From: Thermodesulfobacteriota bacterium
GTDB taxonomy: Bacteria; Desulfobacterota; Desulfarculia; JACQYL01
Direction of reading: 5' to 3'
Length of the DNA stretch: 64,000 nt
Assembly: GCA_963675595.2 (NCBI GenBank)
Contig: CAXXLZ010000002.1
Location: forward strand, 576,001 to 640,000
Under the pieces are notes generated by a model. The model was not told the origin of the DNA, made no database searches, and saw only the letters and a list, made by a program, of their open reading frames with translations. Below, in pieces: positions 1 through 64,000 of this stretch. Each line of letters begins with the position of its first letter. Positions within the stretch are counted from its first letter, which is position 1. A program made the translations under genes and the position numbers.

Positions 1-2020
1 ACACACTGGTGTTGGGCGCACAAAGGTCGAATCCGTCGTATAAGATCTTGGCGTCGTCCAAAGTGCAGACGCTGACGCCGGAGTTGCCTACCTTGCCGTA
101 GATGTCCGGCCGGGTGTCCGGGTCCTGTCCGTAGAGAGTCACGGAATCAAAGGCCGTGCTCAACCGTTTGGCCTCACTGTTTCGGGAAAGGTATTTGAAC
201 CTCCGGTTGGTGCGGTCGGGAGCCCCTTCCCCGGCGAACATGCGGGTGGGATCCTCGTCACCGCGCTTGAACGGGAACACGCCCGCCGTAAAGGGAAACT
301 TCCCCGGCACGTTTTCCTCTCTCAACCAACGAAGAATCTCCCCCGGGTCTCGAAACTTGGGCAACATGACCCTGGGAATACGCTTGCCGGACAAACTGGT
401 GGTATGTAGAGGAACCCGGACTTCCCGGTCTCGCACCTTATATGCGTATTCGTCTCCCGAATAGGCTTCCACAAGCAGCGGCCAGTCCTCCAGCAGCTTG
501 CGCGCCTCCCTGGGAAGAGCGTCGTTGGTTTCCCGGATTTCCCGCTTCAGCAAATCAAGAGCGCTCTCCCCCGTTTCTTCGAGCCGGGCCTCAACCAGGG
601 CCAAAGCCTCTTCGAGGTGCCGGGCCTTGCGAGCCAACTCGCACATCTTCTTTGTTTCACGGTGGTAGTGTCTCACGGAATCCGAGATTTCCGACAGATA
701 GCGCATCCGTTCCGGAGGGATAATGATGGTCTTGCTCGAAGAAGTCTTCCTTTGGGAGGCGGGGATACGGCTTTCCCATCGAAGGCCCTTCTTTTCGGCG
801 ATGAGGTCCAGAATCCCATGGTACAGGGCCGTGACGCCGTCGTCGTTGAATTTGGCCGCGATGGTTCCGTATACGGGCATATCCTCCGGAGAACGATCCC
901 AGACTTCCCGATTCCTCTGTACCTGCTTGCGTACGTCCCGCAGAGCGTCTTCCGAGCCTTTTCGCTCGAACTTGTTGACCGCCACCACATCCGCGAAATC
1001 CAGCATGTCGATCTTCTCGAGCTGACTTGCCGCTCCAAATTCGGACGTCATGACATAAAGGGAAATATCCACGAGTTCCGCGATGGCGGCATCCCCTTGG
1101 CCGATGCCGGCGGTTTCCACGATGATCAGGTCGTACCCGGAAGCCTTGAGCACCCAGATGCCTTCCTGCAACGCATCGGAAAGCTCGTTGCCGGAACGGC
1201 GAGTGGCGAGGGACCTGAGGTAAACCCTCGGGTTATTGATGGCGTTCATGCGGATCCGGTCGCCGAGCAACGCGCCGCCGCTCTTCCTGCGTGTGGGGTC
1301 CACGGCCAGGATTCCTACGGTCTTGTCGGGAAAGTCATACAAGAAACGCAGGATCAATTCGTCCGTGAGCGAAGACTTTCCGGAACCTCCCGTTCCCGTG
1401 ATACCCAGCACGGCCATTTGGGAGGATTCCGCCCGTCGCCGGAGCTCAGCCCGGAACTGCTCCAGGTGACCGTTCTCGGCGATCTTCTTCTGTTCCATCA
1501 GGGTGATCACCCGGGCCACCGCCGGTTTGTGGTCCGGCCTTAAGGCCTCGGGCGTGAAATCGGCCAGATCTTCGGAAACGGGTTTGTCGACGGTTTCCAG
1601 GAGATTGTTGATCATGCCCTGCAGGCCCATTTTGCGACCATGGTCCGGGGAGTATATCTTGGCGACGCCGTACTCCTCGAGCTCCCGGATTTCGTCGGGG
1701 ACAATCACGCCTCCCCCGCCGCCGAAGACCTCGATATGGCCGGCGCCCCGCTCCCTGAGCAGGTCTTTCATATATTTATAAAACTCGATGTGTCCTCCCT
1801 GGTAACAGGTAGCCGCCACGGCTTGGGCGTCTTCCTCGATGGCTGCGTTGACGATTTCATCCACGGAGCGGTTGTGCCCCAGATGAATCACTTCGGCGCC
1901 GCTGGCCTGCATGATCCGTCGCATGATGTTGATGGAAGCGTCGTGGCCGTCGAACAGGGAGGCCGCGGTTACGATTCGAATGGGATTCTTCGGCGAATAA
2001 ATACGGGCTTTATCGGCCAT
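1..2020 (-). CDS. icmF: Fused isobutyryl-CoA mutase/GTPase chaperone IcmF (5' part; runs off the window)
   Basis: Missing from the ORF track because there is no stop in the window. Minus-strand translation from ATG 2020 (RBS AGGAG) gives MADKARIYSPKNPIRIVTAASLFDGHDASINIMRR..HLGHNRS (B12-binding), GITGTGGSGKSSLTDE (MeaB P-loop) and MFAGEG..RLSTAFDSVTLYG (mutase). Confidence 0.93.
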   Translation of the reverse strand, partial: MADKARIYSPKNPIRIVTAASLFDGHDASINIMRRIMQASGAEVIHLGHNRSVDEIVNAAIEEDAQAVAATCYQGGHIEFYKYMKDLLRERGAGHIEVFGGGGGVIVPDEIRELEEYGVAKIYSPDHGRKMGLQGMINNLLETVDKPVSEDLADFTPEALRPDHKPAVARVITLMEQKKIAENGHLEQFRAELRRRAESSQMAVLGITGTGGSGKSSLTDELILRFLYDFPDKTVGILAVDPTRRKSGGALLGDRIRMNAINNPRVYLRSLATRRSGNELSDALQEGIWVLKASGYDLIIVETAGIGQGDAAIAELVDISLYVMTSEFGAASQLEKIDMLDFADVVAVNKFERKGSEDALRDVRKQVQRNREVWDRSPEDMPVYGTIAAKFNDDGVTALYHGILDLIAEKKGLRWESRIPASQRKTSSSKTIIIPPERMRYLSEISDSVRHYHRETKKMCELARKARHLEEALALVEARLEETGESALDLLKREIRETNDALPREARKLLEDWPLLVEAYSGDEYAYKVRDREVRVPLHTTSLSGKRIPRVMLPKFRDPGEILRWLREENVPGKFPFTAGVFPFKRGDEDPTRMFAGEGAPDRTNRRFKYLSRNSEAKRLSTAFDSVTLYGQDPDTRPDIYGKVGNSGVSVCTLDDAKILYDGFDLCAPNTSV

Positions 2021-2129
2021 ACGATTCTCCTCTGGTTAGGGACTTGTCGACCTGTTTGCCGACCTTCCGAAAACCCGTGGTGAGGCATCGGGGATGGACC
2101 GTCGTGGGAGGGGTTTCCTCCCGGATCCA

Positions 2130-2765
2130 TCAGTCGACGTATCCGAGGACCAGTTCGGTTTGGAATCTGGTGTACTCTTCCAATGTATAGCTGCGTTGCA
2201 GCGTCCACCTTCTGAACGTCCACATGTGCCCCAAGACGGCGATGGTGTGGGCCAGAAGGGTGAATTCTTTGTCCTCCCGCATGCGCAGAAGGCCCGATTG
2301 CACTCCCTGATTCAGAATTTCCCGGAAGATGAAGGTGATCCTTTCTTCATTCTTCAGCACGAAGTGGAGTGAGTCGGGTTCCAGGGAATTGCTCTCCTGA
2401 TAAATCAGCAAAATCATGTCCGCCATCTGATCGCACACGAGGAAATACTCGCGAATCGCGGCGGCCAGCAGCTCCCTGCCCGATGAGTGAGACGAGAGAT
2501 TGGACTCGAGACGTTCACGTACGGCGGTGTGGATGGTTTCGCAGACGAGGTACAGGACGTCCTGCTTGGACTGGACGTACTCGTACAGGCTTCCGATGCT
2601 CAGGCCTGCGGCCTGGGCGATTTCACGCGTGGTGGTTGGATGAAACCCTTTGCGCACGAAGAGAGACACCGCGGCTTCGATGATTTGCCTGCGTCGCCTC
2701 TCGACGAGTTCCGGGTCCTTCACCAGTGTAGGAATATTCTTTTGGTCGGCATCGGAGTGGGTCAT
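2130..2765 (-). CDS. TetR/AcrR family transcriptional regulator
   Basis: RRRQIIEAAVSLFVRKGFHPTTTREIAQAAGLSIGSLYEY helix-turn-helix; co-oriented directly upstream of icmF. Confidence 0.92.
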   Translation of the reverse strand: MTHSDADQKNIPTLVKDPELVERRRRQIIEAAVSLFVRKGFHPTTTREIAQAAGLSIGSLYEYVQSKQDVLYLVCETIHTAVRERLESNLSSHSSGRELLAAAIREYFLVCDQMADMILLIYQESNSLEPDSLHFVLKNEERITFIFREILNQGVQSGLLRMREDKEFTLLAHTIAVLGHMWTFRRWTLQRSYTLEEYTRFQTELVLGYVD

Positions 2766-2772
2766 TTCCTCA

Positions 2773-2798
2773 CCTGACTGAACGCTCGCTCGGTTAGG
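2773..2798. promoter_or_regulatory. Imperfect palindrome, candidate TetR operator
   Basis: CCTGACTGAACGCTCGCTCGGTTAGG has dyad symmetry and lies just upstream of the tetR start. Confidence 0.45.
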
Positions 2799-3039
2799 TC
2801 CATTATATACGTCAACACCCCCGCCGGGTCAATGGAAACCGGAGGGAGGCCCGGCCGGGAACCTCTTTCCGGGGGCCGACAGGGTCACCGTGCCCAAAAC
2901 TCGGAATCATACATTTTGGTAGGTTCGCCTCCTCTCCATACTCATTCGTAATCTCTTCTCGAGCTCGCAAGGTTCAACGAGCGCTTCTTTCGACCGGAAA
3001 CATCTTTGATTTTATGCGGTTACGTCGGTACGCAAATTC

Positions 3040-3429
<390 letters not shown>

Positions 3430-3504
3430 CCCGTCCCGGCCAAGTCACGTTCACGTCACCAAACAAAAACCCATTCGAACGAATTACGTTCCGGAGAGAC
3501 TGAA

Positions 3505-4851
3505 ATGCTGAAAAAACCGAGTATACCGATGCTGGTCCTTCTGATTGTCGGAGTACTGACCCTATTCCCCTTACTTTCCTGGGCCGAGGATGCGGCCCCC
3601 ACGGTGGAAAGCAACCAGGCGGCCATTGAAGCCGTGCAGACCCACGCGGACTACGTCTGGACCTTGGTGGCCGCAGCCCTGGTATTTTTCATGCAAGCCG
3701 GGTTCGCCATGGTCGAGTCCGGGTTCACTCGCGCAAAGAACGCCGTCAACATCATGATGAAAAACCTCATGGACTTTGCCATGGGTAGTTTGGCCTACTG
3801 GGCCGTGGGCTTCGCCATCATGTTCGGAGCCACCACCACGGGCTGGTTCGGCACCACGGGATTCTTCTTGAGCGATTTCAGTCCGGGTTCCGATCCTTGG
3901 GTCCTCGCTTTCTGGATGTTCCAGGTGGTTTTCGCCGCCACCGCCGCCACCATCGTTTCCGGGGCCATGGCGGAACGCACGAAATTCATGGGTTACCTGG
4001 TTTACAGCGTCATCGTCAGCGCCATCATCTATCCGGTATTCGGCAGTTGGGCATGGGGCAGCCTGTTCCACGGGAACGGCTGGCTGGAACAGCTCGGTTT
4101 CATCGATTTCGCCGGGTCCACCGTGGTCCACTCCGTCGGTGGTTGGGTGGGATTGGCCGGCGCCATCGTCCTGGGTCCGCGCATCGGAAAATACACCAAA
4201 GACGGCGCCGTCAAGCCCATTCCGGGTCACAACCTGACTTTGGCCGCCCTGGGAACCTTTATTCTCTGGCTGGGATGGTTCGGATTCAACCCGGGTTCCA
4301 CCACGGCCGCCGTCAAAGACATTTCCTGGGTCTTCGTCAACACGAACCTGGCGGCCGCAGCCGGCGCCGTCATGGCCATGTTCACCGCCTGGAGCAAATT
4401 CGGTAAACCGGACATCGGTATGAGCCTCAACGGCGCCTTGGCGGGACTCGTGGCCATCACCGCACCCTGCTACAACGTAACCCCCTTGAGCGCGGTCATT
4501 ATCGGAGCCATCGCCGGAGTGCTGGTCGTCCTGTCCGTCCTGTTCTTCGACAAAATTCGCGTGGACGACCCCGTGGGCGCCATTTCGGTTCACGGCGTGT
4601 GCGGCGCCTGGGGTACCCTGGCAGCCGGCCTGTTCAACGTTGAAGGCGTCACCGCCAAGATCATCGGCGTGCAGCTTCTGGGCATCGGAGCGGCCTTTGT
4701 GTGGGCTTTCGGCGCAGGCCTCATCATGTTCAAGCTGATCTCTCTCACCGTGGGACTCAGAGTCTCTCCGGAAGAGGAAGCCGAAGGTCTCGATTTCGGG
4801 GAACACGGCGCCACCGCATACCCCGACTTCCAGATGTCCAGTCGAATGTAG
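3505..4851 (+). CDS. amtB: Ammonium transporter
   Basis: FMQAGFAMVESG, DFAGSTVVH, WFGFNPGS, VDDPVGAISVHG; many TM helices. Confidence 0.97.
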   Translation: MLKKPSIPMLVLLIVGVLTLFPLLSWAEDAAPTVESNQAAIEAVQTHADYVWTLVAAALVFFMQAGFAMVESGFTRAKNAVNIMMKNLMDFAMGSLAYWAVGFAIMFGATTTGWFGTTGFFLSDFSPGSDPWVLAFWMFQVVFAATAATIVSGAMAERTKFMGYLVYSVIVSAIIYPVFGSWAWGSLFHGNGWLEQLGFIDFAGSTVVHSVGGWVGLAGAIVLGPRIGKYTKDGAVKPIPGHNLTLAALGTFILWLGWFGFNPGSTTAAVKDISWVFVNTNLAAAAGAVMAMFTAWSKFGKPDIGMSLNGALAGLVAITAPCYNVTPLSAVIIGAIAGVLVVLSVLFFDKIRVDDPVGAISVHGVCGAWGTLAAGLFNVEGVTAKIIGVQLLGIGAAFVWAFGAGLIMFKLISLTVGLRVSPEEEAEGLDFGEHGATAYPDFQMSSRM

Positions 4852-4872
4852 ACCTACCCTCCAACCCTCAAC

Positions 4873-4910
4873 AGAGGGGGGAACTCCCCAACGCGTTCCC
4901 CCCTCTTTAT
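4873..4910 (+). terminator. Rho-independent terminator after amtB
   Basis: Perfect 12-bp stem AGAGGGGGGAAC/GTTCCCCCCTCT followed by T-rich tail. Confidence 0.7.
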
Positions 4911-4934
4911 TCCCTTCTTCCGCCTTCTCCTAAG

Positions 4935-5083
4935 CAGGCCGCCCAAAAACACGATCTGCGGCGTGGCGCCGCATCCCTCGTCACTGCGACATACTCTATG
5001 TACGACTCATTCCTCGGGACTTGCGCGCCTTTCAGGTCATCGTCCTTCACCAAACTGTGGCAACCGGCCTTTCTTAACGGGCT
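4935..5083 (-). repeat. MITE-like dispersed repeat family A, copy 1 (149 bp)
   Basis: Reverse complement aligns colinearly with 14114-14262 (e.g. CCCGAGGAATGAG.CGTACATAGAGTA.GTCGCAGTGACGAGGGATG). Confidence 0.85.
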
Positions 5084-5346
5084 GTTGGGACGTAACCCTT
5101 CACGGGGGGAACTTATGAAGAAGTCCCCCCGCGCTCCCCCCTCAGAAATTCCGAAGCAGGCCTCAACGCCGTGGGCGCAGAGGCGGAGCAATAAATCAGG
5201 ATGCCTCAATAGTCTCCAGCGTTCCTTACCTCTGCCGAACCGGCAAAGGCTCTCCCAAGTTCGGCTTCGGAACGCGCCTTTCGGACTGAGCCGCAAGGGG
5301 GTCCTGGGTGATGCCGTTCCCCCCGGTGACCCTGTGAATGGCAACC

Positions 5347-8300
5347 TTAGGACGGCATGAGATTGAAGTCCTGCCCGGTCTGATTCGAAGTTACATTTTC
5401 GTAGGACAGCGACTCGGGGTCGAAAGTGCTTTCGCCGTAGGAAGGCGTCACCATGCCGCTCCACCCGTAGGGAACCTGCGCCGTATAAACTCCCTGGCCG
5501 TTGGTGGTCACGGTTCCCACTTCGGTTACCTGTATGGACACCCCCGGGATGGGATCTCCCAAAACGGCCACCGTCCCCGAAATGGTCACGGGATCATGGG
5601 CCTTGGGCACGGCCTCGAAGTCCCGACCGTCCAGGCCCGAAACCACGTTGTCGAATCCGTACTCAGGCGGCTCGAAGTCGTAGGACTCCGACGTCGGGGT
5701 CACGGCGCCCCCCCACCCGTAAGGAACCTGCATCGAGTACGTTCCCGACTCATTAGTGGGTACGGAGCCCAACCCTTCAAAAGAAATGATGATACCGGCC
5801 AACGGGGCTCCTTCCACTCTTACGGTCCCGGAGATGATCGGCTGGGGGGAAGGTCCGGTGGAAGCGGCCTCGAAGTCCTGACCCGCGACGGACTCCGTGA
5901 GCCCCTCATAAGGCCGAGACACGGGGTCGAAAGTGTACTCTTCCGACACGGGTGTGACCGAGCCGGTCCACCCGTACGGGACTTCCATGGAATAACGTCC
6001 GATCTCATCGGTGACCGCGGACTCCGCACCGTCGAACTGAATCACCACGCCGCCCAAGGGTTCGCCTCCGCTCGTAACGGTGCCCGAAATCGCCACCGGC
6101 GTGCCGGGCTCTCCCACGGGAAAAGCCTCGAAATCCTGATCCGGCAAATCTTCGCTTACGAAATCGTAGGTTCGTTGTGCGGGATCGAAGGTGTATTCCT
6201 CGGATGCCGGAACCACACTCCCGGACCATCCCGCGTTCAAAACCACCTCGTACCGTCCCGACGCATCCGTGTACACGTCGCCGACTCCGCCGACCGTCAA
6301 TCGGATTCCTTCCAGGAGGTCGCCCTCATGGTGAACCCTGCCGGAAAGGGTCACTTCGGTGGGCTCTGCGCCGGTTATCGCGGTGAAATCCCGGCCGGTT
6401 TGGTCCTCCGTCACGTCCGTATAGCTCCGGGATTCCGGAACAAAGGAGTATCCCTCCAACGAGGGAACGGCCGTGCCGCTCCACCCGGAGCATTGACTCA
6501 CCTTAATCTCGTACGCACCCTCGCCGTTCGTGGTCGCGACTCCCAAACCCTCGAACACGATGTCGACTCCGGCCAACGGTTCTCCCCCGGAAGTGCGCAC
6601 GGTTCCGGCAATGACGGCCCCGAAGGTGGAAGGATACCAGGACCGGACCTGAGCAACCCGGGACTCTCCGTCATCGGAGGACATCCAGGCGGAACCTTCT
6701 CCCGATGAATCCATGCTCAGCGAAAGGAATTCTCCGCCTCCCATGGACGGTACATTCACCACTCCGCGGCTCACAGGGCTCAGGAATACGTTGAAACGGA
6801 GGGCGTCGGGCGTGGTGATCACGATCGTGGACGTGTCGTAGGTCTGGATGAAGAAATTCAACGAAACCGATTCACCCGGAGCCGCGTCCTTGAAAATCCC
6901 CGAAAATCCCTGTACGGAGGAAGCCGGGAACCATCGGTAGATCGTGTAGTTGACGGACGACGATCCCGCCGGCGTCAGAGAAGCGGTCCCCTGATGCGAG
7001 CCGGAGAAGGACGCGGTGAGCCGATGGCCCGCACCGCCCAGGTCCCACGCGTCGAAGCCGTCCGACGGATCCTCGTCCAGGAAGGCGGAAGCCGTAATGC
7101 CGTCCGGCGACGCAATCATGAGCACGGCCCCGGTACTGTAGGTTTGTACGTAAAAATTCATGGTCACGGCATCGGAACCCGGTGGAGCATCCTTCCACAC
7201 GCCGTCCAGTGGAGCGGGCGGAGAAGCCAGGTCCACGGCGGCGCCGATCCGGGTCACGGCGGCCTCCATCCGTTGGACGGCCGCATCGCGAAGGGTTACC
7301 CTCTGCTCCGCCTGATCGTTGGAGTCGGCAAGGAATCCGGCGGCTTCCAGGACTTCGGATTCCGCCGCCCCGAGTTCTCCCAACAGGTCGGCGCCCAATT
7401 CACCGGAGCCGACGCCCTGCTGCTCCACGATGGTCATGAGACTCCGGATCACGTCGGATAGAGCGTTCAGGTCCACGCCGCACTCTTCCCGGTCGCCGCA
7501 CTCTTGAATTAGATATTCGCCGTAACTCAGAGATTCCTTCAACTGCACGTTCCAGTCGGCCAAATCGCACACCGACGGCTCCTGAACCTCGAACACGAAC
7601 ACCTTCTGCACCAGAGACTTGAGATTTCCCCGCCCGTCGTCCGCCGTCCAGGTGACCGGAGTGACCCCGGCGGCAAATCTGGAATCCGAGGGTGCGTCGT
7701 TGGTGACGAGGACTTGGGAGGAACAGCCGTCGGAAGCGCTCGCCTGGCCCAGGGAGACCAACGCGGGCGTTTGGTCGGGTGGTATGACCATTCGGTAGGC
7801 GTCCGGAGGAATCGTCAACGAGGGGGGCGTCTGGTCGTAGACATCGACGTCGAAGCTGTCCGTGTCCACAACTCCGTCGTTGTCCCTCACCAGCAGGGTG
7901 ATGGAGTGCACGCCGAAGCTCAGCGCACCCTGAGGGATCACCACATGGGACCCGGTTCCCCGGAGTTTTTCCGTTACCAACCCGTAATCCTCGTACCATT
8001 CATAATTGTTGGCGGGGATGGAGTCATACACGTCGAAGGATCCCGACGCGTACAGATTGATCGGCACGTTGTTGGTTTCCTCGGAACAGGGAGCAAACTT
8101 CTCGGATTCCAGGCCCACCGCCTCGGGAGCAAAATTGAGAAACGTGCCCAGAAGATCAATACTGATCTCCACGGTGGTGGGGTCGCCGTCCACATAAATG
8201 GTGGACGACAGGGGACCTCCCTTGAGCTGAAACGTCTTGTTGGTGTGGTTGATGTTCACGTCCACCGGCAGGAGATTCTCCGTGATGAACAGCAGCAGGT

Positions 8301-9558
8301 CGTCGTTCACCTTCAGACTCTCGCTGCACGCGAATTCTCCCACTCTGATCTGATACAGGTCGCAGGGGTTCTTGGGATAGGTGTCCATGCAATAGGCCGT
8401 GCTGGTGTCGTACATCACGATGGCGATGTCCGCGAGGTCCCCCACGTCGGACACGTGAAAGTCGTCGATGTTGAGAATGAGACTGTTGATGCGAATGTCG
8501 TGGGTATCGGCGAGATATTCGAATTGCAGCGTTCCGTAGACGCCCCGGGTTTCCTGCTTCCCCTTGACCTTGATGGTCGCTTTGCTCTGAGTGGCCCCGA
8601 ACTCGATTTCGGACCGGTGCAGGAAGGACTTGTTCACGGTCAGGCCCGACTGGTTGGACGAATCCTCACAGATTTTGTCCACGGTGCACACCGCGGGTTC
8701 ACATTTCACCGAATCGTAGCCCGCCTTGAGCTTGTTCCGTTCCTTCTCGCACGCCGCGTTGGCCGCGGTCACCGCGCTCTGACTTCCGTCGTAGCAGCCC
8801 TCCGCGATGTCCTTGAGCAGCAAGGAGGTCTGAACCAACTTGGTTTGCGGTTGCACGAGCGCGAAGTACATGGCCTTCCACCCCCCGGGAACACTCACCG
8901 GCCACTGGGGAAACCCGCTTTGGTTGCCCTGAAGCGTGATCTCGTCTCCGGTGCTGAAGGTCTTCTTCGTATCGTACTCCCAGACCTGGAGATTCACACT
9001 GGAACCCGTCGGCGAAACGGAGTAGTCCGGCATCGTGATGGTCACCACGAAAGGCGCCCCGGTTTGGGAATTGATGAGCTTGGTATACGAACCGGTCAGC
9101 CAGTCCGGCGGCTTTGACGCTCTCGAATCGTAACAAACGAAGAGCTTGCCCGAATTGTTCTGCCACCGAATCTTGGTCTGTTGAGGAACGGTCACGCCCC
9201 GGTCGTCGAAATAGGTCATCACGAGGTCCGCGCCCTTCAAGGGTTCGTAATTCGTCCCCTTCACCACCCAGTTCCGGTCGTGGTAAGGCTTGTAGGTCTT
9301 GCTCTTGTCCTCGAGAAAGCCTTTCACCGCGGAGGATTGGGACACGGGCGTCACTGCCAGGCGGGATACGGTGAGATTCAGGTCCAGATTCTGTTTCTTC
9401 TGTGTTTTGATTTCAGCGGTACAGTCATAATAGTGGTTCAAGGGGGCGGATATGGGCAGGCCCGATGTATCGAAAGTGCAGCACATGGAGGAAAAAACAA
9501 ACAACGCGTACAATAAGTACGGAACCAAAGTCCAGAAACCGATCCATTTTCTGTTCAT
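5347..9558 (-). CDS. Large exported modular protein (PKD-like, HYR-like, duplicated ~100-aa module, five C-terminal carboxypeptidase-regulatory/Ig-like repeats)
   Basis: N-terminal hydrophobic signal ending ..SSMCC; RBS GGAGGA; HYR-like DQTPPSLTIPPD..GVTPVTWTADDGRGN; five ISGTV..G.PL.G..GWSG.VTP..F.P..GQDF repeats. Confidence 0.85.
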   Translation of the reverse strand: MNRKWIGFWTLVPYLLYALFVFSSMCCTFDTSGLPISAPLNHYYDCTAEIKTQKKQNLDLNLTVSRLAVTPVSQSSAVKGFLEDKSKTYKPYHDRNWVVKGTNYEPLKGADLVMTYFDDRGVTVPQQTKIRWQNNSGKLFVCYDSRASKPPDWLTGSYTKLINSQTGAPFVVTITMPDYSVSPTGSSVNLQVWEYDTKKTFSTGDEITLQGNQSGFPQWPVSVPGGWKAMYFALVQPQTKLVQTSLLLKDIAEGCYDGSQSAVTAANAACEKERNKLKAGYDSVKCEPAVCTVDKICEDSSNQSGLTVNKSFLHRSEIEFGATQSKATIKVKGKQETRGVYGTLQFEYLADTHDIRINSLILNIDDFHVSDVGDLADIAIVMYDTSTAYCMDTYPKNPCDLYQIRVGEFACSESLKVNDDLLLFITENLLPVDVNINHTNKTFQLKGGPLSSTIYVDGDPTTVEISIDLLGTFLNFAPEAVGLESEKFAPCSEETNNVPINLYASGSFDVYDSIPANNYEWYEDYGLVTEKLRGTGSHVVIPQGALSFGVHSITLLVRDNDGVVDTDSFDVDVYDQTPPSLTIPPDAYRMVIPPDQTPALVSLGQASASDGCSSQVLVTNDAPSDSRFAAGVTPVTWTADDGRGNLKSLVQKVFVFEVQEPSVCDLADWNVQLKESLSYGEYLIQECGDREECGVDLNALSDVIRSLMTIVEQQGVGSGELGADLLGELGAAESEVLEAAGFLADSNDQAEQRVTLRDAAVQRMEAAVTRIGAAVDLASPPAPLDGVWKDAPPGSDAVTMNFYVQTYSTGAVLMIASPDGITASAFLDEDPSDGFDAWDLGGAGHRLTASFSGSHQGTASLTPAGSSSVNYTIYRWFPASSVQGFSGIFKDAAPGESVSLNFFIQTYDTSTIVITTPDALRFNVFLSPVSRGVVNVPSMGGGEFLSLSMDSSGEGSAWMSSDDGESRVAQVRSWYPSTFGAVIAGTVRTSGGEPLAGVDIVFEGLGVATTNGEGAYEIKVSQCSGWSGTAVPSLEGYSFVPESRSYTDVTEDQTGRDFTAITGAEPTEVTLSGRVHHEGDLLEGIRLTVGGVGDVYTDASGRYEVVLNAGWSGSVVPASEEYTFDPAQRTYDFVSEDLPDQDFEAFPVGEPGTPVAISGTVTSGGEPLGGVVIQFDGAESAVTDEIGRYSMEVPYGWTGSVTPVSEEYTFDPVSRPYEGLTESVAGQDFEAASTGPSPQPIISGTVRVEGAPLAGIIISFEGLGSVPTNESGTYSMQVPYGWGGAVTPTSESYDFEPPEYGFDNVVSGLDGRDFEAVPKAHDPVTISGTVAVLGDPIPGVSIQVTEVGTVTTNGQGVYTAQVPYGWSGMVTPSYGESTFDPESLSYENVTSNQTGQDFNLMPS

Positions 9559-9903
9559 GGCCTATTCCTCCTGCTTTGGACCGAACGGGTTTGGCTGAGA
9601 AGATAGAAGATAATGGGGCGATGGAAATCCCGCCCTCGCCGAGTTCCGGAAGAGGTCTCGGCGCACCCGGTGGGACCGGATTATGATGACGACCGAATCA
9701 TGACCATAGATGATTTTGGGATGTGAACAACTATGTGAACAATTAAAGGTTAACGAATCTTAACGCTTTCCGTCAAGATGGACGAGGTGTCGGCAGCAGG
9801 AAGCTCGACTGTTTTGAGCGGGCGTTTCGTGTCCCTCGCCGGGTGTGGAAACAATAACTGCGATGAGGAGCCAAACCCGCCGCAATCCGGCGTTTCCGGA
9901 CGC

Positions 9904-10689
9904 TCAGCATGCATTCCGACCCGGCGCTCGGTCCCTTTTCCTTCCGAGATAAACCCACAAGCCCGCGGCGAAGCATAGGATCAACACGGCTGCGGCTTCC
10001 GTAAGGGTCATCGTGCCGCCGAACAGGACTCGATCCAGGTCCCCTCGGAATCGTTCCAGCACGAGTCTGGAGGAGGCATACAGGCCGAGATACAGACACA
10101 GGAGTCCGCCGGTGCGTATGCGCCGCTCGCCGACCCGCAGGAGCAATATAAAAATGCCCAGAGACACGAGCCCGGTGTAGGCCTGGGTGGGATGGAGCGG
10201 AATTCCCGTGGGCGCAGGAGAATACGGATGCCGGAACACGATTCCCCAGGGCAGTTTCGTGGGAAGGCCGTAACAGCATCCGGCGAGGAGGCAACCGATC
10301 CTGCCCACCGCATCTCCCAGAGCAATGCCGGGAGCGGCCGCGTCCGAGAGGTTCCACGGGTCCAATCCTAGAGGGCGTGAGGCGATCCAAGCGGCGGCCG
10401 TACCGGCGGCTACGCCTCCGGAGAAAACCACCCCTCCCTTCCATAGGAGGAATACTTCCAGGGGATGTTCAAGGAAAGGGCCGGGGTCCAGAACAACGTA
10501 AAACAGGCGCGCACCCACTACGGCTGCGATTATGGCCCATACCAGCAACTTCCTCACGCTCCTCCGATCGCACCCCGCCCGACCGGCTCGATAGACGGTC
10601 AGTTCCACCCCGGCCATGAATCCCAGCGCTACGAACAGTCCCCAACTGTGAATCGTCACACCATTGAACTCGAACAGTTCGGGCAGCAA
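9904..10689 (-). CDS. lgt: Prolipoprotein diacylglyceryl transferase
   Basis: VGARLFYV, WKGGVVFSGG, GRIGCLLAGCCYG, LHPTQAY, ERFRGD; probable TTG start at 10689. Confidence 0.92.
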   Translation of the reverse strand: MLPELFEFNGVTIHSWGLFVALGFMAGVELTVYRAGRAGCDRRSVRKLLVWAIIAAVVGARLFYVVLDPGPFLEHPLEVFLLWKGGVVFSGGVAAGTAAAWIASRPLGLDPWNLSDAAAPGIALGDAVGRIGCLLAGCCYGLPTKLPWGIVFRHPYSPAPTGIPLHPTQAYTGLVSLGIFILLLRVGERRIRTGGLLCLYLGLYASSRLVLERFRGDLDRVLFGGTMTLTEAAAVLILCFAAGLWVYLGRKRDRAPGRNAC

Positions 10690-10881
10690 GGTTCCCCATC
10701 CTTTCCGTGGAAGCGACTCCCTCAAGCCGGCCTGGGGAAATCGGAAGACTCCGCAAGCCCCCAATACCCACGATGCGTTTCACCATCGAGAAAAGATCCC
10801 GCAAGGTCAATCCCCAAACAGGTCCGACCTGAAAAATCGTAACGATTCACGGGGTGCGCCGGCGGGGGACCAATAGCCCAC

Positions 10882-10968
10882 CGGACCCCCGTTGCGCTTT
10901 TGCGAATCGCGTACGCGATCTGCAAAACGAGCGGCATGCACCGCCCAACTGATAAAAATACCTAAAGG
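10882..10968 (-). repeat. Palindromic dispersed repeat family C, copy 1
   Basis: Reverse complement resembles 13899-13984 and 15944-16020; contains the palindrome TTTTGCGAATCGCGTACGCGATCTGCAAAA. Confidence 0.7.
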
Positions 10969-11432
10969 GTTCTGGAAAGGCTCCCCACGAGTTCCCAACG
11001 CTTCCTGCATCTCTTGAATCGGCAAAAGAACTCCCCGGTTCTGCTTCGTCACGCTGGAGGGGGTACAAAGCCGCATTAAGAGGTCCCAAGTGATGTCGTT
11101 CCCCAGTGAACGATTACGGAAAAAGAAACCCTCGGGTCAATCACCAAGCCGGCCCGACCGCACGAATCCCTTGCCCCGTAACCTTGTATGTCACCGAGGA
11201 TTGTGTTATTTTTCAAGGTAGTTTCTGTGTCGAGAACTCAGGAGTAGAGCCGACCCCGAAATTCGCGCATCGGCCGGGATGTTTGGGCTTATCGCCCGCC
11301 TTCACGAGCCGATTCCAGGTAAAGAGACAGGGACCGGGGTTGGATCGGGCATGCTTTTCCCACCGAGCATCATCGCTTTCCAACGCGTCCGCCTTGTGCG
11401 GCACGAGATTTTCAACGGAGGAGGAACGTCTC

Positions 11433-12449
11433 ATGGTACCTCAGAAGGGAATGACGCTCAGCGAACATCTCATGGCACAGGAGAAGACGAACCCGGCCGC
11501 CCGCGGCGCCTTTTCCAGGCTGCTCAACGAACTGATCGTCGCGGCCAAGATTATCTCGCGCGAGGTGAACCAGGCGGGACTGGCCGAATCCATGGGCTTC
11601 ACCGGAGACGTGAACGTACAGGGCGAGGAAGTCCAGAAACTGGACGAGTTCGCCAACAACCTGATCACCCGTCGTCTGGAACGCTGCGGCGTGCTCTGCG
11701 CCATGGCCTCCGAGGAAGTGGCGGACATCATCGAGATTCCCGACCGGTATGAATCCGGCGACTATCTTCTCATGTTCGACCCCTTGGACGGATCCACCAA
11801 CATCGACGTCAACATCAGCATCGGAACCATCTTCTCCATCGTACGCAGGGACTCCAAGGGTCCCACCGTGTTGACGAGCGATCTCCTGCGGCCCGGAGTC
11901 GAACAGGTGGCCGCCGGCTACTTCCTTTACGGTTCCAGCACCATGATGGTGTACAGCACCGGTAACGGGGTCTCAGGCTTCACCATGGACCCGAGCGTGG
12001 GAGAGTTTTTCCTTTCCCATCCTCAAATCAAGATTCCGGAACGCGCACGGATCTACAGCGCCAATGAAGGGAACTACCAGTACTGGAGCCCGGAAGTTCG
12101 TAAGTACATGGACTATCTGAAAGGCACGGACAACGCCATCGGTAAACCCTACCAGTGCCGGTACGTAGGCTCCCTGGTGGCGGACTTCCACAGAAATCTC
12201 CTCAAGGGCGGCATATTCATGTACCCGGCCGACAACAAGGATCCGGCCAAGCCTTTCGGAAAGCTCCGATACTTATACGAATGCGCCCCTTTGGCCTTTG
12301 TGGTCGAACAGGCCGGCGGATACGCGAGCACCGGACAGGGACGGCTCCTGGAGTACCAACCGGAAAGCATTCATCAACGGGTCCCGTTGTACATCGGCAG
12401 CAAGCAGGACGTGATCGAAGCGGAGGAATTCGTTTCAGGAAAGAGATAA
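11433..12449 (+). CDS. fbp: Fructose-1,6-bisphosphatase class I
   Basis: NVQGEEVQKLD, FDPLDGSTNID, RYVGSLVADFHRNLLKGG, GKLRYLYE; RBS GGAGGAGG. Confidence 0.97.
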   Translation: MVPQKGMTLSEHLMAQEKTNPAARGAFSRLLNELIVAAKIISREVNQAGLAESMGFTGDVNVQGEEVQKLDEFANNLITRRLERCGVLCAMASEEVADIIEIPDRYESGDYLLMFDPLDGSTNIDVNISIGTIFSIVRRDSKGPTVLTSDLLRPGVEQVAAGYFLYGSSTMMVYSTGNGVSGFTMDPSVGEFFLSHPQIKIPERARIYSANEGNYQYWSPEVRKYMDYLKGTDNAIGKPYQCRYVGSLVADFHRNLLKGGIFMYPADNKDPAKPFGKLRYLYECAPLAFVVEQAGGYASTGQGRLLEYQPESIHQRVPLYIGSKQDVIEAEEFVSGKR

Positions 12450-12559
12450 TCGTAATCCCTCACGCATGGAACTTCTGAAGAAGTTTGTACGGATTCACGG
12501 CGTATTCGCTGCGATTCGCAACGGGGATCAGAGTCCCTCTCCGCACAAGGTTACGGGGC

Positions 12560-12673
12560 CGCAATCATGAATTTTTCGACGAAAGCGTTCCCGCTTGAAT
12601 GATCGGATCGGCTTCGTCCCGGCAGGGACGGAGCCCGCATAGGGGGTCCGGGGGAAGTGTGTTCCCCCGGAGA
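12560..12673 (+). repeat. Dispersed repeat family B, uninterrupted copy
   Basis: TTTTTCGACGAAAGCGTT...GACGGAGC.CGCA..GGGGGTCCGGGGGAA..GTTCCC matches 23429-23523 joined to 24920-24939. Confidence 0.8.
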
Positions 12674-12765
12674 AGGAATCGCGGGGGAAAAGTCCGCCCA
12701 AGGCGGCTCTTCCCCCGCCCGTTTTTTCTTTTCAACGGGCCGTCGAACATCCGACGGATAATTCA

Positions 12766-13794
12766 ATGCTGATACTGGGAATCGAAACATCCTGCGATGA
12801 AACCGCGGCCGCGGTGGTGGAAGCCGGCAAGACCGTCCATTCCAACGTAGTCTCCAGCCAGGACGAGGTACACGCCCGGTATGGAGGCGTGGTGCCCGAG
12901 TTGGCTTCCAGAGTGCACATCCGGATGATTCCGGCGGTAATCGACCAGGCTCTTCAAAAGGCCCACGTCACTTTGGCGGATATCCACGGCGTGGCGGTGA
13001 CCCAGGGACCCGGCTTGGTGGGATCCCTCCTGGTGGGTCTGGGCGCGGCCAAGTCTCTGGCCATGGCCTTCGAGCTGCCGCTGGTGGGCGTCAATCATCT
13101 GGAAGCCCACGTGGCCGCCAACTTCCTGGAACAAGACCCTCCGCCCTTTCCCTTTTCCGCCCTGGTGGTCTCCGGAGGGCATACGAACCTCTTTTACGTG
13201 TCGGACCACCTCACCTACCGCACCCTGGGGCAGACCCGCGACGATGCCGCGGGAGAAGCTTTCGACAAGGTCGCCAAGTTTTTGGGGCTGGGTTATCCGG
13301 GAGGCGTGGTCATCGATCGCATGGCGAAAACGGGCGATCCCGTGTCCGTGGCCTTTCCGAGAGCCATGATGGATGACGATTCCCTGGACTTCAGTTTCAG
13401 CGGACTCAAGACCGCGGTGATCACGCACCTGAAAAAGCATCCCCTGGAAGACCCCGGATTGGAGCAGAAACAGGCCGATCTGGTGGCCGCGTTCCAGGAG
13501 GCCGTGGTGGACGTCCTGGTGTCCAAAGCCCTTCGCGCGGAGGCTCGAAACCGCACCGGGCATCTGGTCCTGGCCGGAGGAGTGGCAGCCAACAGCCGTC
13601 TGCGGGCCCAACTCGCCCGGGCCGCATCCTCCGCGGGCATCACCCTCCACGTCCCCAGGCTCGCCTATTGCACGGACAATGCCGTGGGCGTGGCCTCCCT
13701 GGGCTACCATCAACTTCGGCTGGGTCGAAGGGCCTCGTGGGACCTGGACGCATACTCCCGGCTTCCCCACCGGCTCCCCCCGCGCCACCGCTGA
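12766..13794 (+). CDS. tsaD: tRNA N6-adenosine threonylcarbamoyltransferase
   Basis: ILGIETSCDET, YGGVVPELASR, VNHLEAH, TRDDAAGEAFDK, FSFSGLKT, CTDNA. Confidence 0.97.
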   Translation: MLILGIETSCDETAAAVVEAGKTVHSNVVSSQDEVHARYGGVVPELASRVHIRMIPAVIDQALQKAHVTLADIHGVAVTQGPGLVGSLLVGLGAAKSLAMAFELPLVGVNHLEAHVAANFLEQDPPPFPFSALVVSGGHTNLFYVSDHLTYRTLGQTRDDAAGEAFDKVAKFLGLGYPGGVVIDRMAKTGDPVSVAFPRAMMDDDSLDFSFSGLKTAVITHLKKHPLEDPGLEQKQADLVAAFQEAVVDVLVSKALRAEARNRTGHLVLAGGVAANSRLRAQLARAASSAGITLHVPRLAYCTDNAVGVASLGYHQLRLGRRASWDLDAYSRLPHRLPPRHR

Positions 13795-13846
13795 CGCCGG
13801 CAAGGAGCCATGACAGGCAAGGAAAGGTGAGCATTCAGAGGGGTAT

Positions 13847-14009
13847 CCGAGGGATACCCTTTTTGAAAAAAGGGTTCCCTCGGGCTCCCTCCTAAAAACT
13901 TTAGGTATTTTAGTATGTTGAACGGCACATACTGCTCGTTTTGCGAATTCTCTAGACGATTCGCAAGATCGAAACGGGGGTCCGTTCCTTCCGGGACGAA
14001 GCCGAGCTT
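13847..14009 (+). repeat. Hairpin repeat (family D) fused to family C copy 2
   Basis: Hairpin CCGAGGGATACCCTTTTTGAAAAAAGGGTTCCCTCGG resembles 23312-23345; 13899-14009 resembles 15944-16052. Confidence 0.7.
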
Positions 14010-14113
14010 GGGAGCCTCTTTGCCGATTCAGCAGATGTAACAAACGTTAGGAATGAGTGAGGACTTTCCCGAAAGTCCTCCCCCGTGAATGATTGCGAAA
14101 CCGGTCCCATAGA

Positions 14114-14262
14114 AGCCCGTTGAAAAAGGCCGGTTGCCGCAGGCTGCTGAAAAACGATGAGATGCAAGGCGCGCAAATCCCGAGGAATGAGACGTACATA
14201 GAGTACGTCGCAGTGACGAGGGATGAAGCGCAACGCCGCAAATCGCGTTTTTCAACAGCCTG
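14114..14262 (+). repeat. MITE-like dispersed repeat family A, copy 2
   Basis: Terminal inverted repeats GCCCGTTGAAAAA...TTTTTCAACAGCC plus an internal second end CAGGCTGCTGAAAAA. Confidence 0.85.
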
Positions 14263-14278
14263 ATACAGGTCCTTCAAT

Positions 14279-15103
14279 ATGCATTCCCGCGAACCGTCGT
14301 CTCACCGGCCCAAGAAATACTGGGGGCAACATTTCCTCAGCGATCCGGAACTCATCCGAAAGCTGGTGGACGGGATGGAACTCACTCCCGAGGATCGGGT
14401 CGTGGAGATCGGCCCCGGCCGAGGCGCAATGACCCCGCTGCTTTGCGACCGCGCGGCCCGGGTCATCGCCGTGGAAATCGACCCCGAACTCCACGCCGAA
14501 CTGCTGGAACGGCTGGGCGACACGTCCAATCTCTCCCTCATCCACGGCGACTTCCTGGAAGTGAACCTCCAAGACCTCACCGCCGAGGGCCAACGAATCA
14601 CCGTGGTGGGCAACATTCCCTACAACCTCTCCGGTCCCATTCTGTTCAAGCTGCTGGAATCCGCTTCCTTGTTGGACAAGGCCGTGCTCATGCTCCAGAA
14701 GGAAGTGGCGGATCGCATTCTGGCGCCCCCCGGAAACAAACAGTACGGCGCCTTGACCGTGCTCACCGCCTATTATGCGCACGCAACCCGACTCGCCGTC
14801 ATCCCTCCTGGAGCGTTCTTCCCGCGTCCCAAGGTGTCCTCCGCCACCGTCAGGCTGGACTTTCGAAACCCGCACCCCCGCAAAGCCGAGGATGAAAACC
14901 TTTTCAAAAGGGTGGTCAAATCGGCTTTCAGCAGCCGAAGAAAAATGATCAAGAACGCCATGCTTTCCAGCCCGTTCCTCGATCTCTCGGCAGACCAACT
15001 CACCCAAGTCTTTCACCAGGCATCGGTGGATCCCTCCCTGCGCGCGGAGGTATTGAAACTGGATGCCTTTCTGGATTTGACCGACGCCATTGTCGGCCTC
15101 TAG
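14279..15103 (+). CDS. rsmA: 16S rRNA adenine dimethyltransferase RsmA/KsgA
   Basis: PKKYWGQHFL, VVEIGPGRG, VGNIPYNLS, MLQKEVADRI, FFPRPKVSS. Confidence 0.96.
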   Translation: MHSREPSSHRPKKYWGQHFLSDPELIRKLVDGMELTPEDRVVEIGPGRGAMTPLLCDRAARVIAVEIDPELHAELLERLGDTSNLSLIHGDFLEVNLQDLTAEGQRITVVGNIPYNLSGPILFKLLESASLLDKAVLMLQKEVADRILAPPGNKQYGALTVLTAYYAHATRLAVIPPGAFFPRPKVSSATVRLDFRNPHPRKAEDENLFKRVVKSAFSSRRKMIKNAMLSSPFLDLSADQLTQVFHQASVDPSLRAEVLKLDAFLDLTDAIVGL

Positions 15104-15262
15104 CCGCTGTCTGCTTCCCCAAGCCGTCACCTCAATCCACAACGGCACAGAAAAATATCGGGCTTTCAGTCGGTTGCGGCGATAACTCCAACCAGAGCCC
15201 CCTTTAACCAGCCACCCGTTAAGCCTTGTCGGTATCCCGCTTACCCATTTTTTTTCAAAATA

Positions 15263-15291
15263 TTGACACCCTCTCATCCGTGACTTATCAT
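15263..15291 (+). promoter_or_regulatory. Sigma-70 promoter of the 55-aa gene
   Basis: TTGACA-17 bp-TATCAT with an AT-rich upstream tract. Confidence 0.75.
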
Positions 15292-15336
15292 CAAAAAAAG
15301 GCAAAATGAACCATATCCAAAAGGAGGTATTTAGCT

Positions 15337-15504
15337 ATGGCCGATGCACACAAAGCTGAACAACCGTTTGTCTGGGTTAAGGACAAGAAAGGCAACGAGT
15401 TTATTTGTCCTATCAACGCGCTCAAAGACCCCAAAAAGGCATCCGATGCCGAACTCAAGAATTGCGTAGACGACGCTTCCATGGGAGTGAATATCGGGGA
15501 TTAG
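15337..15504 (+). CDS. Small 55-aa hypothetical protein (absent from the ORF track)
   Basis: MADAHKAEQPFVWVKDKKGNEFICPINALKDPKKASDAELKNCVDDASMGVNIGD; RBS AAGGAGGT; own promoter and terminator. Confidence 0.85.
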   Translation: MADAHKAEQPFVWVKDKKGNEFICPINALKDPKKASDAELKNCVDDASMGVNIGD

Positions 15505-15552
15505 TATATCCGATAAGACCTATTGTTTCTTTATATTGCAGCATCCTCTCAT

Positions 15553-15592
15553 AGACGTGCCTTTTCGATCTTTTTAAGGCGCGTCTTTTTTA
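15553..15592 (+). terminator. Rho-independent terminator of the small gene
   Basis: Stem AGACGTGCCTT/AAGGCGCGTCT followed by a T run. Confidence 0.7.
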
Positions 15593-15749
15593 TTTGGATG
15601 ATATTAATAAAGGCCGCTCTGAATAAGTAGATATAACTATTATAAAGGCGTCTGACTGCGAACATATGATTTAACATCGTAGGATTTGGGTGATTATTAA
15701 GTACTACGTTTTGGGACTGATATTTTGAGTATGTCCATGCTCCATACCT

Positions 15750-15899
15750 TTATAATACAATCAAACTAAATCGACATTCCCTTTCAATCTGTTCTCCTCG
15801 TATCGGCAAGCGACTTTCCTCCGGTTGGCTGATCTCAAGTCTCCCGACAATCTCAGTGATGGTCATGCCAAGCTTTCAATGCATCCGATCACATAATAA
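15750..15899 (-). pseudogene. Remnant of a RAYT/Y1-transposase C-terminal HTH region
   Basis: Translates LLCDRMH*KLGMTITEIVGRLEISQPEESRLPIRGEQIERECRFSLIVL*, resembling the CYWA.RELG...EIA.RL.ISQP.VS...RGE tail I recall for these proteins; internal stop. Confidence 0.55.
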
Positions 15900-15929
15900 G
15901 ATGAACATTTGGAGGAGCATCATAGGGAA

Positions 15930-16052
15930 CCCTCCCAAGAGCATTTGGTATTTTGTTACGTTGGACGGTACATGCTGCTCGTTTCGCGAATTCCCTAAAC
16001 GATTGTCAAGAACGAAACGGAGCGTCGTCCCTTCCGGGAGGACGCCGAGCTT
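15930..16052 (+). repeat. Repeat family C, copy 3 (degenerate)
   Basis: Aligns with 13887-14009 (GGTATTTT..GTTG.ACGG.ACAT.CTGCTCGTTT.GCGAATTC..GAAACGG..CTTCCGGGA..GCCGAGCTT). Confidence 0.7.
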
Positions 16053-16053
16053 T

Positions 16054-16463
16054 TGGTTTCGCTAACCTAAAACTGACCCACGCATGGAGGGAACGCTAAC
16101 GAAAAATTGACCCACCTGTGATCAGGCCCTGATAAGTGTGATGAAAGAAGCAAAGACCGCTTGTCGGGGGTGAGGAGATGCTGACGGTGGATCAATACGG
16201 CTACGTTAGGACGGCACATCGGGTGTACGGCAAGGGGATCAGGGAGATCGCCCGAGAGACGGGGCACTCCAGGAACACGATCAAGAGGGCATTGCGGGAG
16301 GAGCACGGCGGTTACGGCGAGAGGCGGCATCAGCCCTATCCTTCCCTGGGGCCGTTTCTCAAAACGATCGACGGTTGGCTGACCGAGGACCGGGATCGGC
16401 CTCGGAAGCAGCGGCATACGGCGGCGCGGATTTACCACCGGTTGAGGAAGGAGCAAGGATTCA
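16054..16463 (+). mobile_element. Truncated IS21-family element (left end plus 5' istA)
   Basis: TG terminus with two 22-bp repeats CGCTAAC..AAAA.TGACCCAC (16060-16081, 16094-16115), followed by the IstA N-terminus. Confidence 0.85.
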
Positions 16464-16498
16464 AGGAACCCGACCAAGACGATCCGTCGGCCGCCTGA
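16178..16498 (+). pseudogene. istA: IS21 transposase IstA, N-terminal fragment
   Basis: GKGIREIARETGHSRNTIKRAL..RKQRHTAARIYHRLRKEQGF; truncated at ~95 aa; no DDE domain and no istB. Confidence 0.85.
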
Positions 16499-16653
16499 TA
16501 CGTGCGGGGTGTCATGTGTCGTCTTCGATCCGGAACCGGCGTGTCAACACGGAAGAGGAATACGTTTGAAGCGGGTCTTAGACGGGACATCTCTTCTATT
16601 TCACCCACTCCAAATGGCCTGCCGGCGCTTGTCACGTTAGTCAACAACGTCCC
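16454..16653 (+). repeat. 200-bp direct repeat, copy A (RAYT-like 3' end remnant)
   Basis: Colinear with 19429-19628; ends TTGTCACGTTAGTCAACAACGTCCC. Confidence 0.85.
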
Positions 16654-16656
16654 CTA

Positions 16657-16759
16657 TCATATCTCTTTGCGTGCGAGTACAGTGGCGGTTTGGGAGAGAA
16701 AATCGGGGCGCAATTTAAGCCACAAACGATGTGATAGAGCATGGGGAAGCCAACTAATT
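16657..16759 (-). pseudogene. 3' fragment of the IS-disrupted SAM methyltransferase
   Basis: Removing the IS and one TSD copy continues the frame as ..RISWLPHALSHRLWLKLRPDFLSQTATVLARKEI*. Confidence 0.85.
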
Positions 16760-18635
16760 GATGAGTTCGTAAAAACCTCTCCGTAAAGGTATCTAGTTGA
16801 AAATATGAATAAAAATGGCATTTATGGGTTGACCTTTCTTTTGGGTCCTGTATGATAAGTATCTGACTTGATTAATAATATGGTCCTTAGGGGGGTTGTT
16901 TTGTTTCGGCCTAAGAGAACGCAAAAGACCATTTTCGACCACGATATTTGCCTTCCCGCAGACAGGATCGAGGCGTTGGAGAAGACGTGGGCCGGTCCGT
17001 TCCGGCGCCTGGTGCTTCCCATGATCGATGAGGAGTCTTTCCGGCCTTTCTACTGTGAGGACAACGGCAGGCCCAACAGACCCGTGGCCATCCTTGTCGG
17101 AGCGTGTGTTTTGAAGGAAATGAACAGCCTGACCGATGCGGAAGTCTTGGGCGCTCTGGACTTCGATCTGCGTTGGCAATATGCCTTCAACATCAACGCC
17201 TTTGAATCTCACGTCTGCCAGAAGACCCTGCACAATTTCCGGACCTTGATTACCGACAACAAGCAAGCGCGGAGCCTCTTTACCGGAATCACGGACGCCA
17301 TCATCGAGACGGCGGCCCTTAGCACGGACAAACAGCGGTTGGACTCCACACAGATCACTTCCAACATGGCTCATCTGAGCCGTCTGGGGCTCTTTACGCG
17401 CACCATCGAGGCGTTCTTGAAACGGCTCCATAAGAAACATCCCAAGTTGTATGAGAAACTGCCCCGACTTTACGACAAGGCCTACTTGAAGCGCGCAGGC
17501 TATTTTGCCGATGCAAAATCATCGCGGGCCAAGCGTCGTCTGGACAAGTCCGCCCGCCATCTCGCCGACCTGGTGGACCGCTTCCGAGGTCATCCGGAAA
17601 TCAGCCGAATGAAAGAATACCGGCTGATGGCCCGACTACTGTCGGAGCAATGCCGTTTCACCGAGGGAGATCCCGACAAAACAGAACTCGAGAAGCCCAA
17701 GGAAATCCCTGCGGACTCCCTGCAGAATCCTTCGGATCCCGACGCCACCTATGGGCGCAAGGGCAAAGGATATAAGGCTTCCCTCACGGAGACCTGCGTG
17801 AAGGAAAATCCCTTCCAGGTGATCACCGATGTGGACGTGGCCCCTTCCTATGACAGCGACCAGAAAGACGTGATGCCCGTTATCGAACGCCTGGAGGAAA
17901 CGGGCCGCAAACCCGAAGAGTTGTTCGCCGACGCAGGCTACGGCAGCGGCGAGAACATCCTTCAAGCTCACGAGCACGGAGTCGAGCTTACCGCTCCGGT
18001 GACTTGCGGAAAAGCGCCGGATCTCAATAAGATGCAGTTGAGTGACTTTGAAACGAACGAGGACTGCACCCAGGTCGTTTACTGTATCCGGGGGCACGCG
18101 CCACTTGAATGCAAGATCGTTGACCGCGGCAAAGCGGTGGAAGCCGTGTTTTCCCGCGAGCACTGTCTCCTATGCGAATTTCTCCCCATCTGTCCGGTAA
18201 AACGGATCAAGGGCGGAAATTATCGACTGAAGTACAAGCGCAAGGACATGGCGACCTCCAAGCGCAGACTACAGCAGGAAAGCCATGATTTCAAAGAACG
18301 CTACAAAATCCGGTCCGGCATCGAGGCCACCATCTCCGAAGCGGATCGGGTCACGGGATTGAAACGATCGTGGACCCGAGGCAAAAAACGGGTCACCTTA
18401 TCTGTTTTCATGAAGGCCCTGGCCATCAACATCAAGAGGTTCGTCCAGAGCCGCCTTGATAAGGCCAAGAAGGCCCTTTCCAACTCGATAGAGGGAGGCA
18501 GCAACGATAATTTCCGTCGTCTTTGTAGCCTATGTCACGATGACAGTAACCTTGGCAGTGTTGCAATGGCCGCTTGAACTTCCAATGCTCCAAAAAACAG
18601 CCCTGTTCGTAAAGGGGGGTTCTTACGACGGCATC
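16760..18635 (+). mobile_element. IS1182-like insertion sequence (~1.88 kb)
   Basis: Imperfect IRs GATGAGTTCGTAAAAACC / GGTTCTTACGACGGCATC flanked by the direct repeat AACTAATT (16752-16759, 18636-18643). Confidence 0.88.
16868..18577 (+). CDS. DDE transposase, IS1182/IS5-like
   Basis: DNGRPN, QRLDSTQI, SDPDATYGRK, ADAGYGS, Cys cluster, YKIRSGIEATISE; start uncertain. Confidence 0.9.
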   Translation: MINNMVLRGVVLFRPKRTQKTIFDHDICLPADRIEALEKTWAGPFRRLVLPMIDEESFRPFYCEDNGRPNRPVAILVGACVLKEMNSLTDAEVLGALDFDLRWQYAFNINAFESHVCQKTLHNFRTLITDNKQARSLFTGITDAIIETAALSTDKQRLDSTQITSNMAHLSRLGLFTRTIEAFLKRLHKKHPKLYEKLPRLYDKAYLKRAGYFADAKSSRAKRRLDKSARHLADLVDRFRGHPEISRMKEYRLMARLLSEQCRFTEGDPDKTELEKPKEIPADSLQNPSDPDATYGRKGKGYKASLTETCVKENPFQVITDVDVAPSYDSDQKDVMPVIERLEETGRKPEELFADAGYGSGENILQAHEHGVELTAPVTCGKAPDLNKMQLSDFETNEDCTQVVYCIRGHAPLECKIVDRGKAVEAVFSREHCLLCEFLPICPVKRIKGGNYRLKYKRKDMATSKRRLQQESHDFKERYKIRSGIEATISEADRVTGLKRSWTRGKKRVTLSVFMKALAINIKRFVQSRLDKAKKALSNSIEGGSNDNFRRLCSLCHDDSNLGSVAMAA

Positions 18636-19182
18636 AACTAATTCGGCGTGGATGGTTGTAGTTCATGTTCAAGTCGGTGAATCCCGCCCCCATAATTAGG
18701 CTTGCGAGTTCTTTTGGTGTCAGGAGGTTGACGTGGTGGACGTTAGTGCGTGCGGGTGGATAGAAACGACAGGGGGATTGGATCAGTAACTCGCCACCTC
18801 TTCTGAGTATCCTGAATGCTTCGTTTATCATGAGTAGTTGTGCAGACTTTGATAGGTGCTCGATAACTTGGTTGGAAAAAACGGCATCGTAGGATTCGTT
18901 CCGCAAAAAGGTCAGTGGGTGGCTCAGGTCGTGTTGGTGTACCCGAAAGCCTTTGGCGCGGCATAGGGTTACTCCCCCTGGATCAATCTCACACCCGGAG
19001 GCGCTACGGTCGTTGTGGACGCACGCTTCTAGGAATAGTCCAATTCCGCATCCCATTTCAAAAATATCTTTGGGAGTTGTCTTGAAACGTTTAAGATAAA
19101 CCTGATAATGCTGCCATGAGCGTTTCATCTGGGCGGTGTAATCGTAAGCACATGGTGATGTTTTTCCTGTCTGAGCGCACAT
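18636..19182 (-). pseudogene. Class I SAM-dependent methyltransferase, 5' part, interrupted by an IS
   Basis: IFEMGCGIG motif I, YDAVFSNQVIEHL, FRILRRGG; lower GC than the core genes. Confidence 0.88.
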
Positions 19183-19280
19183 TACTAAGACCAACCTTTA
19201 AATTTAACAGCCCGTTGAAGAAAGGATGTTACCGCCCACGAAGAGTAAGGATCGGAATCATTTGTTCGAATCGTCCAAAC

Positions 19281-19318
19281 ACCTACCAGCGTTTGTCACG
19301 TTAGTCAATAACCTACCC
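19281..19318 (+). repeat. Partial copy B of the repeat terminus
   Basis: ACCTACCAGCGTTTGTCACGTTAGTCAATAACCTACCC. Confidence 0.8.
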
Positions 19319-19428
19319 TCGCCCCACCCGACGCACTGGAACAAGCCATGAACGAGAAGGAAGAATTCGCCCACACCATTCAGAAGACGTCCGCCCGGGC
19401 ATCCTGATTGGCGGCGTTCAGGAAACAC

Positions 19429-19628
19429 CAAGGATTCACGGAAGCCGACCCAGACGATCCGTAGGCCGCGTGAGAGGCGCAGGAATGTCATGTGTCGTCT
19501 TTGGTTCGCAACGGGCGTGTTGAAACGGAGGTGGAATACGTTTGAAGCGGATATCAGCCGGGACATCTCTTCGATCTCACACACTGCGCGTACCTACCGG
19601 CGTTTGTCACGTTAGTCAACAACGTCCC
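19429..19628 (+). repeat. 200-bp direct repeat, copy C (RAYT-like 3' end remnant)
   Basis: Colinear with 16454-16653; one frame ends ..FVTLVNNVP*. Confidence 0.85.
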
Positions 19629-20333
19629 GTAATCCCAATAGACGCGTTCCTCCCGTGAGGGATTGCGGCACTGTGGTCCGCCCCCACAGGGATGCAGTAG
19701 TTCGAATTGGGTGTGATTCCACGAGAGGCGTGTGGGGGGGACGACGTCCCCCTGCGGCACACCTCGTGACCCGACTTCTTCCTCCGCCTGTCCGCTCAAG
19801 ACGGTGAAGCCTGCTCGGGGTATGGGCCGATCCACGGGGATTTCGCGGCGCCTTCGACTTTCCATCCGAGCACCTGCCAAATACGACATACTAAATATCG
19901 CCGCATAAACGGTAAACAGTGACGAAAAAAGCTTTTCGTATACCGAGGTCCGCACTGAAAACCCCTTTCCCGAGCTGAATGATCTCCGGAGAACCTTCGG
20001 CATTTACGAAATGAATCGAATGAATGAGTATTTGATGTGCCTCTTTTGTAGGAACCGCTTCAAAAGTTTTACGGACTTCGTCATAACGGTTCTGGACACC
20101 AGCACCCTATTAGTATTACAATACCGCTCGATAATCGCTTGGGCCCGACGACCGTGATCTCGAGGATCGAACCTCGACCCTTCGTCGGCGATGCGGCGCT
20201 TCGGCATACGATCGGCATTCTCCGCCATGGCGTTTTCTTTTTTTGCGTGGCATAATGAGCGACCGATGTTGTGTATTAAATCGTAGGAACAGGGATTCCC
20301 TTTGCTCTTCTCGACTCGCACTCCGAGAGATAC

Positions 20334-23174
20334 ATGAAAGATCGTCCTTTCAAAACCGTACCTGTAGATGATGAGCTTCTTGTTCTTCGGCATAAGGCGG
20401 CCGAACTGGAACATCGAATCACCGAACTGCGGCGGGTGACCGATGGGCTGCGCGACAAGGAAGCTTTGTGGCGACGAATCGTGGACGCCATTCCCTATCC
20501 GGTTTTCGTGAAGGACGAGGAGGGCCGTTTCCTCGCCGCGAATCGGGCTCTGGCGGAAGTGTTCGGCAAGGAGCCTTTAGAGCTGCTTGGGAAAGAGGCG
20601 ACCCGGTTTCATCTTGATCAAGAGAATCACGCGAAGCTGGTCAAACAGAACAAGGAAGTGCTGGAATCCGGCCGTACCTGCTCCATCCCCGACCTGATTT
20701 TCCCTGACCACCTCGGTCGTGAACGTGTCTACCAAACGACCAAAATGCCCCTGCGTTGGCCCGATCCTCCTCATTCCGCCGTGTTGGGCGTGGCCGTGGA
20801 CGTTACTGAAAAGCGGGAGGCGGACAAGGCCCTTCGGCGCGGCAAAATGCTGCTGTCGACCGGTGAGCGGCTCGCTCATTTGGGGGCCTGGGAATGGGAC
20901 ATCGAAGAGGACCGCTTCAGTCTTTCCGAAGGATGGCTTCGAATTCACGGTTGCACCACGCCGCCGGTAAACAGGTCCGAGTTGCACGGTTTCGCCCATC
21001 CCGACGACCTTGACGCGGTGATTCTCGCCCAGGAAGAGGCCATACGGGCCAAACGGACCTATGATTTCGAGAACCGCATCATCAGGCAGAACGACGGCGA
21101 GACGCGTTACGTGAGGGCCGTGGGAGAGATCGTCCAAAACGAGTCGGGCGTCCCGGTTCGCATGATCGGGGTCGTTCAAGACATCACGGACCGGAAACGC
21201 GCGGAAGACGCCTTGAGGAAAAGCGAGGCACGTTACCGCCACTTGGTGGAACACGCCCCGGCGGGCATTTTTGAAGTGGATTTCCTCGAAAATAAATTCA
21301 TCACCGTTAACGACGTGATGTGTCGCTCCACGGGCTATTCGAGGGAAGAACTTCTCGCCATGGATCCCATGAATATTCTGTCCGAGGAAAGCAAATTCCT
21401 GTTGCTTCAAAGGCTCAAGGCCCTGTTCGACGGGCGTGAAGCAGAAGAGCATCAGGAGTTCCAGATACGGACCAAAGACGGGAAAAGGGTGTGGATCGGG
21501 CTGAATGCTCAGTATGTTTATGAGGGCGGCGTGGTTCGAGGCGCCACCGTGGTGGCCCACAGTCTGGATGAGCGCAAACGGGCCGAAGAAGCGCTTCGCA
21601 TAAGCGAACAACGATACCGCCGATTGGTGGAAAAGTCCCCGGATATCATCTTCCGCTTCTCGAATCGTCGAGGCGGATTGTACTGGTCGGCACGCGTGGA
21701 GGAGATTCTGGGATATCCTCCCGATTATGTGCGTCTTCACCCTTGGGCCTGGTACCGATCGATTCATCAGGACGATCGGCCGCGTGTGGACAAAGCCGTG
21801 GCGGAAGGTCCGGAAGGGACGGATTCCGGGGTCGAGTACCGTGTCCGGGACGTCCAAGGCCGGTGGCACTGGTTTCGGGAGCGGTTTATTTCGCGGGAAA
21901 TTCTGGACGGCGAAATCATCGTCGAGGGGCTGGCCACGGACATCACGGACCGCAAGGAGGCGGAAGAAGAGCGAGTGGCCATGGATCGCCGGCTCTACCA
22001 CGCTCAAAAACTTGAAAGCCTGGGGTTGCTGGCGGGGGGCATCGCCCACGATTTCAACAACCTGCTCATGGCCGTCCTGGGCAACCTGGACGTCGCGGCG
22101 ATGGAATGTTCCGAATCCGCCCGCGCCCACATTGAAAAAGCGGCGCTGGCCGCGCGAAGAGCCGCCGATCTCACGCGACAAATGCTGGCCTATTCCGGAC
22201 AAGGCCGATTCTTCATGAGGGAGTTGGATTTCAACAACTTGGTGTCCGAGACCGTAACCCTGCTGAGGGCCGGTCTTCCCAAGAAGGTCAAACTCCGCAT
22301 GAAACTCGGTAGGCGTCTGCATCCTTTCCCGGCGGACGAAGGCCAGGTTCGACAGGTGGTGATGAATCTGGTGACCAACGCGGCCGAAGCCGCCGGAGAA
22401 CGGGGCGGCGTGGTCACGCTCACCACGGACGAGGCGGATTGCGACGCTGCCTACCTGAGCCGCACGAGAACCGACGAGACGCCCCAACCGGGCCGTTTCC
22501 TCCGGCTGGAGGTACGCGACGAGGGCTCCGGTATGAACGCACATACGCTGGAACGATTGTTTGACCCGTTCTTCACCACCAAGTTCATGGGGCGTGGCCT
22601 CGGCATGGCCGCCGTTTTGGGGATCATCAAGGGACACGGAGGAGCCGTAATGGTGGAGAGCGAAGAGGGCAAAGGCACCTCCGTTCGCGTGCTCTTTCCG
22701 CTGAACGCGGAAGTGTCCGAAACCGCCGGGACTGCACTATCCCCCTCTCCTCTCACGGACAATCCTGATTATCCGGACGGTTCCGGCACCCTCCTCGTGG
22801 TGGACGATGAAGAGATGGTCCTGGATATTTGCTCGGCCATGGTCAAGCGGGCCGGTTTCCAAGTGTTCACCGCCTCCGACGGCGAAGAAGCCTTACAGGT
22901 CTTCTCTCAACACGGGGACGAAATCGACGGCGTCATATTGGACCTGTACATGCCCCGCATGGACGGGGTCGCCACGTTTGAAGAGCTTCGCCGCTTGAGG
23001 CCGGATATGAAGATTATTCTGTCCAGCGGCTATGGAGAAGAGGAGGCCACTCGGCGGTTCAGCGGACGAGGGCTCTCCGGCTTCCTCCAAAAACCTTACG
23101 AACTCAGAAAGCTGTACGCCGAATTGGAACGAGTGTTCGGCCCGGCGGCGAGCCGCCCCGAAGCAACCCCATGA
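20334..23174 (+). CDS. Hybrid sensor histidine kinase (4 PAS, HisKA, HATPase, REC)
   Basis: LAGGIAHDFNNLL, NLVTNAAEA, FDPFFTTKFMGRGLG, LLVVDDE..ILDLYMPRMDG. Confidence 0.95.
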   Translation: MKDRPFKTVPVDDELLVLRHKAAELEHRITELRRVTDGLRDKEALWRRIVDAIPYPVFVKDEEGRFLAANRALAEVFGKEPLELLGKEATRFHLDQENHAKLVKQNKEVLESGRTCSIPDLIFPDHLGRERVYQTTKMPLRWPDPPHSAVLGVAVDVTEKREADKALRRGKMLLSTGERLAHLGAWEWDIEEDRFSLSEGWLRIHGCTTPPVNRSELHGFAHPDDLDAVILAQEEAIRAKRTYDFENRIIRQNDGETRYVRAVGEIVQNESGVPVRMIGVVQDITDRKRAEDALRKSEARYRHLVEHAPAGIFEVDFLENKFITVNDVMCRSTGYSREELLAMDPMNILSEESKFLLLQRLKALFDGREAEEHQEFQIRTKDGKRVWIGLNAQYVYEGGVVRGATVVAHSLDERKRAEEALRISEQRYRRLVEKSPDIIFRFSNRRGGLYWSARVEEILGYPPDYVRLHPWAWYRSIHQDDRPRVDKAVAEGPEGTDSGVEYRVRDVQGRWHWFRERFISREILDGEIIVEGLATDITDRKEAEEERVAMDRRLYHAQKLESLGLLAGGIAHDFNNLLMAVLGNLDVAAMECSESARAHIEKAALAARRAADLTRQMLAYSGQGRFFMRELDFNNLVSETVTLLRAGLPKKVKLRMKLGRRLHPFPADEGQVRQVVMNLVTNAAEAAGERGGVVTLTTDEADCDAAYLSRTRTDETPQPGRFLRLEVRDEGSGMNAHTLERLFDPFFTTKFMGRGLGMAAVLGIIKGHGGAVMVESEEGKGTSVRVLFPLNAEVSETAGTALSPSPLTDNPDYPDGSGTLLVVDDEEMVLDICSAMVKRAGFQVFTASDGEEALQVFSQHGDEIDGVILDLYMPRMDGVATFEELRRLRPDMKIILSSGYGEEEATRRFSGRGLSGFLQKPYELRKLYAELERVFGPAASRPEATP

Positions 23175-23311
23175 TTTTCCCGCAGGCTCCCCGAGGGGCC
23201 CCCCAAGCTGTTCCGCGCCCGGCCGCACAGGAACTCCCCGGCACACGGGTCCGTGAAGCCGTATTTCCATGTCTTTGAGAGTATGAGTTCATGATACGCG
23301 TTCAGAGGCTA

Positions 23312-23345
23312 TTCGGGAAAACCTTTTGGAAAAGGTTTTCCCGAA
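23312..23345. repeat. Perfect hairpin, family D copy 2
   Basis: TTCGGGAAAACCTTTT-GG-AAAAGGTTTTCCCGAA (16-bp arms). Confidence 0.75.
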
Positions 23346-23523
23346 CCCTTTCCAAAACTTGTTGAACGGGTTGCTCGCTGCGCGTCACAACCGAGTTAGG
23401 GGCTCTCTCTAAGCAAATTTCCAGGCTCGCAACCATCGGATTTTTCGACGAAAGCGTTGCACTATGTAAATGCCCTGAAAGGCTTCATCCCGATAGAGAC
23501 GGAGCACGCAAGGGGGTCCGGGG

Positions 23524-24908
23524 CATAAGCGCTAACTTAAGCATTGTTTGCTATGCTTCTTTCCGTCTGAGGAATCAGCCGCTGAAGTGCTCGTTTCCTT
23601 GGCGGTTCTCGCAAATAAAAAGATATGTTATCCCAGCCGGCAATGCATTCGGCCAAGCCGAGTTTAGGGTTCACGGCTTGTTTCAGCAGGTGTAACATAA
23701 ACATGGTCTCTCTCCAGAAGCATCGATTTCTACGGTGGTTCTTTTTGGAGTGGGTATCCCCAGGGAAAAAAAGATTCGCCTGCGGCGATCATGGCCTCCA
23801 CTAAGAAAGCCACCAGTAGTTTCCCATGGATCCAGGCCTTGGCTCCTTCGATGTCGGTCTTTCTAAGATGGCCTAAACCGAGAATGGACTTTAGACGCTT
23901 GAAAGCGAGTTCAATTTGCCATCGACCTCGGTACATCTCGAGGACCTGAGAGGGCGAGATTTCACGGCCCAATGTTGTGAAAACAAATATGTAGGCCGCC
24001 GCTTCGAGGGTGTCCGGAGTAACTTGGCGACCTTTTTTCCTCGCCTCTTTTTCTATCGCTTTACGAGCTTTTTCAGTGGCGTCTTTGCTCTTCTTGATGG
24101 CACAGATTCTACCTGCAACCAAGCGTTGTTCAAATGGAACGAATGCATCCCAGTCGCCAAGCTTATTTACACGTAACGTCCTTAGATGAGGGAGTAATTG
24201 GAATCGTTCCCCTTGCTTGTCCACCATGGCGACACGGTGTTTCATTCGAACCAGGACGTCGCCGCCGTTGTCTATGACATGGTGAATTCCTCTTGGTGTG
24301 CAATAGGCTCTATCCGCTACAAGAAGTTCACCGCCATGGACTTTGAAATTGGTGAAGGATTCTCCGATCTTGGGGTCTGTTACATAGACTTCGTCGCAGC
24401 GCAGCGAAGGCAATTGTATGGAATAATGGACCCTCCAAGTCGTTCCGGTACTTCCAGGTTCTTGAATGGTGGAGGCATCGATCAACCTGATGCGTGAATT
24501 CTCTCCAAAAACAACGGCGGGCAGCTTTCGAAACCATTTCTCCATGACCCCTAAGGCCATCCACCGAAACCACTCTCCGCATTTATTCAGTCGTTTTAGG
24601 AGAGCTACGTCGGAAATCGACGTAATGTTGCCGAACCTGGCTTTGGCCGCCGTCAGCCGAAGTGAGCAACCTTCCGCCAGATGGATCAGAAGCGTTCGCA
24701 ACAGACCTTCGGCGTCCACGAACTTACGGTATCTGACAACGGCACCAAGTTCCCTTGCTTTGGATTGCCAGCCATCGGGAAGAAAACCCTGGAGAACTTC
24801 CCAGTCTTCCATTTCCTCGGAAAAAACGAGACGCTCCATTGCCACCTCCTTTGGCGGCAACGGTACCATAAACCTCACCAAAACAAAAGGCTTAAGTTAG
24901 CGCTTATG
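23524..24908 (-). mobile_element. IS4-family element (IS186/IS421-like), 1385 bp
   Basis: Perfect 19-bp IRs CATAAGCGCTAACTTAAGC; 11-bp TSD GGGGTCCGGGG (23513-23523, 24909-24919). Confidence 0.93.
23730..24839 (-). CDS. IS4-family transposase
   Basis: LIDASTI, VADRAY, YRGRWQIELAFKRLKS (YREK motif); RBS AGGAGG before ATG 24839. Confidence 0.93.
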   Translation of the reverse strand: MERLVFSEEMEDWEVLQGFLPDGWQSKARELGAVVRYRKFVDAEGLLRTLLIHLAEGCSLRLTAAKARFGNITSISDVALLKRLNKCGEWFRWMALGVMEKWFRKLPAVVFGENSRIRLIDASTIQEPGSTGTTWRVHYSIQLPSLRCDEVYVTDPKIGESFTNFKVHGGELLVADRAYCTPRGIHHVIDNGGDVLVRMKHRVAMVDKQGERFQLLPHLRTLRVNKLGDWDAFVPFEQRLVAGRICAIKKSKDATEKARKAIEKEARKKGRQVTPDTLEAAAYIFVFTTLGREISPSQVLEMYRGRWQIELAFKRLKSILGLGHLRKTDIEGAKAWIHGKLLVAFLVEAMIAAGESFFPWGYPLQKEPP

Positions 24909-25159
24909 GGGGTCCGGGGGAATGGTGTTCCCGCGGAGACGGTGTGACCCAACAAAGAAGTTCCCCCCGTGAATGATCACGTGAAGAGATACCCCTCTGA
25001 GGGATTCCAAGGACGCGCACCCGGAACGGAGTTTTTCGGTTGAACGGCGGAAAACCGGTATGCTTTAATGCACCCTCCCTTTTCATGAAGAAAAGTTGCT
25101 CGTCCGGTGTTACCGGGCTTTGGTCTAAACGGAACGAAGACGGTCGAAGGAGCTCCCCC

Positions 25160-25816
25160 GTGCAGGAGGAAGAAATCAGGGACATCAATCCGTCCCTTCT
25201 CATCGATGCCCAGCGCCCTACGGAAGTTATCCTCAAGTTCAAGGGAATCAAGGAAGAACTGAAGAGTACCCTCGTGGGAGCCAAGCCGGGCCGCTGCATC
25301 CTGTTGGACCCTCCGTTGGTCCACGATATACAACCCCGCTTCTATCTCGATCGGGAACTGGAGGTACGGTACACCGTCAACAGGACCGTCTACGGTTTCA
25401 GCGTCAAAGTGCTCGGCTTCGTCCTTTCGCCGTTCCCGCTGTTGTTCACTTCCTATCCCGACGAAATCCGGCAGGTGAACCTCCGCAGGTTCGTGAGGAT
25501 CTCCTGTTTCATTCCCACCATCGTGGACATTTACGGCAAACCCTACAGCGGGACCATGACCGATATCAGCGTCGCGGGGTGCAAGGTCATCTACAAGAAC
25601 AACGATTTGAGCATTCACCGAATTCACACTCAGATCAAGCTGAGCTTCAACCTGCCCGATTCGGATAAGCCCTTCATTTGTCACGGCAATATCCGAAACG
25701 TTAATTTGGACAGCCAACAGGCGGCCATCGGTATCGTTTTCGGTTCCATGCCCAAAGAAACATTGGACGCGATTACGGGTTTCATGCAAAGCAGCGGAAA
25801 TTCCTCGCCGGAATGA
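25160..25816 (+). CDS. PilZ-domain (flagellar brake/YcgR-like) c-di-GMP effector
   Basis: RRFVR (RxxxR) and DISVAG (DxSxxG); probable GTG start after GAAGGAG. Confidence 0.85.
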   Translation: MQEEEIRDINPSLLIDAQRPTEVILKFKGIKEELKSTLVGAKPGRCILLDPPLVHDIQPRFYLDRELEVRYTVNRTVYGFSVKVLGFVLSPFPLLFTSYPDEIRQVNLRRFVRISCFIPTIVDIYGKPYSGTMTDISVAGCKVIYKNNDLSIHRIHTQIKLSFNLPDSDKPFICHGNIRNVNLDSQQAAIGIVFGSMPKETLDAITGFMQSSGNSSPE

Positions 25817-25943
25817 CGCTGTTCCGGTCTTTCGACCGGAATCGGGATAAGACGATTGAAGCACGCATTCACGGAAGGGAACTTCATAAAAAAGTTCTCC
25901 CACCTACCCCGTGAACAGCCGCAACTTGAGGAGGCACATCAAA

Positions 25944-26267
25944 ATGGTGGAAAGCAAAAAAGCGTTGTGGGTGGTCTTCCGACCCGAGAGTCCGGAGACG
26001 GGAGCGGCCATGAGAGAGAAATTCGAAGGCTCCTACCCCGTGTTCAAAGAGATGCCGGGGCTCTACAGCAAGCACTGGTGGGTCAACGAAGAACGGGGAG
26101 AGTGGGGAGCATTATATGTATTCGACACGGAGAAGGACCTTCGCGAATACATCGAATCCGACCGCTGGTTGAACAAGGTCCCTGAAAAGTACGGATACAA
26201 ACCCGCGGAGGTCTCCATACTGGACGTAGGTCCGATTCTCTGCAGAGAGGCCGTCACCCGGCCGTAG
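25944..26267 (+). CDS. YdhR-like (ABM/dimeric alpha-beta barrel) protein
   Basis: MPGLYSKHWWVNEERGEWGALYVFDT; RBS GAGGAGG. Confidence 0.7.
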   Translation: MVESKKALWVVFRPESPETGAAMREKFEGSYPVFKEMPGLYSKHWWVNEERGEWGALYVFDTEKDLREYIESDRWLNKVPEKYGYKPAEVSILDVGPILCREAVTRP

Positions 26268-26359
26268 GGCCGCCTGGTCGCGACGCGGTGGGACCCGCGC
26301 CTCCCATGCCGCCCGCCCTGTTCCGAACCTCGAAGGCAACCGACGGCATTCCCGTTCCA

Positions 26360-28249
26360 TCAGGCTCGCGTGACGGAAGCGTCGTTCGTGTTCGTCAGTC
26401 TCGCCGCCAGGAGCGTGACGTCGTCGAACTGTTCAAGTCCTTCGCTGTACTCCTCCACGGCTTTCGTGATGAGGCGACACAGGGCCTCGGGACTCGAGTT
26501 CGCATGGTCCGCCAACAGAGCCTGCAGGCGCTCCATCCCGAACTCGCCGTTTTCGCGGTCCGGGGCCTCGACGATTCCGTCCGTGTAGAGAAGCAGCCAA
26601 TCCCCGGGTTCCAGGACTTCCCGATCCACGAGATACTCGAAGTCGTCCATCACTCCCAGAGGGACTCCTTTGGGAACAGCGAGCACCTCGGCCCGCCCCT
26701 CCCCTTTCCTGTAGACCAGCGGCGGGTTGTGCCCTCCGTTGGAATAGACCAGGTCCCCCGACTGAAGATCCAGAATTCCGTAAAACACGGTGGCGAACAT
26801 GCAGGCGTCGTTGTCCGCGCACACGAATCGGTTGACTCGCTCCAGGGTTTCCTTCGGGCCTTCTCCCCGCAGGGCGGTAAGCCGCAACACGGACCGGCTC
26901 AAAGCCATGAACAGGGCCGCGGGAACGCCCTTTCCACAAACATCCGCAATCACCAGTCCCATGCGTCGGTCATCCAGCATGAAGACGTCGAAAAAGTCGC
27001 CGCCCACTTCCCGGGCGGGAATGCTCTCCCCAAAGACCTCGACTCGTCCGTGCTCCGGAAAGGTTCGGGGCAGGAAATCCTGTTGGATCTGATGCCCGAT
27101 TTCCAGCTCCTTGCTCATCCGTTCCCGTTCGGCCGTGGTCTTTTCCAGATTGTCCATGTACCGAATCAGATCCAGGGTCATCTTGTTGAAGGATTCGGTC
27201 AGTACACCGATCTCATCTCGTGACTTGGTTTCCAGGGAGCCTTTGCTGAAATCGCCTTCCGCCACGGCTTTGGTGCGTTCCGTGAGCTCGATGATGGGCC
27301 GGGTGATGCCGGATTGGAGCCGGTGACCGATGAGAAAACCGAGCACGAGCATGGCCGAGGCAATGGCGGACAGGCCGATGACGGACTTCACCCTCAGGTC
27401 GTGATATTCCGCGGCGGAGGTGTGCACCGCCAGAACCCCCAACGGCCGCCCATCGAGCCCCAAAATGGGTTCGAATTCCGCAAGGCACCCGTGGCGGGAG
27501 ATGTCCACATGCTCAAAAGGACTGTTCTCGAACAAAGTCCTGCGAACGACCCCGACGGGCAGTTCCTCCGCACAGAACATGGTCGAGTCCTTTCCCGATC
27601 CCCCCGCGGAGGCCACGGACCGAATTCCTTCGAACAACTCCACACCGCCCATGACGGCGCCGCTGATCAGTTTCAGGAGTCCGACGTCGCTCTTCAGACG
27701 ATATCGAACGCGTACCGCCCCCACCACGGCGGCCTCGTCCCGATCATAAACGGGATACGCCACGGCAATGCTCAAAGATCGCTTTCCCGTAGACGCATCC
27801 GTGATCGCCTCGCAGGCTGCAGGCCGATCTCCCTCCAGGGCTCGCGCTATGAACGGATCCTCCACCGATGCGGCGACCGACTCTTCGAAAGGCGGATCCA
27901 TCAGTTTTATTCTTCCCAGCCGGTCCGTCACGGTGATCTCGATCCCTTGGAGCGATCCCGGAAATCGTCTCAACCTCTCCATCGAAACCGGGGAATCTCC
28001 CTTCTCCAAAAAGGATACCAAAGGCGGGTCCATGGCGAGAGATCTGGACAGGCGTTCCAGGTCCTCGATCTTATCCTGAAAAATCAGGGAAGCGATGCGT
28101 ATGTCCTGCCGAATATTCTTTACCGCTTCTTCCTCCACCTCTTTGAGGAAAAACAGCACGGAAAAGATCGTTGTGATGAGCAAGGGTACGAGGATGATCA
28201 CCAGGGAATAGAAGACCAGTTTCGTTTTGATGCTGTTCTTCAATCGCAT
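26360..28249 (-). CDS. Membrane PP2C/SpoIIE phosphatase (Cache-like, HAMP; RsbU-like)
   Basis: Two TM helices, HAMP (DEIGVLTESFNKM), PAREVGGDFFD, IADVCGKGVPAA, YTDG, DDVT. Confidence 0.92.
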   Translation of the reverse strand: MRLKNSIKTKLVFYSLVIILVPLLITTIFSVLFFLKEVEEEAVKNIRQDIRIASLIFQDKIEDLERLSRSLAMDPPLVSFLEKGDSPVSMERLRRFPGSLQGIEITVTDRLGRIKLMDPPFEESVAASVEDPFIARALEGDRPAACEAITDASTGKRSLSIAVAYPVYDRDEAAVVGAVRVRYRLKSDVGLLKLISGAVMGGVELFEGIRSVASAGGSGKDSTMFCAEELPVGVVRRTLFENSPFEHVDISRHGCLAEFEPILGLDGRPLGVLAVHTSAAEYHDLRVKSVIGLSAIASAMLVLGFLIGHRLQSGITRPIIELTERTKAVAEGDFSKGSLETKSRDEIGVLTESFNKMTLDLIRYMDNLEKTTAERERMSKELEIGHQIQQDFLPRTFPEHGRVEVFGESIPAREVGGDFFDVFMLDDRRMGLVIADVCGKGVPAALFMALSRSVLRLTALRGEGPKETLERVNRFVCADNDACMFATVFYGILDLQSGDLVYSNGGHNPPLVYRKGEGRAEVLAVPKGVPLGVMDDFEYLVDREVLEPGDWLLLYTDGIVEAPDRENGEFGMERLQALLADHANSSPEALCRLITKAVEEYSEGLEQFDDVTLLAARLTNTNDASVTRA

Positions 28250-28355
28250 GAGTCGGACGCTCCGTTTCGAGTGGGAGGGCGGCGTCGGCCGGTTTCCACG
28301 TGAACCGCACAGGAACCCGGTTCGCGCTCTCCAACACGGAAGCCGCGATTTGAGA

Positions 28356-28385
28356 TTGCAGCAGCTGGAAGGGGTTTGCTATAGT
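28356..28385 (+). promoter_or_regulatory. Candidate sigma-70 extended -10 promoter for the STAS gene
   Basis: TTGCAG-18 bp-TATAGT with TGn directly before the -10 element. Confidence 0.45.
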
Positions 28386-28466
28386 TGCCTCTCCTATAAG
28401 GTTTTTCGGGCCGAAAGGCAACCATGCGTTGCGCCGGTACGCTGCGGAACGCGGAGGAGGAAGATA

Positions 28467-28802
28467 ATGGAAGTGATCAACGCCGGCAAACAAGGTGAGC
28501 TTTTGATCGTGAAAGTCAAAGGAAGACTGGACGCCGGCTCGGCACCGGATTTCGAACAACGGTTGAAGCAATGGATCAAGGACGGTGATACGGGGATAGC
28601 CCTGGACTTTGCCGAACTGGACTATATCAGCAGCGCCGGCTTGAGGGCCGTGCTGTCCACGGCCAAAATGCTCAAGGCGAAGAACGGACGCTTCGCCGTT
28701 GCGTCTCTAAAGGGCCCGGTGAAGGAAGTATTCGAGATCTCCGGTTTCACCTCGATTCTCCCGGTTTACGATTCCATCGAATCGGCTCTTTCCGCGACAT
28801 AA
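28467..28802 (+). CDS. STAS-domain anti-sigma factor antagonist (RsbV-like)
   Basis: GRLDA, LDYISSAGLR, VFEISGF; RBS GGAGGAGG. Confidence 0.93.
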   Translation: MEVINAGKQGELLIVKVKGRLDAGSAPDFEQRLKQWIKDGDTGIALDFAELDYISSAGLRAVLSTAKMLKAKNGRFAVASLKGPVKEVFEISGFTSILPVYDSIESALSAT

Positions 28803-28968
28803 AAAGCGCCGGCCCCATACCCGAGATCCCGGAATAAAGACGGCGCCCGTTCCATGGGCCGTCTTTTCACTTGGAGGCTCGAACCATCCCACGACGGTCT
28901 TTCCGTCGAGCACACTCGATCGAGAAATCCTCCCCTCCTTTGGAGCGATTCTCGGCAGGACATCATCT

Positions 28969-29379
28969 ATGCCCCGCATCGAGGGTCCCGCTGAACTGGA
29001 TCAACTGGAATCTCTTCTGGGATTCGTGACCGGTTTCCTCCAGGAACGGGGAGCCCGGCCCGATCGTATTCCCGGGATTCAGCTCGCGGTGGAAGAAGCC
29101 CTGGTCAACGTCTTCAACTACGCTTATCCCGACGGTAAAGGCGTGGTCGAGTTGAGGATCGATACCCAAGAAGACGGTGACATCGTCCTCGAAATCGTGG
29201 ATTGGGGCGTTCCTTTCGACATGGTTTCCGCACCCGAACCGGATTTGAACGAAGACGTGGATCACCGAAAAGTGGGGGGACTCGGCCTTGTCCTGATACG
29301 AAAAATGGCCAAGAAAGTCCGGTACCTAAGGGAATATCAGCAAAACAAACTGACCCTGATTTTCGATGGACGGGCCTGA
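28969..29379 (+). CDS. Anti-sigma factor Ser/Thr kinase (RsbW-like)
   Basis: LAVEEALVNVFNYAY, D.GVPFD, GGLGLVLI. Confidence 0.92.
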   Translation: MPRIEGPAELDQLESLLGFVTGFLQERGARPDRIPGIQLAVEEALVNVFNYAYPDGKGVVELRIDTQEDGDIVLEIVDWGVPFDMVSAPEPDLNEDVDHRKVGGLGLVLIRKMAKKVRYLREYQQNKLTLIFDGRA

Positions 29380-29505
29380 GCCCGGACGGGACGGCGCATC
29401 GTATCGGGAGACAAACCCGCCGAGAACAAAACGGTCCAACGTACCGGACCCTACCGGCGGAACGGATGCACCTTGAATCATGGAAACCTATCATCAAGGG
29501 CCGGT

Positions 29506-31095
29506 ATGAGAGAAAAGAACTCCGGTTACACCAAGAAATTCCCATCCTTCAGATCCTACGATCCGCCTTCCTGTGGTTCTTTAGTCAAAGCCGTCGTCAT
29601 GGTTTTACTGCTGCTCTCGGCTGTTTTCCCGGCCTGCGGCGGTTCCACCGGCGACACCGGCGAAGTGCTTTGGTTCTCCGACCTGCATTTCAACCCCTTC
29701 GCGGACCCGGCCGTCGTGACCCGGCTGGCGGAAAACAACGCAACCGAGTGGGACGCGATCCTGTCCGAGTCTCCGGTTCATGCCGTGCTCCCACTTTACG
29801 GCAAAGAGGCCAACAGAGCGCTGCTCGAGGCTTCCCTCGCCGACATGCGGGAGCATGTGCCGTCGCCGGATTTTATCCTGTTCGCCGGCGACTTCTTGGC
29901 GCACAAATTCGATACGGTATATCTGAAGCTCACAGGGGATGCGTCCACGGAAGGATTACGGAAATTCGTCGATAAGACCCTGGCCTACATCGTTTCGCGG
30001 ATTACCCTCTATTACCCGGAAACTTCCATCTATTTCTGCCTGGGCAACAACGACGACTACGACGGCGATTACCTCCTCGCGCCCCACGGCCCGTTCCTCG
30101 AGAACACTTCCGATTTTTTCGCCGACGCCTTCCTGAAAACCGCGTGTAACCGGGAATCGTTCGCGGCCACCTATCCCCAAGGAGGCCACTACCAAGTGTT
30201 TCCCGCCGTTGGCGACGGCTTGCGGATCCTTTCGCTCAACGCCGTGTTTCTCTCCCGAAACGCTCCGGATACGGATTCCGATCCCGGCGACGCACAACTG
30301 GACTGGCTGGAGCAAAGTCTTTCGGCGGCGGCCGAAGCGGGAGACAAGGTCTGGATCCTGTTGCACATCCCCCCCGGAGTGGACGAGTACGCCACGGTAC
30401 GAGCCAATGAGGGAAAATCCGATTTTAGGGACATCATCCTGCATATAAAGGAAAAGTATTCGAAACGATTGACAAGCATCGTATCCCAATACGCCGACAC
30501 CGTTACCGAGGTTTTCGCCGGTCACATTCATCGCGAGGCCTTTCGCCTTATCCGTTCTCCCGAGGTCACGACCGGTTCCGGAGTTCCCGTGCTGACGACT
30601 CTTTCCATCTCTCCGGGCTTCGCCAACAACCCCGGATACATAAGCTTGACGTACCAACGAGGGACGTTTGTGATATGGGACTATGAAACCCGCTGTCTCG
30701 ATTCCGACGACGGACTCTGGCGCACCGGCCACCGTTTCCGAGAGGCCTACGGCGACTCTCCCTTGACGGGACAAAGCGTGTGGACCCTGTATTCCGGCCT
30801 GAAACACGACGCCGACCTGCAGGAACGTTACATTTCCGCCTACGACGGCTTCAAGAGGACCCACCGACAGATCACGCCGGAAACCTTCGACTATTACTTG
30901 TCGGCCATCCCCTATTTGGACGCGGAAAGCTACCGTCGTGCGCTGGAAAGCGGTTCCGAATCCCAAGACCGGGCCGCGGCCTCCGGATCGGCGTTCAGCC
31001 GGGACGTTCCAAAAGCCGTGCTTGTTCAGCGGGAACCTCCGCCTTTTTCCGTCGGCTCCGAGTTTCCGCCGGCGGCTTCCTCTCTGCAGAACTGA
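29506..31095 (+). CDS. Exported metallophosphoesterase, acid-sphingomyelinase/SMPDL3-like
   Basis: SDLH, AGDF..H, LGNND, LHIPPG, FAGHIH, SISPGFANNPG; lipobox-like FPAC; start uncertain. Confidence 0.8.
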   Translation: MREKNSGYTKKFPSFRSYDPPSCGSLVKAVVMVLLLLSAVFPACGGSTGDTGEVLWFSDLHFNPFADPAVVTRLAENNATEWDAILSESPVHAVLPLYGKEANRALLEASLADMREHVPSPDFILFAGDFLAHKFDTVYLKLTGDASTEGLRKFVDKTLAYIVSRITLYYPETSIYFCLGNNDDYDGDYLLAPHGPFLENTSDFFADAFLKTACNRESFAATYPQGGHYQVFPAVGDGLRILSLNAVFLSRNAPDTDSDPGDAQLDWLEQSLSAAAEAGDKVWILLHIPPGVDEYATVRANEGKSDFRDIILHIKEKYSKRLTSIVSQYADTVTEVFAGHIHREAFRLIRSPEVTTGSGVPVLTTLSISPGFANNPGYISLTYQRGTFVIWDYETRCLDSDDGLWRTGHRFREAYGDSPLTGQSVWTLYSGLKHDADLQERYISAYDGFKRTHRQITPETFDYYLSAIPYLDAESYRRALESGSESQDRAAASGSAFSRDVPKAVLVQREPPPFSVGSEFPPAASSLQN

Positions 31096-31342
31096 TGTCG
31101 CCTTTCAGGCTTCCGGGACGGCTCGGTTTCGCTCCGGGCTACGGCCGGATCGAAAACATGGAGACTCTTGCTACCTATTCACCGGGTGTGCCGCAGAGGG
31201 ACGCCGTCCCCCCGCACCCCCTGCCGGGGGACCCATGGCCCCCCGGACACCCCTCTGAATGCTCACAACTCTTGAATTCCCGGACAAGGAATAAAGGACG
31301 GTATTCACGGGAGCCGCATCCGCAAGAAAATCCGGAACAGGG

Positions 31343-33448
31343 ATGAGGAAAATGATCAAGCTTTTTTTCCGACTTCGAGTATGGATGCTCTTACTCCCGG
31401 CATGCCTCGCGGCCTGCACGCCGTCTCCCGAGCCGGCCCGTGCCGAAGGTCTGCATCACGATTTGCGCGTTTTGCTGTACCCTTCCGAGGGACGACTTTC
31501 CGGAACGGACGCCATTACCTTTGAATCCGATGAAGAAGAGCTTCTTCTGGGGATCGCCCCATCCGCTCGCATCCTCAGTATCCAAATGGACGGCAAAGAA
31601 ATCCCCACGGAAAACAAGCGAGGCGTGCTTGCCGTGCCTTTGGGCAAACAATCAACACGCCATCGGCTGCTCGTGAAATATGACGCCGTGTTTCGCGATC
31701 CCGTGCCCAGACCGGCCTTTGCCTCCGACAATCCGGGATACGGCGTGGTGGGGATCATTGCCGAAGAGGGCGTTTTCCTCCTGCCCGGCGCGGGCTGGTA
31801 TCCGTCCGGTATGAGTCCTCCGGCTTCCTTCCGACTTACGGTGGAAGCGCCGGAAGGAATGGAGGCGGTCACCATGGGCGCGCGTGTCGACCGATGGACC
31901 CGCGACGGCCTTTCCGGTTCCCGCTGGGAAATACGTCATGCAACCGAAGCACCCGCCCTTTCCGCCGGGTATTACCTGCCGGAGGAACGCAACGCCGGAG
32001 GGATTCCGGTCTACACCTATTTCTCAGAAGAAAACCGGTCCTTGTCTCCCACCTATCTCGATGCCTCGGCCGGCTTCCTCAAGCTGTACACCGGGCTTTT
32101 CGGCCCCTATCCTTTCGAGAAATTCGCCGTGGTCGAAAATTTCTTCCCCACGGGGTACGGATTCCCATCCTACACTTTGTTGGGCGGCACCGTGATTCGA
32201 CTGCCCTTTATCCCCCAAACCAGCCTTGGTCATGAAATCGCCCACTGTTGGTGGGGCAACGGAGTCCGGGTGGACGCCTCCCGGGGTAACTGGTGCGAGG
32301 GCCTCACCACTTACGTGTCGGATTATTTGTATGAAGAAAGGAAATCCGAGGAACAAGGCGCGGAGTATCGCCGCAAGCTGCTTCGAGATTACGCCACCCT
32401 GGTTCCTCCGGACCGGGATTTCCCGCTCAGCCGCTTTATGGGGCGGGTGGACCCCGCCACCCGCGCGGTGGGGTACGGCAAGGGAGCCATGGTATTTCAC
32501 ATGGCCCGTCGAAGGGTGGGCGAGACGGCCTTTTGGGGGGCGCTGAAAAACGTATTTCGAGAAAGATGCTTTCGCGAGGCATCCTGGTCCGACTTCGCCG
32601 CCGCGTTCGGGGCCGCCGGCGGGCGGGACCTTCAGCCCTTCTTCGATCAATGGGTTCGGCGAAAGGGGGCGCCCATGGTGCATCTCGAAGCCGTGCGTGA
32701 GCAACCCACGGACGGAGGACGACTCGTGACCGGCCGCCTTCGGCAGGATTCCCCGGCTTACGATCTGGAGGTTCCCTTGCGTCTGACCACGGCTTCCGGC
32801 TCGATGGATTTCACCGTGACGCTCGATTCCTCCGAAACCGACTTCTCCGTGAAAACGGATGCTCTTCCCGTGGAGCTGGCCGTGGACCCCGATGCTCAGG
32901 TCTTCCGCCGCCTTTACGATGAGGAGATCCCCCCGGTGGTGAACTCAATCCGAGGTTCCGAGTCTCTGGTCGCCGTGTTGTCGGACCACGCCGAACCCTG
33001 GCTCGCACCGGCGGGCCGGTTGTTGTTGGATTCCCTGGACCAGGAGGGGGTTCCCTTGATTCCGGAAAAGGATCTTGGAAAGATGGATTTGGAAGGAAAC
33101 GACCTGATCTTTGTGGGTCGTCCCTCCGGGCTCCCACCGGAACTATCTTGGCCCGAAATCCCCGACCTGCCGGACCCGGCTTCCTTCACCCTCCAAGAAC
33201 GGACCTTCGACAATCCGGGAGATTGCCTGTTCGAGGTGGTGCGACGTCCCGGAACGCGAAACAAGGCCATGGCCCTGTTTCTTCCCCTGTCGCGGGAGGC
33301 CGCGCGTTCTGCGCTCCCCAAGATCAAACACTACGGAAAGTACGGATATCTGGTCTTTCGGAAGGGGATGAACCTCGTCAAAGGAACCCGCATACCAAAG
33401 TCCTCACCACTCATACACCGGTTTCAGACCCGGGAGGACACGCATTGA
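31343..33448 (+). CDS. M1-family aminopeptidase (lipoprotein)
   Basis: LAAC lipobox, GYGFP, HEIAHCWWGN..EGLTTY, YGKGAMVFH. Confidence 0.88.
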   Translation: MRKMIKLFFRLRVWMLLLPACLAACTPSPEPARAEGLHHDLRVLLYPSEGRLSGTDAITFESDEEELLLGIAPSARILSIQMDGKEIPTENKRGVLAVPLGKQSTRHRLLVKYDAVFRDPVPRPAFASDNPGYGVVGIIAEEGVFLLPGAGWYPSGMSPPASFRLTVEAPEGMEAVTMGARVDRWTRDGLSGSRWEIRHATEAPALSAGYYLPEERNAGGIPVYTYFSEENRSLSPTYLDASAGFLKLYTGLFGPYPFEKFAVVENFFPTGYGFPSYTLLGGTVIRLPFIPQTSLGHEIAHCWWGNGVRVDASRGNWCEGLTTYVSDYLYEERKSEEQGAEYRRKLLRDYATLVPPDRDFPLSRFMGRVDPATRAVGYGKGAMVFHMARRRVGETAFWGALKNVFRERCFREASWSDFAAAFGAAGGRDLQPFFDQWVRRKGAPMVHLEAVREQPTDGGRLVTGRLRQDSPAYDLEVPLRLTTASGSMDFTVTLDSSETDFSVKTDALPVELAVDPDAQVFRRLYDEEIPPVVNSIRGSESLVAVLSDHAEPWLAPAGRLLLDSLDQEGVPLIPEKDLGKMDLEGNDLIFVGRPSGLPPELSWPEIPDLPDPASFTLQERTFDNPGDCLFEVVRRPGTRNKAMALFLPLSREAARSALPKIKHYGKYGYLVFRKGMNLVKGTRIPKSSPLIHRFQTREDTH

Positions 33449-34308
33449 CGAAATCCGGAAAGAACACCCGAACAGCCTGCTTGCTCCTTGCGCTGCTGGT
33501 CTTTTCGACTCCCGCCTGTTGGAAAGGGCCATCGGAAGAGCCCCGTCTCCTGCACACGGCGGATGGTCGGGTCCTCACTCTGAACGAGGCCCTGCCGGAT
33601 ATCGTGAAGGCGAAGATCGTGATCATGGGCGAGCTTCATTCCAGGCAAAGCCATCATGAGGCCCAGCTCCAATTGATCCGGCGACTGAAACAAGAAGGCC
33701 TACCCTTGGCGGTGGGCCTCGAAATGTTCGCCGCGCAACATCAGGATACGTTGGACCGGTGGATAACCGGAAACCTGGACGAGTCGGAATTACGGAAGGT
33801 GTTCGACACGGACTGGGGTTTTCCCTGGAAGCTGTACAGAGAAGTTTTCATGTTCGCCCGTGAGCGGAAGATACCTCTGGTGGCTTTGAACGTACCCCGG
33901 GAAATCACACGCCAAGTGGCTTCCCACGGGTTTGGATCCTTGACGAGTGAGCAACTCGCGCAACTCCCTCCGGTGACCTGCGACGTGGACGAGGCCTATC
34001 GGGAATTTCTTCGCAAGGCTCTGGGGGCCCATGGACACGGTTCCCATGATTTCGAACGGTTTTGTGAGGCGCAACTGCTCTGGGATACCGCCATGGCGGT
34101 TCACGCTTTGGGCTACCTCGCCCGATTCCCCGACCGATCCATGGTGATTCTCGCGGGGGAAGCCCACGCCTGGAAGCCGGGAATTCCCAGAAGAATCGCC
34201 CAACACTCGGATATGCCCGTCCGCGTGATCCTGCCGGAGATTCCGGAAAGACTCACCCCGCAAACAGTGGGCGTGGAAGAAGCGGATTATCTTTGGTTGG
34301 GGCTTTGA
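33445..34308 (+). CDS. ChaN-family (heme-uptake, Tiki/EreA-like) lipoprotein
   Basis: MGELH..HHEAQ, GLEMF, AQLLWDTAMA, ILAGEAH; TTG start overlaps the upstream stop. Confidence 0.82.
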   Translation: MTKSGKNTRTACLLLALLVFSTPACWKGPSEEPRLLHTADGRVLTLNEALPDIVKAKIVIMGELHSRQSHHEAQLQLIRRLKQEGLPLAVGLEMFAAQHQDTLDRWITGNLDESELRKVFDTDWGFPWKLYREVFMFARERKIPLVALNVPREITRQVASHGFGSLTSEQLAQLPPVTCDVDEAYREFLRKALGAHGHGSHDFERFCEAQLLWDTAMAVHALGYLARFPDRSMVILAGEAHAWKPGIPRRIAQHSDMPVRVILPEIPERLTPQTVGVEEADYLWLGL

Positions 34309-34371
34309 TGTGGGAAGGGAAAAAGCCGGTAATCATTTGTGAAACGGGGAAAAGCGCTTCCTTCAGAGCAG

Positions 34372-35226
34372 TTATGAACTCGCGAACCCCGCCCCGCTTT
34401 GGAATGAAACGGGAGCCCCGATTTGTCCGTCCATGCTGCCGCTGCGGAAGCCTTCCAGGTCCAGGGCGACATAGCGAATCCCCAACCCCTTCAGACCGTC
34501 CACCACCGCGTGACGAACGTCCGGCTGGGTGAGGCTTTCCAGGTGATCCGCCGCCACTTCGATGCGGGCCACTTCTCCGTGAACCCGCACTCTCACTTCG
34601 GGAAACCCCAACGAATCCAGGAGCTCCTCAGCCTGATCCACCGTATCGAGGATTTCGCGCGTCAGGTGCGTTCCGTAGGGAAAGCGGGTGGCCAAGCATG
34701 AAATCGGAGGTTTGTCCCAGGTGGGGAGATTCCATCTCCGGCTCAGGATTCGAATCTCTTCACGCCCGAGTCCGGCGTCGGCCAGGGGCGTCACCACGCC
34801 CAGTTCCTCCACCGCCCGTCTGCCGGGCCGATGAACGTTCAGGTCGTCGGCGTTGGTGCCGTCCATGAAGCACTCGAATCCTTGATCCCGACTAATCTCC
34901 AGCCCTTTGCCGTACACCAGTTTCTTGCATTCGTAACAACGCTGCGGAGGGTTGTTCGCCAGAACGGGAACGGACAGCATATCGAGGAAAACCACAAAGT
35001 GGCGCGCTTCCAGACGCTCCGCCGTTTTCGCGGCGGATCTCCGTTCACGCTGTGGAACAAAAGGAGAAACGACCGTGAAGGCGGCCGCGCGTTCCCCCAG
35101 AACGTCACGAGCCGCAGCCAGCAGAAAACTACTGTCCAGCCCTCCCGAGAAAGCCGCCAGCACACTGCGGCGCTCCCGGAGCAGACCCTTCAGCCGGTCC
35201 AGTTTGTGCTCGACGGGATCGGACAT
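34372..35226 (-). CDS. larE: ATP-dependent sacrificial sulfur transferase LarE-like
   Basis: AFSGGLDS PP-loop, RCYECK, DGTNADD..HRPG, SCLATRFPYG, GFRSGSM. Confidence 0.9.
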   Translation of the reverse strand: MSDPVEHKLDRLKGLLRERRSVLAAFSGGLDSSFLLAAARDVLGERAAAFTVVSPFVPQRERRSAAKTAERLEARHFVVFLDMLSVPVLANNPPQRCYECKKLVYGKGLEISRDQGFECFMDGTNADDLNVHRPGRRAVEELGVVTPLADAGLGREEIRILSRRWNLPTWDKPPISCLATRFPYGTHLTREILDTVDQAEELLDSLGFPEVRVRVHGEVARIEVAADHLESLTQPDVRHAVVDGLKGLGIRYVALDLEGFRSGSMDGQIGAPVSFQSGAGFASS

Positions 35227-35431
35227 ACGCCCCCAAGAAATGGTCGGTGAACGAATTCGTCACGTACAGGCGGGGTGAAAGCCGATACAAGGGGTCCGGC
35301 GGTAAGAGCGTTCCCCTTGGGCCCTGTGAATACGAACCAGTTGCCTACCCCGCGAACGCCTACCGAAGGACCGGCCGTAATCCTTTTTCAAAGCGCCTTC
35401 CCCGGCTTCCGCAAAAGGTGCCGAAGCGGAA

Positions 35432-36037
35432 TCAGTCTTCCCAGCCGATTACTTGGTGTCCTTCCTCGTTCAGCCTGGATATGAGGGGATTGAGGTCCGC
35501 CCGTTTCAAGCGGAAAGAGTGGATTTCCCCGTGTTGCGTATTCAGCGTCACGCCGACGCTGATCACGCGCCCCCCATATTCTCTGATGAACCGAGTTACT
35601 TCTTCGAAGGCTCCGGGTTCACGTTTGAGCACGACGTCCAATCGGGAGCTGGCCTCCAGCACGCCCACGAACTCGATAAAGGACTCGAGCACGTCCGCCA
35701 CCGTGATGATGCCCACCAGTCGGTTGTCGTCCACCACGGGCAAGCCCCCGATCTTGTGGCGATAAAGAAGTATCGCGGCCTTTTCCACACTGTCCGTGGA
35801 AGTTACCGTGATGGGTTCCGAGATCATCACGTCTTCTACGGTGATGGTTTCCACCATCGAAGGAATCAGTACACCCCGCAGGTCGCTTTCCGTCACGAAT
35901 CCCACGAACTCTCCGTCCTCCTCCAGCACGGGCAGATGGCGAATGGAGAATTTCTTCATGAGCTGAATGGCTTCCTGGATGGAACTCTTCCTGGACACGG
36001 AAACCAAATCCCTGGTCATGCGGCGTTCTACCCTCAT
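35432..36037 (-). CDS. CBS-pair plus ACT domain protein (AcuB-like)
   Basis: IRHLPV, KIGGLPVV, C-terminal ACT (REPGAF..VISV). Confidence 0.85.
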   Translation of the reverse strand: MRVERRMTRDLVSVSRKSSIQEAIQLMKKFSIRHLPVLEEDGEFVGFVTESDLRGVLIPSMVETITVEDVMISEPITVTSTDSVEKAAILLYRHKIGGLPVVDDNRLVGIITVADVLESFIEFVGVLEASSRLDVVLKREPGAFEEVTRFIREYGGRVISVGVTLNTQHGEIHSFRLKRADLNPLISRLNEEGHQVIGWED

Positions 36038-36182
36038 TTCTTCCTCCCGAATTCGAAGTCTATGCCTTTTGCGCCCCAAAGACAAGCCTGGAAGATTTCT
36101 GAGTTCTTGTTACGGCTCTTGACTTTTCCCTTCAAAAAAGCTACGGTTCCGGGAAAATCCAGATTAGCAAATTTTGCTGTGA

Positions 36183-37856
<1,674 letters not shown>

Positions 37857-37859
37857 GCC

Positions 37860-38690
37860 ATGGTTGAAACCGTCGACATAGGACCGATTCGCATAGGAGG
37901 GGGGAACCCCCTCGTTTTCATCATGGGTCCCTGCGTCATCGAAAATGAGGCCTTTGCCCTCAAGGTGGCGGAAAAGATTCGGACGTTGGCGGATGAACTG
38001 AAAATTCCCGTTATATTCAAGGCTTCCTACGACAAGGCCAACCGGACTTCCATCGACTCCTTCAGGGGACCCGGTCTGAAGGAAGGGCTGCGTATTCTGG
38101 GCCGTGTTCGTGAAGAATTCGGGCTGTGCGTCACCTCCGACGTGCACCAGGTGTCCGAGGTGAAGGCCGCCGCGGAAGTACTGGACCTGATCCAGATTCC
38201 CGCTTTCCTCTGCCGTCAGACGGACATCATCCTGGAAGCGGCCCAAACGGGCAAACCCTTGAACGTCAAGAAGGGACAGTTCATGGCTCCCGACGACATG
38301 GCGCATGTGGTCGGGAAAGCCAAGTCCGCGGGCAACCCACGGATCCTGTTGACGGAACGTGGAACCTCCTTCGGTTATCATCGTCTGATCGTGGACCTCA
38401 CGTCCCTTTACCTAATGAGAGAGCTGGGCCAACCCGTGGTTTTCGACGCCACCCACAGCGTGCAGATGCCCGGGGCCGGCGACGGCTGCACGGTGGGACG
38501 AAGAGACTTCATACCCGTGATCGCGCGAGGCGCCGTTGCCGCGGGCGTGGACGGGCTGTTCTTCGAAGTCCACCCCAAGCCCGAACGAGCCCTCTGCGAC
38601 GGCGCCAACTCTTTGGCGCTGGACCATGTGGGCGCACTCCTCCGTTCTCTCCTCGACATCCATGAGGCGGCTCATGTCCGGGACAACTGA
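37860..38690 (+). CDS. kdsA: KDO-8-phosphate synthase
   Basis: KASYDKANRTS, QIPAFLCRQTD, FDATHSVQ. Confidence 0.97.
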   Translation: MVETVDIGPIRIGGGNPLVFIMGPCVIENEAFALKVAEKIRTLADELKIPVIFKASYDKANRTSIDSFRGPGLKEGLRILGRVREEFGLCVTSDVHQVSEVKAAAEVLDLIQIPAFLCRQTDIILEAAQTGKPLNVKKGQFMAPDDMAHVVGKAKSAGNPRILLTERGTSFGYHRLIVDLTSLYLMRELGQPVVFDATHSVQMPGAGDGCTVGRRDFIPVIARGAVAAGVDGLFFEVHPKPERALCDGANSLALDHVGALLRSLLDIHEAAHVRDN

Positions 38691-39207
38691 AGGGAGATTC
38701 TTTCCACCGGAACTCCTGGAACGGGCCGGGGCCGTCGACGGGCTTATCCTGGACGTGGATGGAACCATGACCGACGGAACCATACTCATTGGTCCCGCGG
38801 GAGAAGAATACAAAGCCTTCGACGTCAAGGACGGTCTGGGAATCCGCCTCGCCATGGAAGCGGGCGTGGTGGTAGCCGTCATATCGGGAAGGGCCGCTTC
38901 CTGCGTCTCCCGAAGGGCGGCCGACCTGGGGATCGAGCACGTTTACCAGGGGATCAAAGACAAGACCAAAGTCCTCAAAGACTTGGCCAAGACGACGGGC
39001 ATCCGGCCCAAGCGTTGGGCCTGCGTGGGGGACGATCTTTTAGACCTTCCCTTGATGCATGCGGTGGGTCTGGCGGTGGGCGTGGCGGACTGCGCTCCGG
39101 AACTGATTCCGGAAGTGCATTACAGGACGGGGAGCCCGGGGGGACGCGGCGCGGTGAGAGAAGTGTGCGAGCTCCTGCTGGCGGCCCGGAAAGCGAGGCG
39201 ATTTTGA
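38674..39207 (+). CDS. kdsC: KDO-8-phosphate phosphatase
   Basis: LDVDGTMTDG, VGDDLLDL, GGRGAVRE. Confidence 0.94.
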   Translation: MSGTTEGRFFPPELLERAGAVDGLILDVDGTMTDGTILIGPAGEEYKAFDVKDGLGIRLAMEAGVVVAVISGRAASCVSRRAADLGIEHVYQGIKDKTKVLKDLAKTTGIRPKRWACVGDDLLDLPLMHAVGLAVGVADCAPELIPEVHYRTGSPGGRGAVREVCELLLAARKARRF

Positions 39208-39234
39208 CTATCAAAAATCGGGCCGAAAAACTGC

Positions 39235-39264
39235 TTTACATGCAAAATTTAGCTGTACTATACT
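39235..39264 (+). promoter_or_regulatory. Internal sigma-70 promoter before lptC
   Basis: TTTACA-18 bp-TATACT in an AT-rich gap. Confidence 0.55.
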
Positions 39265-39273
39265 GAAAAAACG

Positions 39274-39846
39274 ATGCGCAAAGGGAAGTTATGGCCGGCT
39301 CTTGCCTTGGCGGCTATCACAATGACCGCCGTCGTTTTTATTTTTCTTCGGTCCGATCGTGGTGTTCCCCCGACTCCTCCCATGGCCCCCATGGAAGAAC
39401 CGCAGGATGAGGCGCTGCTCAGCCTGGAAGGGATCGACTACGTTCAGAACAAGGATGGCAGGAACGAGTGGCGATTGATCGCGCAAGATGCCTCTTACAC
39501 GAAATCTCAAGATATTACGGAGTTCAGGCAGGTCCACTTTATTTACTATCTGCCTGATGGGCGCGAAATCCACCTGACGGGCGAAGCCGGCGAAATGAAC
39601 CTCCAGGATCGCTCCGTTGAGGTTCACGGAGACGTGAAGGTGGAAGTACCCGGCCGACTGACCCTGGAGACCGACCAGATCACTTACCGCGATGACTCCA
39701 AGGAGTTCCGATCTCCCGGCGAGGTTCGTCTCCAAACAAGGCTTCATCGCATTCGAGGCACCGGACTGAGGGCTTCCGTGGCCGAACGGAAACTGGTAAT
39801 CGAAAACAACGTAACGACCGAACTGTACGTTTCTGATCTCGAGTGA
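39274..39846 (+). CDS. lptC: LPS export protein LptC
   Basis: N-terminal TM plus beta-jellyroll-like sequence; kdsC-lptC-lptA-lptB synteny. Confidence 0.88.
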   Translation: MRKGKLWPALALAAITMTAVVFIFLRSDRGVPPTPPMAPMEEPQDEALLSLEGIDYVQNKDGRNEWRLIAQDASYTKSQDITEFRQVHFIYYLPDGREIHLTGEAGEMNLQDRSVEVHGDVKVEVPGRLTLETDQITYRDDSKEFRSPGEVRLQTRLHRIRGTGLRASVAERKLVIENNVTTELYVSDLE

Positions 39847-40400
39847 CGCTTATGAGAGAACCGGGCCCCTACTTCCACACGGGCAAGTCTTGCGGAGTCA
39901 AGAGCATCTTATTCATAACGGCCGTGCTTTGCGGGTGGCTGCTGTCGGCTTTCGCTCAAGGGGCATGGGCGCAGCAACCGACCGGTCCCGTCACCATCAC
40001 GTCCGACCGGCTTGAGCTCGACCATCAAGCTCAAAAGGTCATTTTCAGCGGTAAGGTGCATGCCGTTCAGGACGACGTAATCATCGACTGCCGAGAGATG
40101 GAGGTAATCTACGACCCGTCGGCTGTGGAAGGGGAGTTCGGGCCCGAGAGTATTCGGGAGATCCTGGCCAAGGGCGGCGTGGTCATCTCCCAAGGCGCGC
40201 GTCGCGTTACCGGTGACAAAGCCAGATATCTCAATGGAGAGCGAAAGATCGTGGTAACGGGGGACGCGGTGTTCAAGGAAGGACCTCAGAACGTACAAGG
40301 CGCAAGAATCATTTTTTTCCTCGACACGAAACGTTTCGTGGTGGAAGGAAGCGACACCAGGCCGGTGAAGGCCGTGCTGTTTCCCGAGCGCTCGCGGTAA
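39843..40400 (+). CDS. lptA: LPS transport periplasmic protein LptA
   Basis: Signal peptide, ITSDRL..FSGKVHAVQ OstA-like; synteny; start uncertain. Confidence 0.88.
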   Translation: MTLMREPGPYFHTGKSCGVKSILFITAVLCGWLLSAFAQGAWAQQPTGPVTITSDRLELDHQAQKVIFSGKVHAVQDDVIIDCREMEVIYDPSAVEGEFGPESIREILAKGGVVISQGARRVTGDKARYLNGERKIVVTGDAVFKEGPQNVQGARIIFFLDTKRFVVEGSDTRPVKAVLFPERSR

Positions 40401-40406
40401 TCTTTC

Positions 40407-41129
40407 TTGGCTCAACTCGTCACCCAGGACTTGGTAAAATCATACCGCCGGCGAGTCGTGGTGGACAAGGCGGCGCTCGTCCTGAAAAGCGGTGAGATCG
40501 TGGGCTTATTGGGTCCCAACGGGGCCGGAAAGACCACCACTTTTTACATGATCGTGGGTCTGATCCACCCCGATTCGGGCTCGGTCTTTCTGAACGACGA
40601 TGAAATCACGCATTGGCCCATGTACCGCAGAGCACGGTTGGGAATCAGCTATCTCCCCCAGGAGCCGTCGGTGTTCCGGAAAATGACGGTGGAGGAGAAC
40701 CTTTCGGCTATCCTGGAAACCATGCAGCTGTCGCGTGAGGCGCGGGAAGAACGTCTCCGGGAGCTGCTGAACGATCTCGGCATCGCATACTTGGCGGAAA
40801 ACAAGGCCTCGTCCCTGTCCGGGGGGGAGCGTCGCAGAGTCGAAATCGCGCGAGCCCTGGTCACGTCGCCGTCGTTCATTCTGTTGGATGAACCGTTCGC
40901 GGGTATTGACCCGTTGGCCATCGCGGACATACAAAATATCGTAATGGAACTTAGGCACAGAGGAATCGGAGTGCTGATTTCCGACCACAACGTACGTGAG
41001 ACCTTGAACGTTTGCGATCGCGCCTATATTCTAAATCAGGGGCAGGTTCTGGAAGAGGGTCCCCCCGAAAAGATCGCCGTCAGCGAAAAGGCTCGTAAGA
41101 TTTACCTGGGTGAGAGGTTCAAGCTCTAA
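40407..41129 (+). CDS. lptB: LPS export ABC ATPase
   Basis: GPNGAGKTT, YLPQEPSVF, LSGGERRR, LDEPFAGIDP. Confidence 0.96.
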   Translation: MAQLVTQDLVKSYRRRVVVDKAALVLKSGEIVGLLGPNGAGKTTTFYMIVGLIHPDSGSVFLNDDEITHWPMYRRARLGISYLPQEPSVFRKMTVEENLSAILETMQLSREAREERLRELLNDLGIAYLAENKASSLSGGERRRVEIARALVTSPSFILLDEPFAGIDPLAIADIQNIVMELRHRGIGVLISDHNVRETLNVCDRAYILNQGQVLEEGPPEKIAVSEKARKIYLGERFKL

Positions 41130-42652
41130 TGGCAATGGAACTGAAGCAAAGCCTGAGATTGTCGCAGCAACTGATCATGACGCCTCAGTTGCAGCAGACG
41201 ATCAAGCTTCTCCAGCTCTCACGCCTCGAGCTGATCGACACGATTCATGAGGAATTGGAAACCAATCCGTTGCTCGACGAGTCCGGACCGGAAATGGACG
41301 CCGGTTCCGAGGACGGTTCGAAACAACCCTCGGAGGACCAGCCGGCAGGCGACCTCACCCAGGCCATGGAATCCCCTTTCCTGCCGGAGTCTCCGCCCGG
41401 GATGGACACTCCGGACCAACACGAACAGCAGACCGGCGAGAGTTTCGACTGGGAAGCCTACAATGATTCCTTCTCTCATAAGGCTCCCTATGAGTTTGAA
41501 GCGTCCGAGGCCCCGTCGTTCGAGAACTTTCTGTCCAAAGAGGAGGACCTTTCCGATCATCTGCTCTGGCAGTTGCGCCTCTCCGACGTATCCGACGACC
41601 AGATGCTCATCGGGGCCGAGATCATCGGGAACCTGAACGAAGACGGCTACCTCATCGCTTCGGTGGAGGAAATCGCGGCCGCGGTGGGACAGCCCGTGGA
41701 GGAAGTGGAAAGGGTTCTCGAAGTGATCCAGGAATTCGATCCACCCGGGGTGGCGGCCAGAAATGTCAGGGAATGTCTCCTGAACCAAATGCGTATTCTG
41801 GAAATCCACAACCCCATCGCCGAGAAGGCCGTAGCGGAACATCTGGACTTGCTGGAAAACAAGAATTATGCCCTATTGAGCAAGAAGCTTCACTGCTCGT
41901 TGGACGACATTCACAGTGCACTGGGGGTCATTACCCACCTTGAACCCAGGCCGGGACGCTTGTACCAGACGGAACCTCCTCGCTACATCACTCCCGACAT
42001 CTACATTCACAAAGTGGAAGACGGATTCGTGATCACGCAAAACGAGGACGGCCTTCCCAAACTCAAAGTGAACAGCCTGTATCGGGAAGCGCTCAGCGGC
42101 TCCCAAGCGGTGGGGCCTGACGCCAAGCAATACATCCAGGAAAAGCTCCGATCCGCCATGTGGCTCATCAAGAGCATCCACCAGAGACAACGAACCATCT
42201 ACAAGGTGGCGGAGAGCATCCTGAAATTCCAGAGGGAATTTTTCGAGCACGGAATCGAACACCTCAGGCCGCTCATTCTCAAAGACGTGGCTGAGGATAT
42301 CAGTATGCACGAATCCACCATCAGCCGAGTTACCTCGAACAAATATGCGCACACTCCCCAAGGCATTTATAATTTGAAGTTCTTCTTCAACAGCGCCATC
42401 GGTCGCTCGGACGGGGACTCCATGGCCTCCGAAAGCGTCAAGGCCAAGATTCGCCAAGTCATCCAAGGAGAAGATCCGGGAAAGCCTTTCAGCGACAATA
42501 GAATCGTGGAGCTGCTTGAAAAGGAAGGGATCAACATCGCCAGACGCACCGTGGCCAAATATCGGGAAGCCATGGGTATCCTGCCGTCAAGCAAGAGAAA
42601 GGATCCCTTCGCAAAAACCGGCAAGGAATCCGGCAAGAAAAGAACTGCGTAA
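41129..42652 (+). CDS. rpoN: RNA polymerase sigma-54
   Basis: MTPQLQQTIKLLQL, HESTISR, ARRTVAKYRE. Confidence 0.98.
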   Translation: MAMELKQSLRLSQQLIMTPQLQQTIKLLQLSRLELIDTIHEELETNPLLDESGPEMDAGSEDGSKQPSEDQPAGDLTQAMESPFLPESPPGMDTPDQHEQQTGESFDWEAYNDSFSHKAPYEFEASEAPSFENFLSKEEDLSDHLLWQLRLSDVSDDQMLIGAEIIGNLNEDGYLIASVEEIAAAVGQPVEEVERVLEVIQEFDPPGVAARNVRECLLNQMRILEIHNPIAEKAVAEHLDLLENKNYALLSKKLHCSLDDIHSALGVITHLEPRPGRLYQTEPPRYITPDIYIHKVEDGFVITQNEDGLPKLKVNSLYREALSGSQAVGPDAKQYIQEKLRSAMWLIKSIHQRQRTIYKVAESILKFQREFFEHGIEHLRPLILKDVAEDISMHESTISRVTSNKYAHTPQGIYNLKFFFNSAIGRSDGDSMASESVKAKIRQVIQGEDPGKPFSDNRIVELLEKEGINIARRTVAKYREAMGILPSSKRKDPFAKTGKESGKKRTA

Positions 42653-42744
42653 TTATCTTTCCGGGGATTCGTCATAAGGAGATCGAGCCTCCCCATTGCC
42701 GGAGTTTTCCATTACAATTTCAGTTCTTGAAGGAGGAAGTCCAA

Positions 42745-43281
42745 ATGCAGGTGAATGTCACCTTCAGGCATGTCGAACCTTCGGATGCCATCAAGCAATA
42801 TGCCGTTGACCGTCTGAATCGACTGGATAAGTTCATCGATACGGCGGGTGAAGCTCACGTGGTGTTGAGCGTTGAGAAGTTCAGGCACATGGCCGATGTT
42901 ACGATCAGCTTCAACGGATACAACATCAAAGGAGCTGAAGAAACGGGCGACCTTTACTCGGCCATCGACATGGTCATGGACAAGCTGGAACGACAGGTCA
43001 AGAAATATCGAGGCAAGATCAAGAAGAGAAAAACGGGACACAAGGAAGAATCGATCCGTTACACGATGGACGTCATCTCCACCGAAGGGGAGGAAGAGGA
43101 CAGCCTCAAAATCGTCGAAACCCAGAACGAATCCGCCAAGCCCATGGACGTGGAAGAAGCCGTCATGCAGTTGGACCTGACCGGTTTGGATTTCCTGGTG
43201 TTCAAGAATTCCACCACCCAACAAATTAATGTGATCTATCGGCGCAAGGACGGGCACTTCGGTCTGATTCAGCCCGAGTAA
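42745..43281 (+). CDS. hpf: Ribosome hibernation factor (long HPF)
   Basis: DLYSAID..KLERQ, KPMDVEEAVMQ, VIYRRKDG. Confidence 0.94.
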   Translation: MQVNVTFRHVEPSDAIKQYAVDRLNRLDKFIDTAGEAHVVLSVEKFRHMADVTISFNGYNIKGAEETGDLYSAIDMVMDKLERQVKKYRGKIKKRKTGHKEESIRYTMDVISTEGEEEDSLKIVETQNESAKPMDVEEAVMQLDLTGLDFLVFKNSTTQQINVIYRRKDGHFGLIQPE

Positions 43282-43561
43282 GCCGAACACTGAGCCTTTC
43301 GCCCGGTCTGGGAGGGATTCCGGAGCCGCGGCAAGCCGGCGTCGGCGACATGAGCCGCCGGCGGCCCCGACTCTCCGCAATTACGCGTGGTGATCCCGGT
43401 GCCGTGCCGCCCGACGAACCGAGGACGCCATGGGGAGTTGCTTTCCGGCACCGTGGCCGGGATTCGGTGTGTGAACCCAGCGCGTGGCTCGTGCAGGGTT
43501 CTCTCGTGATCCTGAGGGTCCCGACCCGGGTTTCCGGAAAACCCTCCCAAAGGATGTTTCC

Positions 43562-44023
43562 ATGAAGTTGACCGACCTGCTGAAAGAAGAAAATATCATC
43601 GCGGACATCACTTCCCGCGACAAGAGCGGCGTCCTGCACGAACTGGTGAAGGGCTTCGCGGAGCAGACCGAAGACCTCGGTGAGGAAGAGTTTTTCGAGG
43701 TGCTCTCCGAACGAGAAAAACTCGGGAGTACCGGTATCGGCAACGGAGTCGCCATCCCTCACGGAAAACTGAAGCATTTGAGCAGGCATCTCATTTCATT
43801 CGGGCGAAGCCGCGACGGGATCGAATTCGACAGTATCGACGGGAAACCGGCCAGCCTGTTTTTTGTCCTTGTGGCTCCGGAGAATTCCTCCGGAGAACAC
43901 CTGAAGATACTTGCAAAGATATCGAAGATGCTGAAGAACAAGGACTTTCGTTCGAGACTTATCAAGGCCGAAGACCGCGAAGAAATTCACCGAGTGATCT
44001 CGGACTTCGATCAGGAATTCTGA
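43562..44023 (+). CDS. ptsN: PTS EIIA (Ntr/fructose type)
   Basis: REKLGSTGIGNGVAIPHGK; in the rpoN operon. Confidence 0.9.
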   Translation: MKLTDLLKEENIIADITSRDKSGVLHELVKGFAEQTEDLGEEEFFEVLSEREKLGSTGIGNGVAIPHGKLKHLSRHLISFGRSRDGIEFDSIDGKPASLFFVLVAPENSSGEHLKILAKISKMLKNKDFRSRLIKAEDREEIHRVISDFDQEF

Positions 44024-44093
44024 AAAATCCGGACCCGAGGGGCACACGGAACGAATTCGCTTCCCCCTCCGAAGGCGAGAAGAACCGATTCCC

Positions 44094-44963
44094 ATGAGCA
44101 ATTCTCCCATCGTGATCATCACAGGTCTTTCGGGGTCGGGAAAAAGCACCGCCATCAAGGCCTTGGAAGACTCGGGCTTCTTCTGTATCGACAATTTGCC
44201 TCTGGTTCTCCTGCCTAAACTTCTGGACCTGAAAAACGAATTCGCCCAGGGAACCTTCAAGTTGGCCCTCGTAACGGACTTGAGGGAGAAGGATTTCGTG
44301 GATCGGTATCCCGGGACGTTCAAGGAATTGGAACGTCAGGGTTATCATGCGGAGATCATCTTTCTTGAGTCTTCGGACCAATCCCTGATACGCCGCTACA
44401 GCCAAACCCGAAGGCAGCACCCCCTCAGCCGCCCCGGAGTCTCATTGGGCGAGAGTATCCGGGAAGAACGGGGGAGGCTGTCCGATCTCCGTGATATGGC
44501 GAATCGTGTGATCGACACGTCCAACTTGACGATCCACGATTTACGGGCGCTGATCATCGATCACGTAACGAACGTCCCGCTGGCGGAACGCATGCGGATC
44601 GATCTGTTGTCCTTCGGATACAAGTTCGGTCTTCCCTACGAAGCGGACCTGGTGATGGATGTTCGCTTCCTGCCCAACCCATTTTTCGTACAAGAGCTGA
44701 AGAACAAAGATGGAAGGGACCCGGAGGTCGCGAGCTACGCTCTGGGAAAAGATCACGCCGCACCTTTCCTGGAAAAATTCGGAGACCTGCTGCTGACTCT
44801 CATCCCGCTTTATCGGCAGGAAGGCAAGTCGTACCTGACCATAGCGGTAGGTTGTACGGGCGGAAGACATCGGAGTGTGGCGGTCACGGAATCCTTGGCC
44901 GATTTTCTGCACCGGAACAATATTCGAGTCTTCTTAAAGCACCGGGACATCGACAAGGAGTAG
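44094..44963 (+). CDS. rapZ: RNase adapter RapZ (YhbJ/YvcJ)
   Basis: TGLSGSGKS, DVRFLPNP, GCTGGRHRSV. Confidence 0.95.
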   Translation: MSNSPIVIITGLSGSGKSTAIKALEDSGFFCIDNLPLVLLPKLLDLKNEFAQGTFKLALVTDLREKDFVDRYPGTFKELERQGYHAEIIFLESSDQSLIRRYSQTRRQHPLSRPGVSLGESIREERGRLSDLRDMANRVIDTSNLTIHDLRALIIDHVTNVPLAERMRIDLLSFGYKFGLPYEADLVMDVRFLPNPFFVQELKNKDGRDPEVASYALGKDHAAPFLEKFGDLLLTLIPLYRQEGKSYLTIAVGCTGGRHRSVAVTESLADFLHRNNIRVFLKHRDIDKE

Positions 44964-44967
44964 CCTA

Positions 44968-45375
44968 ATGGTAGGCGTGTTGATCATCACTCATCTGAGA
45001 CTTGCGGAAGAACTGCTGAAGACTGCCGAATTCATCGTGGGAAGAATACAACAGGTGCGTACTCTGTGCTTGGCCCCGGACACCGATGTCGACCATCTGC
45101 ACAAAGACATCGAAAAAGCGATTAAGGAAGTCGACGACGGAGACGGCGTGTTGCTCCTTGTGGACATGCTCGGCGGAACCCCTTCGAATTTGGGGCTTTC
45201 CTTTCTGGAAGAAGGCCGCATCGAAGTGGTCACGGGAGTGAACCTCCCCATGGTGCTGAAACTCGCGAACCGCGGCGATCAATCAACCCTGTCCGAAGTA
45301 GCCGGTGAGATTCTCAACGCGGGACAGCGCGGCATTTCTTTGGCAGGCGACATATTGAACTGGAAGAGCCGATAG
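44968..45375 (+). CDS. PTS mannose-family EIIA
   Basis: IITH, DMLGGTPSN, GVNLPM. Confidence 0.92.
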   Translation: MVGVLIITHLRLAEELLKTAEFIVGRIQQVRTLCLAPDTDVDHLHKDIEKAIKEVDDGDGVLLLVDMLGGTPSNLGLSFLEEGRIEVVTGVNLPMVLKLANRGDQSTLSEVAGEILNAGQRGISLAGDILNWKSR

Positions 45376-45378
45376 CCT

Positions 45379-45864
45379 ATGTCCCTGAGTCTTGTCCGTA
45401 TCGATTGCCGATTGATTCACGGGCAGGTACTGAACGCCTGGGTTCCCCATGTGCGATCGGACCGCATCGTGGTGGCGGATGACGATTTGGCGCTGAACAG
45501 TTTACGTCAAGCGATCATATCCGCTTCGGTGCCTCGGTCCCTGGAGGTCAAAATCGACACGGTGGAAGGCGCCGTGACCGACCTGTTACGGAACGGTTCG
45601 GGGAAGAATAGAGTGCTCCTTCTCTTCTCCGATTGTCGTAATGCCCGGAGGGCCTATTCCCTGGGACTGCATTTTCCCGCAATCAACGTGGGAAACATCC
45701 ATTTTTGTGAAGGAGCGCACGCCGTAACCTCGAGCGTGGCTTTGAGCGCGGCGGATTACAATTGTCTTAAGGAACTTGAGTGGGAAGGCGTGGAAGTTGA
45801 GCTTCGAGCGGTACCCGGAGATCGACGCCTCCGTCTCAAAGATATAGCGTCGATTGCCCAGTAG
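45379..45864 (+). CDS. PTS mannose-family EIIB
   Basis: RIDCRLIHGQV, INVGN. Confidence 0.92.
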   Translation: MSLSLVRIDCRLIHGQVLNAWVPHVRSDRIVVADDDLALNSLRQAIISASVPRSLEVKIDTVEGAVTDLLRNGSGKNRVLLLFSDCRNARRAYSLGLHFPAINVGNIHFCEGAHAVTSSVALSAADYNCLKELEWEGVEVELRAVPGDRRLRLKDIASIAQ

Positions 45865-45994
45865 CTTCCGGGGGACCGCCCCCCTCCGCCCCGGCCCATC
45901 GAAACACGGTCCCATTCCCCATAGGGCGGTCAGGCCGATTTCTGAAGCCGTCCGGTGTTCTCACATTACGCATACCCGTCCAACGGATGGAAGA

Positions 45995-46678
45995 ATGGTC
46001 TGGTTCTGTCTAAAACTGAGCCTGTTTGGCGCTCTCCTGTGGCTGGACCGTTCCCATGCGTTCCAGTTCATGATCAGTCGTCCCATCGTTGCCGGGCCCC
46101 TTGTGGGTCTATGTCTCGGGAATCCTTTAGACGGGCTGATCGTAGGGGGCATGCTCGAATTGTTGTGGGCTAGAAACCTTCCCTTGGGAAGCAGCGCGCC
46201 GCCTGATGAAACAATGATCGCCCTTCTGCTGCCGGCGGTGGGCGCCCTGGGTGTCGACACCGGGCTGGAAAGCAGGCACGCGGACTTGATGTACGGATTC
46301 TGGATATTCCTGCCCGCGGCCTATTTCAACCGAAGGATGGATATGAAACTTCGCGCGCTGAACAACCGGCTCAACCGGGCCGCCCTGCGCGCCGTGGAGC
46401 GAGGAAACCCGGAGAAAATCGGACGCTACAATCTCGCGGGCATGATTCCGGCCTATTTCACTACCGCTTCAGTCCTGTTTCTGTGCGGACTCGCCGGCCT
46501 CTCCTTCTTTCTTTATACCTTCCCGCTGTTGCCCAAGCCGGTACTCAAAGCACTGGACCTGATGGTTTACGTAGTCCCGCTTCTTGGAGTGGCTTCGGCT
46601 CTCCACAACGTCAAGGGAATCAAGAACGTACTGATCCTTACGGGTTCTTTCGCACTTTTTGTGATTCTGCTGAAATGA
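45995..46678 (+). CDS. PTS mannose-family EIIC
   Basis: QFMISRPIVAGPLVG, GGMLELLW..LPLGSSAPPD. Confidence 0.88.
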   Translation: MVWFCLKLSLFGALLWLDRSHAFQFMISRPIVAGPLVGLCLGNPLDGLIVGGMLELLWARNLPLGSSAPPDETMIALLLPAVGALGVDTGLESRHADLMYGFWIFLPAAYFNRRMDMKLRALNNRLNRAALRAVERGNPEKIGRYNLAGMIPAYFTTASVLFLCGLAGLSFFLYTFPLLPKPVLKALDLMVYVVPLLGVASALHNVKGIKNVLILTGSFALFVILLK

Positions 46679-47133
46679 GCCCTCCCCTCCCCTGCAGGAT
46701 CACTCCTGTTGAAGAAGAAGACCTTCCCTGGGTTGCCTCCGTGGCCCGAACCGCTTTCCTCGACCCATGGACCTTGGAGATGTTCCGAGACGAGTTCCGA
46801 AAACCCGAGACCCTCACCTGCAAAGGAAGTTTCGGAGGAGTTCCGGCGGGGTATATTTTCTGTGCCCGAATCCTGGATGAGTGGGAGATCCTGAGTCTGG
46901 CGGTTGAATCCGCGTTCCGTCGCCTCGGTACGGCCCGCGCTCTCCTGGATGAGACGGTACGGCAGGCACGGAATTCTTCCTGTCGCAGGATTCTTCTGGA
47001 GGTGAACGAAGGGAACGCGCCTGCGATCGCCCTGTACGAAGGATTCGGGTTTCAGGCGATGGGGCGTCGCCCCGGGTACTATCCGGAGGACGGTTCGGAC
47101 GCTCTGCTGATGGAACTTCTAATCCACCCTTAA
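46675..47133 (+). CDS. rimI: Ribosomal protein alanine N-acetyltransferase
   Basis: LAV..RRLGTA, LLEV..N..AIALYEGFGF..GRRPGYY. Confidence 0.88.
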   Translation: MSPPLPCRITPVEEEDLPWVASVARTAFLDPWTLEMFRDEFRKPETLTCKGSFGGVPAGYIFCARILDEWEILSLAVESAFRRLGTARALLDETVRQARNSSCRRILLEVNEGNAPAIALYEGFGFQAMGRRPGYYPEDGSDALLMELLIHP

Positions 47134-47305
47134 AATCGACCTGCAATTGTAACCCCGAAGTCGTTTGTGCTATCCTTTTTATTGATTCTTTTGTCAGGGT
47201 TGAAGACATGATCCTTATATTGCCGGCATGGCGGCCCCGGGGTTGTCGCCGGTACGGACGCGACCGGCGATCGTTTTGTGCCGCAGTACTCGCGGAAGTG
47301 TCGGA

Positions 47306-50300
47306 ATGGATATAAATCCGAAAATCACTCGCAGGCTCAGAGAGATTCCCATTAAATCTCAGGCGCTGGCCGCCAACCTTGCGGCTTGCCCGGTCCATGA
47401 CACCATTAACGATGAGTTCATGGTGCTCCGGAATGTGATCGCCGAATATGCGGGCCTGGTCCAATCCACAAATGAGTTTCTCTGCGAATTGGGCCACCCC
47501 ACCAAGAATTGGCGCTACATTATCGATGAGGCAAAGGCCTACGCCCTGAAGTTTCTTCATCTCATTCGCCGCCATCCCAACGGACCCGAGGCGGCGGAAG
47601 TGTTGGTTTCCGTGTTCCTGAACGCTTCGGCGGAAGCCAAGGACCCCGCTGTACGTGCGGACGCGCTGGATTACCTGATCCTGTTTCTGGAAAGGTTGTC
47701 GGGAGAATTGCAGGGGCCCGCAGACTCCTTTGCTTCCGTGGTGCCGGGCGCCTTATCGAAACTGAAAGCTCTTTCGGACGAGCTGTTCTTGCCGGTTGCG
47801 TCCGGCCTCTATCCCTTGGACAAGGCCGTTCGAGTTTTCGTGGAACGCACCGATTTTCAGGTGGGGACCTCGGTTTGCATCGAGATTCTCATGCGTTATT
47901 ACCGCACCGTATACGACTACTGGTTGGCACAGGAAGACCCCCAACCCTGGCTGGAGAACGAGACCGGCATGCCGGTTTCCGACCCCAAGGCGGCGGAATT
48001 GTTCCGGACGGTATCCCACGAGGCCATTCACAAGCACCTTGAAACCATGCGTCAATTGTCGCACCTGGACGGCACGGCGCGGCTCAAAGGCTTGTTGGCT
48101 CTTCCCGGTTACAAAGCCTGGGTGTCCACCTACCGGACTCTCGCCCTCCGTCTGGCTTCGTCGCAGGATTCGACTCCCGAGGATATGGTTCGAAAGATGA
48201 TCTTCCTGTTCAGGATCATCGACATTCAGGGGCTGGCCAGGATTCACGAAGAAGTTCTCCGCCAACTGAACCGAACACTTGGATGGATTCTCGCGGGTCA
48301 AGACCGTGAAACCGTGGCCGACCTCGTGAAAAAGACCTTCGACGTGCTCAAACGCAGCGCGGACCGATACCCCCAAACCGCTCTGGACTGCATCCAAAGC
48401 ATGGGGCGGAATATCATCTCCTCCGACGATCTCGAATTGGCCGATTTCTTCGTCAGATGGACCGTAGCTTTCGGTTTTCAGTACCCGAGGGTTTCCGGGA
48501 TGAACGAGGATTGGCAGGTTCTGGCCAACGACGCCCATCTGAAAAACATCCGAGTATGGCTGGACCTCATCAAGACCAATCCTTTCAGGACCAAGAGACT
48601 GCTCTCGGCCCTGGTGATCAATTTGGCGCTCGGCGGCGTATTTATTCGAGACACGGACCTTTTTCCCAGAGACGTGACCGATCTGTTGAATGCGGAGGTT
48701 CGCCCCGTATACAACCTGGTAAAGCAGTTCGCCCGACTTCTTCCCGTATATTTCAACGACATCGGAGCCGAAGGGGAGCTCAGGGACATATCTACGGAAA
48801 TGGACGAAGTCCATCGACGGAACGATCGGCTCGTGCACTTCCTGAGAAAACAGACCCACGTGGAAAGCAGCAACCTCACCGTGCTGCTGGCTGAACGGAC
48901 TTTGGGGTTCTGGTTGAACCGGGACAAGGAACCTCTCCGGGAACTGCTGCCGCCTTCCATTTTCGACTGGATCCAGGACTCGGGGCCCTATGTGGACGGA
49001 GCCCACGTGGTTCTTGGAGAACTCATGGAGGGATTGGGCGCCTCAAAGATCCAGGACTTGCAGACGCCCGCGCGAGAGGCCATCGAATCCAGAATTCGCA
49101 ACGTCCGCCAGGTTTCCGAAGGTGAAAAGACACGGGTGCGCCTGGTGATCCGTCTGTATCGGCTTCTCTTCCAGAAGTACAATCTGGGTTTCCAGGACTT
49201 CGCCGCCCAGCTCAAGCCTTACGAAGTCATGGGGTTTCCCCGAATCCCCCAGTTACTCAAAGGCCTCAAGAGCCGTTCCATCGCCGGCCGTCTGGACGCA
49301 GCCATCAGTTACCTCGAAACCCTGCAGGAGACCATTCTGTCCCCCGAGGTGTTCCCCGCCACCGAGGATATCTACCGCAAGCGCCACATCGCCGTGGATA
49401 TTCCCAGCATGTACGGGAGCTATCATGAACGAAAGTTCGACGGCCTGAGCCTGACCTTCCGTCTGGAAAACATGGTCAACGTCTGGTTTGAGGAGCTCAA
49501 TGCTCAGATCAATCTGGGATTCATCACCCACGCCACGTTTTTCGACATCTATAAATATCTCAAGCTGTTCCAGAGAGCCCTGGGGGTCGACGGCATCACC
49601 TCGCGTGAACTCGATCACCAGATGGAATTGCTGAGCCGCGCCATGATGGAGCGGGAGTTCGAGCTTTCCCAGTACATCGACGTGTTCAACGGGCTTTCCG
49701 AGGCGGTAAAAAAAATCTTGGACATCCATTACCACAGCGCCTATACGGAGAACTTGGCCCAGATCATCGAGCGGATGGGTATCGATGATTTTCTGCCGAA
49801 GTACGTAAAGGGTTCGCTGGGGGAGGACCGGGCGGAACTCGAGCAGGCCGTGATCGAGCAGTTCCTTAGGGAACGCATTTTCCGGGCCCTGGCCATGCAG
49901 CCTCTGGACAACTTCCTCAATCGAATCCGGCACACTCTGTACGAGGAACTCGACACGGTGCCTCCGGGACAGGCCCGGTTGCTTCTGAGTTACGACCCGC
50001 GGAAAACCATTTGCCCCATCCATCGTCCCAGGCCTTCGGTGAACGATATCATTCACCTGGGTAACAAGGGGTATAACCTGGTTAAGTTGGCCGCCTTGGA
50101 TGTGCCCGTTCCTCAGGGATTCATCATTACCACGGAAGCATTCCGCTGCCGGAGCGTCATCGAAAGGTTCGGTCCCGCCGCCAAGGACTTCCGCGCCCGT
50201 ATTCGGCGCATGGTCCGGGCCATGGAAAAGCAGACCGGCCTTCGGTACGGCGACCCCGAACGTCCTTTGCTCCTCTCCGTGAGAAGCGGCGCGGCGGTAT

Positions 50301-51517
50301 CACAGCCGGGTATGATGGAGACTTTCCTCAACGTGGGGATCAACGAAAACGTGGCACAAGGTCTTGCCACGACAACCGGGAACGGTTGGTTTGCCTGGGA
50401 CTGTTACCGCAGATTTCTGCAAAGCTGGGGCATGTCTCACGAGCTGGAACGAGACGTTTTCGACCGGCTGATGAGGAAATTCAAGAAATTCAAGGGCGTG
50501 GAGTACAAAAGGGAATTTCGGCCTTCGGACATGCGCGACTTGGCCATGAATTATCGGGAAGTCCTGATCGAAAAAAGAGTGGAACTGCCCGATGATCCCT
50601 ACGAGCAACTTTTCGCCACCATCGGCCGCGTATTGGATTCGTGGGATGCGCCCAGGGCCTCGGCCTATCGAAGAATCATGGGCATGTCGGATAGTTGGGG
50701 GACGGCCGTTACCGTGCTCCGAATGATTTACGGAAATCTCAACGACAGTTCGGGATCGGGCGTGGTGTTTTCTCATAGTCCGTTATATCCTGGGGGCAAC
50801 ATCCGTCTGTGGGGAGACTTCACACTCAGAGATCAGGGCGAGGACGTGGTTTCCGGCCTGGTCAGGACACTGCCCATCAACAGACAACAGGCAAAGATTG
50901 AGGACAGGGAAGACCTCCCTTCCATGGATATTCTTTACCCGGAAGTGTACGAGGCGTTGGAAGCCGTGGTGCGGAATCTTGTGGAAGACCGGAACTGGGG
51001 ACCCCAGGACATTGAGTTCACATTCGAGAACCCGACGAAAGACGGACTTCACATTCTACAGGCCAGGGATATGGGTCTAAGAGAACATCGTGAAGAAGCC
51101 GTATTCAATGTCACCGGGAATCTATCCGGTAAGCTCCTCGCTCGGGGACTCGGCGTCAGCGGAGGCGCCATGAGCGGGCGCGTCGTGTTCAGTCTGGAAG
51201 AAATCGAGCGTTGGCGGAAAGACGAACCCGAGACTTCGCTGATTCTGCTGAGATCCGATACCGTACCGGACGACATCAAGGAAATCTGGGCCGCGGACGG
51301 CCTGCTCACCGCAAGAGGAGGCTCCACCTCCCATGCTTCCATTGTGGCCTATCGATTGGGCAAGACCTGTGTCGTAGGATGCAAGGCGCTGTCGTGCCAC
51401 GAGGATGATCGTTATTGCACACTGGACGGTCTGCGAATCGAAGCCGGGGAAGTGCTGTCCATCGACGGCAGGAGCGGTGAGGTCTACGAGGGAAGGATTC
51501 CCATCTCGGCCTCCTGA
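47306..51517 (+). CDS. PPDK-like dikinase: ~900-aa N-terminal region, ATP-grasp and phospho-His domain; no C-terminal PEP/pyruvate barrel
   Basis: LGNKGYNL..VPVPQGF, SVRSGA..PGMM, QGEDVVSG, QDIEFT, LQAR, GGSTSHASIVA; ends ~55 aa after the His motif. Confidence 0.85.
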   Translation: MDINPKITRRLREIPIKSQALAANLAACPVHDTINDEFMVLRNVIAEYAGLVQSTNEFLCELGHPTKNWRYIIDEAKAYALKFLHLIRRHPNGPEAAEVLVSVFLNASAEAKDPAVRADALDYLILFLERLSGELQGPADSFASVVPGALSKLKALSDELFLPVASGLYPLDKAVRVFVERTDFQVGTSVCIEILMRYYRTVYDYWLAQEDPQPWLENETGMPVSDPKAAELFRTVSHEAIHKHLETMRQLSHLDGTARLKGLLALPGYKAWVSTYRTLALRLASSQDSTPEDMVRKMIFLFRIIDIQGLARIHEEVLRQLNRTLGWILAGQDRETVADLVKKTFDVLKRSADRYPQTALDCIQSMGRNIISSDDLELADFFVRWTVAFGFQYPRVSGMNEDWQVLANDAHLKNIRVWLDLIKTNPFRTKRLLSALVINLALGGVFIRDTDLFPRDVTDLLNAEVRPVYNLVKQFARLLPVYFNDIGAEGELRDISTEMDEVHRRNDRLVHFLRKQTHVESSNLTVLLAERTLGFWLNRDKEPLRELLPPSIFDWIQDSGPYVDGAHVVLGELMEGLGASKIQDLQTPAREAIESRIRNVRQVSEGEKTRVRLVIRLYRLLFQKYNLGFQDFAAQLKPYEVMGFPRIPQLLKGLKSRSIAGRLDAAISYLETLQETILSPEVFPATEDIYRKRHIAVDIPSMYGSYHERKFDGLSLTFRLENMVNVWFEELNAQINLGFITHATFFDIYKYLKLFQRALGVDGITSRELDHQMELLSRAMMEREFELSQYIDVFNGLSEAVKKILDIHYHSAYTENLAQIIERMGIDDFLPKYVKGSLGEDRAELEQAVIEQFLRERIFRALAMQPLDNFLNRIRHTLYEELDTVPPGQARLLLSYDPRKTICPIHRPRPSVNDIIHLGNKGYNLVKLAALDVPVPQGFIITTEAFRCRSVIERFGPAAKDFRARIRRMVRAMEKQTGLRYGDPERPLLLSVRSGAAVSQPGMMETFLNVGINENVAQGLATTTGNGWFAWDCYRRFLQSWGMSHELERDVFDRLMRKFKKFKGVEYKREFRPSDMRDLAMNYREVLIEKRVELPDDPYEQLFATIGRVLDSWDAPRASAYRRIMGMSDSWGTAVTVLRMIYGNLNDSSGSGVVFSHSPLYPGGNIRLWGDFTLRDQGEDVVSGLVRTLPINRQQAKIEDREDLPSMDILYPEVYEALEAVVRNLVEDRNWGPQDIEFTFENPTKDGLHILQARDMGLREHREEAVFNVTGNLSGKLLARGLGVSGGAMSGRVVFSLEEIERWRKDEPETSLILLRSDTVPDDIKEIWAADGLLTARGGSTSHASIVAYRLGKTCVVGCKALSCHEDDRYCTLDGLRIEAGEVLSIDGRSGEVYEGRIPISAS

Positions 51518-51572
51518 GGAGGCACACTATAATCCGTTGCGAACCATCATTAGCCAAGGAGGAAACCCTGTA

Positions 51573-52820
51573 ATGGAAAGTGGACGTAAGATCGGCATCA
51601 ACGGATTGGGAAGAATTGGAAAAATGACTCTTTGGCACCTCCTGGCCGATTCCCATTTCAGCGAAATCGTCGTCAACATCGGACGTGAAGTGGGAACCGC
51701 ATTCAAGGACCTGATACATTTTGTCGAAAAGGATTCCACCTACGGACAACTTTCCACCTACCTGTATGGATGTAAAGGGGGACCGGTGGTCACGGAGGTG
51801 GACGAGGCCGACAAGCGGTTGGTGATGAACGATATCTCCGTCAAGTTTCTTATGAACGCGCGTAATCCCAGAGAAATCGCCTGGGCGGACCACGAGGTTT
51901 CCCTGGTGCTGGACGCTACGGGTCGATTCCTGGACCCGACCCTTCCGCCGGAGGACCCCAAGGGCTCGTGTAGAGGACACCTGGAAGCCGGTGCTCACAA
52001 AGTCATCACCTCCGCCCCGTTCAAAATTAAGGACAAGACCAAACCCATGCCGGACGACGCGGTAACCCTGGTCATGGGAGTGAATGAGCACAAATTCGAT
52101 CCGGCAGTGCACTCGGTGGTTTCCAATGCCTCCTGCACCACGAATTGCCTGGCCCACATGGTGAAGCCGCTTCTCGACCACTTCGGGATCAAACGGGTGC
52201 TCAGCGCGTCCATGGCTACGGTACACGCCGCAACGGGCAGCCAGAACGTCCTGGACCGGCTTCCGGGCACCGGCGACACGGACTTGCGGAAATCCCGCAG
52301 CATCATGAACAACATCATCCTGACCTCCACGGGAGCCGCCAGAGCTTTGGCCCTGGTGATCCCCGAAATGAAGAAGATCGGGTTCATGGCGGAGTCCGTG
52401 CGCATTCCCACCAGCACCGGGTCCCTCATCATCCTGGTGGTGAATCTCCAGGAAGAGGAAGGAGAACCCATCCGCAGGGATACCATCAACCGCATTTATC
52501 AGGAAGCCTCATTACGGGATAGCCGAGGCTACCTCCGTTATACGGAGGAACAAAACGTCTCGTCCGACATCATCGCTTATCCCAAGGCCACCACGATCAT
52601 CGAAGGCCACGAAACCCATACTCGGACCGCCATGGCCATGGTGGACCTGTCCAAAGTTCGTGCCTGTCCCGCATCTTTGCTGGAATCGCTGGCGGAGACC
52701 CATATTGAGGTCCCCATCACTCAAACGGTGATCTACGGCTGGTACGACAACGAGTTGGCGAGCTACGTGCGGGCTCTGTGCGACTGCGCCGTGTATGTGG
52801 ACCAGTTGATGGAGACTTAA
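51573..52820 (+). CDS. Divergent glyceraldehyde-3-phosphate dehydrogenase-like protein
   Basis: [31 protein letters not shown]; several insertions; RBS AAGGAGG. Confidence 0.88.
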   Translation: MESGRKIGINGLGRIGKMTLWHLLADSHFSEIVVNIGREVGTAFKDLIHFVEKDSTYGQLSTYLYGCKGGPVVTEVDEADKRLVMNDISVKFLMNARNPREIAWADHEVSLVLDATGRFLDPTLPPEDPKGSCRGHLEAGAHKVITSAPFKIKDKTKPMPDDAVTLVMGVNEHKFDPAVHSVVSNASCTTNCLAHMVKPLLDHFGIKRVLSASMATVHAATGSQNVLDRLPGTGDTDLRKSRSIMNNIILTSTGAARALALVIPEMKKIGFMAESVRIPTSTGSLIILVVNLQEEEGEPIRRDTINRIYQEASLRDSRGYLRYTEEQNVSSDIIAYPKATTIIEGHETHTRTAMAMVDLSKVRACPASLLESLAETHIEVPITQTVIYGWYDNELASYVRALCDCAVYVDQLMET

Positions 52821-53171
52821 CGGGAGGAATTGCCGCGTTGCTCGAGCAAAGAGAGGCACCACAACAAAGAGGAGGGTGCATGCAACAAACCGTATCCCGG
52901 TTCGGTTGATCTCCCTCTTCGCCTTGCTGCATGAACTTCGAACGGCAATCATGCTCGACTCGATTGCCGTCGGGGACAGATCCGGCGTCTCGTTATCCTG
53001 ATCGCGACCATTCAAGTCCGCCCAAAGATGATAACGGCTGCTTAACGAATTTGAGCCGATATCTAGTTGCGCGAAATCAAACAGAAAGAAGTTGACGGCC
53101 CCCGGATTTCGTGGTTCAAGTACCCGAACTATTTTGTATTATTCTTCAGTACGAAGGAAAGGGACGCAAAA

Positions 53172-54185
53172 ATGGCTACCAGAATAGCAATCAATGGATT
53201 TGGAAGGATCGGCAGGAATGTTGCCCGAGCCATCCTGCAACGGGATGCCGACGTGGAAATCGTGGCGGTAAACGATTTGGGGAGCGCCGCGGAGTTGGCC
53301 CATCTGTTGAAATATGATTCCGTCCACGGTACGATCAAGGACGAGGTGGCGGCGGAAGGCGATTCCATTCGCGTGGGGAAACGGGTTTTCAAGTGCCTGC
53401 GCGTTACGGATGATCTGCGTAATCTGCCCTGGGGAGATCTGGAGGTGGACGTGGTTCTGGAATGCACGGGCATCTTCCGGGATCGTGAAAACGCGGGAAA
53501 GCACATTGAAGCCGGCGCCCGCAAAGTCATCATCAGCGCACCGGGCAAGGGAGTCGACACCACCATCGTGATGGGGGTCAACCACACTTCGTACAATCCA
53601 ATGGAACACCACGTGGTGTCCAATGCGTCCTGCACGACCAATTGCCTTGCCCCCGTGGCGAAAGTCCTGCACGAAACTTTCGTGATTCTGAGGGGCCTCA
53701 TGACCACGGTGCATTCCTACACCATGGATCAGCGCATTCTGGACACCATGCATAAGGATTGGCGTCGGGCAAGAGCGGCGGCCTTATCCATGATTCCCAC
53801 GACCACGGGCGCGGCCACGGCGGTGGCTTTGGTGATTCCCGAGCTCAAGGGAAGACTCGACGGCATGTCCATCCGTGTTCCCACTCCCAACGTAAGCGTG
53901 GTCGACCTCGTGGCCGAGCTCGGACGAGACGTCACGGCCGATGAGGTGAACAAGGCCCTCAAATCCGCGGCCGAGGGGCCCATGAAGGGCATTCTGCAAT
54001 TTTGCGAGGAGCCGCTGGTCAGCGCCGATTTCAATACCAACAACCATTCTTCCATCGTGGACGCGGAGCTCACCAAGGTCATTGAGAAGCGCATGGTCAA
54101 GGTGATCTCATGGTATGATAACGAGTTCGGCTACTCGAACCGAACGGTGGATCTGGCCTTGTACATGGGCGGCATGCTGGATTAG
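53172..54185 (+). CDS. gap: Type I glyceraldehyde-3-phosphate dehydrogenase
   Basis: [33 protein letters not shown]. Confidence 0.97.
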
Positions 54186-54266
54186 AGGTACAACCCCAAA
54201 AACCGATCACGGGCCCGAGGATCGGTTCAGGCTCGTAGGATCGTCCTTCCGAGGAGGGGGATCGGG

Positions 54267-55445
54267 ATGAACAACATCGAGCAAATGGAACTCGAAGGCA
54301 AGCGGGTGTTCCTGAGGGTGGACTTCAACGTGCCTCTGGACTCCGCCGGCAAAATCACCGACGACAATCGGATCCGCATGGTGCTCCCCACCATCCGGTA
54401 CGCTTTGGATCACGGGGCCTGCTTGGCCTTGGCTTCGCATATGGGAAGACCCAAAGGAGAACGCAAGCTCGAGTTCAGCTTGAGGCCCGCTGCGGATCGC
54501 TTAGGTGAGATTTTAGGCAGGCCGGTGGACTTGGCTCCGGATTGCATCGGCCCGGAGAAGGAGTCTCTCATTCGCGAGATGAAGGCCGGCGACCTGGTCC
54601 TGCTTGAAAACCTGCGTTTTCATCCCGGGGAAACCAAGAACGACGAGTCCTTCGCCAGGGAGCTTTCCCTGGGTACCGAGGTATTCATCAACGACGCCTT
54701 TGCCGCGTGCCACCGGGCTCACGCCTCGGTAGCCGCCATCGTGAAGTTCTACAAAGAAAAGGGAGCGGGATTTCTGCTCCGCAAAGAGATGGAGACCTTC
54801 GAACAGTCGGTGAAAAAACCCGAACGTCCTTTCGCGGCCATCATCGGCGGGGCCAAGGTTTCCGATAAGCTGGGCGTCCTCGACAACCTGATCAACCTGG
54901 TGGATATCCTGTTGATCGGAGGCGCCATGGCCAACACCTTCCTGCGCGCCCAGGGTTATAACACGGGCAAGTCCCTGGTTGAGGAAGACCTGGTCGAGAC
55001 CGCGGCCAAGTTGATGAAGCGGGCCGAAAGCCTGGGCAAGGTATTGCTTGTGCCTACGGACGCGGTGACCGGCGCGGAACTGAGCGCGGATACTTCCACG
55101 CGGCTGACATCGGTGAAGGACGTCCGATCGGATGAGATGATCCTGGACATCGGTCCGGATACGGTGGATCGTTACAAGAAGGCCCTCGTGGGCGCCAAGA
55201 CCATTGTTTGGAACGGTCCCGTGGGAGCTTTCGAGCTCGAGCCCTTCAGCAAGGGGACTTTCGCTCTGGTGGATGCCGTGGCCGCTTCCTCGGCCTTTTC
55301 GGTCATCGGAGGAGGAGACACGGGCGCGGCCGTAGCCCGTTCCGGAAAGAAGGAACAGGTTTCCTATATTTCAACGGGTGGGGGGGCCTTCCTCGAACTT
55401 CTCGAAGGCAAGACCCTGCCGGGCGTGGCCGCATTGGAAGAATAG
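54267..55445 (+). CDS. pgk: Phosphoglycerate kinase
   Basis: [27 protein letters not shown]. Confidence 0.98.
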
Positions 55446-55478
55446 AACCGCACACCATCACAGGCTTGGGGAGTCATT

Positions 55479-56249
55479 ATGTCCGAACCTCGCGTCCCGC
55501 TCATCGCGGGCAACTGGAAGATGAACAAGACCATCGGAGAGGCGAAGGATCTAGCTCGAGAAGTCGTCGGCGGCGGTCGCCCCTCCGGAGTGCAGGTTAT
55601 GCTTGCGCCTCCTTTTACCGCTCTTTCGGCCGTTGCGGAGGTGGTAAACAACACCGACGTGGTCCTGGCTGCTCAGAACATGCATTGGGAGGATTCGGGA
55701 GCGTTTACCGGAGAGATTTCACCGGTCATGCTCACGGATCTGGGCGCAAAAATGGTGATCGTTGGACATTCTGAGCGACGTCACGTGTTCCATGAAACGG
55801 ACGAAGCGATCAACCACAAGGTCCAAAGCGCTCTGAATCATGGTTTGACGCCCATTCTCTGCATCGGTGAAACCCTCGAAGAGCGAAAGGCGGATAAGGT
55901 GTTCGGCGTGATCGCCGCCCAACTCGAAGGGGGACTTTCGGGATTGGACGCCGAGAGGATGGCCCGCGTGATCATCGCCTACGAGCCGGTATGGGCCATC
56001 GGCACGGGCGTGAACGCCACTCCCGAACAGGCTCAGACCGTCCATCAGCTCATCAGAGAACAACTGTCGGAACTATTCAATAAAGGGCTTGCCATGAATA
56101 CGCGGATATTATATGGTGGCTCTGCTAAAGCGGCCAACGCGGCGGAACTCATGGCCCAACCGGACGTGGACGGGCTCCTTGTGGGAGGAGCCGCACTGAA
56201 TGCCCAAGAGTTTTTGGGCATCATCAATTTTGAGCATAGGGGAAGTTGA
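55479..56249 (+). CDS. tpiA: Triosephosphate isomerase
   Basis: AGNWKMN, GHSERR, AYEPVWAIGTG, LYGGS. Confidence 0.98.
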   Translation: MSEPRVPLIAGNWKMNKTIGEAKDLAREVVGGGRPSGVQVMLAPPFTALSAVAEVVNNTDVVLAAQNMHWEDSGAFTGEISPVMLTDLGAKMVIVGHSERRHVFHETDEAINHKVQSALNHGLTPILCIGETLEERKADKVFGVIAAQLEGGLSGLDAERMARVIIAYEPVWAIGTGVNATPEQAQTVHQLIREQLSELFNKGLAMNTRILYGGSAKAANAAELMAQPDVDGLLVGGAALNAQEFLGIINFEHRGS

Positions 56250-56257
56250 CCCAACCG

Positions 56258-56713
56258 ATGCAAATCGCCATCACTTTGATTCATATAATCGCCTGCGTGA
56301 CGATTATCTTCGTGATCCTGCTCCAAACGAGCAAAGGATCGAGTATCGGCTCCGCATTCGGCGGCGCCAGCCAAACATTATTCGGAAGCACCGGTGCGGC
56401 CACGTTTCTGAGCAAGGTCACCACATCCGTGGCCGTGGTTTTCATGTTGACTTCGCTGGGTCTTTCCATCCTTTCTTCTTCGCGGCCCACGGAGTCCCTC
56501 ATGAATGAGGTGGAAACACCCGCGGCCGTCCAAGAAGAACAGGTTCCCGCGGCGCCTCCCGCAGAGGGGACACAACCGGTGAGCCCGATCTCCCAAGGCG
56601 GTGCGGACCAGCAGGCGCAACCCGCGCAGGCGGCGGCCGTAGCGCCGGCCCCAACGGAGAGCGCCGCACCGGCGGAAGCCCCCGCACCGGCGGGACAAGG
56701 ACAAAATCAATAG
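56258..56713 (+). CDS. secG: Preprotein translocase SecG with Ala/Pro-rich tail
   Basis: ILLQTSKG..AFGG..LFG..FLSKVT; tpiA-secG-tRNA-Leu synteny. Confidence 0.93.
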   Translation: MQIAITLIHIIACVTIIFVILLQTSKGSSIGSAFGGASQTLFGSTGAATFLSKVTTSVAVVFMLTSLGLSILSSSRPTESLMNEVETPAAVQEEQVPAAPPAEGTQPVSPISQGGADQQAQPAQAAAVAPAPTESAAPAEAPAPAGQGQNQ

Positions 56714-56834
56714 ACGGCATGCCCGGCATGCTTGAGGGCTCCGAAAGCAATCCCTGCGTCCTCTCTGCTTTGCATGGGATGAGACTGCTTCGGTTCCCTG
56801 CATGAAACGGACTTAAGAGAAATCTGATCTACTT

Positions 56835-56921
56835 GCCGAAGTGGTGGAAATTGGTAGACACGCCATCTTGAGGGGGTGGTGGGCGACGCCCGTGCGGGTT
56901 CAAATCCCGCCTTCGGCACCA
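56835..56921 (+). tRNA. tRNA-Leu(GAG)
   Basis: Acceptor stem GCCGAAG/CTTCGGC, anticodon loop TTGAGGG, long variable arm, GTTCAAATC, encoded CCA. Confidence 0.96.
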
Positions 56922-56930
56922 TAGAATAGA

Positions 56931-56970
56931 AAGCGGCGTAATCCTTATGGGTTACGCCGTTTGTTTTCTT
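56931..56970 (+). terminator. Rho-independent terminator after tRNA-Leu
   Basis: AAGCGGCGTAATCC-TTAT-GGGTTACGCCGTTT followed by T-rich tail. Confidence 0.8.
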
Positions 56971-57321
56971 GCTCGATTTTCCGCCCTACCGGCTTTTCCC
57001 AATTTTCCCGGTTGACCGCAAGCCCCCTTGGGAGAGGTGTGATTCCAGCCGATTCCCGGTGCCGTTCCTTGCCGAAGGACATGCTGTTGGCAATCGGTAT
57101 CCTCACAGTGTATTCTTTTGGATACTCTCGTTCCCCGGCCCTTGAATCTTCAGATCGCGCGTATTGTAGAGCTTACACCGTGAACGCCTGCAATCGATCC
57201 TCGCTTTGAAACACCGGGTGATACAATAATTAGCGCGGCACCGAATAGTTGCTTCAGCCGCGTTTCTCGCTCATGAATCGTCTTTGCGTTTTCCGTAACA
57301 CTCCACTGGGGGAACTTTTCG

Positions 57322-60300
57322 ATGAACGACGGCCTCCACGATGATGGTCTTGAACGAGCGGCCCACACGGATCGGCTGGGGGAACTGAGGGCCCTCAACC
57401 TGTTCGGCCAAAGAATTCACGAGAGCCTTGAGGAGGAGGAAATTCTCCGTCTCGGTATTGATGCGGTTTTCCAGACATTGGCGCCCAATCTGGCTGTGAT
57501 CTACCGTCTCGAAGGAGAGGACCTCGTGGTTCGTGCGCACCGAGCTCGAGAAATCATCATGGAAGACTTGGAGAAGTTCGCGCACAAGAAAGGAGATTGC
57601 CTTTGCGGCATCGCCGCGGAGCGCGGAGAATCCGTCTTCTCCCTCAATATCTTCGACGACCCTCGCTGTACCCTCCCGGAGTGCAAATCCGCCGGGCTGC
57701 AATCCTTCGCTAGTGTTCCTCTTCGCTTCCGTAACGAACTCATTGGAGTCCTCGCGGTGGGCTCGACAAGAGAGCGTGACCTCACTCTTCATGTCGAGTT
57801 CCTCCAGTCGTTGGCTTCCATGCTTTCCATCGGCCTTCATCGGGCTCATATGCATCGGGAACTCACCCGTCGTGCGGACGACCTGCAGCAGGCGGTTCGC
57901 GCTCGGACTTCCGAACTGGAGGCGGCACATCATCGACTTCGCCAAGACCTCGAAGAAAGAAAGCGTCTCGAACTGGAAAGGGAGCGATCCGGTTCGCTCT
58001 TGTCGGCAATCCTGGACTCCCTTCCTCAGAACATCGCAGTTCTGGATTCCTCGGGCGTCATCACCCTGGTGAATCGATCCTGGTGCGAGTTCGCGGAAAC
58101 AAACGGTCCCGTGGATCCGGCAAAAACCGGAGCCGGGACGAACTATCTGGAGATCGCGCGCAGCGCAACGGGGCCCGACGCTTCCGTCGCCCATGATACG
58201 GCTCGCGGCATCGCGCAGGTTCTATCCGGTTCGATCCCTTCCTTCAGTATGGAATATCCGTGCCATTCACCCGACACGAAACGATGGTTTCTTTTTCAGG
58301 CCGTTCCTCTCAAGGCTGCAAACAAAATCAAAGGGGTTGTGGTTTCACACCTGGACATCACCAAACGAAAGTTCACCGAGGAAGCGCTCCGAGCCAGCGA
58401 GGAACGTTTCATACAGATCACCCGTCAAAGCCGTGAGATGGTGTGGGAGGTTGATTCCGAGGGACTCTACACTTATGTAGGCGACGCTTCGGAGTCGGTT
58501 CTCGGTTACCTGCCCGATGAATTGATCGGCAAGGTGCATTTCTATGATCTTCACCCTGAGGAGGGCCGTGAAGCTTTCAAGAAATGCGCCTTTGAAATTT
58601 TCGCTCGAAAGGAAGGCTTCAAAGAATTCTTGAACCCCGCCCTGACCAAAGACGGACAATGGGTCTGGCTTTCCACCAGCGGAATACCCATTTTGGACCG
58701 GTCCGGCAACTTGTCCGGTTACCGAGGGTCCGACAGCGACATCACCGAGCGGAAACACAACGAAGAAGCTCTGCGGATCAGCGAGGAAAACTATCGCACC
58801 ATCTTCAACTCGGTGGGGGATGCCATCGCAATTTTGGATATCGAAACCGGGGATTTCCTGGACCTCAACGAGCGCGTTACGGACCTCCTCGGATATTCCG
58901 TTGCAGAAGCCAAAGAGCTGGGGAACCGCCTAAGTCTGGGATCGGTAGAGCAAGCGGACCTATTGCGGGATCGTGCCGTGTGGGAAGGGCCTCAATCCTT
59001 CGAATGGCCCCTCGCGAATAAGGAAGGGCAAACCGTTTGGGTCGAAGTTCATCTGGAGAAAGTCAGACTCCAAGGTGTGGACCGTCTGTTGGCCGTGGCA
59101 CGGGACATCGACGAAAGAAAGCGTGCTGAACGGATTGTCAAAAAGAACGAGGCCCGCCTTCAGGCTTTGATGAACTTGAATCTCATGCAACAGACCTCTG
59201 AAAGAGACTTCGCCGAGTACGCCTTGGAAGAAATTGTGCGGATTTCGGACAGCAGGGTCGCCTACTTTCATTTCGTGCACGCGGAGCAAGAAACCGTTTC
59301 CCTGTTTGCCTGGTCCCGTGCCGCCAGGGAAGGCTGCATTCTCCCCAAGACGCCCCACTATTCTCTGTCTATCGCCGGCATTTGGGCGGATTGCGTCAGA
59401 ACAGGTCAACCCACCGTGCATAACGATTACGCGAATCACCCGGACAGAAAGGGACTGCCCCCGGGTCACACGCCTCTCACGCGGCACATGAGCGTTCCCA
59501 TTTTCGACGAAGGCGGTGTGGTGGCCGTTGTCGGAGTAGGCGATAAGAAGGAGCCCTACGACGCGGTCGACGCACAGCAGCTGAGCGAGTTCGCGGTCAA
59601 GATGTGGGACACGCTCAAACAGAAGAAAGCACAACAGGCCTTGCGTGAAAGTGAAGAAACGCTCCGGACCGTGACATCCTCAACCCATGACGCCATTTTC
59701 ATCGTGGATGAACAAGGCCGCATCACCTTCTGGAATTATGCGGCGGAGAAGCTGTTCGGTTATGGCGCCTCGGAAATACTGGGACAGGAACTGTTCCTGG
59801 TCTTTCCTTCGCTTGTCAATGTGCGCGACGCCGCTTCCGATGAAGTTTTCTCGGCACATTACGCAGGCAAAGCCACGGAGCTGCCCGCACGGCATAAGAA
59901 CGGGCGGGAACTCTCGGTTGAGTTGTCCCTGGCGCAGGCCTTGCTCAAGGACGCACGTTGCGGAATCGGCATCGCCCGGGACATCAGCCAACGTAAGGAG
60001 ATGGAACGACTGCGCGAAGACGTGGATCGGGTTATGCGCCATGATCTGAAGTCCCCCCTGAACTGCGTCATTGGATTTCCTCAGATCCTTATGATGGACG
60101 ACAATCTCACGCCCAGACAGGAGGAAATGCTCAAGCTCATTGAGGAGGCCGGTTATCAGTTGCTGAATCAAATAAATATGTCCCTGGATCTGTACAAAAT
60201 GGAAACCGGACAGTATCAATACCAACCCAAGCGCGTCGACATCGTCAAACTTCTCAACCGATTGATCCGGGAGTTCACCCCCAAATGCGGCTATCGGATG

Positions 60301-60687
60301 GTTTCTCTGAAAGGAAACATCAACGGTACTCCCATCGAGCATCACGATCGGCTGTTCATCCAGTCCGAGGAACTGCTTTGTTACACCATGCTGTCGAACC
60401 TCATCGACAATGCCATCGAAGCTTCTCCTTCGGGAGAGTCCGTTAGCATCGATGTTGCCGAGCGAAACCGCGGGGTTTCCATATCCATTCACAACCATGG
60501 GCAAGTTCCCGAGCCCGTACGCGACAAATTTTTCGAGAAATATACGACCCACGGCAAGGTCAAAGGAACGGGTCTGGGAACCTATAGTGCCAAACTCATT
60601 GCGGAGGTTCAGGGCGGCACCATCGGTTTCGAAACATCCAGGGATCGAGGCACCACGGTGAGCGTTCTTCTGCCCCGAGACCAGTAA
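57322..60687 (+). CDS. Cytoplasmic GAF/PAS sensor histidine kinase
   Basis: GAF-PAS x3-GAF-PAS, then RHDLKSPL H-box, NLIDNAIEA, GTGLG. Confidence 0.93.
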   Translation: MNDGLHDDGLERAAHTDRLGELRALNLFGQRIHESLEEEEILRLGIDAVFQTLAPNLAVIYRLEGEDLVVRAHRAREIIMEDLEKFAHKKGDCLCGIAAERGESVFSLNIFDDPRCTLPECKSAGLQSFASVPLRFRNELIGVLAVGSTRERDLTLHVEFLQSLASMLSIGLHRAHMHRELTRRADDLQQAVRARTSELEAAHHRLRQDLEERKRLELERERSGSLLSAILDSLPQNIAVLDSSGVITLVNRSWCEFAETNGPVDPAKTGAGTNYLEIARSATGPDASVAHDTARGIAQVLSGSIPSFSMEYPCHSPDTKRWFLFQAVPLKAANKIKGVVVSHLDITKRKFTEEALRASEERFIQITRQSREMVWEVDSEGLYTYVGDASESVLGYLPDELIGKVHFYDLHPEEGREAFKKCAFEIFARKEGFKEFLNPALTKDGQWVWLSTSGIPILDRSGNLSGYRGSDSDITERKHNEEALRISEENYRTIFNSVGDAIAILDIETGDFLDLNERVTDLLGYSVAEAKELGNRLSLGSVEQADLLRDRAVWEGPQSFEWPLANKEGQTVWVEVHLEKVRLQGVDRLLAVARDIDERKRAERIVKKNEARLQALMNLNLMQQTSERDFAEYALEEIVRISDSRVAYFHFVHAEQETVSLFAWSRAAREGCILPKTPHYSLSIAGIWADCVRTGQPTVHNDYANHPDRKGLPPGHTPLTRHMSVPIFDEGGVVAVVGVGDKKEPYDAVDAQQLSEFAVKMWDTLKQKKAQQALRESEETLRTVTSSTHDAIFIVDEQGRITFWNYAAEKLFGYGASEILGQELFLVFPSLVNVRDAASDEVFSAHYAGKATELPARHKNGRELSVELSLAQALLKDARCGIGIARDISQRKEMERLREDVDRVMRHDLKSPLNCVIGFPQILMMDDNLTPRQEEMLKLIEEAGYQLLNQINMSLDLYKMETGQYQYQPKRVDIVKLLNRLIREFTPKCGYRMVSLKGNINGTPIEHHDRLFIQSEELLCYTMLSNLIDNAIEASPSGESVSIDVAERNRGVSISIHNHGQVPEPVRDKFFEKYTTHGKVKGTGLGTYSAKLIAEVQGGTIGFETSRDRGTTVSVLLPRDQ

Positions 60688-60885
60688 ACTCGGTCGGAAG
60701 GCGCCTCCATCCTCGTGTGTCTCGGGTACCCCGGTCCCGCCTCCGTTTGATGCGCGGTCCGTTTTCGCTTGGTTTAACGTAGCCGTAATTTTTAAGATGT
60801 GCTAACTTCCTTTCGAACCCGCTCTCGATAGGACACTCGATCGGAATCAAGAGACTCGGGAATATTTCAAGGTTCGCGTTCTCAA

Positions 60886-62898
60886 ATGGAACAAGCCCCA
60901 AGAAGGTGTTCCGTGCATCGCAGTCGGATTCTTGAACTCAGCCTCACGGAAGTCGCCGGTCTCGTGCTGGTGCTGTTCGGTCTCTACCTCACAAGCCTCT
61001 ACAGCTTTCATCTGTTTCATACCTCGGTGGAACTGTTCAGCATTGTGGTGGCTGCCGGTATCTTCATCGTGGCTTGGAACACGAGGAGAATCAGTTCCAA
61101 CCCCTACATTCTGTTCATCGGCGTCGCCTATCTTTTCGTAGGCCTCCTGGACCTGCTGCATACCACCACCTACACAGGCATGGGGGTTTTCAAAAGGTTG
61201 GGTTCCGACCCACCTATCCAGTTCTGGATCGCGGCCCGTTACTTGGAATCCTTATCTCTGCTCGCGGCCCTGCCTCTTTCAAGGCGCAATTTCTCCGCAG
61301 TGCGCCTGCTCGCGGCTTTCTTCACCGTCACGGCCCTGACCACCGCCGCAATTTTCGGAAACGTCTTCCCCTCCTGTTATGAAGACGGCTTGGGAGTAAC
61401 CCGGTTCAAAACAGTAAGCGAATACCTGATCACCGTCATCCTTCTGATGACCATGGCTCTGACCTGGAAAAACCGGGAAAGCTTCCACACTCCGGTATTC
61501 CGCTGCATGATACTTGCCATGCTTACCACGGCCGCGGCTGAGCTATCCTTCTCCAATTACGTCGGCTTATTCGGCTTTTTCAATAAATTCGGCCACTATA
61601 TGAAGGTTCTATCATTTTATTACATCTACAAGGCCACGATCCAATCCAGCCTCCAAAATCCCTATGAAGTACTCTTTGCCGACCTGAGGCGAAACCAGGA
61701 GGAACTCGCCCGCGCCAAACAGATCGCCGAAAACGCCGACAAGTCCAAGAGCGACTTCATCGCACATACCAGCCACGAGGTACGTACTCCATTAAACGCG
61801 ATCAGCGGTCTCCTGCAATTGCTTCAGGACACCCCGCTGACGCGGCAGCAGCGAGAGTACGTGCGCTTGGCCTCGGCTTCGTCCGCCAGTTTAATCCTTA
61901 TCTTGAACGATATCCTCGATATTTCCCGCGTTGAAGCGGGTAAACTGGAAATCAACGAAGCCCCCTTCTCTTTCGAGGCCGCCGTTGAGCACGTGCTCTC
62001 CATGTTTCGTTTTCAGGCCGAGGCCGGCGGCATTCGAATCGTCTACTCGGCTCAATCCCCCATTCCGGATCGACTGGTGGGAGACGTCGAACGGTTGAAG
62101 CAAGTGCTGGCAAACCTGGTGGGTAATGCGGTCAAGTTCACGGAAAGAGGCAGGGTGGAAATACACGCCAAGGTCCAAAGCCTGAACGAAAACCCCGGCG
62201 AAGCGCTCCTGCGATTCTCCGTGACGGACAGCGGACCTGGAATCCCCGCCAACAGACTGGAGGCGATCTTTGAACCTTTTACCCAACTGGGGGGGCCTTT
62301 ATCTAAGAAAAAGAAAGGCGCAGGACTCGGCTTGGCCATCGTTAAACGTCTCACTAGTGCCATGGGGGGTGATATCAAAGTGGAAAGCCGACTTGGCATG
62401 GGAACAACCTTTCGAGTGGAGCTTCCTTTGATTTTACCGAAGGGTGAAGAGGCTCCACAACCCTCTCGTGAACCGACTATCGAGGCATCGATTGAAGTCC
62501 CCCCGCTGAATATCCTCGTAGCGGAGGACGACTCCGTGAACCGTTTGGTGCTCACCCGAATGCTGGAAAACGCCGGCCACACGGTAACCGCCGTGGAGGA
62601 CGGACGCGACGTGATGGAGGCTCTTGAAAAGGAGCCCTTCGATGTGCTCTTTCTCGATATCGAGATGGAAGAAATGGGCGGCATCGAAACAACGCGGATC
62701 GTCCGGGCATCGTCCAGAGAGGACTTGAGACAGGTCCGTATCGTGGCCTTAACGGGACATTCCATGGAAGGGGATCGGGAACGCTTCCTGGCGGAGGGCA
62801 TGGATGACTATGCCGCCAAGCCCATAGGCAAGGAGGAACTGGCTCGTGTCCTGGCAAGAGTGGTTGCGGATGAGTCCACCGGGGACTCTCGCGAGTAA
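60886..62898 (+). CDS. MASE3-like membrane hybrid histidine kinase with REC
   Basis: FHTSVELFSIVVA, DLLHT, QFWIAARY, SHEVRTPL, NLVGNAVKFT, VAEDD..LDIEM; start may be GTG 60913. Confidence 0.92.
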   Translation: MEQAPRRCSVHRSRILELSLTEVAGLVLVLFGLYLTSLYSFHLFHTSVELFSIVVAAGIFIVAWNTRRISSNPYILFIGVAYLFVGLLDLLHTTTYTGMGVFKRLGSDPPIQFWIAARYLESLSLLAALPLSRRNFSAVRLLAAFFTVTALTTAAIFGNVFPSCYEDGLGVTRFKTVSEYLITVILLMTMALTWKNRESFHTPVFRCMILAMLTTAAAELSFSNYVGLFGFFNKFGHYMKVLSFYYIYKATIQSSLQNPYEVLFADLRRNQEELARAKQIAENADKSKSDFIAHTSHEVRTPLNAISGLLQLLQDTPLTRQQREYVRLASASSASLILILNDILDISRVEAGKLEINEAPFSFEAAVEHVLSMFRFQAEAGGIRIVYSAQSPIPDRLVGDVERLKQVLANLVGNAVKFTERGRVEIHAKVQSLNENPGEALLRFSVTDSGPGIPANRLEAIFEPFTQLGGPLSKKKKGAGLGLAIVKRLTSAMGGDIKVESRLGMGTTFRVELPLILPKGEEAPQPSREPTIEASIEVPPLNILVAEDDSVNRLVLTRMLENAGHTVTAVEDGRDVMEALEKEPFDVLFLDIEMEEMGGIETTRIVRASSREDLRQVRIVALTGHSMEGDRERFLAEGMDDYAAKPIGKEELARVLARVVADESTGDSRE

Positions 62899-63182
62899 CC
62901 TTCCAACCGTGGAGAGGTCCGGCGAGACTTCCAACCGCTCCCCCCGGCGGTCGGCTCAAATCATCTCGAAGCCGGTCTCCCGACATATTTCCTCAGTTAC
63001 TTCGTGTATCCCTTCGGAGGTCGTCGACGCCGAGATGTGATTCTTCCGCCCTTCCAACCAAGCTCCCCGCCTTCTCTGTCGGAATCCGGCGACGACGGGG
63101 CGTTGAACGACCGCAAAAGTAGGCGAATCCCATGGTAAGTCCGGAATATGGGCGCTCCCGCGAGAGGAGAGAGTTTTCTTTC

Positions 63183-63213
63183 TTGACACCCAACATTGTA
63201 TACATTATACAAT
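63183..63213 (+). promoter_or_regulatory. Promoter -35 and overlapping GntR-type operator
   Basis: TTGACA at 63183; palindrome ATTGTATA-CAT-TATACAAT (63195-63213). Confidence 0.7.
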
Positions 63214-63259
63214 TTGACCGTCAACGTTCCACCACTGCCCCCCCGCATAGGAGACCGCA

Positions 63260-63946
63260 TTGAACCGAATCGACGTTCGCGTTCTTCATCAAGACGTTGC
63301 GGGCAAATTGCGGGATATGATCCGAAAAGGCGAACTGGTCCGGGGCCAACGAGTCATCGAAGCCGATATTTGCGCCCGGATCGGAGTCAGCCGCACTCCC
63401 CTGCGTGAAGCCCTACGAGTCCTCGAGACGGAAGGATTGGTGGAGCTTATTCCCCACAAAGGCGTGCACATCCGCCAGCCCTCCATGAGGGAAATCCAAG
63501 AAATGTTCGAAGTCATGGGTGTACTGGAGGGGACTTGCGCCCGACTGACGGCTCGGGAACCGACCGATTCCGGCTTGCGCAGGCTCGAGCGTCTCCACGG
63601 GAAGTTGGAAACGCATTATGCCGAAGGCAACCGAGATAAATATATCGCGGCCAATCACGAGTTTCATACCCTGGTTCAGGAACTGGCGGGTAACCTCGTG
63701 CTGGACGACATCTTACGCAGGCTGCGGGCGAAGGTCGCCCTTTACAGACACCAGCAAATCTATGAGGCCGGGCGTTTCGACTGTTCCATCCAAGAGCATC
63801 GAGAAATCCTGGAGGCGTTTCGCCGTCGCGATCCCGATGCAGCGGAAGCATGCATGAAACGCCATCTCGACATGCAGTGCAAGGCCCTGGTTCATCTTTA
63901 TGAAAGGCGTGACGAGGAAGGGGAACCAAGCGGTTCTCAACCCTGA
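63260..63946 (+). CDS. GntR/FadR-family regulator (FCD domain)
   Basis: IGVSRTPLREAL HTH; NHEFH, EHREIL; RBS AGGAG. Confidence 0.94.
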   Translation: MNRIDVRVLHQDVAGKLRDMIRKGELVRGQRVIEADICARIGVSRTPLREALRVLETEGLVELIPHKGVHIRQPSMREIQEMFEVMGVLEGTCARLTAREPTDSGLRRLERLHGKLETHYAEGNRDKYIAANHEFHTLVQELAGNLVLDDILRRLRAKVALYRHQQIYEAGRFDCSIQEHREILEAFRRRDPDAAEACMKRHLDMQCKALVHLYERRDEEGEPSGSQP

Positions 63947-64000
63947 AGAGCCCCCCCGGGGGATTCCATTTAGCCCGAAGGAGATGAGAGAATGGAGCCG

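Follow-up and report, generated by a model that had tools for sequence, protein, structure and literature searches.

The step between 3-phosphoglycerate (3-PG) and glyceraldehyde 3-phosphate (GAP), catalyzed by phosphoglycerate kinase (PGK) and glyceraldehyde 3-phosphate dehydrogenase (GAPDH), is usually treated as freely reversible and as common to every bacterium, and one-way bypasses exist at this step in archaea (GAPN and GAPOR). Pyruvate, phosphate dikinase (PPDK; EC 2.7.9.1; NCBIfam TIGR01828; solved structures 1vbg, 1kbl, 1dik and 5jvn) belongs to the PEP/pyruvate node and consists of an ATP-grasp domain, a phospho-histidine swivel domain and a PEP/pyruvate-binding TIM barrel, in this order. 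In rifampin phosphotransferase (RPH), PigC/RedH/HapC, phenylphosphate synthase and the Hpe and MarK kinases, too, ATP-grasp and histidine swivel domains serve a third, family-specific acceptor domain, with conversion of ATP to AMP; in RPH, the rifampin-binding domain is central and the histidine domain C-terminal. In Actinomycetes, the PPDK derivative VadK (Rv1127c) has no barrel and consists of about 490 residues with no extra domain. A preprint (10.1101/2025.10.30.685616) describes its autophosphorylation on the catalytic histidine and names methylcitrate-cycle enzymes, not GAPDH, as its interaction partners.

The window, a stretch of 64,000 nucleotides from a Thermodesulfobacteriota genome, contains an open reading frame (47228-51517, plus strand) for another PPDK-type dikinase without the barrel, which we call DIK. 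Its start is likely Met27 of the long frame, at position 47306, since the database copy (P0003) has 1403 residues and alignments of the long form with homologues begin no earlier than about residue 36-43; the gene (47306-51517) ends with a TGA at 51515-51517. A sequence-only reading of this DNA had proposed a giant, barrel-less PPDK-like protein that is "not a normal PPDK", and the searches bore this out. Pfam recognized PPDK_N (PF01326, E 1.3e-26) and PEP-utilizers (PF00391, E 1.5e-16) and nothing further: the whole protein had no match to the PEP-utilizers_C barrel, and its first ~940 residues had no match at all. TIGR01828 scored 388.3 bits, far below its equivalog cut-off of 843.45, and covered only model positions 18-335 of 865. 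The PEP synthase model TIGR01418 reached 80 bits, against 388 for TIGR01828, and the nucleotide-binding domain is, as judged from these scores, of the PPDK type and not of the PEP synthase type.

The C-terminal 495 residues of DIK align to residues 24-339 and 392-516 of maize PPDK (1vbg); in long-form numbering, residues 944-1281 and 1299-1425 align to PPDK 18-335 and about 392-516, and identity to PPDK-type matches in related genomes is about 38-40%. The ATP-grasp domain (50057-51070, plus strand) includes the PPDK-specific helical segment, and the swivel domain (51122-51502, plus strand) carries the TSH motif. Both stretches quoted in the sequence-only reading were located: the AWDCYRRFLQSWG segment at residues 1030-1042 (nt 50393-50431) of the ATP-grasp domain, and GGSTSHAS with the catalytic His1343 (nt 51332-51334). 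As the sequence-only reading had stated, the protein stops with the His domain, 86 residues past this histidine; in 1vbg, the linker that leads to the barrel starts at this point. With ATP-grasp and swivel modules and an intact catalytic histidine, DIK belongs to the PEP-utilizing/dikinase superfamily. Compared with PPDK, however, it lacks the TIM barrel and adds a 914-residue helical domain at the N-terminus, so that its order is new domain, ATP-grasp, His, and its gene is linked to GAPDH instead of the PEP/pyruvate node. The extra domain is also unrelated to the acceptor domains of the RPH-type dikinases, which are differently placed and none of which is linked to GAPDH; the RPH model NF041857 scored 27 bits (cut-off 999) and the PigC model 20 bits (cut-off 1300). 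NF004531, which we take to represent the VadK-type barrel-less PPDKs (about 490-530 residues), scored 303.1 bits against a cut-off of 456, placing DIK outside this type.

The N-terminal domain (47306-50047, plus strand), noted earlier as some 900 unrecognized residues, indeed has no relative in Pfam, NCBIfam or solved structures over its 914 residues. A pyruvate-binding barrel hidden in this region had been the point to check. The AF2 model (pLDDT 83.6, pTM 0.76) is all-alpha with one beta hairpin, and the modeled fold is not a barrel. Foldseek returned generic solenoids only (TM at most 0.20), VIA-align gave a best Z of 9.4, on helical bundles, and all 29 matches of the DIK profile among PDB sequences lay at profile positions 906 and above, none of them in the N-terminal domain. 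We presume that it binds the acceptor or a partner. Its conserved core, residues 380-735 (48443-49510, plus strand), looks catalytic, as judged from an alignment of 62 sequences in which 16 polar residues are invariant (H411, D449, E489, R493, D500, D507, R514, K515, H518, K624, Y625, E687, K692, R693, H694 and S701) down to 34% identity over this stretch. These residues fall within the motifs DIGAEGxLRDIS, FLRKQxHVESSN and KRHxxVDIPSMYGSY. The core was modeled separately with a pLDDT of 90.3 and a pTM of 0.84, and this model found no convincing structural relative (best Foldseek E only 0.5; best VIA-align Z 6.8). Some family members carry an N-terminal hemerythrin fusion, and six loci match from residue 1-19 of the hemerythrin-fused query.

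The divergent second GAPDH announced 55 bp downstream was found as described: its ATG lies at 51573, 55 bp past the DIK stop codon, and is preceded by an AAGGAGG ribosome-binding site. The product, GAPL (51573-52820, plus strand; 415 residues; Pfam Gp_dh_N and Gp_dh_C), shares 34% identity with the canonical Gap encoded in the same window, in an alignment with 79 gap columns, and contains some five insertions that add up to about 80 extra residues. It shares with type I GAPDH, especially the NADP-dependent gluconeogenic GapB, the fold, the Cys/His pair, the phosphate sites and the WYDNE motif. By alignment with 1gd1, the catalytic residues are Cys188 in SNASCTTNC (nt 52122-52148) and His218 in TVHAATGSQ, and the equivalents of Cys149, His176, Thr179, Arg231, Ser148, Thr150, Thr208, Gly209 and Asn313 are kept and are invariant in 28 GAPL orthologues. 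We take Thr179, Arg195 and Arg231 of 1gd1 to bind the substrate phosphate, and Ser148, Thr150, Thr208 and Gly209 the inorganic phosphate; on this assignment both sites appear to be kept, except that position 195 is Lys in GAPL and Arg in some orthologues. The NAD-specifying Asp32 is absent (VNIGRE instead of VND), Asn35, Gly37 and Arg38 are invariant in the 28 orthologues, and the cofactor is probably NADP(H), an assignment that hangs on one position. The best solved match was 8wwz, "GAPDH 2". TIGR01534 (type I GAPDH) scored 332.3 bits for GAPL, below its cut-off of 367.2, compared with 445.1 for the canonical Gap. A further difference from type I GAPDH, besides co-inheritance with DIK, is the motif E347-T-H349-T-R351-T (ETHTRT; 52611-52628, plus strand), with which the large C-terminal insertion begins. 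His349 is kept in 110 of 113 distinct GAPL sequences, and the other three belong to the three genomes in which the DIK N-terminal domain has no match. In the complete genomes G069 and G107, no GAPDH-family (Gp_dh_C) match other than GAPL was present, and in two further genomes GAPL fills the gap slot of gap-pgk-tpiA-secG. From its retained residues and genomic position, we predict that GAPL is a real GAPDH.

The two genes are co-inherited. Among 401 genomes evenly drawn from the phylum, which are related and therefore do not provide independent events, 115 had DIK, and all 115 also had GAPL: directly downstream and co-directional in 67, convergent within 1.3 kb in 23 and non-adjacent in 25. 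The expected linkage in other genomes was thus confirmed, with adjacency in 90, and it persists despite changed orientation and unrelated surroundings. In a distant clade of hemerythrin-fused DIK proteins (35-37% identity), GAPL lay downstream in 22/22 loci with room for it. DIK and GAPL are a conserved unit. At least 1416 database clusters (90% identity) match the DIK N-terminal part, which excludes a chance ORF, and the family is uniform in length (about 1390-1430 residues). The records are mainly labeled Desulfobacterales, Desulfatiglans or Thermodesulfobacteriota, and by record title the hosts include sulfate reducers, hydrocarbon degraders and gutless-worm symbionts. In the complete genome G107, the DIK gene is split over two reading frames. 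Our searches retrieved neither experimental literature nor expression data on DIK-GAPL.

In the window, DIK and GAPL are followed by canonical gap (53067-54185), pgk (54267-55445), tpiA (55479-56249) and secG. The sequence-only reading had placed the pair ahead of a complete gap-pgk-tpiA set (53067-56249, plus strand), which holds for this window and its order; elsewhere the neighbours differ, and the set is lineage-specific context outside the conserved pair. In several lineages, a canonical gap is the immediate upstream neighbour of DIK, as in seven of ten genomes checked and in two further loci, L025 and L027, and in six genomes of one family DIK stands between two GAPDH isoenzymes. Wood-Ljungdahl genes (acsB, cdhD, methyltransferase) are found upstream of DIK in 20 of the 44 loci with at least 4.5 kb of upstream sequence. 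Comparison of neighbourhoods revealed no conserved two-component or PTS partner beside the pair. DIK adjoins canonical gap, GAPL is the only GAPDH-family match in two complete genomes and the GAPL motif tracks DIK, all of which ties the pair to the GAPDH step more firmly than the sequence-only reading could tell. A large protein family, tightly co-inherited with a dedicated GAPDH, is placed at the PGK/GAPDH step, pointing to an undescribed phosphoryl-transfer step in lower sugar metabolism.

The reading that we favour, if only tentatively, is that DIK and GAPL form an ATP-to-AMP driven phosphoryl-donor module at the 3-PG/1,3-bisphosphoglycerate (1,3-BPG)/GAP step. By homology, the ATP-grasp domain would pyrophosphorylate His1343 from ATP with release of AMP, and the gamma-phosphate would be passed to Pi as in PPDK, with PPi, not Pi, as the presumed product. 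The phosphoryl group left on the histidine would be ferried by the swivel domain into the helical domain, which would hold a new catalytic centre and functionally replace the pyruvate barrel. The acceptor may be the carboxylate of 3-PG, giving 1,3-BPG, which GAPL, probably using NADP(H), would reduce to GAP. Parallel to PGK and GapA, the cell would have an anabolic route with a stronger driving force. By textbook standard free energies, the reaction 3-PG + ATP + Pi to 1,3-BPG + AMP + PPi requires about +4 kJ/mol, compared with about +19 kJ/mol for the PGK reaction toward 1,3-BPG, and removal of PPi adds pull to the AMP-forming variant. GAPN and GAPOR differ from this proposed route in working catabolically and in bypassing 1,3-BPG. 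The reductive direction of GAPL is plausible because of the replaced Asp32, the match to "GAPDH 2" and the upstream Wood-Ljungdahl genes. The canonical gap beside DIK ties DIK to the GAPDH reaction itself, and from the His and Arg of the GAPL insertion motif we suspect a DIK-GAPL contact, through a docking or channelling site or a relay residue. PGK (PF00162; 391/401 genomes overall) is retained in 115 of 115 DIK-bearing genomes, so that DIK, at the same metabolic node as the standard PGK and GAPDH route, would be at most a parallel route and never a PGK replacement. If the pair is catalytic in this sense, models of carbon flow in anaerobic sediments would have to take in a new reaction with its own energy cost or saving, and the dikinase superfamily would gain a new acceptor domain.

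Several observations weaken the view of DIK as a phosphoryl donor to 3-PG: two ATP equivalents would be spent where one suffices, a 900-residue alpha-solenoid-like domain is odd for a three-carbon acid, its structural look-alikes are protein-binding scaffolds only and weak at that, and the two genes are non-adjacent in 25 of the 115 genomes. A more elaborate version, in which both proteins form a phosphorelay complex for a PGK-independent, AMP-forming reduction of 3-PG that is absent from the current metabolic map, we regard as unlikely. ATP would charge the swivel histidine, the helical domain would dock GAPL, and 3-PG would receive the phosphoryl group in or close to the active site of GAPL, perhaps through His349 of the ETHTRT loop, with 1,3-BPG made and consumed without release. 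Anaerobic autotrophs and complete oxidizers would then have a one-way step for gluconeogenesis, comparable to the use of PEP synthase or PPDK in place of pyruvate kinase.

The main rival to the phosphoryl-donor module, possible though somewhat unlikely, is that DIK is a regulatory GAPDH kinase: phosphorylated His1343 would modify GAPL and/or canonical Gap, or DIK would merely bind them, with the helical domain as a platform for protein docking and sensing. The candidate phosphosite would be His349 in the ETHTRT insertion, and modification would switch activity or flux direction. A motif that is lost in exactly the three DIK-less genomes fits protein-protein phosphotransfer at least as well as transfer to a metabolite, and the scaffold-like solenoid, the position of DIK between two GAPDH isoenzymes in one family and the retention of PGK by all DIK-bearing genomes are consistent with it. 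The hemerythrin sensor domains and VadK (10.1101/2025.10.30.685616), the nearest functional precedent for a protein-directed role of a barrel-less PPDK derivative, lean the same way, toward sensing or regulation. However, 16 invariant polar core residues exceed the usual needs of a docking surface and include clustered Asp/Glu residues of the kind typically seen in metal and phosphate chemistry, DIK is only distantly VadK-like by the NF004531 score and VadK has no helical domain, and no conserved signalling partner adjoins the pair. Such a kinase would be the first case of phospho-His control of GAPDH and the second, independent PPDK turned into a kinase of metabolic enzymes.

A distinctly unlikely alternative is that DIK phosphorylates another small molecule and merely touches the GAPDH step, with a non-glycolytic substrate for GAPL; the molecule could be a cofactor, a compatible or storage solute, or another acid that DIK activates as an acyl phosphate on which GAPL then acts. 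The acceptor domain has no known relative from which its ligand could be read by homology, GAPL scores below the type I GAPDH cut-off, and the acceptor of an enzyme in this superfamily is determined by its third domain, examples being rifampin phosphotransferase, the prodigiosin ligases and the phenol/hydroxyphenylethanone kinases. Against this, GAPL retains residues that bind both phosphates of 1,3-BPG, is the only GAPDH-family match in two complete genomes and stands in for gap next to pgk in two further ones, and DIK pairs with canonical gap too.

Highly doubtful is a catabolic, energy-saving direction, in which GAPL would oxidize GAP to 1,3-BPG and DIK, by the reversed chemistry, would form ATP from AMP and PPi, the products of sulfate activation; DIK would then be a PPi-dependent counterpart of PGK, as PPDK is of pyruvate kinase. 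PPDK is reversible and the reaction is near equilibrium by textbook values. The PPDK-type nucleotide domain of DIK, the distribution of the family, mainly in records with the three labels named above, and the adjoining gap-pgk in the window speak for this direction. However, the missing Asp32 of GAPL points to NADP(H) and reduction, and the Wood-Ljungdahl linkage fits anabolism better. In addition, the host organisms are not known as sugar fermenters, and only a small lower-glycolytic flux is expected.

An ordinary PPDK that was mis-called or truncated, or a decaying gene, beside GAPDH by coincidence, deserves practically no credence: the database names ("pyruvate, phosphate dikinase" or "PEP/pyruvate-binding domain-containing protein") and the split gene in G107 would fit it, but it is contradicted by the missing barrel, the uniform length over at least 1416 clusters, the intact frame with its conserved residues, the GAPL co-occurrence in 115/115 genomes and a separate PPDK-type match in the same genome (C2:138126-139604), whose open frame of 955 residues is long enough for a candidate full-length PPDK. 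Whichever reading is true, DIK genes mis-named "pyruvate, phosphate dikinase" corrupt metabolic reconstructions from metagenomes. Directly upstream of DIK in the window lies a gene for a rimI-type GNAT acetyltransferase (46483-47133, plus strand; Pfam), and such a gene also adjoins DIK or GAPL in several distant lineages.

DIK and GAPL are co-inherited in a near-obligate manner. The sequence-only reading had asked whether the barrel-less PPDK-type protein DIK (47306-51517, + strand) and the divergent GAPDH GAPL (51573-52820, + strand) are linked in other genomes, and they are: of 401 genomes sampled evenly across the window's phylum, 115 had a full-length DIK match and all 115 also possessed GAPL, searched for with a threshold of E ≤ 1e-90 (123 positives). 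At first count eight of the sampled genomes contained GAPL only, four of them just 61-79% complete, and one of the eight (G247) actually carries a convergent DIK cut by the contig end. The N-terminal domain of DIK was missing from three genomes that are 99-100% complete (G025, G149 and G341), even at E ≤ 0.001. GAPL was co-directional and directly 3' of DIK in 67 of the 115 genomes, tail-to-tail with it within 1.3 kb in 23, and not adjoining it in 25 (21 on separate contigs, three distant on one contig and one at 2.3 kb). Among the related loci fetched, three of which lie on the same contigs as loci from the genome-sample search, GAPL followed DIK in all 65 that extend 700 bp or more beyond it, the other 15 being too short. 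The same was true for a distant clade, 35-37% identical to DIK and with the hemerythrin fusions among its members, where GAPL was the next gene in 22/22 loci with room for it. DIK is also tied to the canonical GAPDH: six genomes of one family have a gap-DIK-GAPL triad with canonical gap directly 5' of DIK, and gap occupies this position in genome G310 and at L025 and L027 as well.

The first reading had described a large protein with a PPDK-type nucleotide-binding domain that stops after its His domain, lacks the barrel and carries about 900 unrecognised N-terminal residues instead. Indeed, Pfam detected PPDK_N and the PEP-utilizers swivel domain in DIK and no other domain; the quoted sequence strings were located, the catalytic histidine being His1343 (1403-aa numbering), the PEP-utilizers_C barrel was absent, and the first ~940 residues were without any match. 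In the alignment to solved PPDKs, the last 495 residues of DIK correspond to residues 24-339 and 392-516 of the maize enzyme, and the C-terminus falls where the barrel linker would begin in the latter. The NCBIfam PPDK equivalog model gave 388 bits (cut-off 843) and covered model positions 18-335 of 865 only. By model score DIK also falls outside RPH and outside the VadK type, the barrel-less PPDK derivatives named after Rv1127c. Judged by sequence, two of its three modules, the intact PPDK-type ATP-grasp and the swivel His domain, make DIK a member of the PEP-utilising dikinase superfamily. The reading frame is open from 47228 to 51517, and two observations make Met27 at 47306 most likely the true start: a database entry of identical sequence, P0003, is 1403 aa in length, and alignments to homologues do not begin before about residue 36-43 of the longer form.

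The third module, the N-terminal domain, has no known relative. Its AlphaFold2 model, calculated with a 40-sequence alignment, was all-alpha with one beta hairpin (pLDDT 83.6, pTM 0.76), and the conserved core (residues 380-735) modelled alone reached a pLDDT of 90.3 and a pTM of 0.84. A pyruvate-binding barrel in this region, which would have made DIK a normal PPDK, is thus not predicted. Foldseek against the PDB returned only generic HEAT/ARM solenoids for the whole domain (best E 1.7e-4, TM ≤ 0.20); for the core it had no match better than E 0.5. VIA-align found helical bundles for both, with a top Z of 9.4 for the whole domain in the wide search, under what the tool gives as noise for helical proteins, and of 6.8 for the core, under the level that the tool calls common for helical models; these scores rule out none of the families listed. 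The ESM Atlas search with the domain gave no usable match, and when the family profile was run against all PDB sequences, every match lay at profile position 906 or beyond, the proteins matched being limited to PPDK, PEP synthase, enzyme I and pyruvate kinase. In 62 sequences, down to 34% identity over the core, H411, D449, E489, R493, D500, D507, R514, K515, H518, K624, Y625, E687, K692, R693, H694 and S701 were kept. These acidic and basic invariant residues look like an active site for phosphoryl chemistry.

GAPL starts at 51573, 55 bp past the stop codon of DIK and behind AAGGAGG, and is followed by gap, pgk, tpiA and secG, in agreement with the gene order noted before. Both GAPDH domains were detected by Pfam. 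GAPL is 34% identical to the canonical Gap of the window, with 79 gap columns in the alignment; it qualifies as a GAPDH by its residues, yet scores below the curated cut-off for type I GAPDH (332.3 vs 367.2 bits). Compared with the Geobacillus enzyme 1gd1, the equivalents of Cys149, His176, Thr179, Arg231, Ser148, Thr150, Thr208, Gly209 and Asn313, positions whose functional roles we take as given, are kept and invariant in 28 orthologues. Position 195 (1gd1 numbering) is Lys; we considered it as a hallmark of GAPL and rejected it, since it is invariant in the 28 close orthologues, yet Arg in genome G069 and in the hemerythrin clade. VNIGRE takes the place of the NAD-specifying Asp32, and among solved structures GAPL matches 8wwz ('GAPDH 2') best, together a hint that GAPL may use NADP(H). 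GAPL is the only Gp_dh_C match in the complete, single-contig genomes G069 and G107, and in G310 and G056 it fills the gap position of gap-rimI-pgk-tpiA-secG. GAPL is therefore most likely functional as a phosphorylating GAPDH.

The largest insertion of GAPL opens with the motif ETHTRT (residues 347-352). Of 113 distinct GAPL sequences (116 rows, all fetched loci), 110 had the His of this motif, and the three variants lacking it, ETYTHT, ETYAAP and ETETTF, come from the three genomes without a match to the DIK N-terminal domain. This tracking, which covers only three DIK-less cases among genomes that are related and so not independent, is the first residue-level sign that DIK and GAPL act on each other. 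One of the three, the near-complete small genome G341, has no DIK match anywhere and looks like a natural loss of DIK. At its locus L126 (G341:C6:56000-66000), rpoN-hpf-rapZ-rimI-gap is followed after ~1.1 kb by GAPL, in which ETHTRT has lost its His and Arg and the insertion behind it is ~17 residues shorter. In the complete single-contig genome G107 (L155, G107:C1:681500-689000), DIK is split across two frames (residues 18-549 and 615-1398), either by a frameshift, through decay or sequencing error, or as a two-piece form; the GAPL there, the sole GAPDH-family match, has kept ETHTRT.

Our tentatively favored explanation is a catalytic DIK-GAPL module. The swivel His1343 would take over a phosphoryl group from ATP and deliver it to the N-terminal domain, and the target would belong to the GAPDH reaction; in the simplest chemistry, 3-PG + ATP (+Pi) would be converted to 1,3-BPG + AMP + PPi, and GAPL would then reduce the product. 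Pi/PPi chemistry is to be expected because the nucleotide domain is PPDK-like and not PEP-synthase-like (388 vs 80 bits). DIK and GAPL would form a better-driven parallel to PGK and Gap: by textbook values, the free energy of the proposed DIK reaction is about +4 kJ/mol compared with +19 kJ/mol for PGK, before PPi removal. Against such a catalytic module, PGK is present in 115/115 DIK-bearing genomes, which also rejects DIK as a PGK replacement, and a three-carbon acid would be an unusual ligand for a helical scaffold of 900 residues.

Two further points held against the catalytic module are the hemerythrin fusions, which suggest sensing, and, by analogy, VadK as another barrel-less PPDK derivative with enzyme partners. 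In a preprint, VadK is reported to phosphorylate itself on its His and to have interaction partners among metabolic enzymes (10.1101/2025.10.30.685616). That DIK is instead a regulatory kinase of GAPDH is an unlikely but serious alternative. We consider it rather improbable that DIK acts on another small acceptor, and slightly more so that the same chemistry is run towards ATP. A net cycle between DIK and PGK, AMP + PPi -> ADP + Pi, was rejected at about +14 kJ/mol (our own calculation from textbook thermodynamics). An ordinary or decaying PPDK is hardly credible, as DIK differs from PPDK by the missing barrel and the sub-cut-off equivalog score.

Full-text literature searches found neither a dikinase-GAPDH pair nor the DIK family; the only hits were the VadK preprint and work on small-molecule dikinases. 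The family itself is large. The N-terminal 914 residues as a query matched at least 1416 clusters at 90% identity, and among the 120 matches listed nearly all were ~1390-1436 residues long and carried the two Pfam domains of DIK; the matches were named only 'pyruvate, phosphate dikinase' or 'PEP/pyruvate-binding domain-containing protein'. An exhaustive HMMER search of 1.84 billion representatives yielded 539 matches. The 19 odd-length representatives scanned were fragments or full-length members, plus two with an N-terminal hemerythrin domain; P0208 is a divergent member cut by a contig end, and P0265 looks like a frameshifted translation. The hemerythrin (HHE cation-binding) domain occurs in P0154 and P0159 and at loci L131-L133, L144, L148 and L151, and such fusions hint that the dikinase is controlled by O2, redox state or iron. 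Representative genomes contained 576 loci with a DIK relative, labelled mostly as Desulfobacterales, Desulfobacteraceae, Desulfatiglans and Thermodesulfobacteriota MAGs, and including the Olavius symbionts Delta 1 and Delta 3.

The wider neighborhood of DIK varies. The rpoN-to-secG arrangement is common to the taxonomic order of the window and partly to a distant family with small genomes. The Wood-Ljungdahl (ACS/CODH) genes acsB, cdhD and a pterin methyltransferase gene lie upstream of DIK in 20 of the 44 loci whose 5' flank spans 4.5 kb or more, many of them labelled Desulfobacterales or Desulfobacteraceae; elsewhere the neighbors are unrelated. At 20 of the loci L044-L123, L063 among them, DIK-GAPL is directly 3' of these three genes, and at ~13 loci a multihaem cytochrome c and a molybdopterin oxidoreductase come after DIK-GAPL.

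In the window, DIK is preceded by pyrG, kdsA, lptCAB, rpoN, hpf, ptsN, rapZ, mannose-type EIIA/B/C genes and a rimI-type acetyltransferase gene, and a site scan around the DIK-GAPL pair found terminators and promoters not above the shuffled-sequence count. The mannose-family EIIA, EIIB and EIIC genes (44968-46678, +), which separate rapZ of the rpoN-hpf-ptsN-rapZ cluster from rimI, look like a putative regulatory or partial PTS. A link of DIK to the PTS genes (EIIA/B/C-Man, PtsN, RapZ) was rejected, and their adjacency is treated as ancestral gene order, because it is found only in the window's order and partly in family f36 and is not conserved elsewhere. The rimI-type GNAT acetyltransferase gene (46483-47133, +; TIGR01575, 94.8 bits vs cut-off 86.4) is directly 5' of DIK. 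Its counterparts adjoin DIK, gap or GAPL in distant lineages (L130, L126, L128, L129 and L155), in the arrangements rapZ-rimI-DIK-GAPL, rapZ-rimI-gap...GAPL and GAPL-rimI-pgk-tpiA-secG, and may be a relic of the ancestral gene order or a third partner in function. A second giant ORF (5347-9558, -), also of 1403 aa and unrelated to DIK, has weak matches to CarboxypepD_reg-like, HYR and TTR-type repeats, as would a large surface or secreted protein. Just 3' of secG, the window encodes a 1121-aa sensor kinase with GAF, PAS, HisKA and HATPase domains (57322-60687, +) and a 670-aa MASE3 hybrid histidine kinase with a receiver domain (60886-62898, +).
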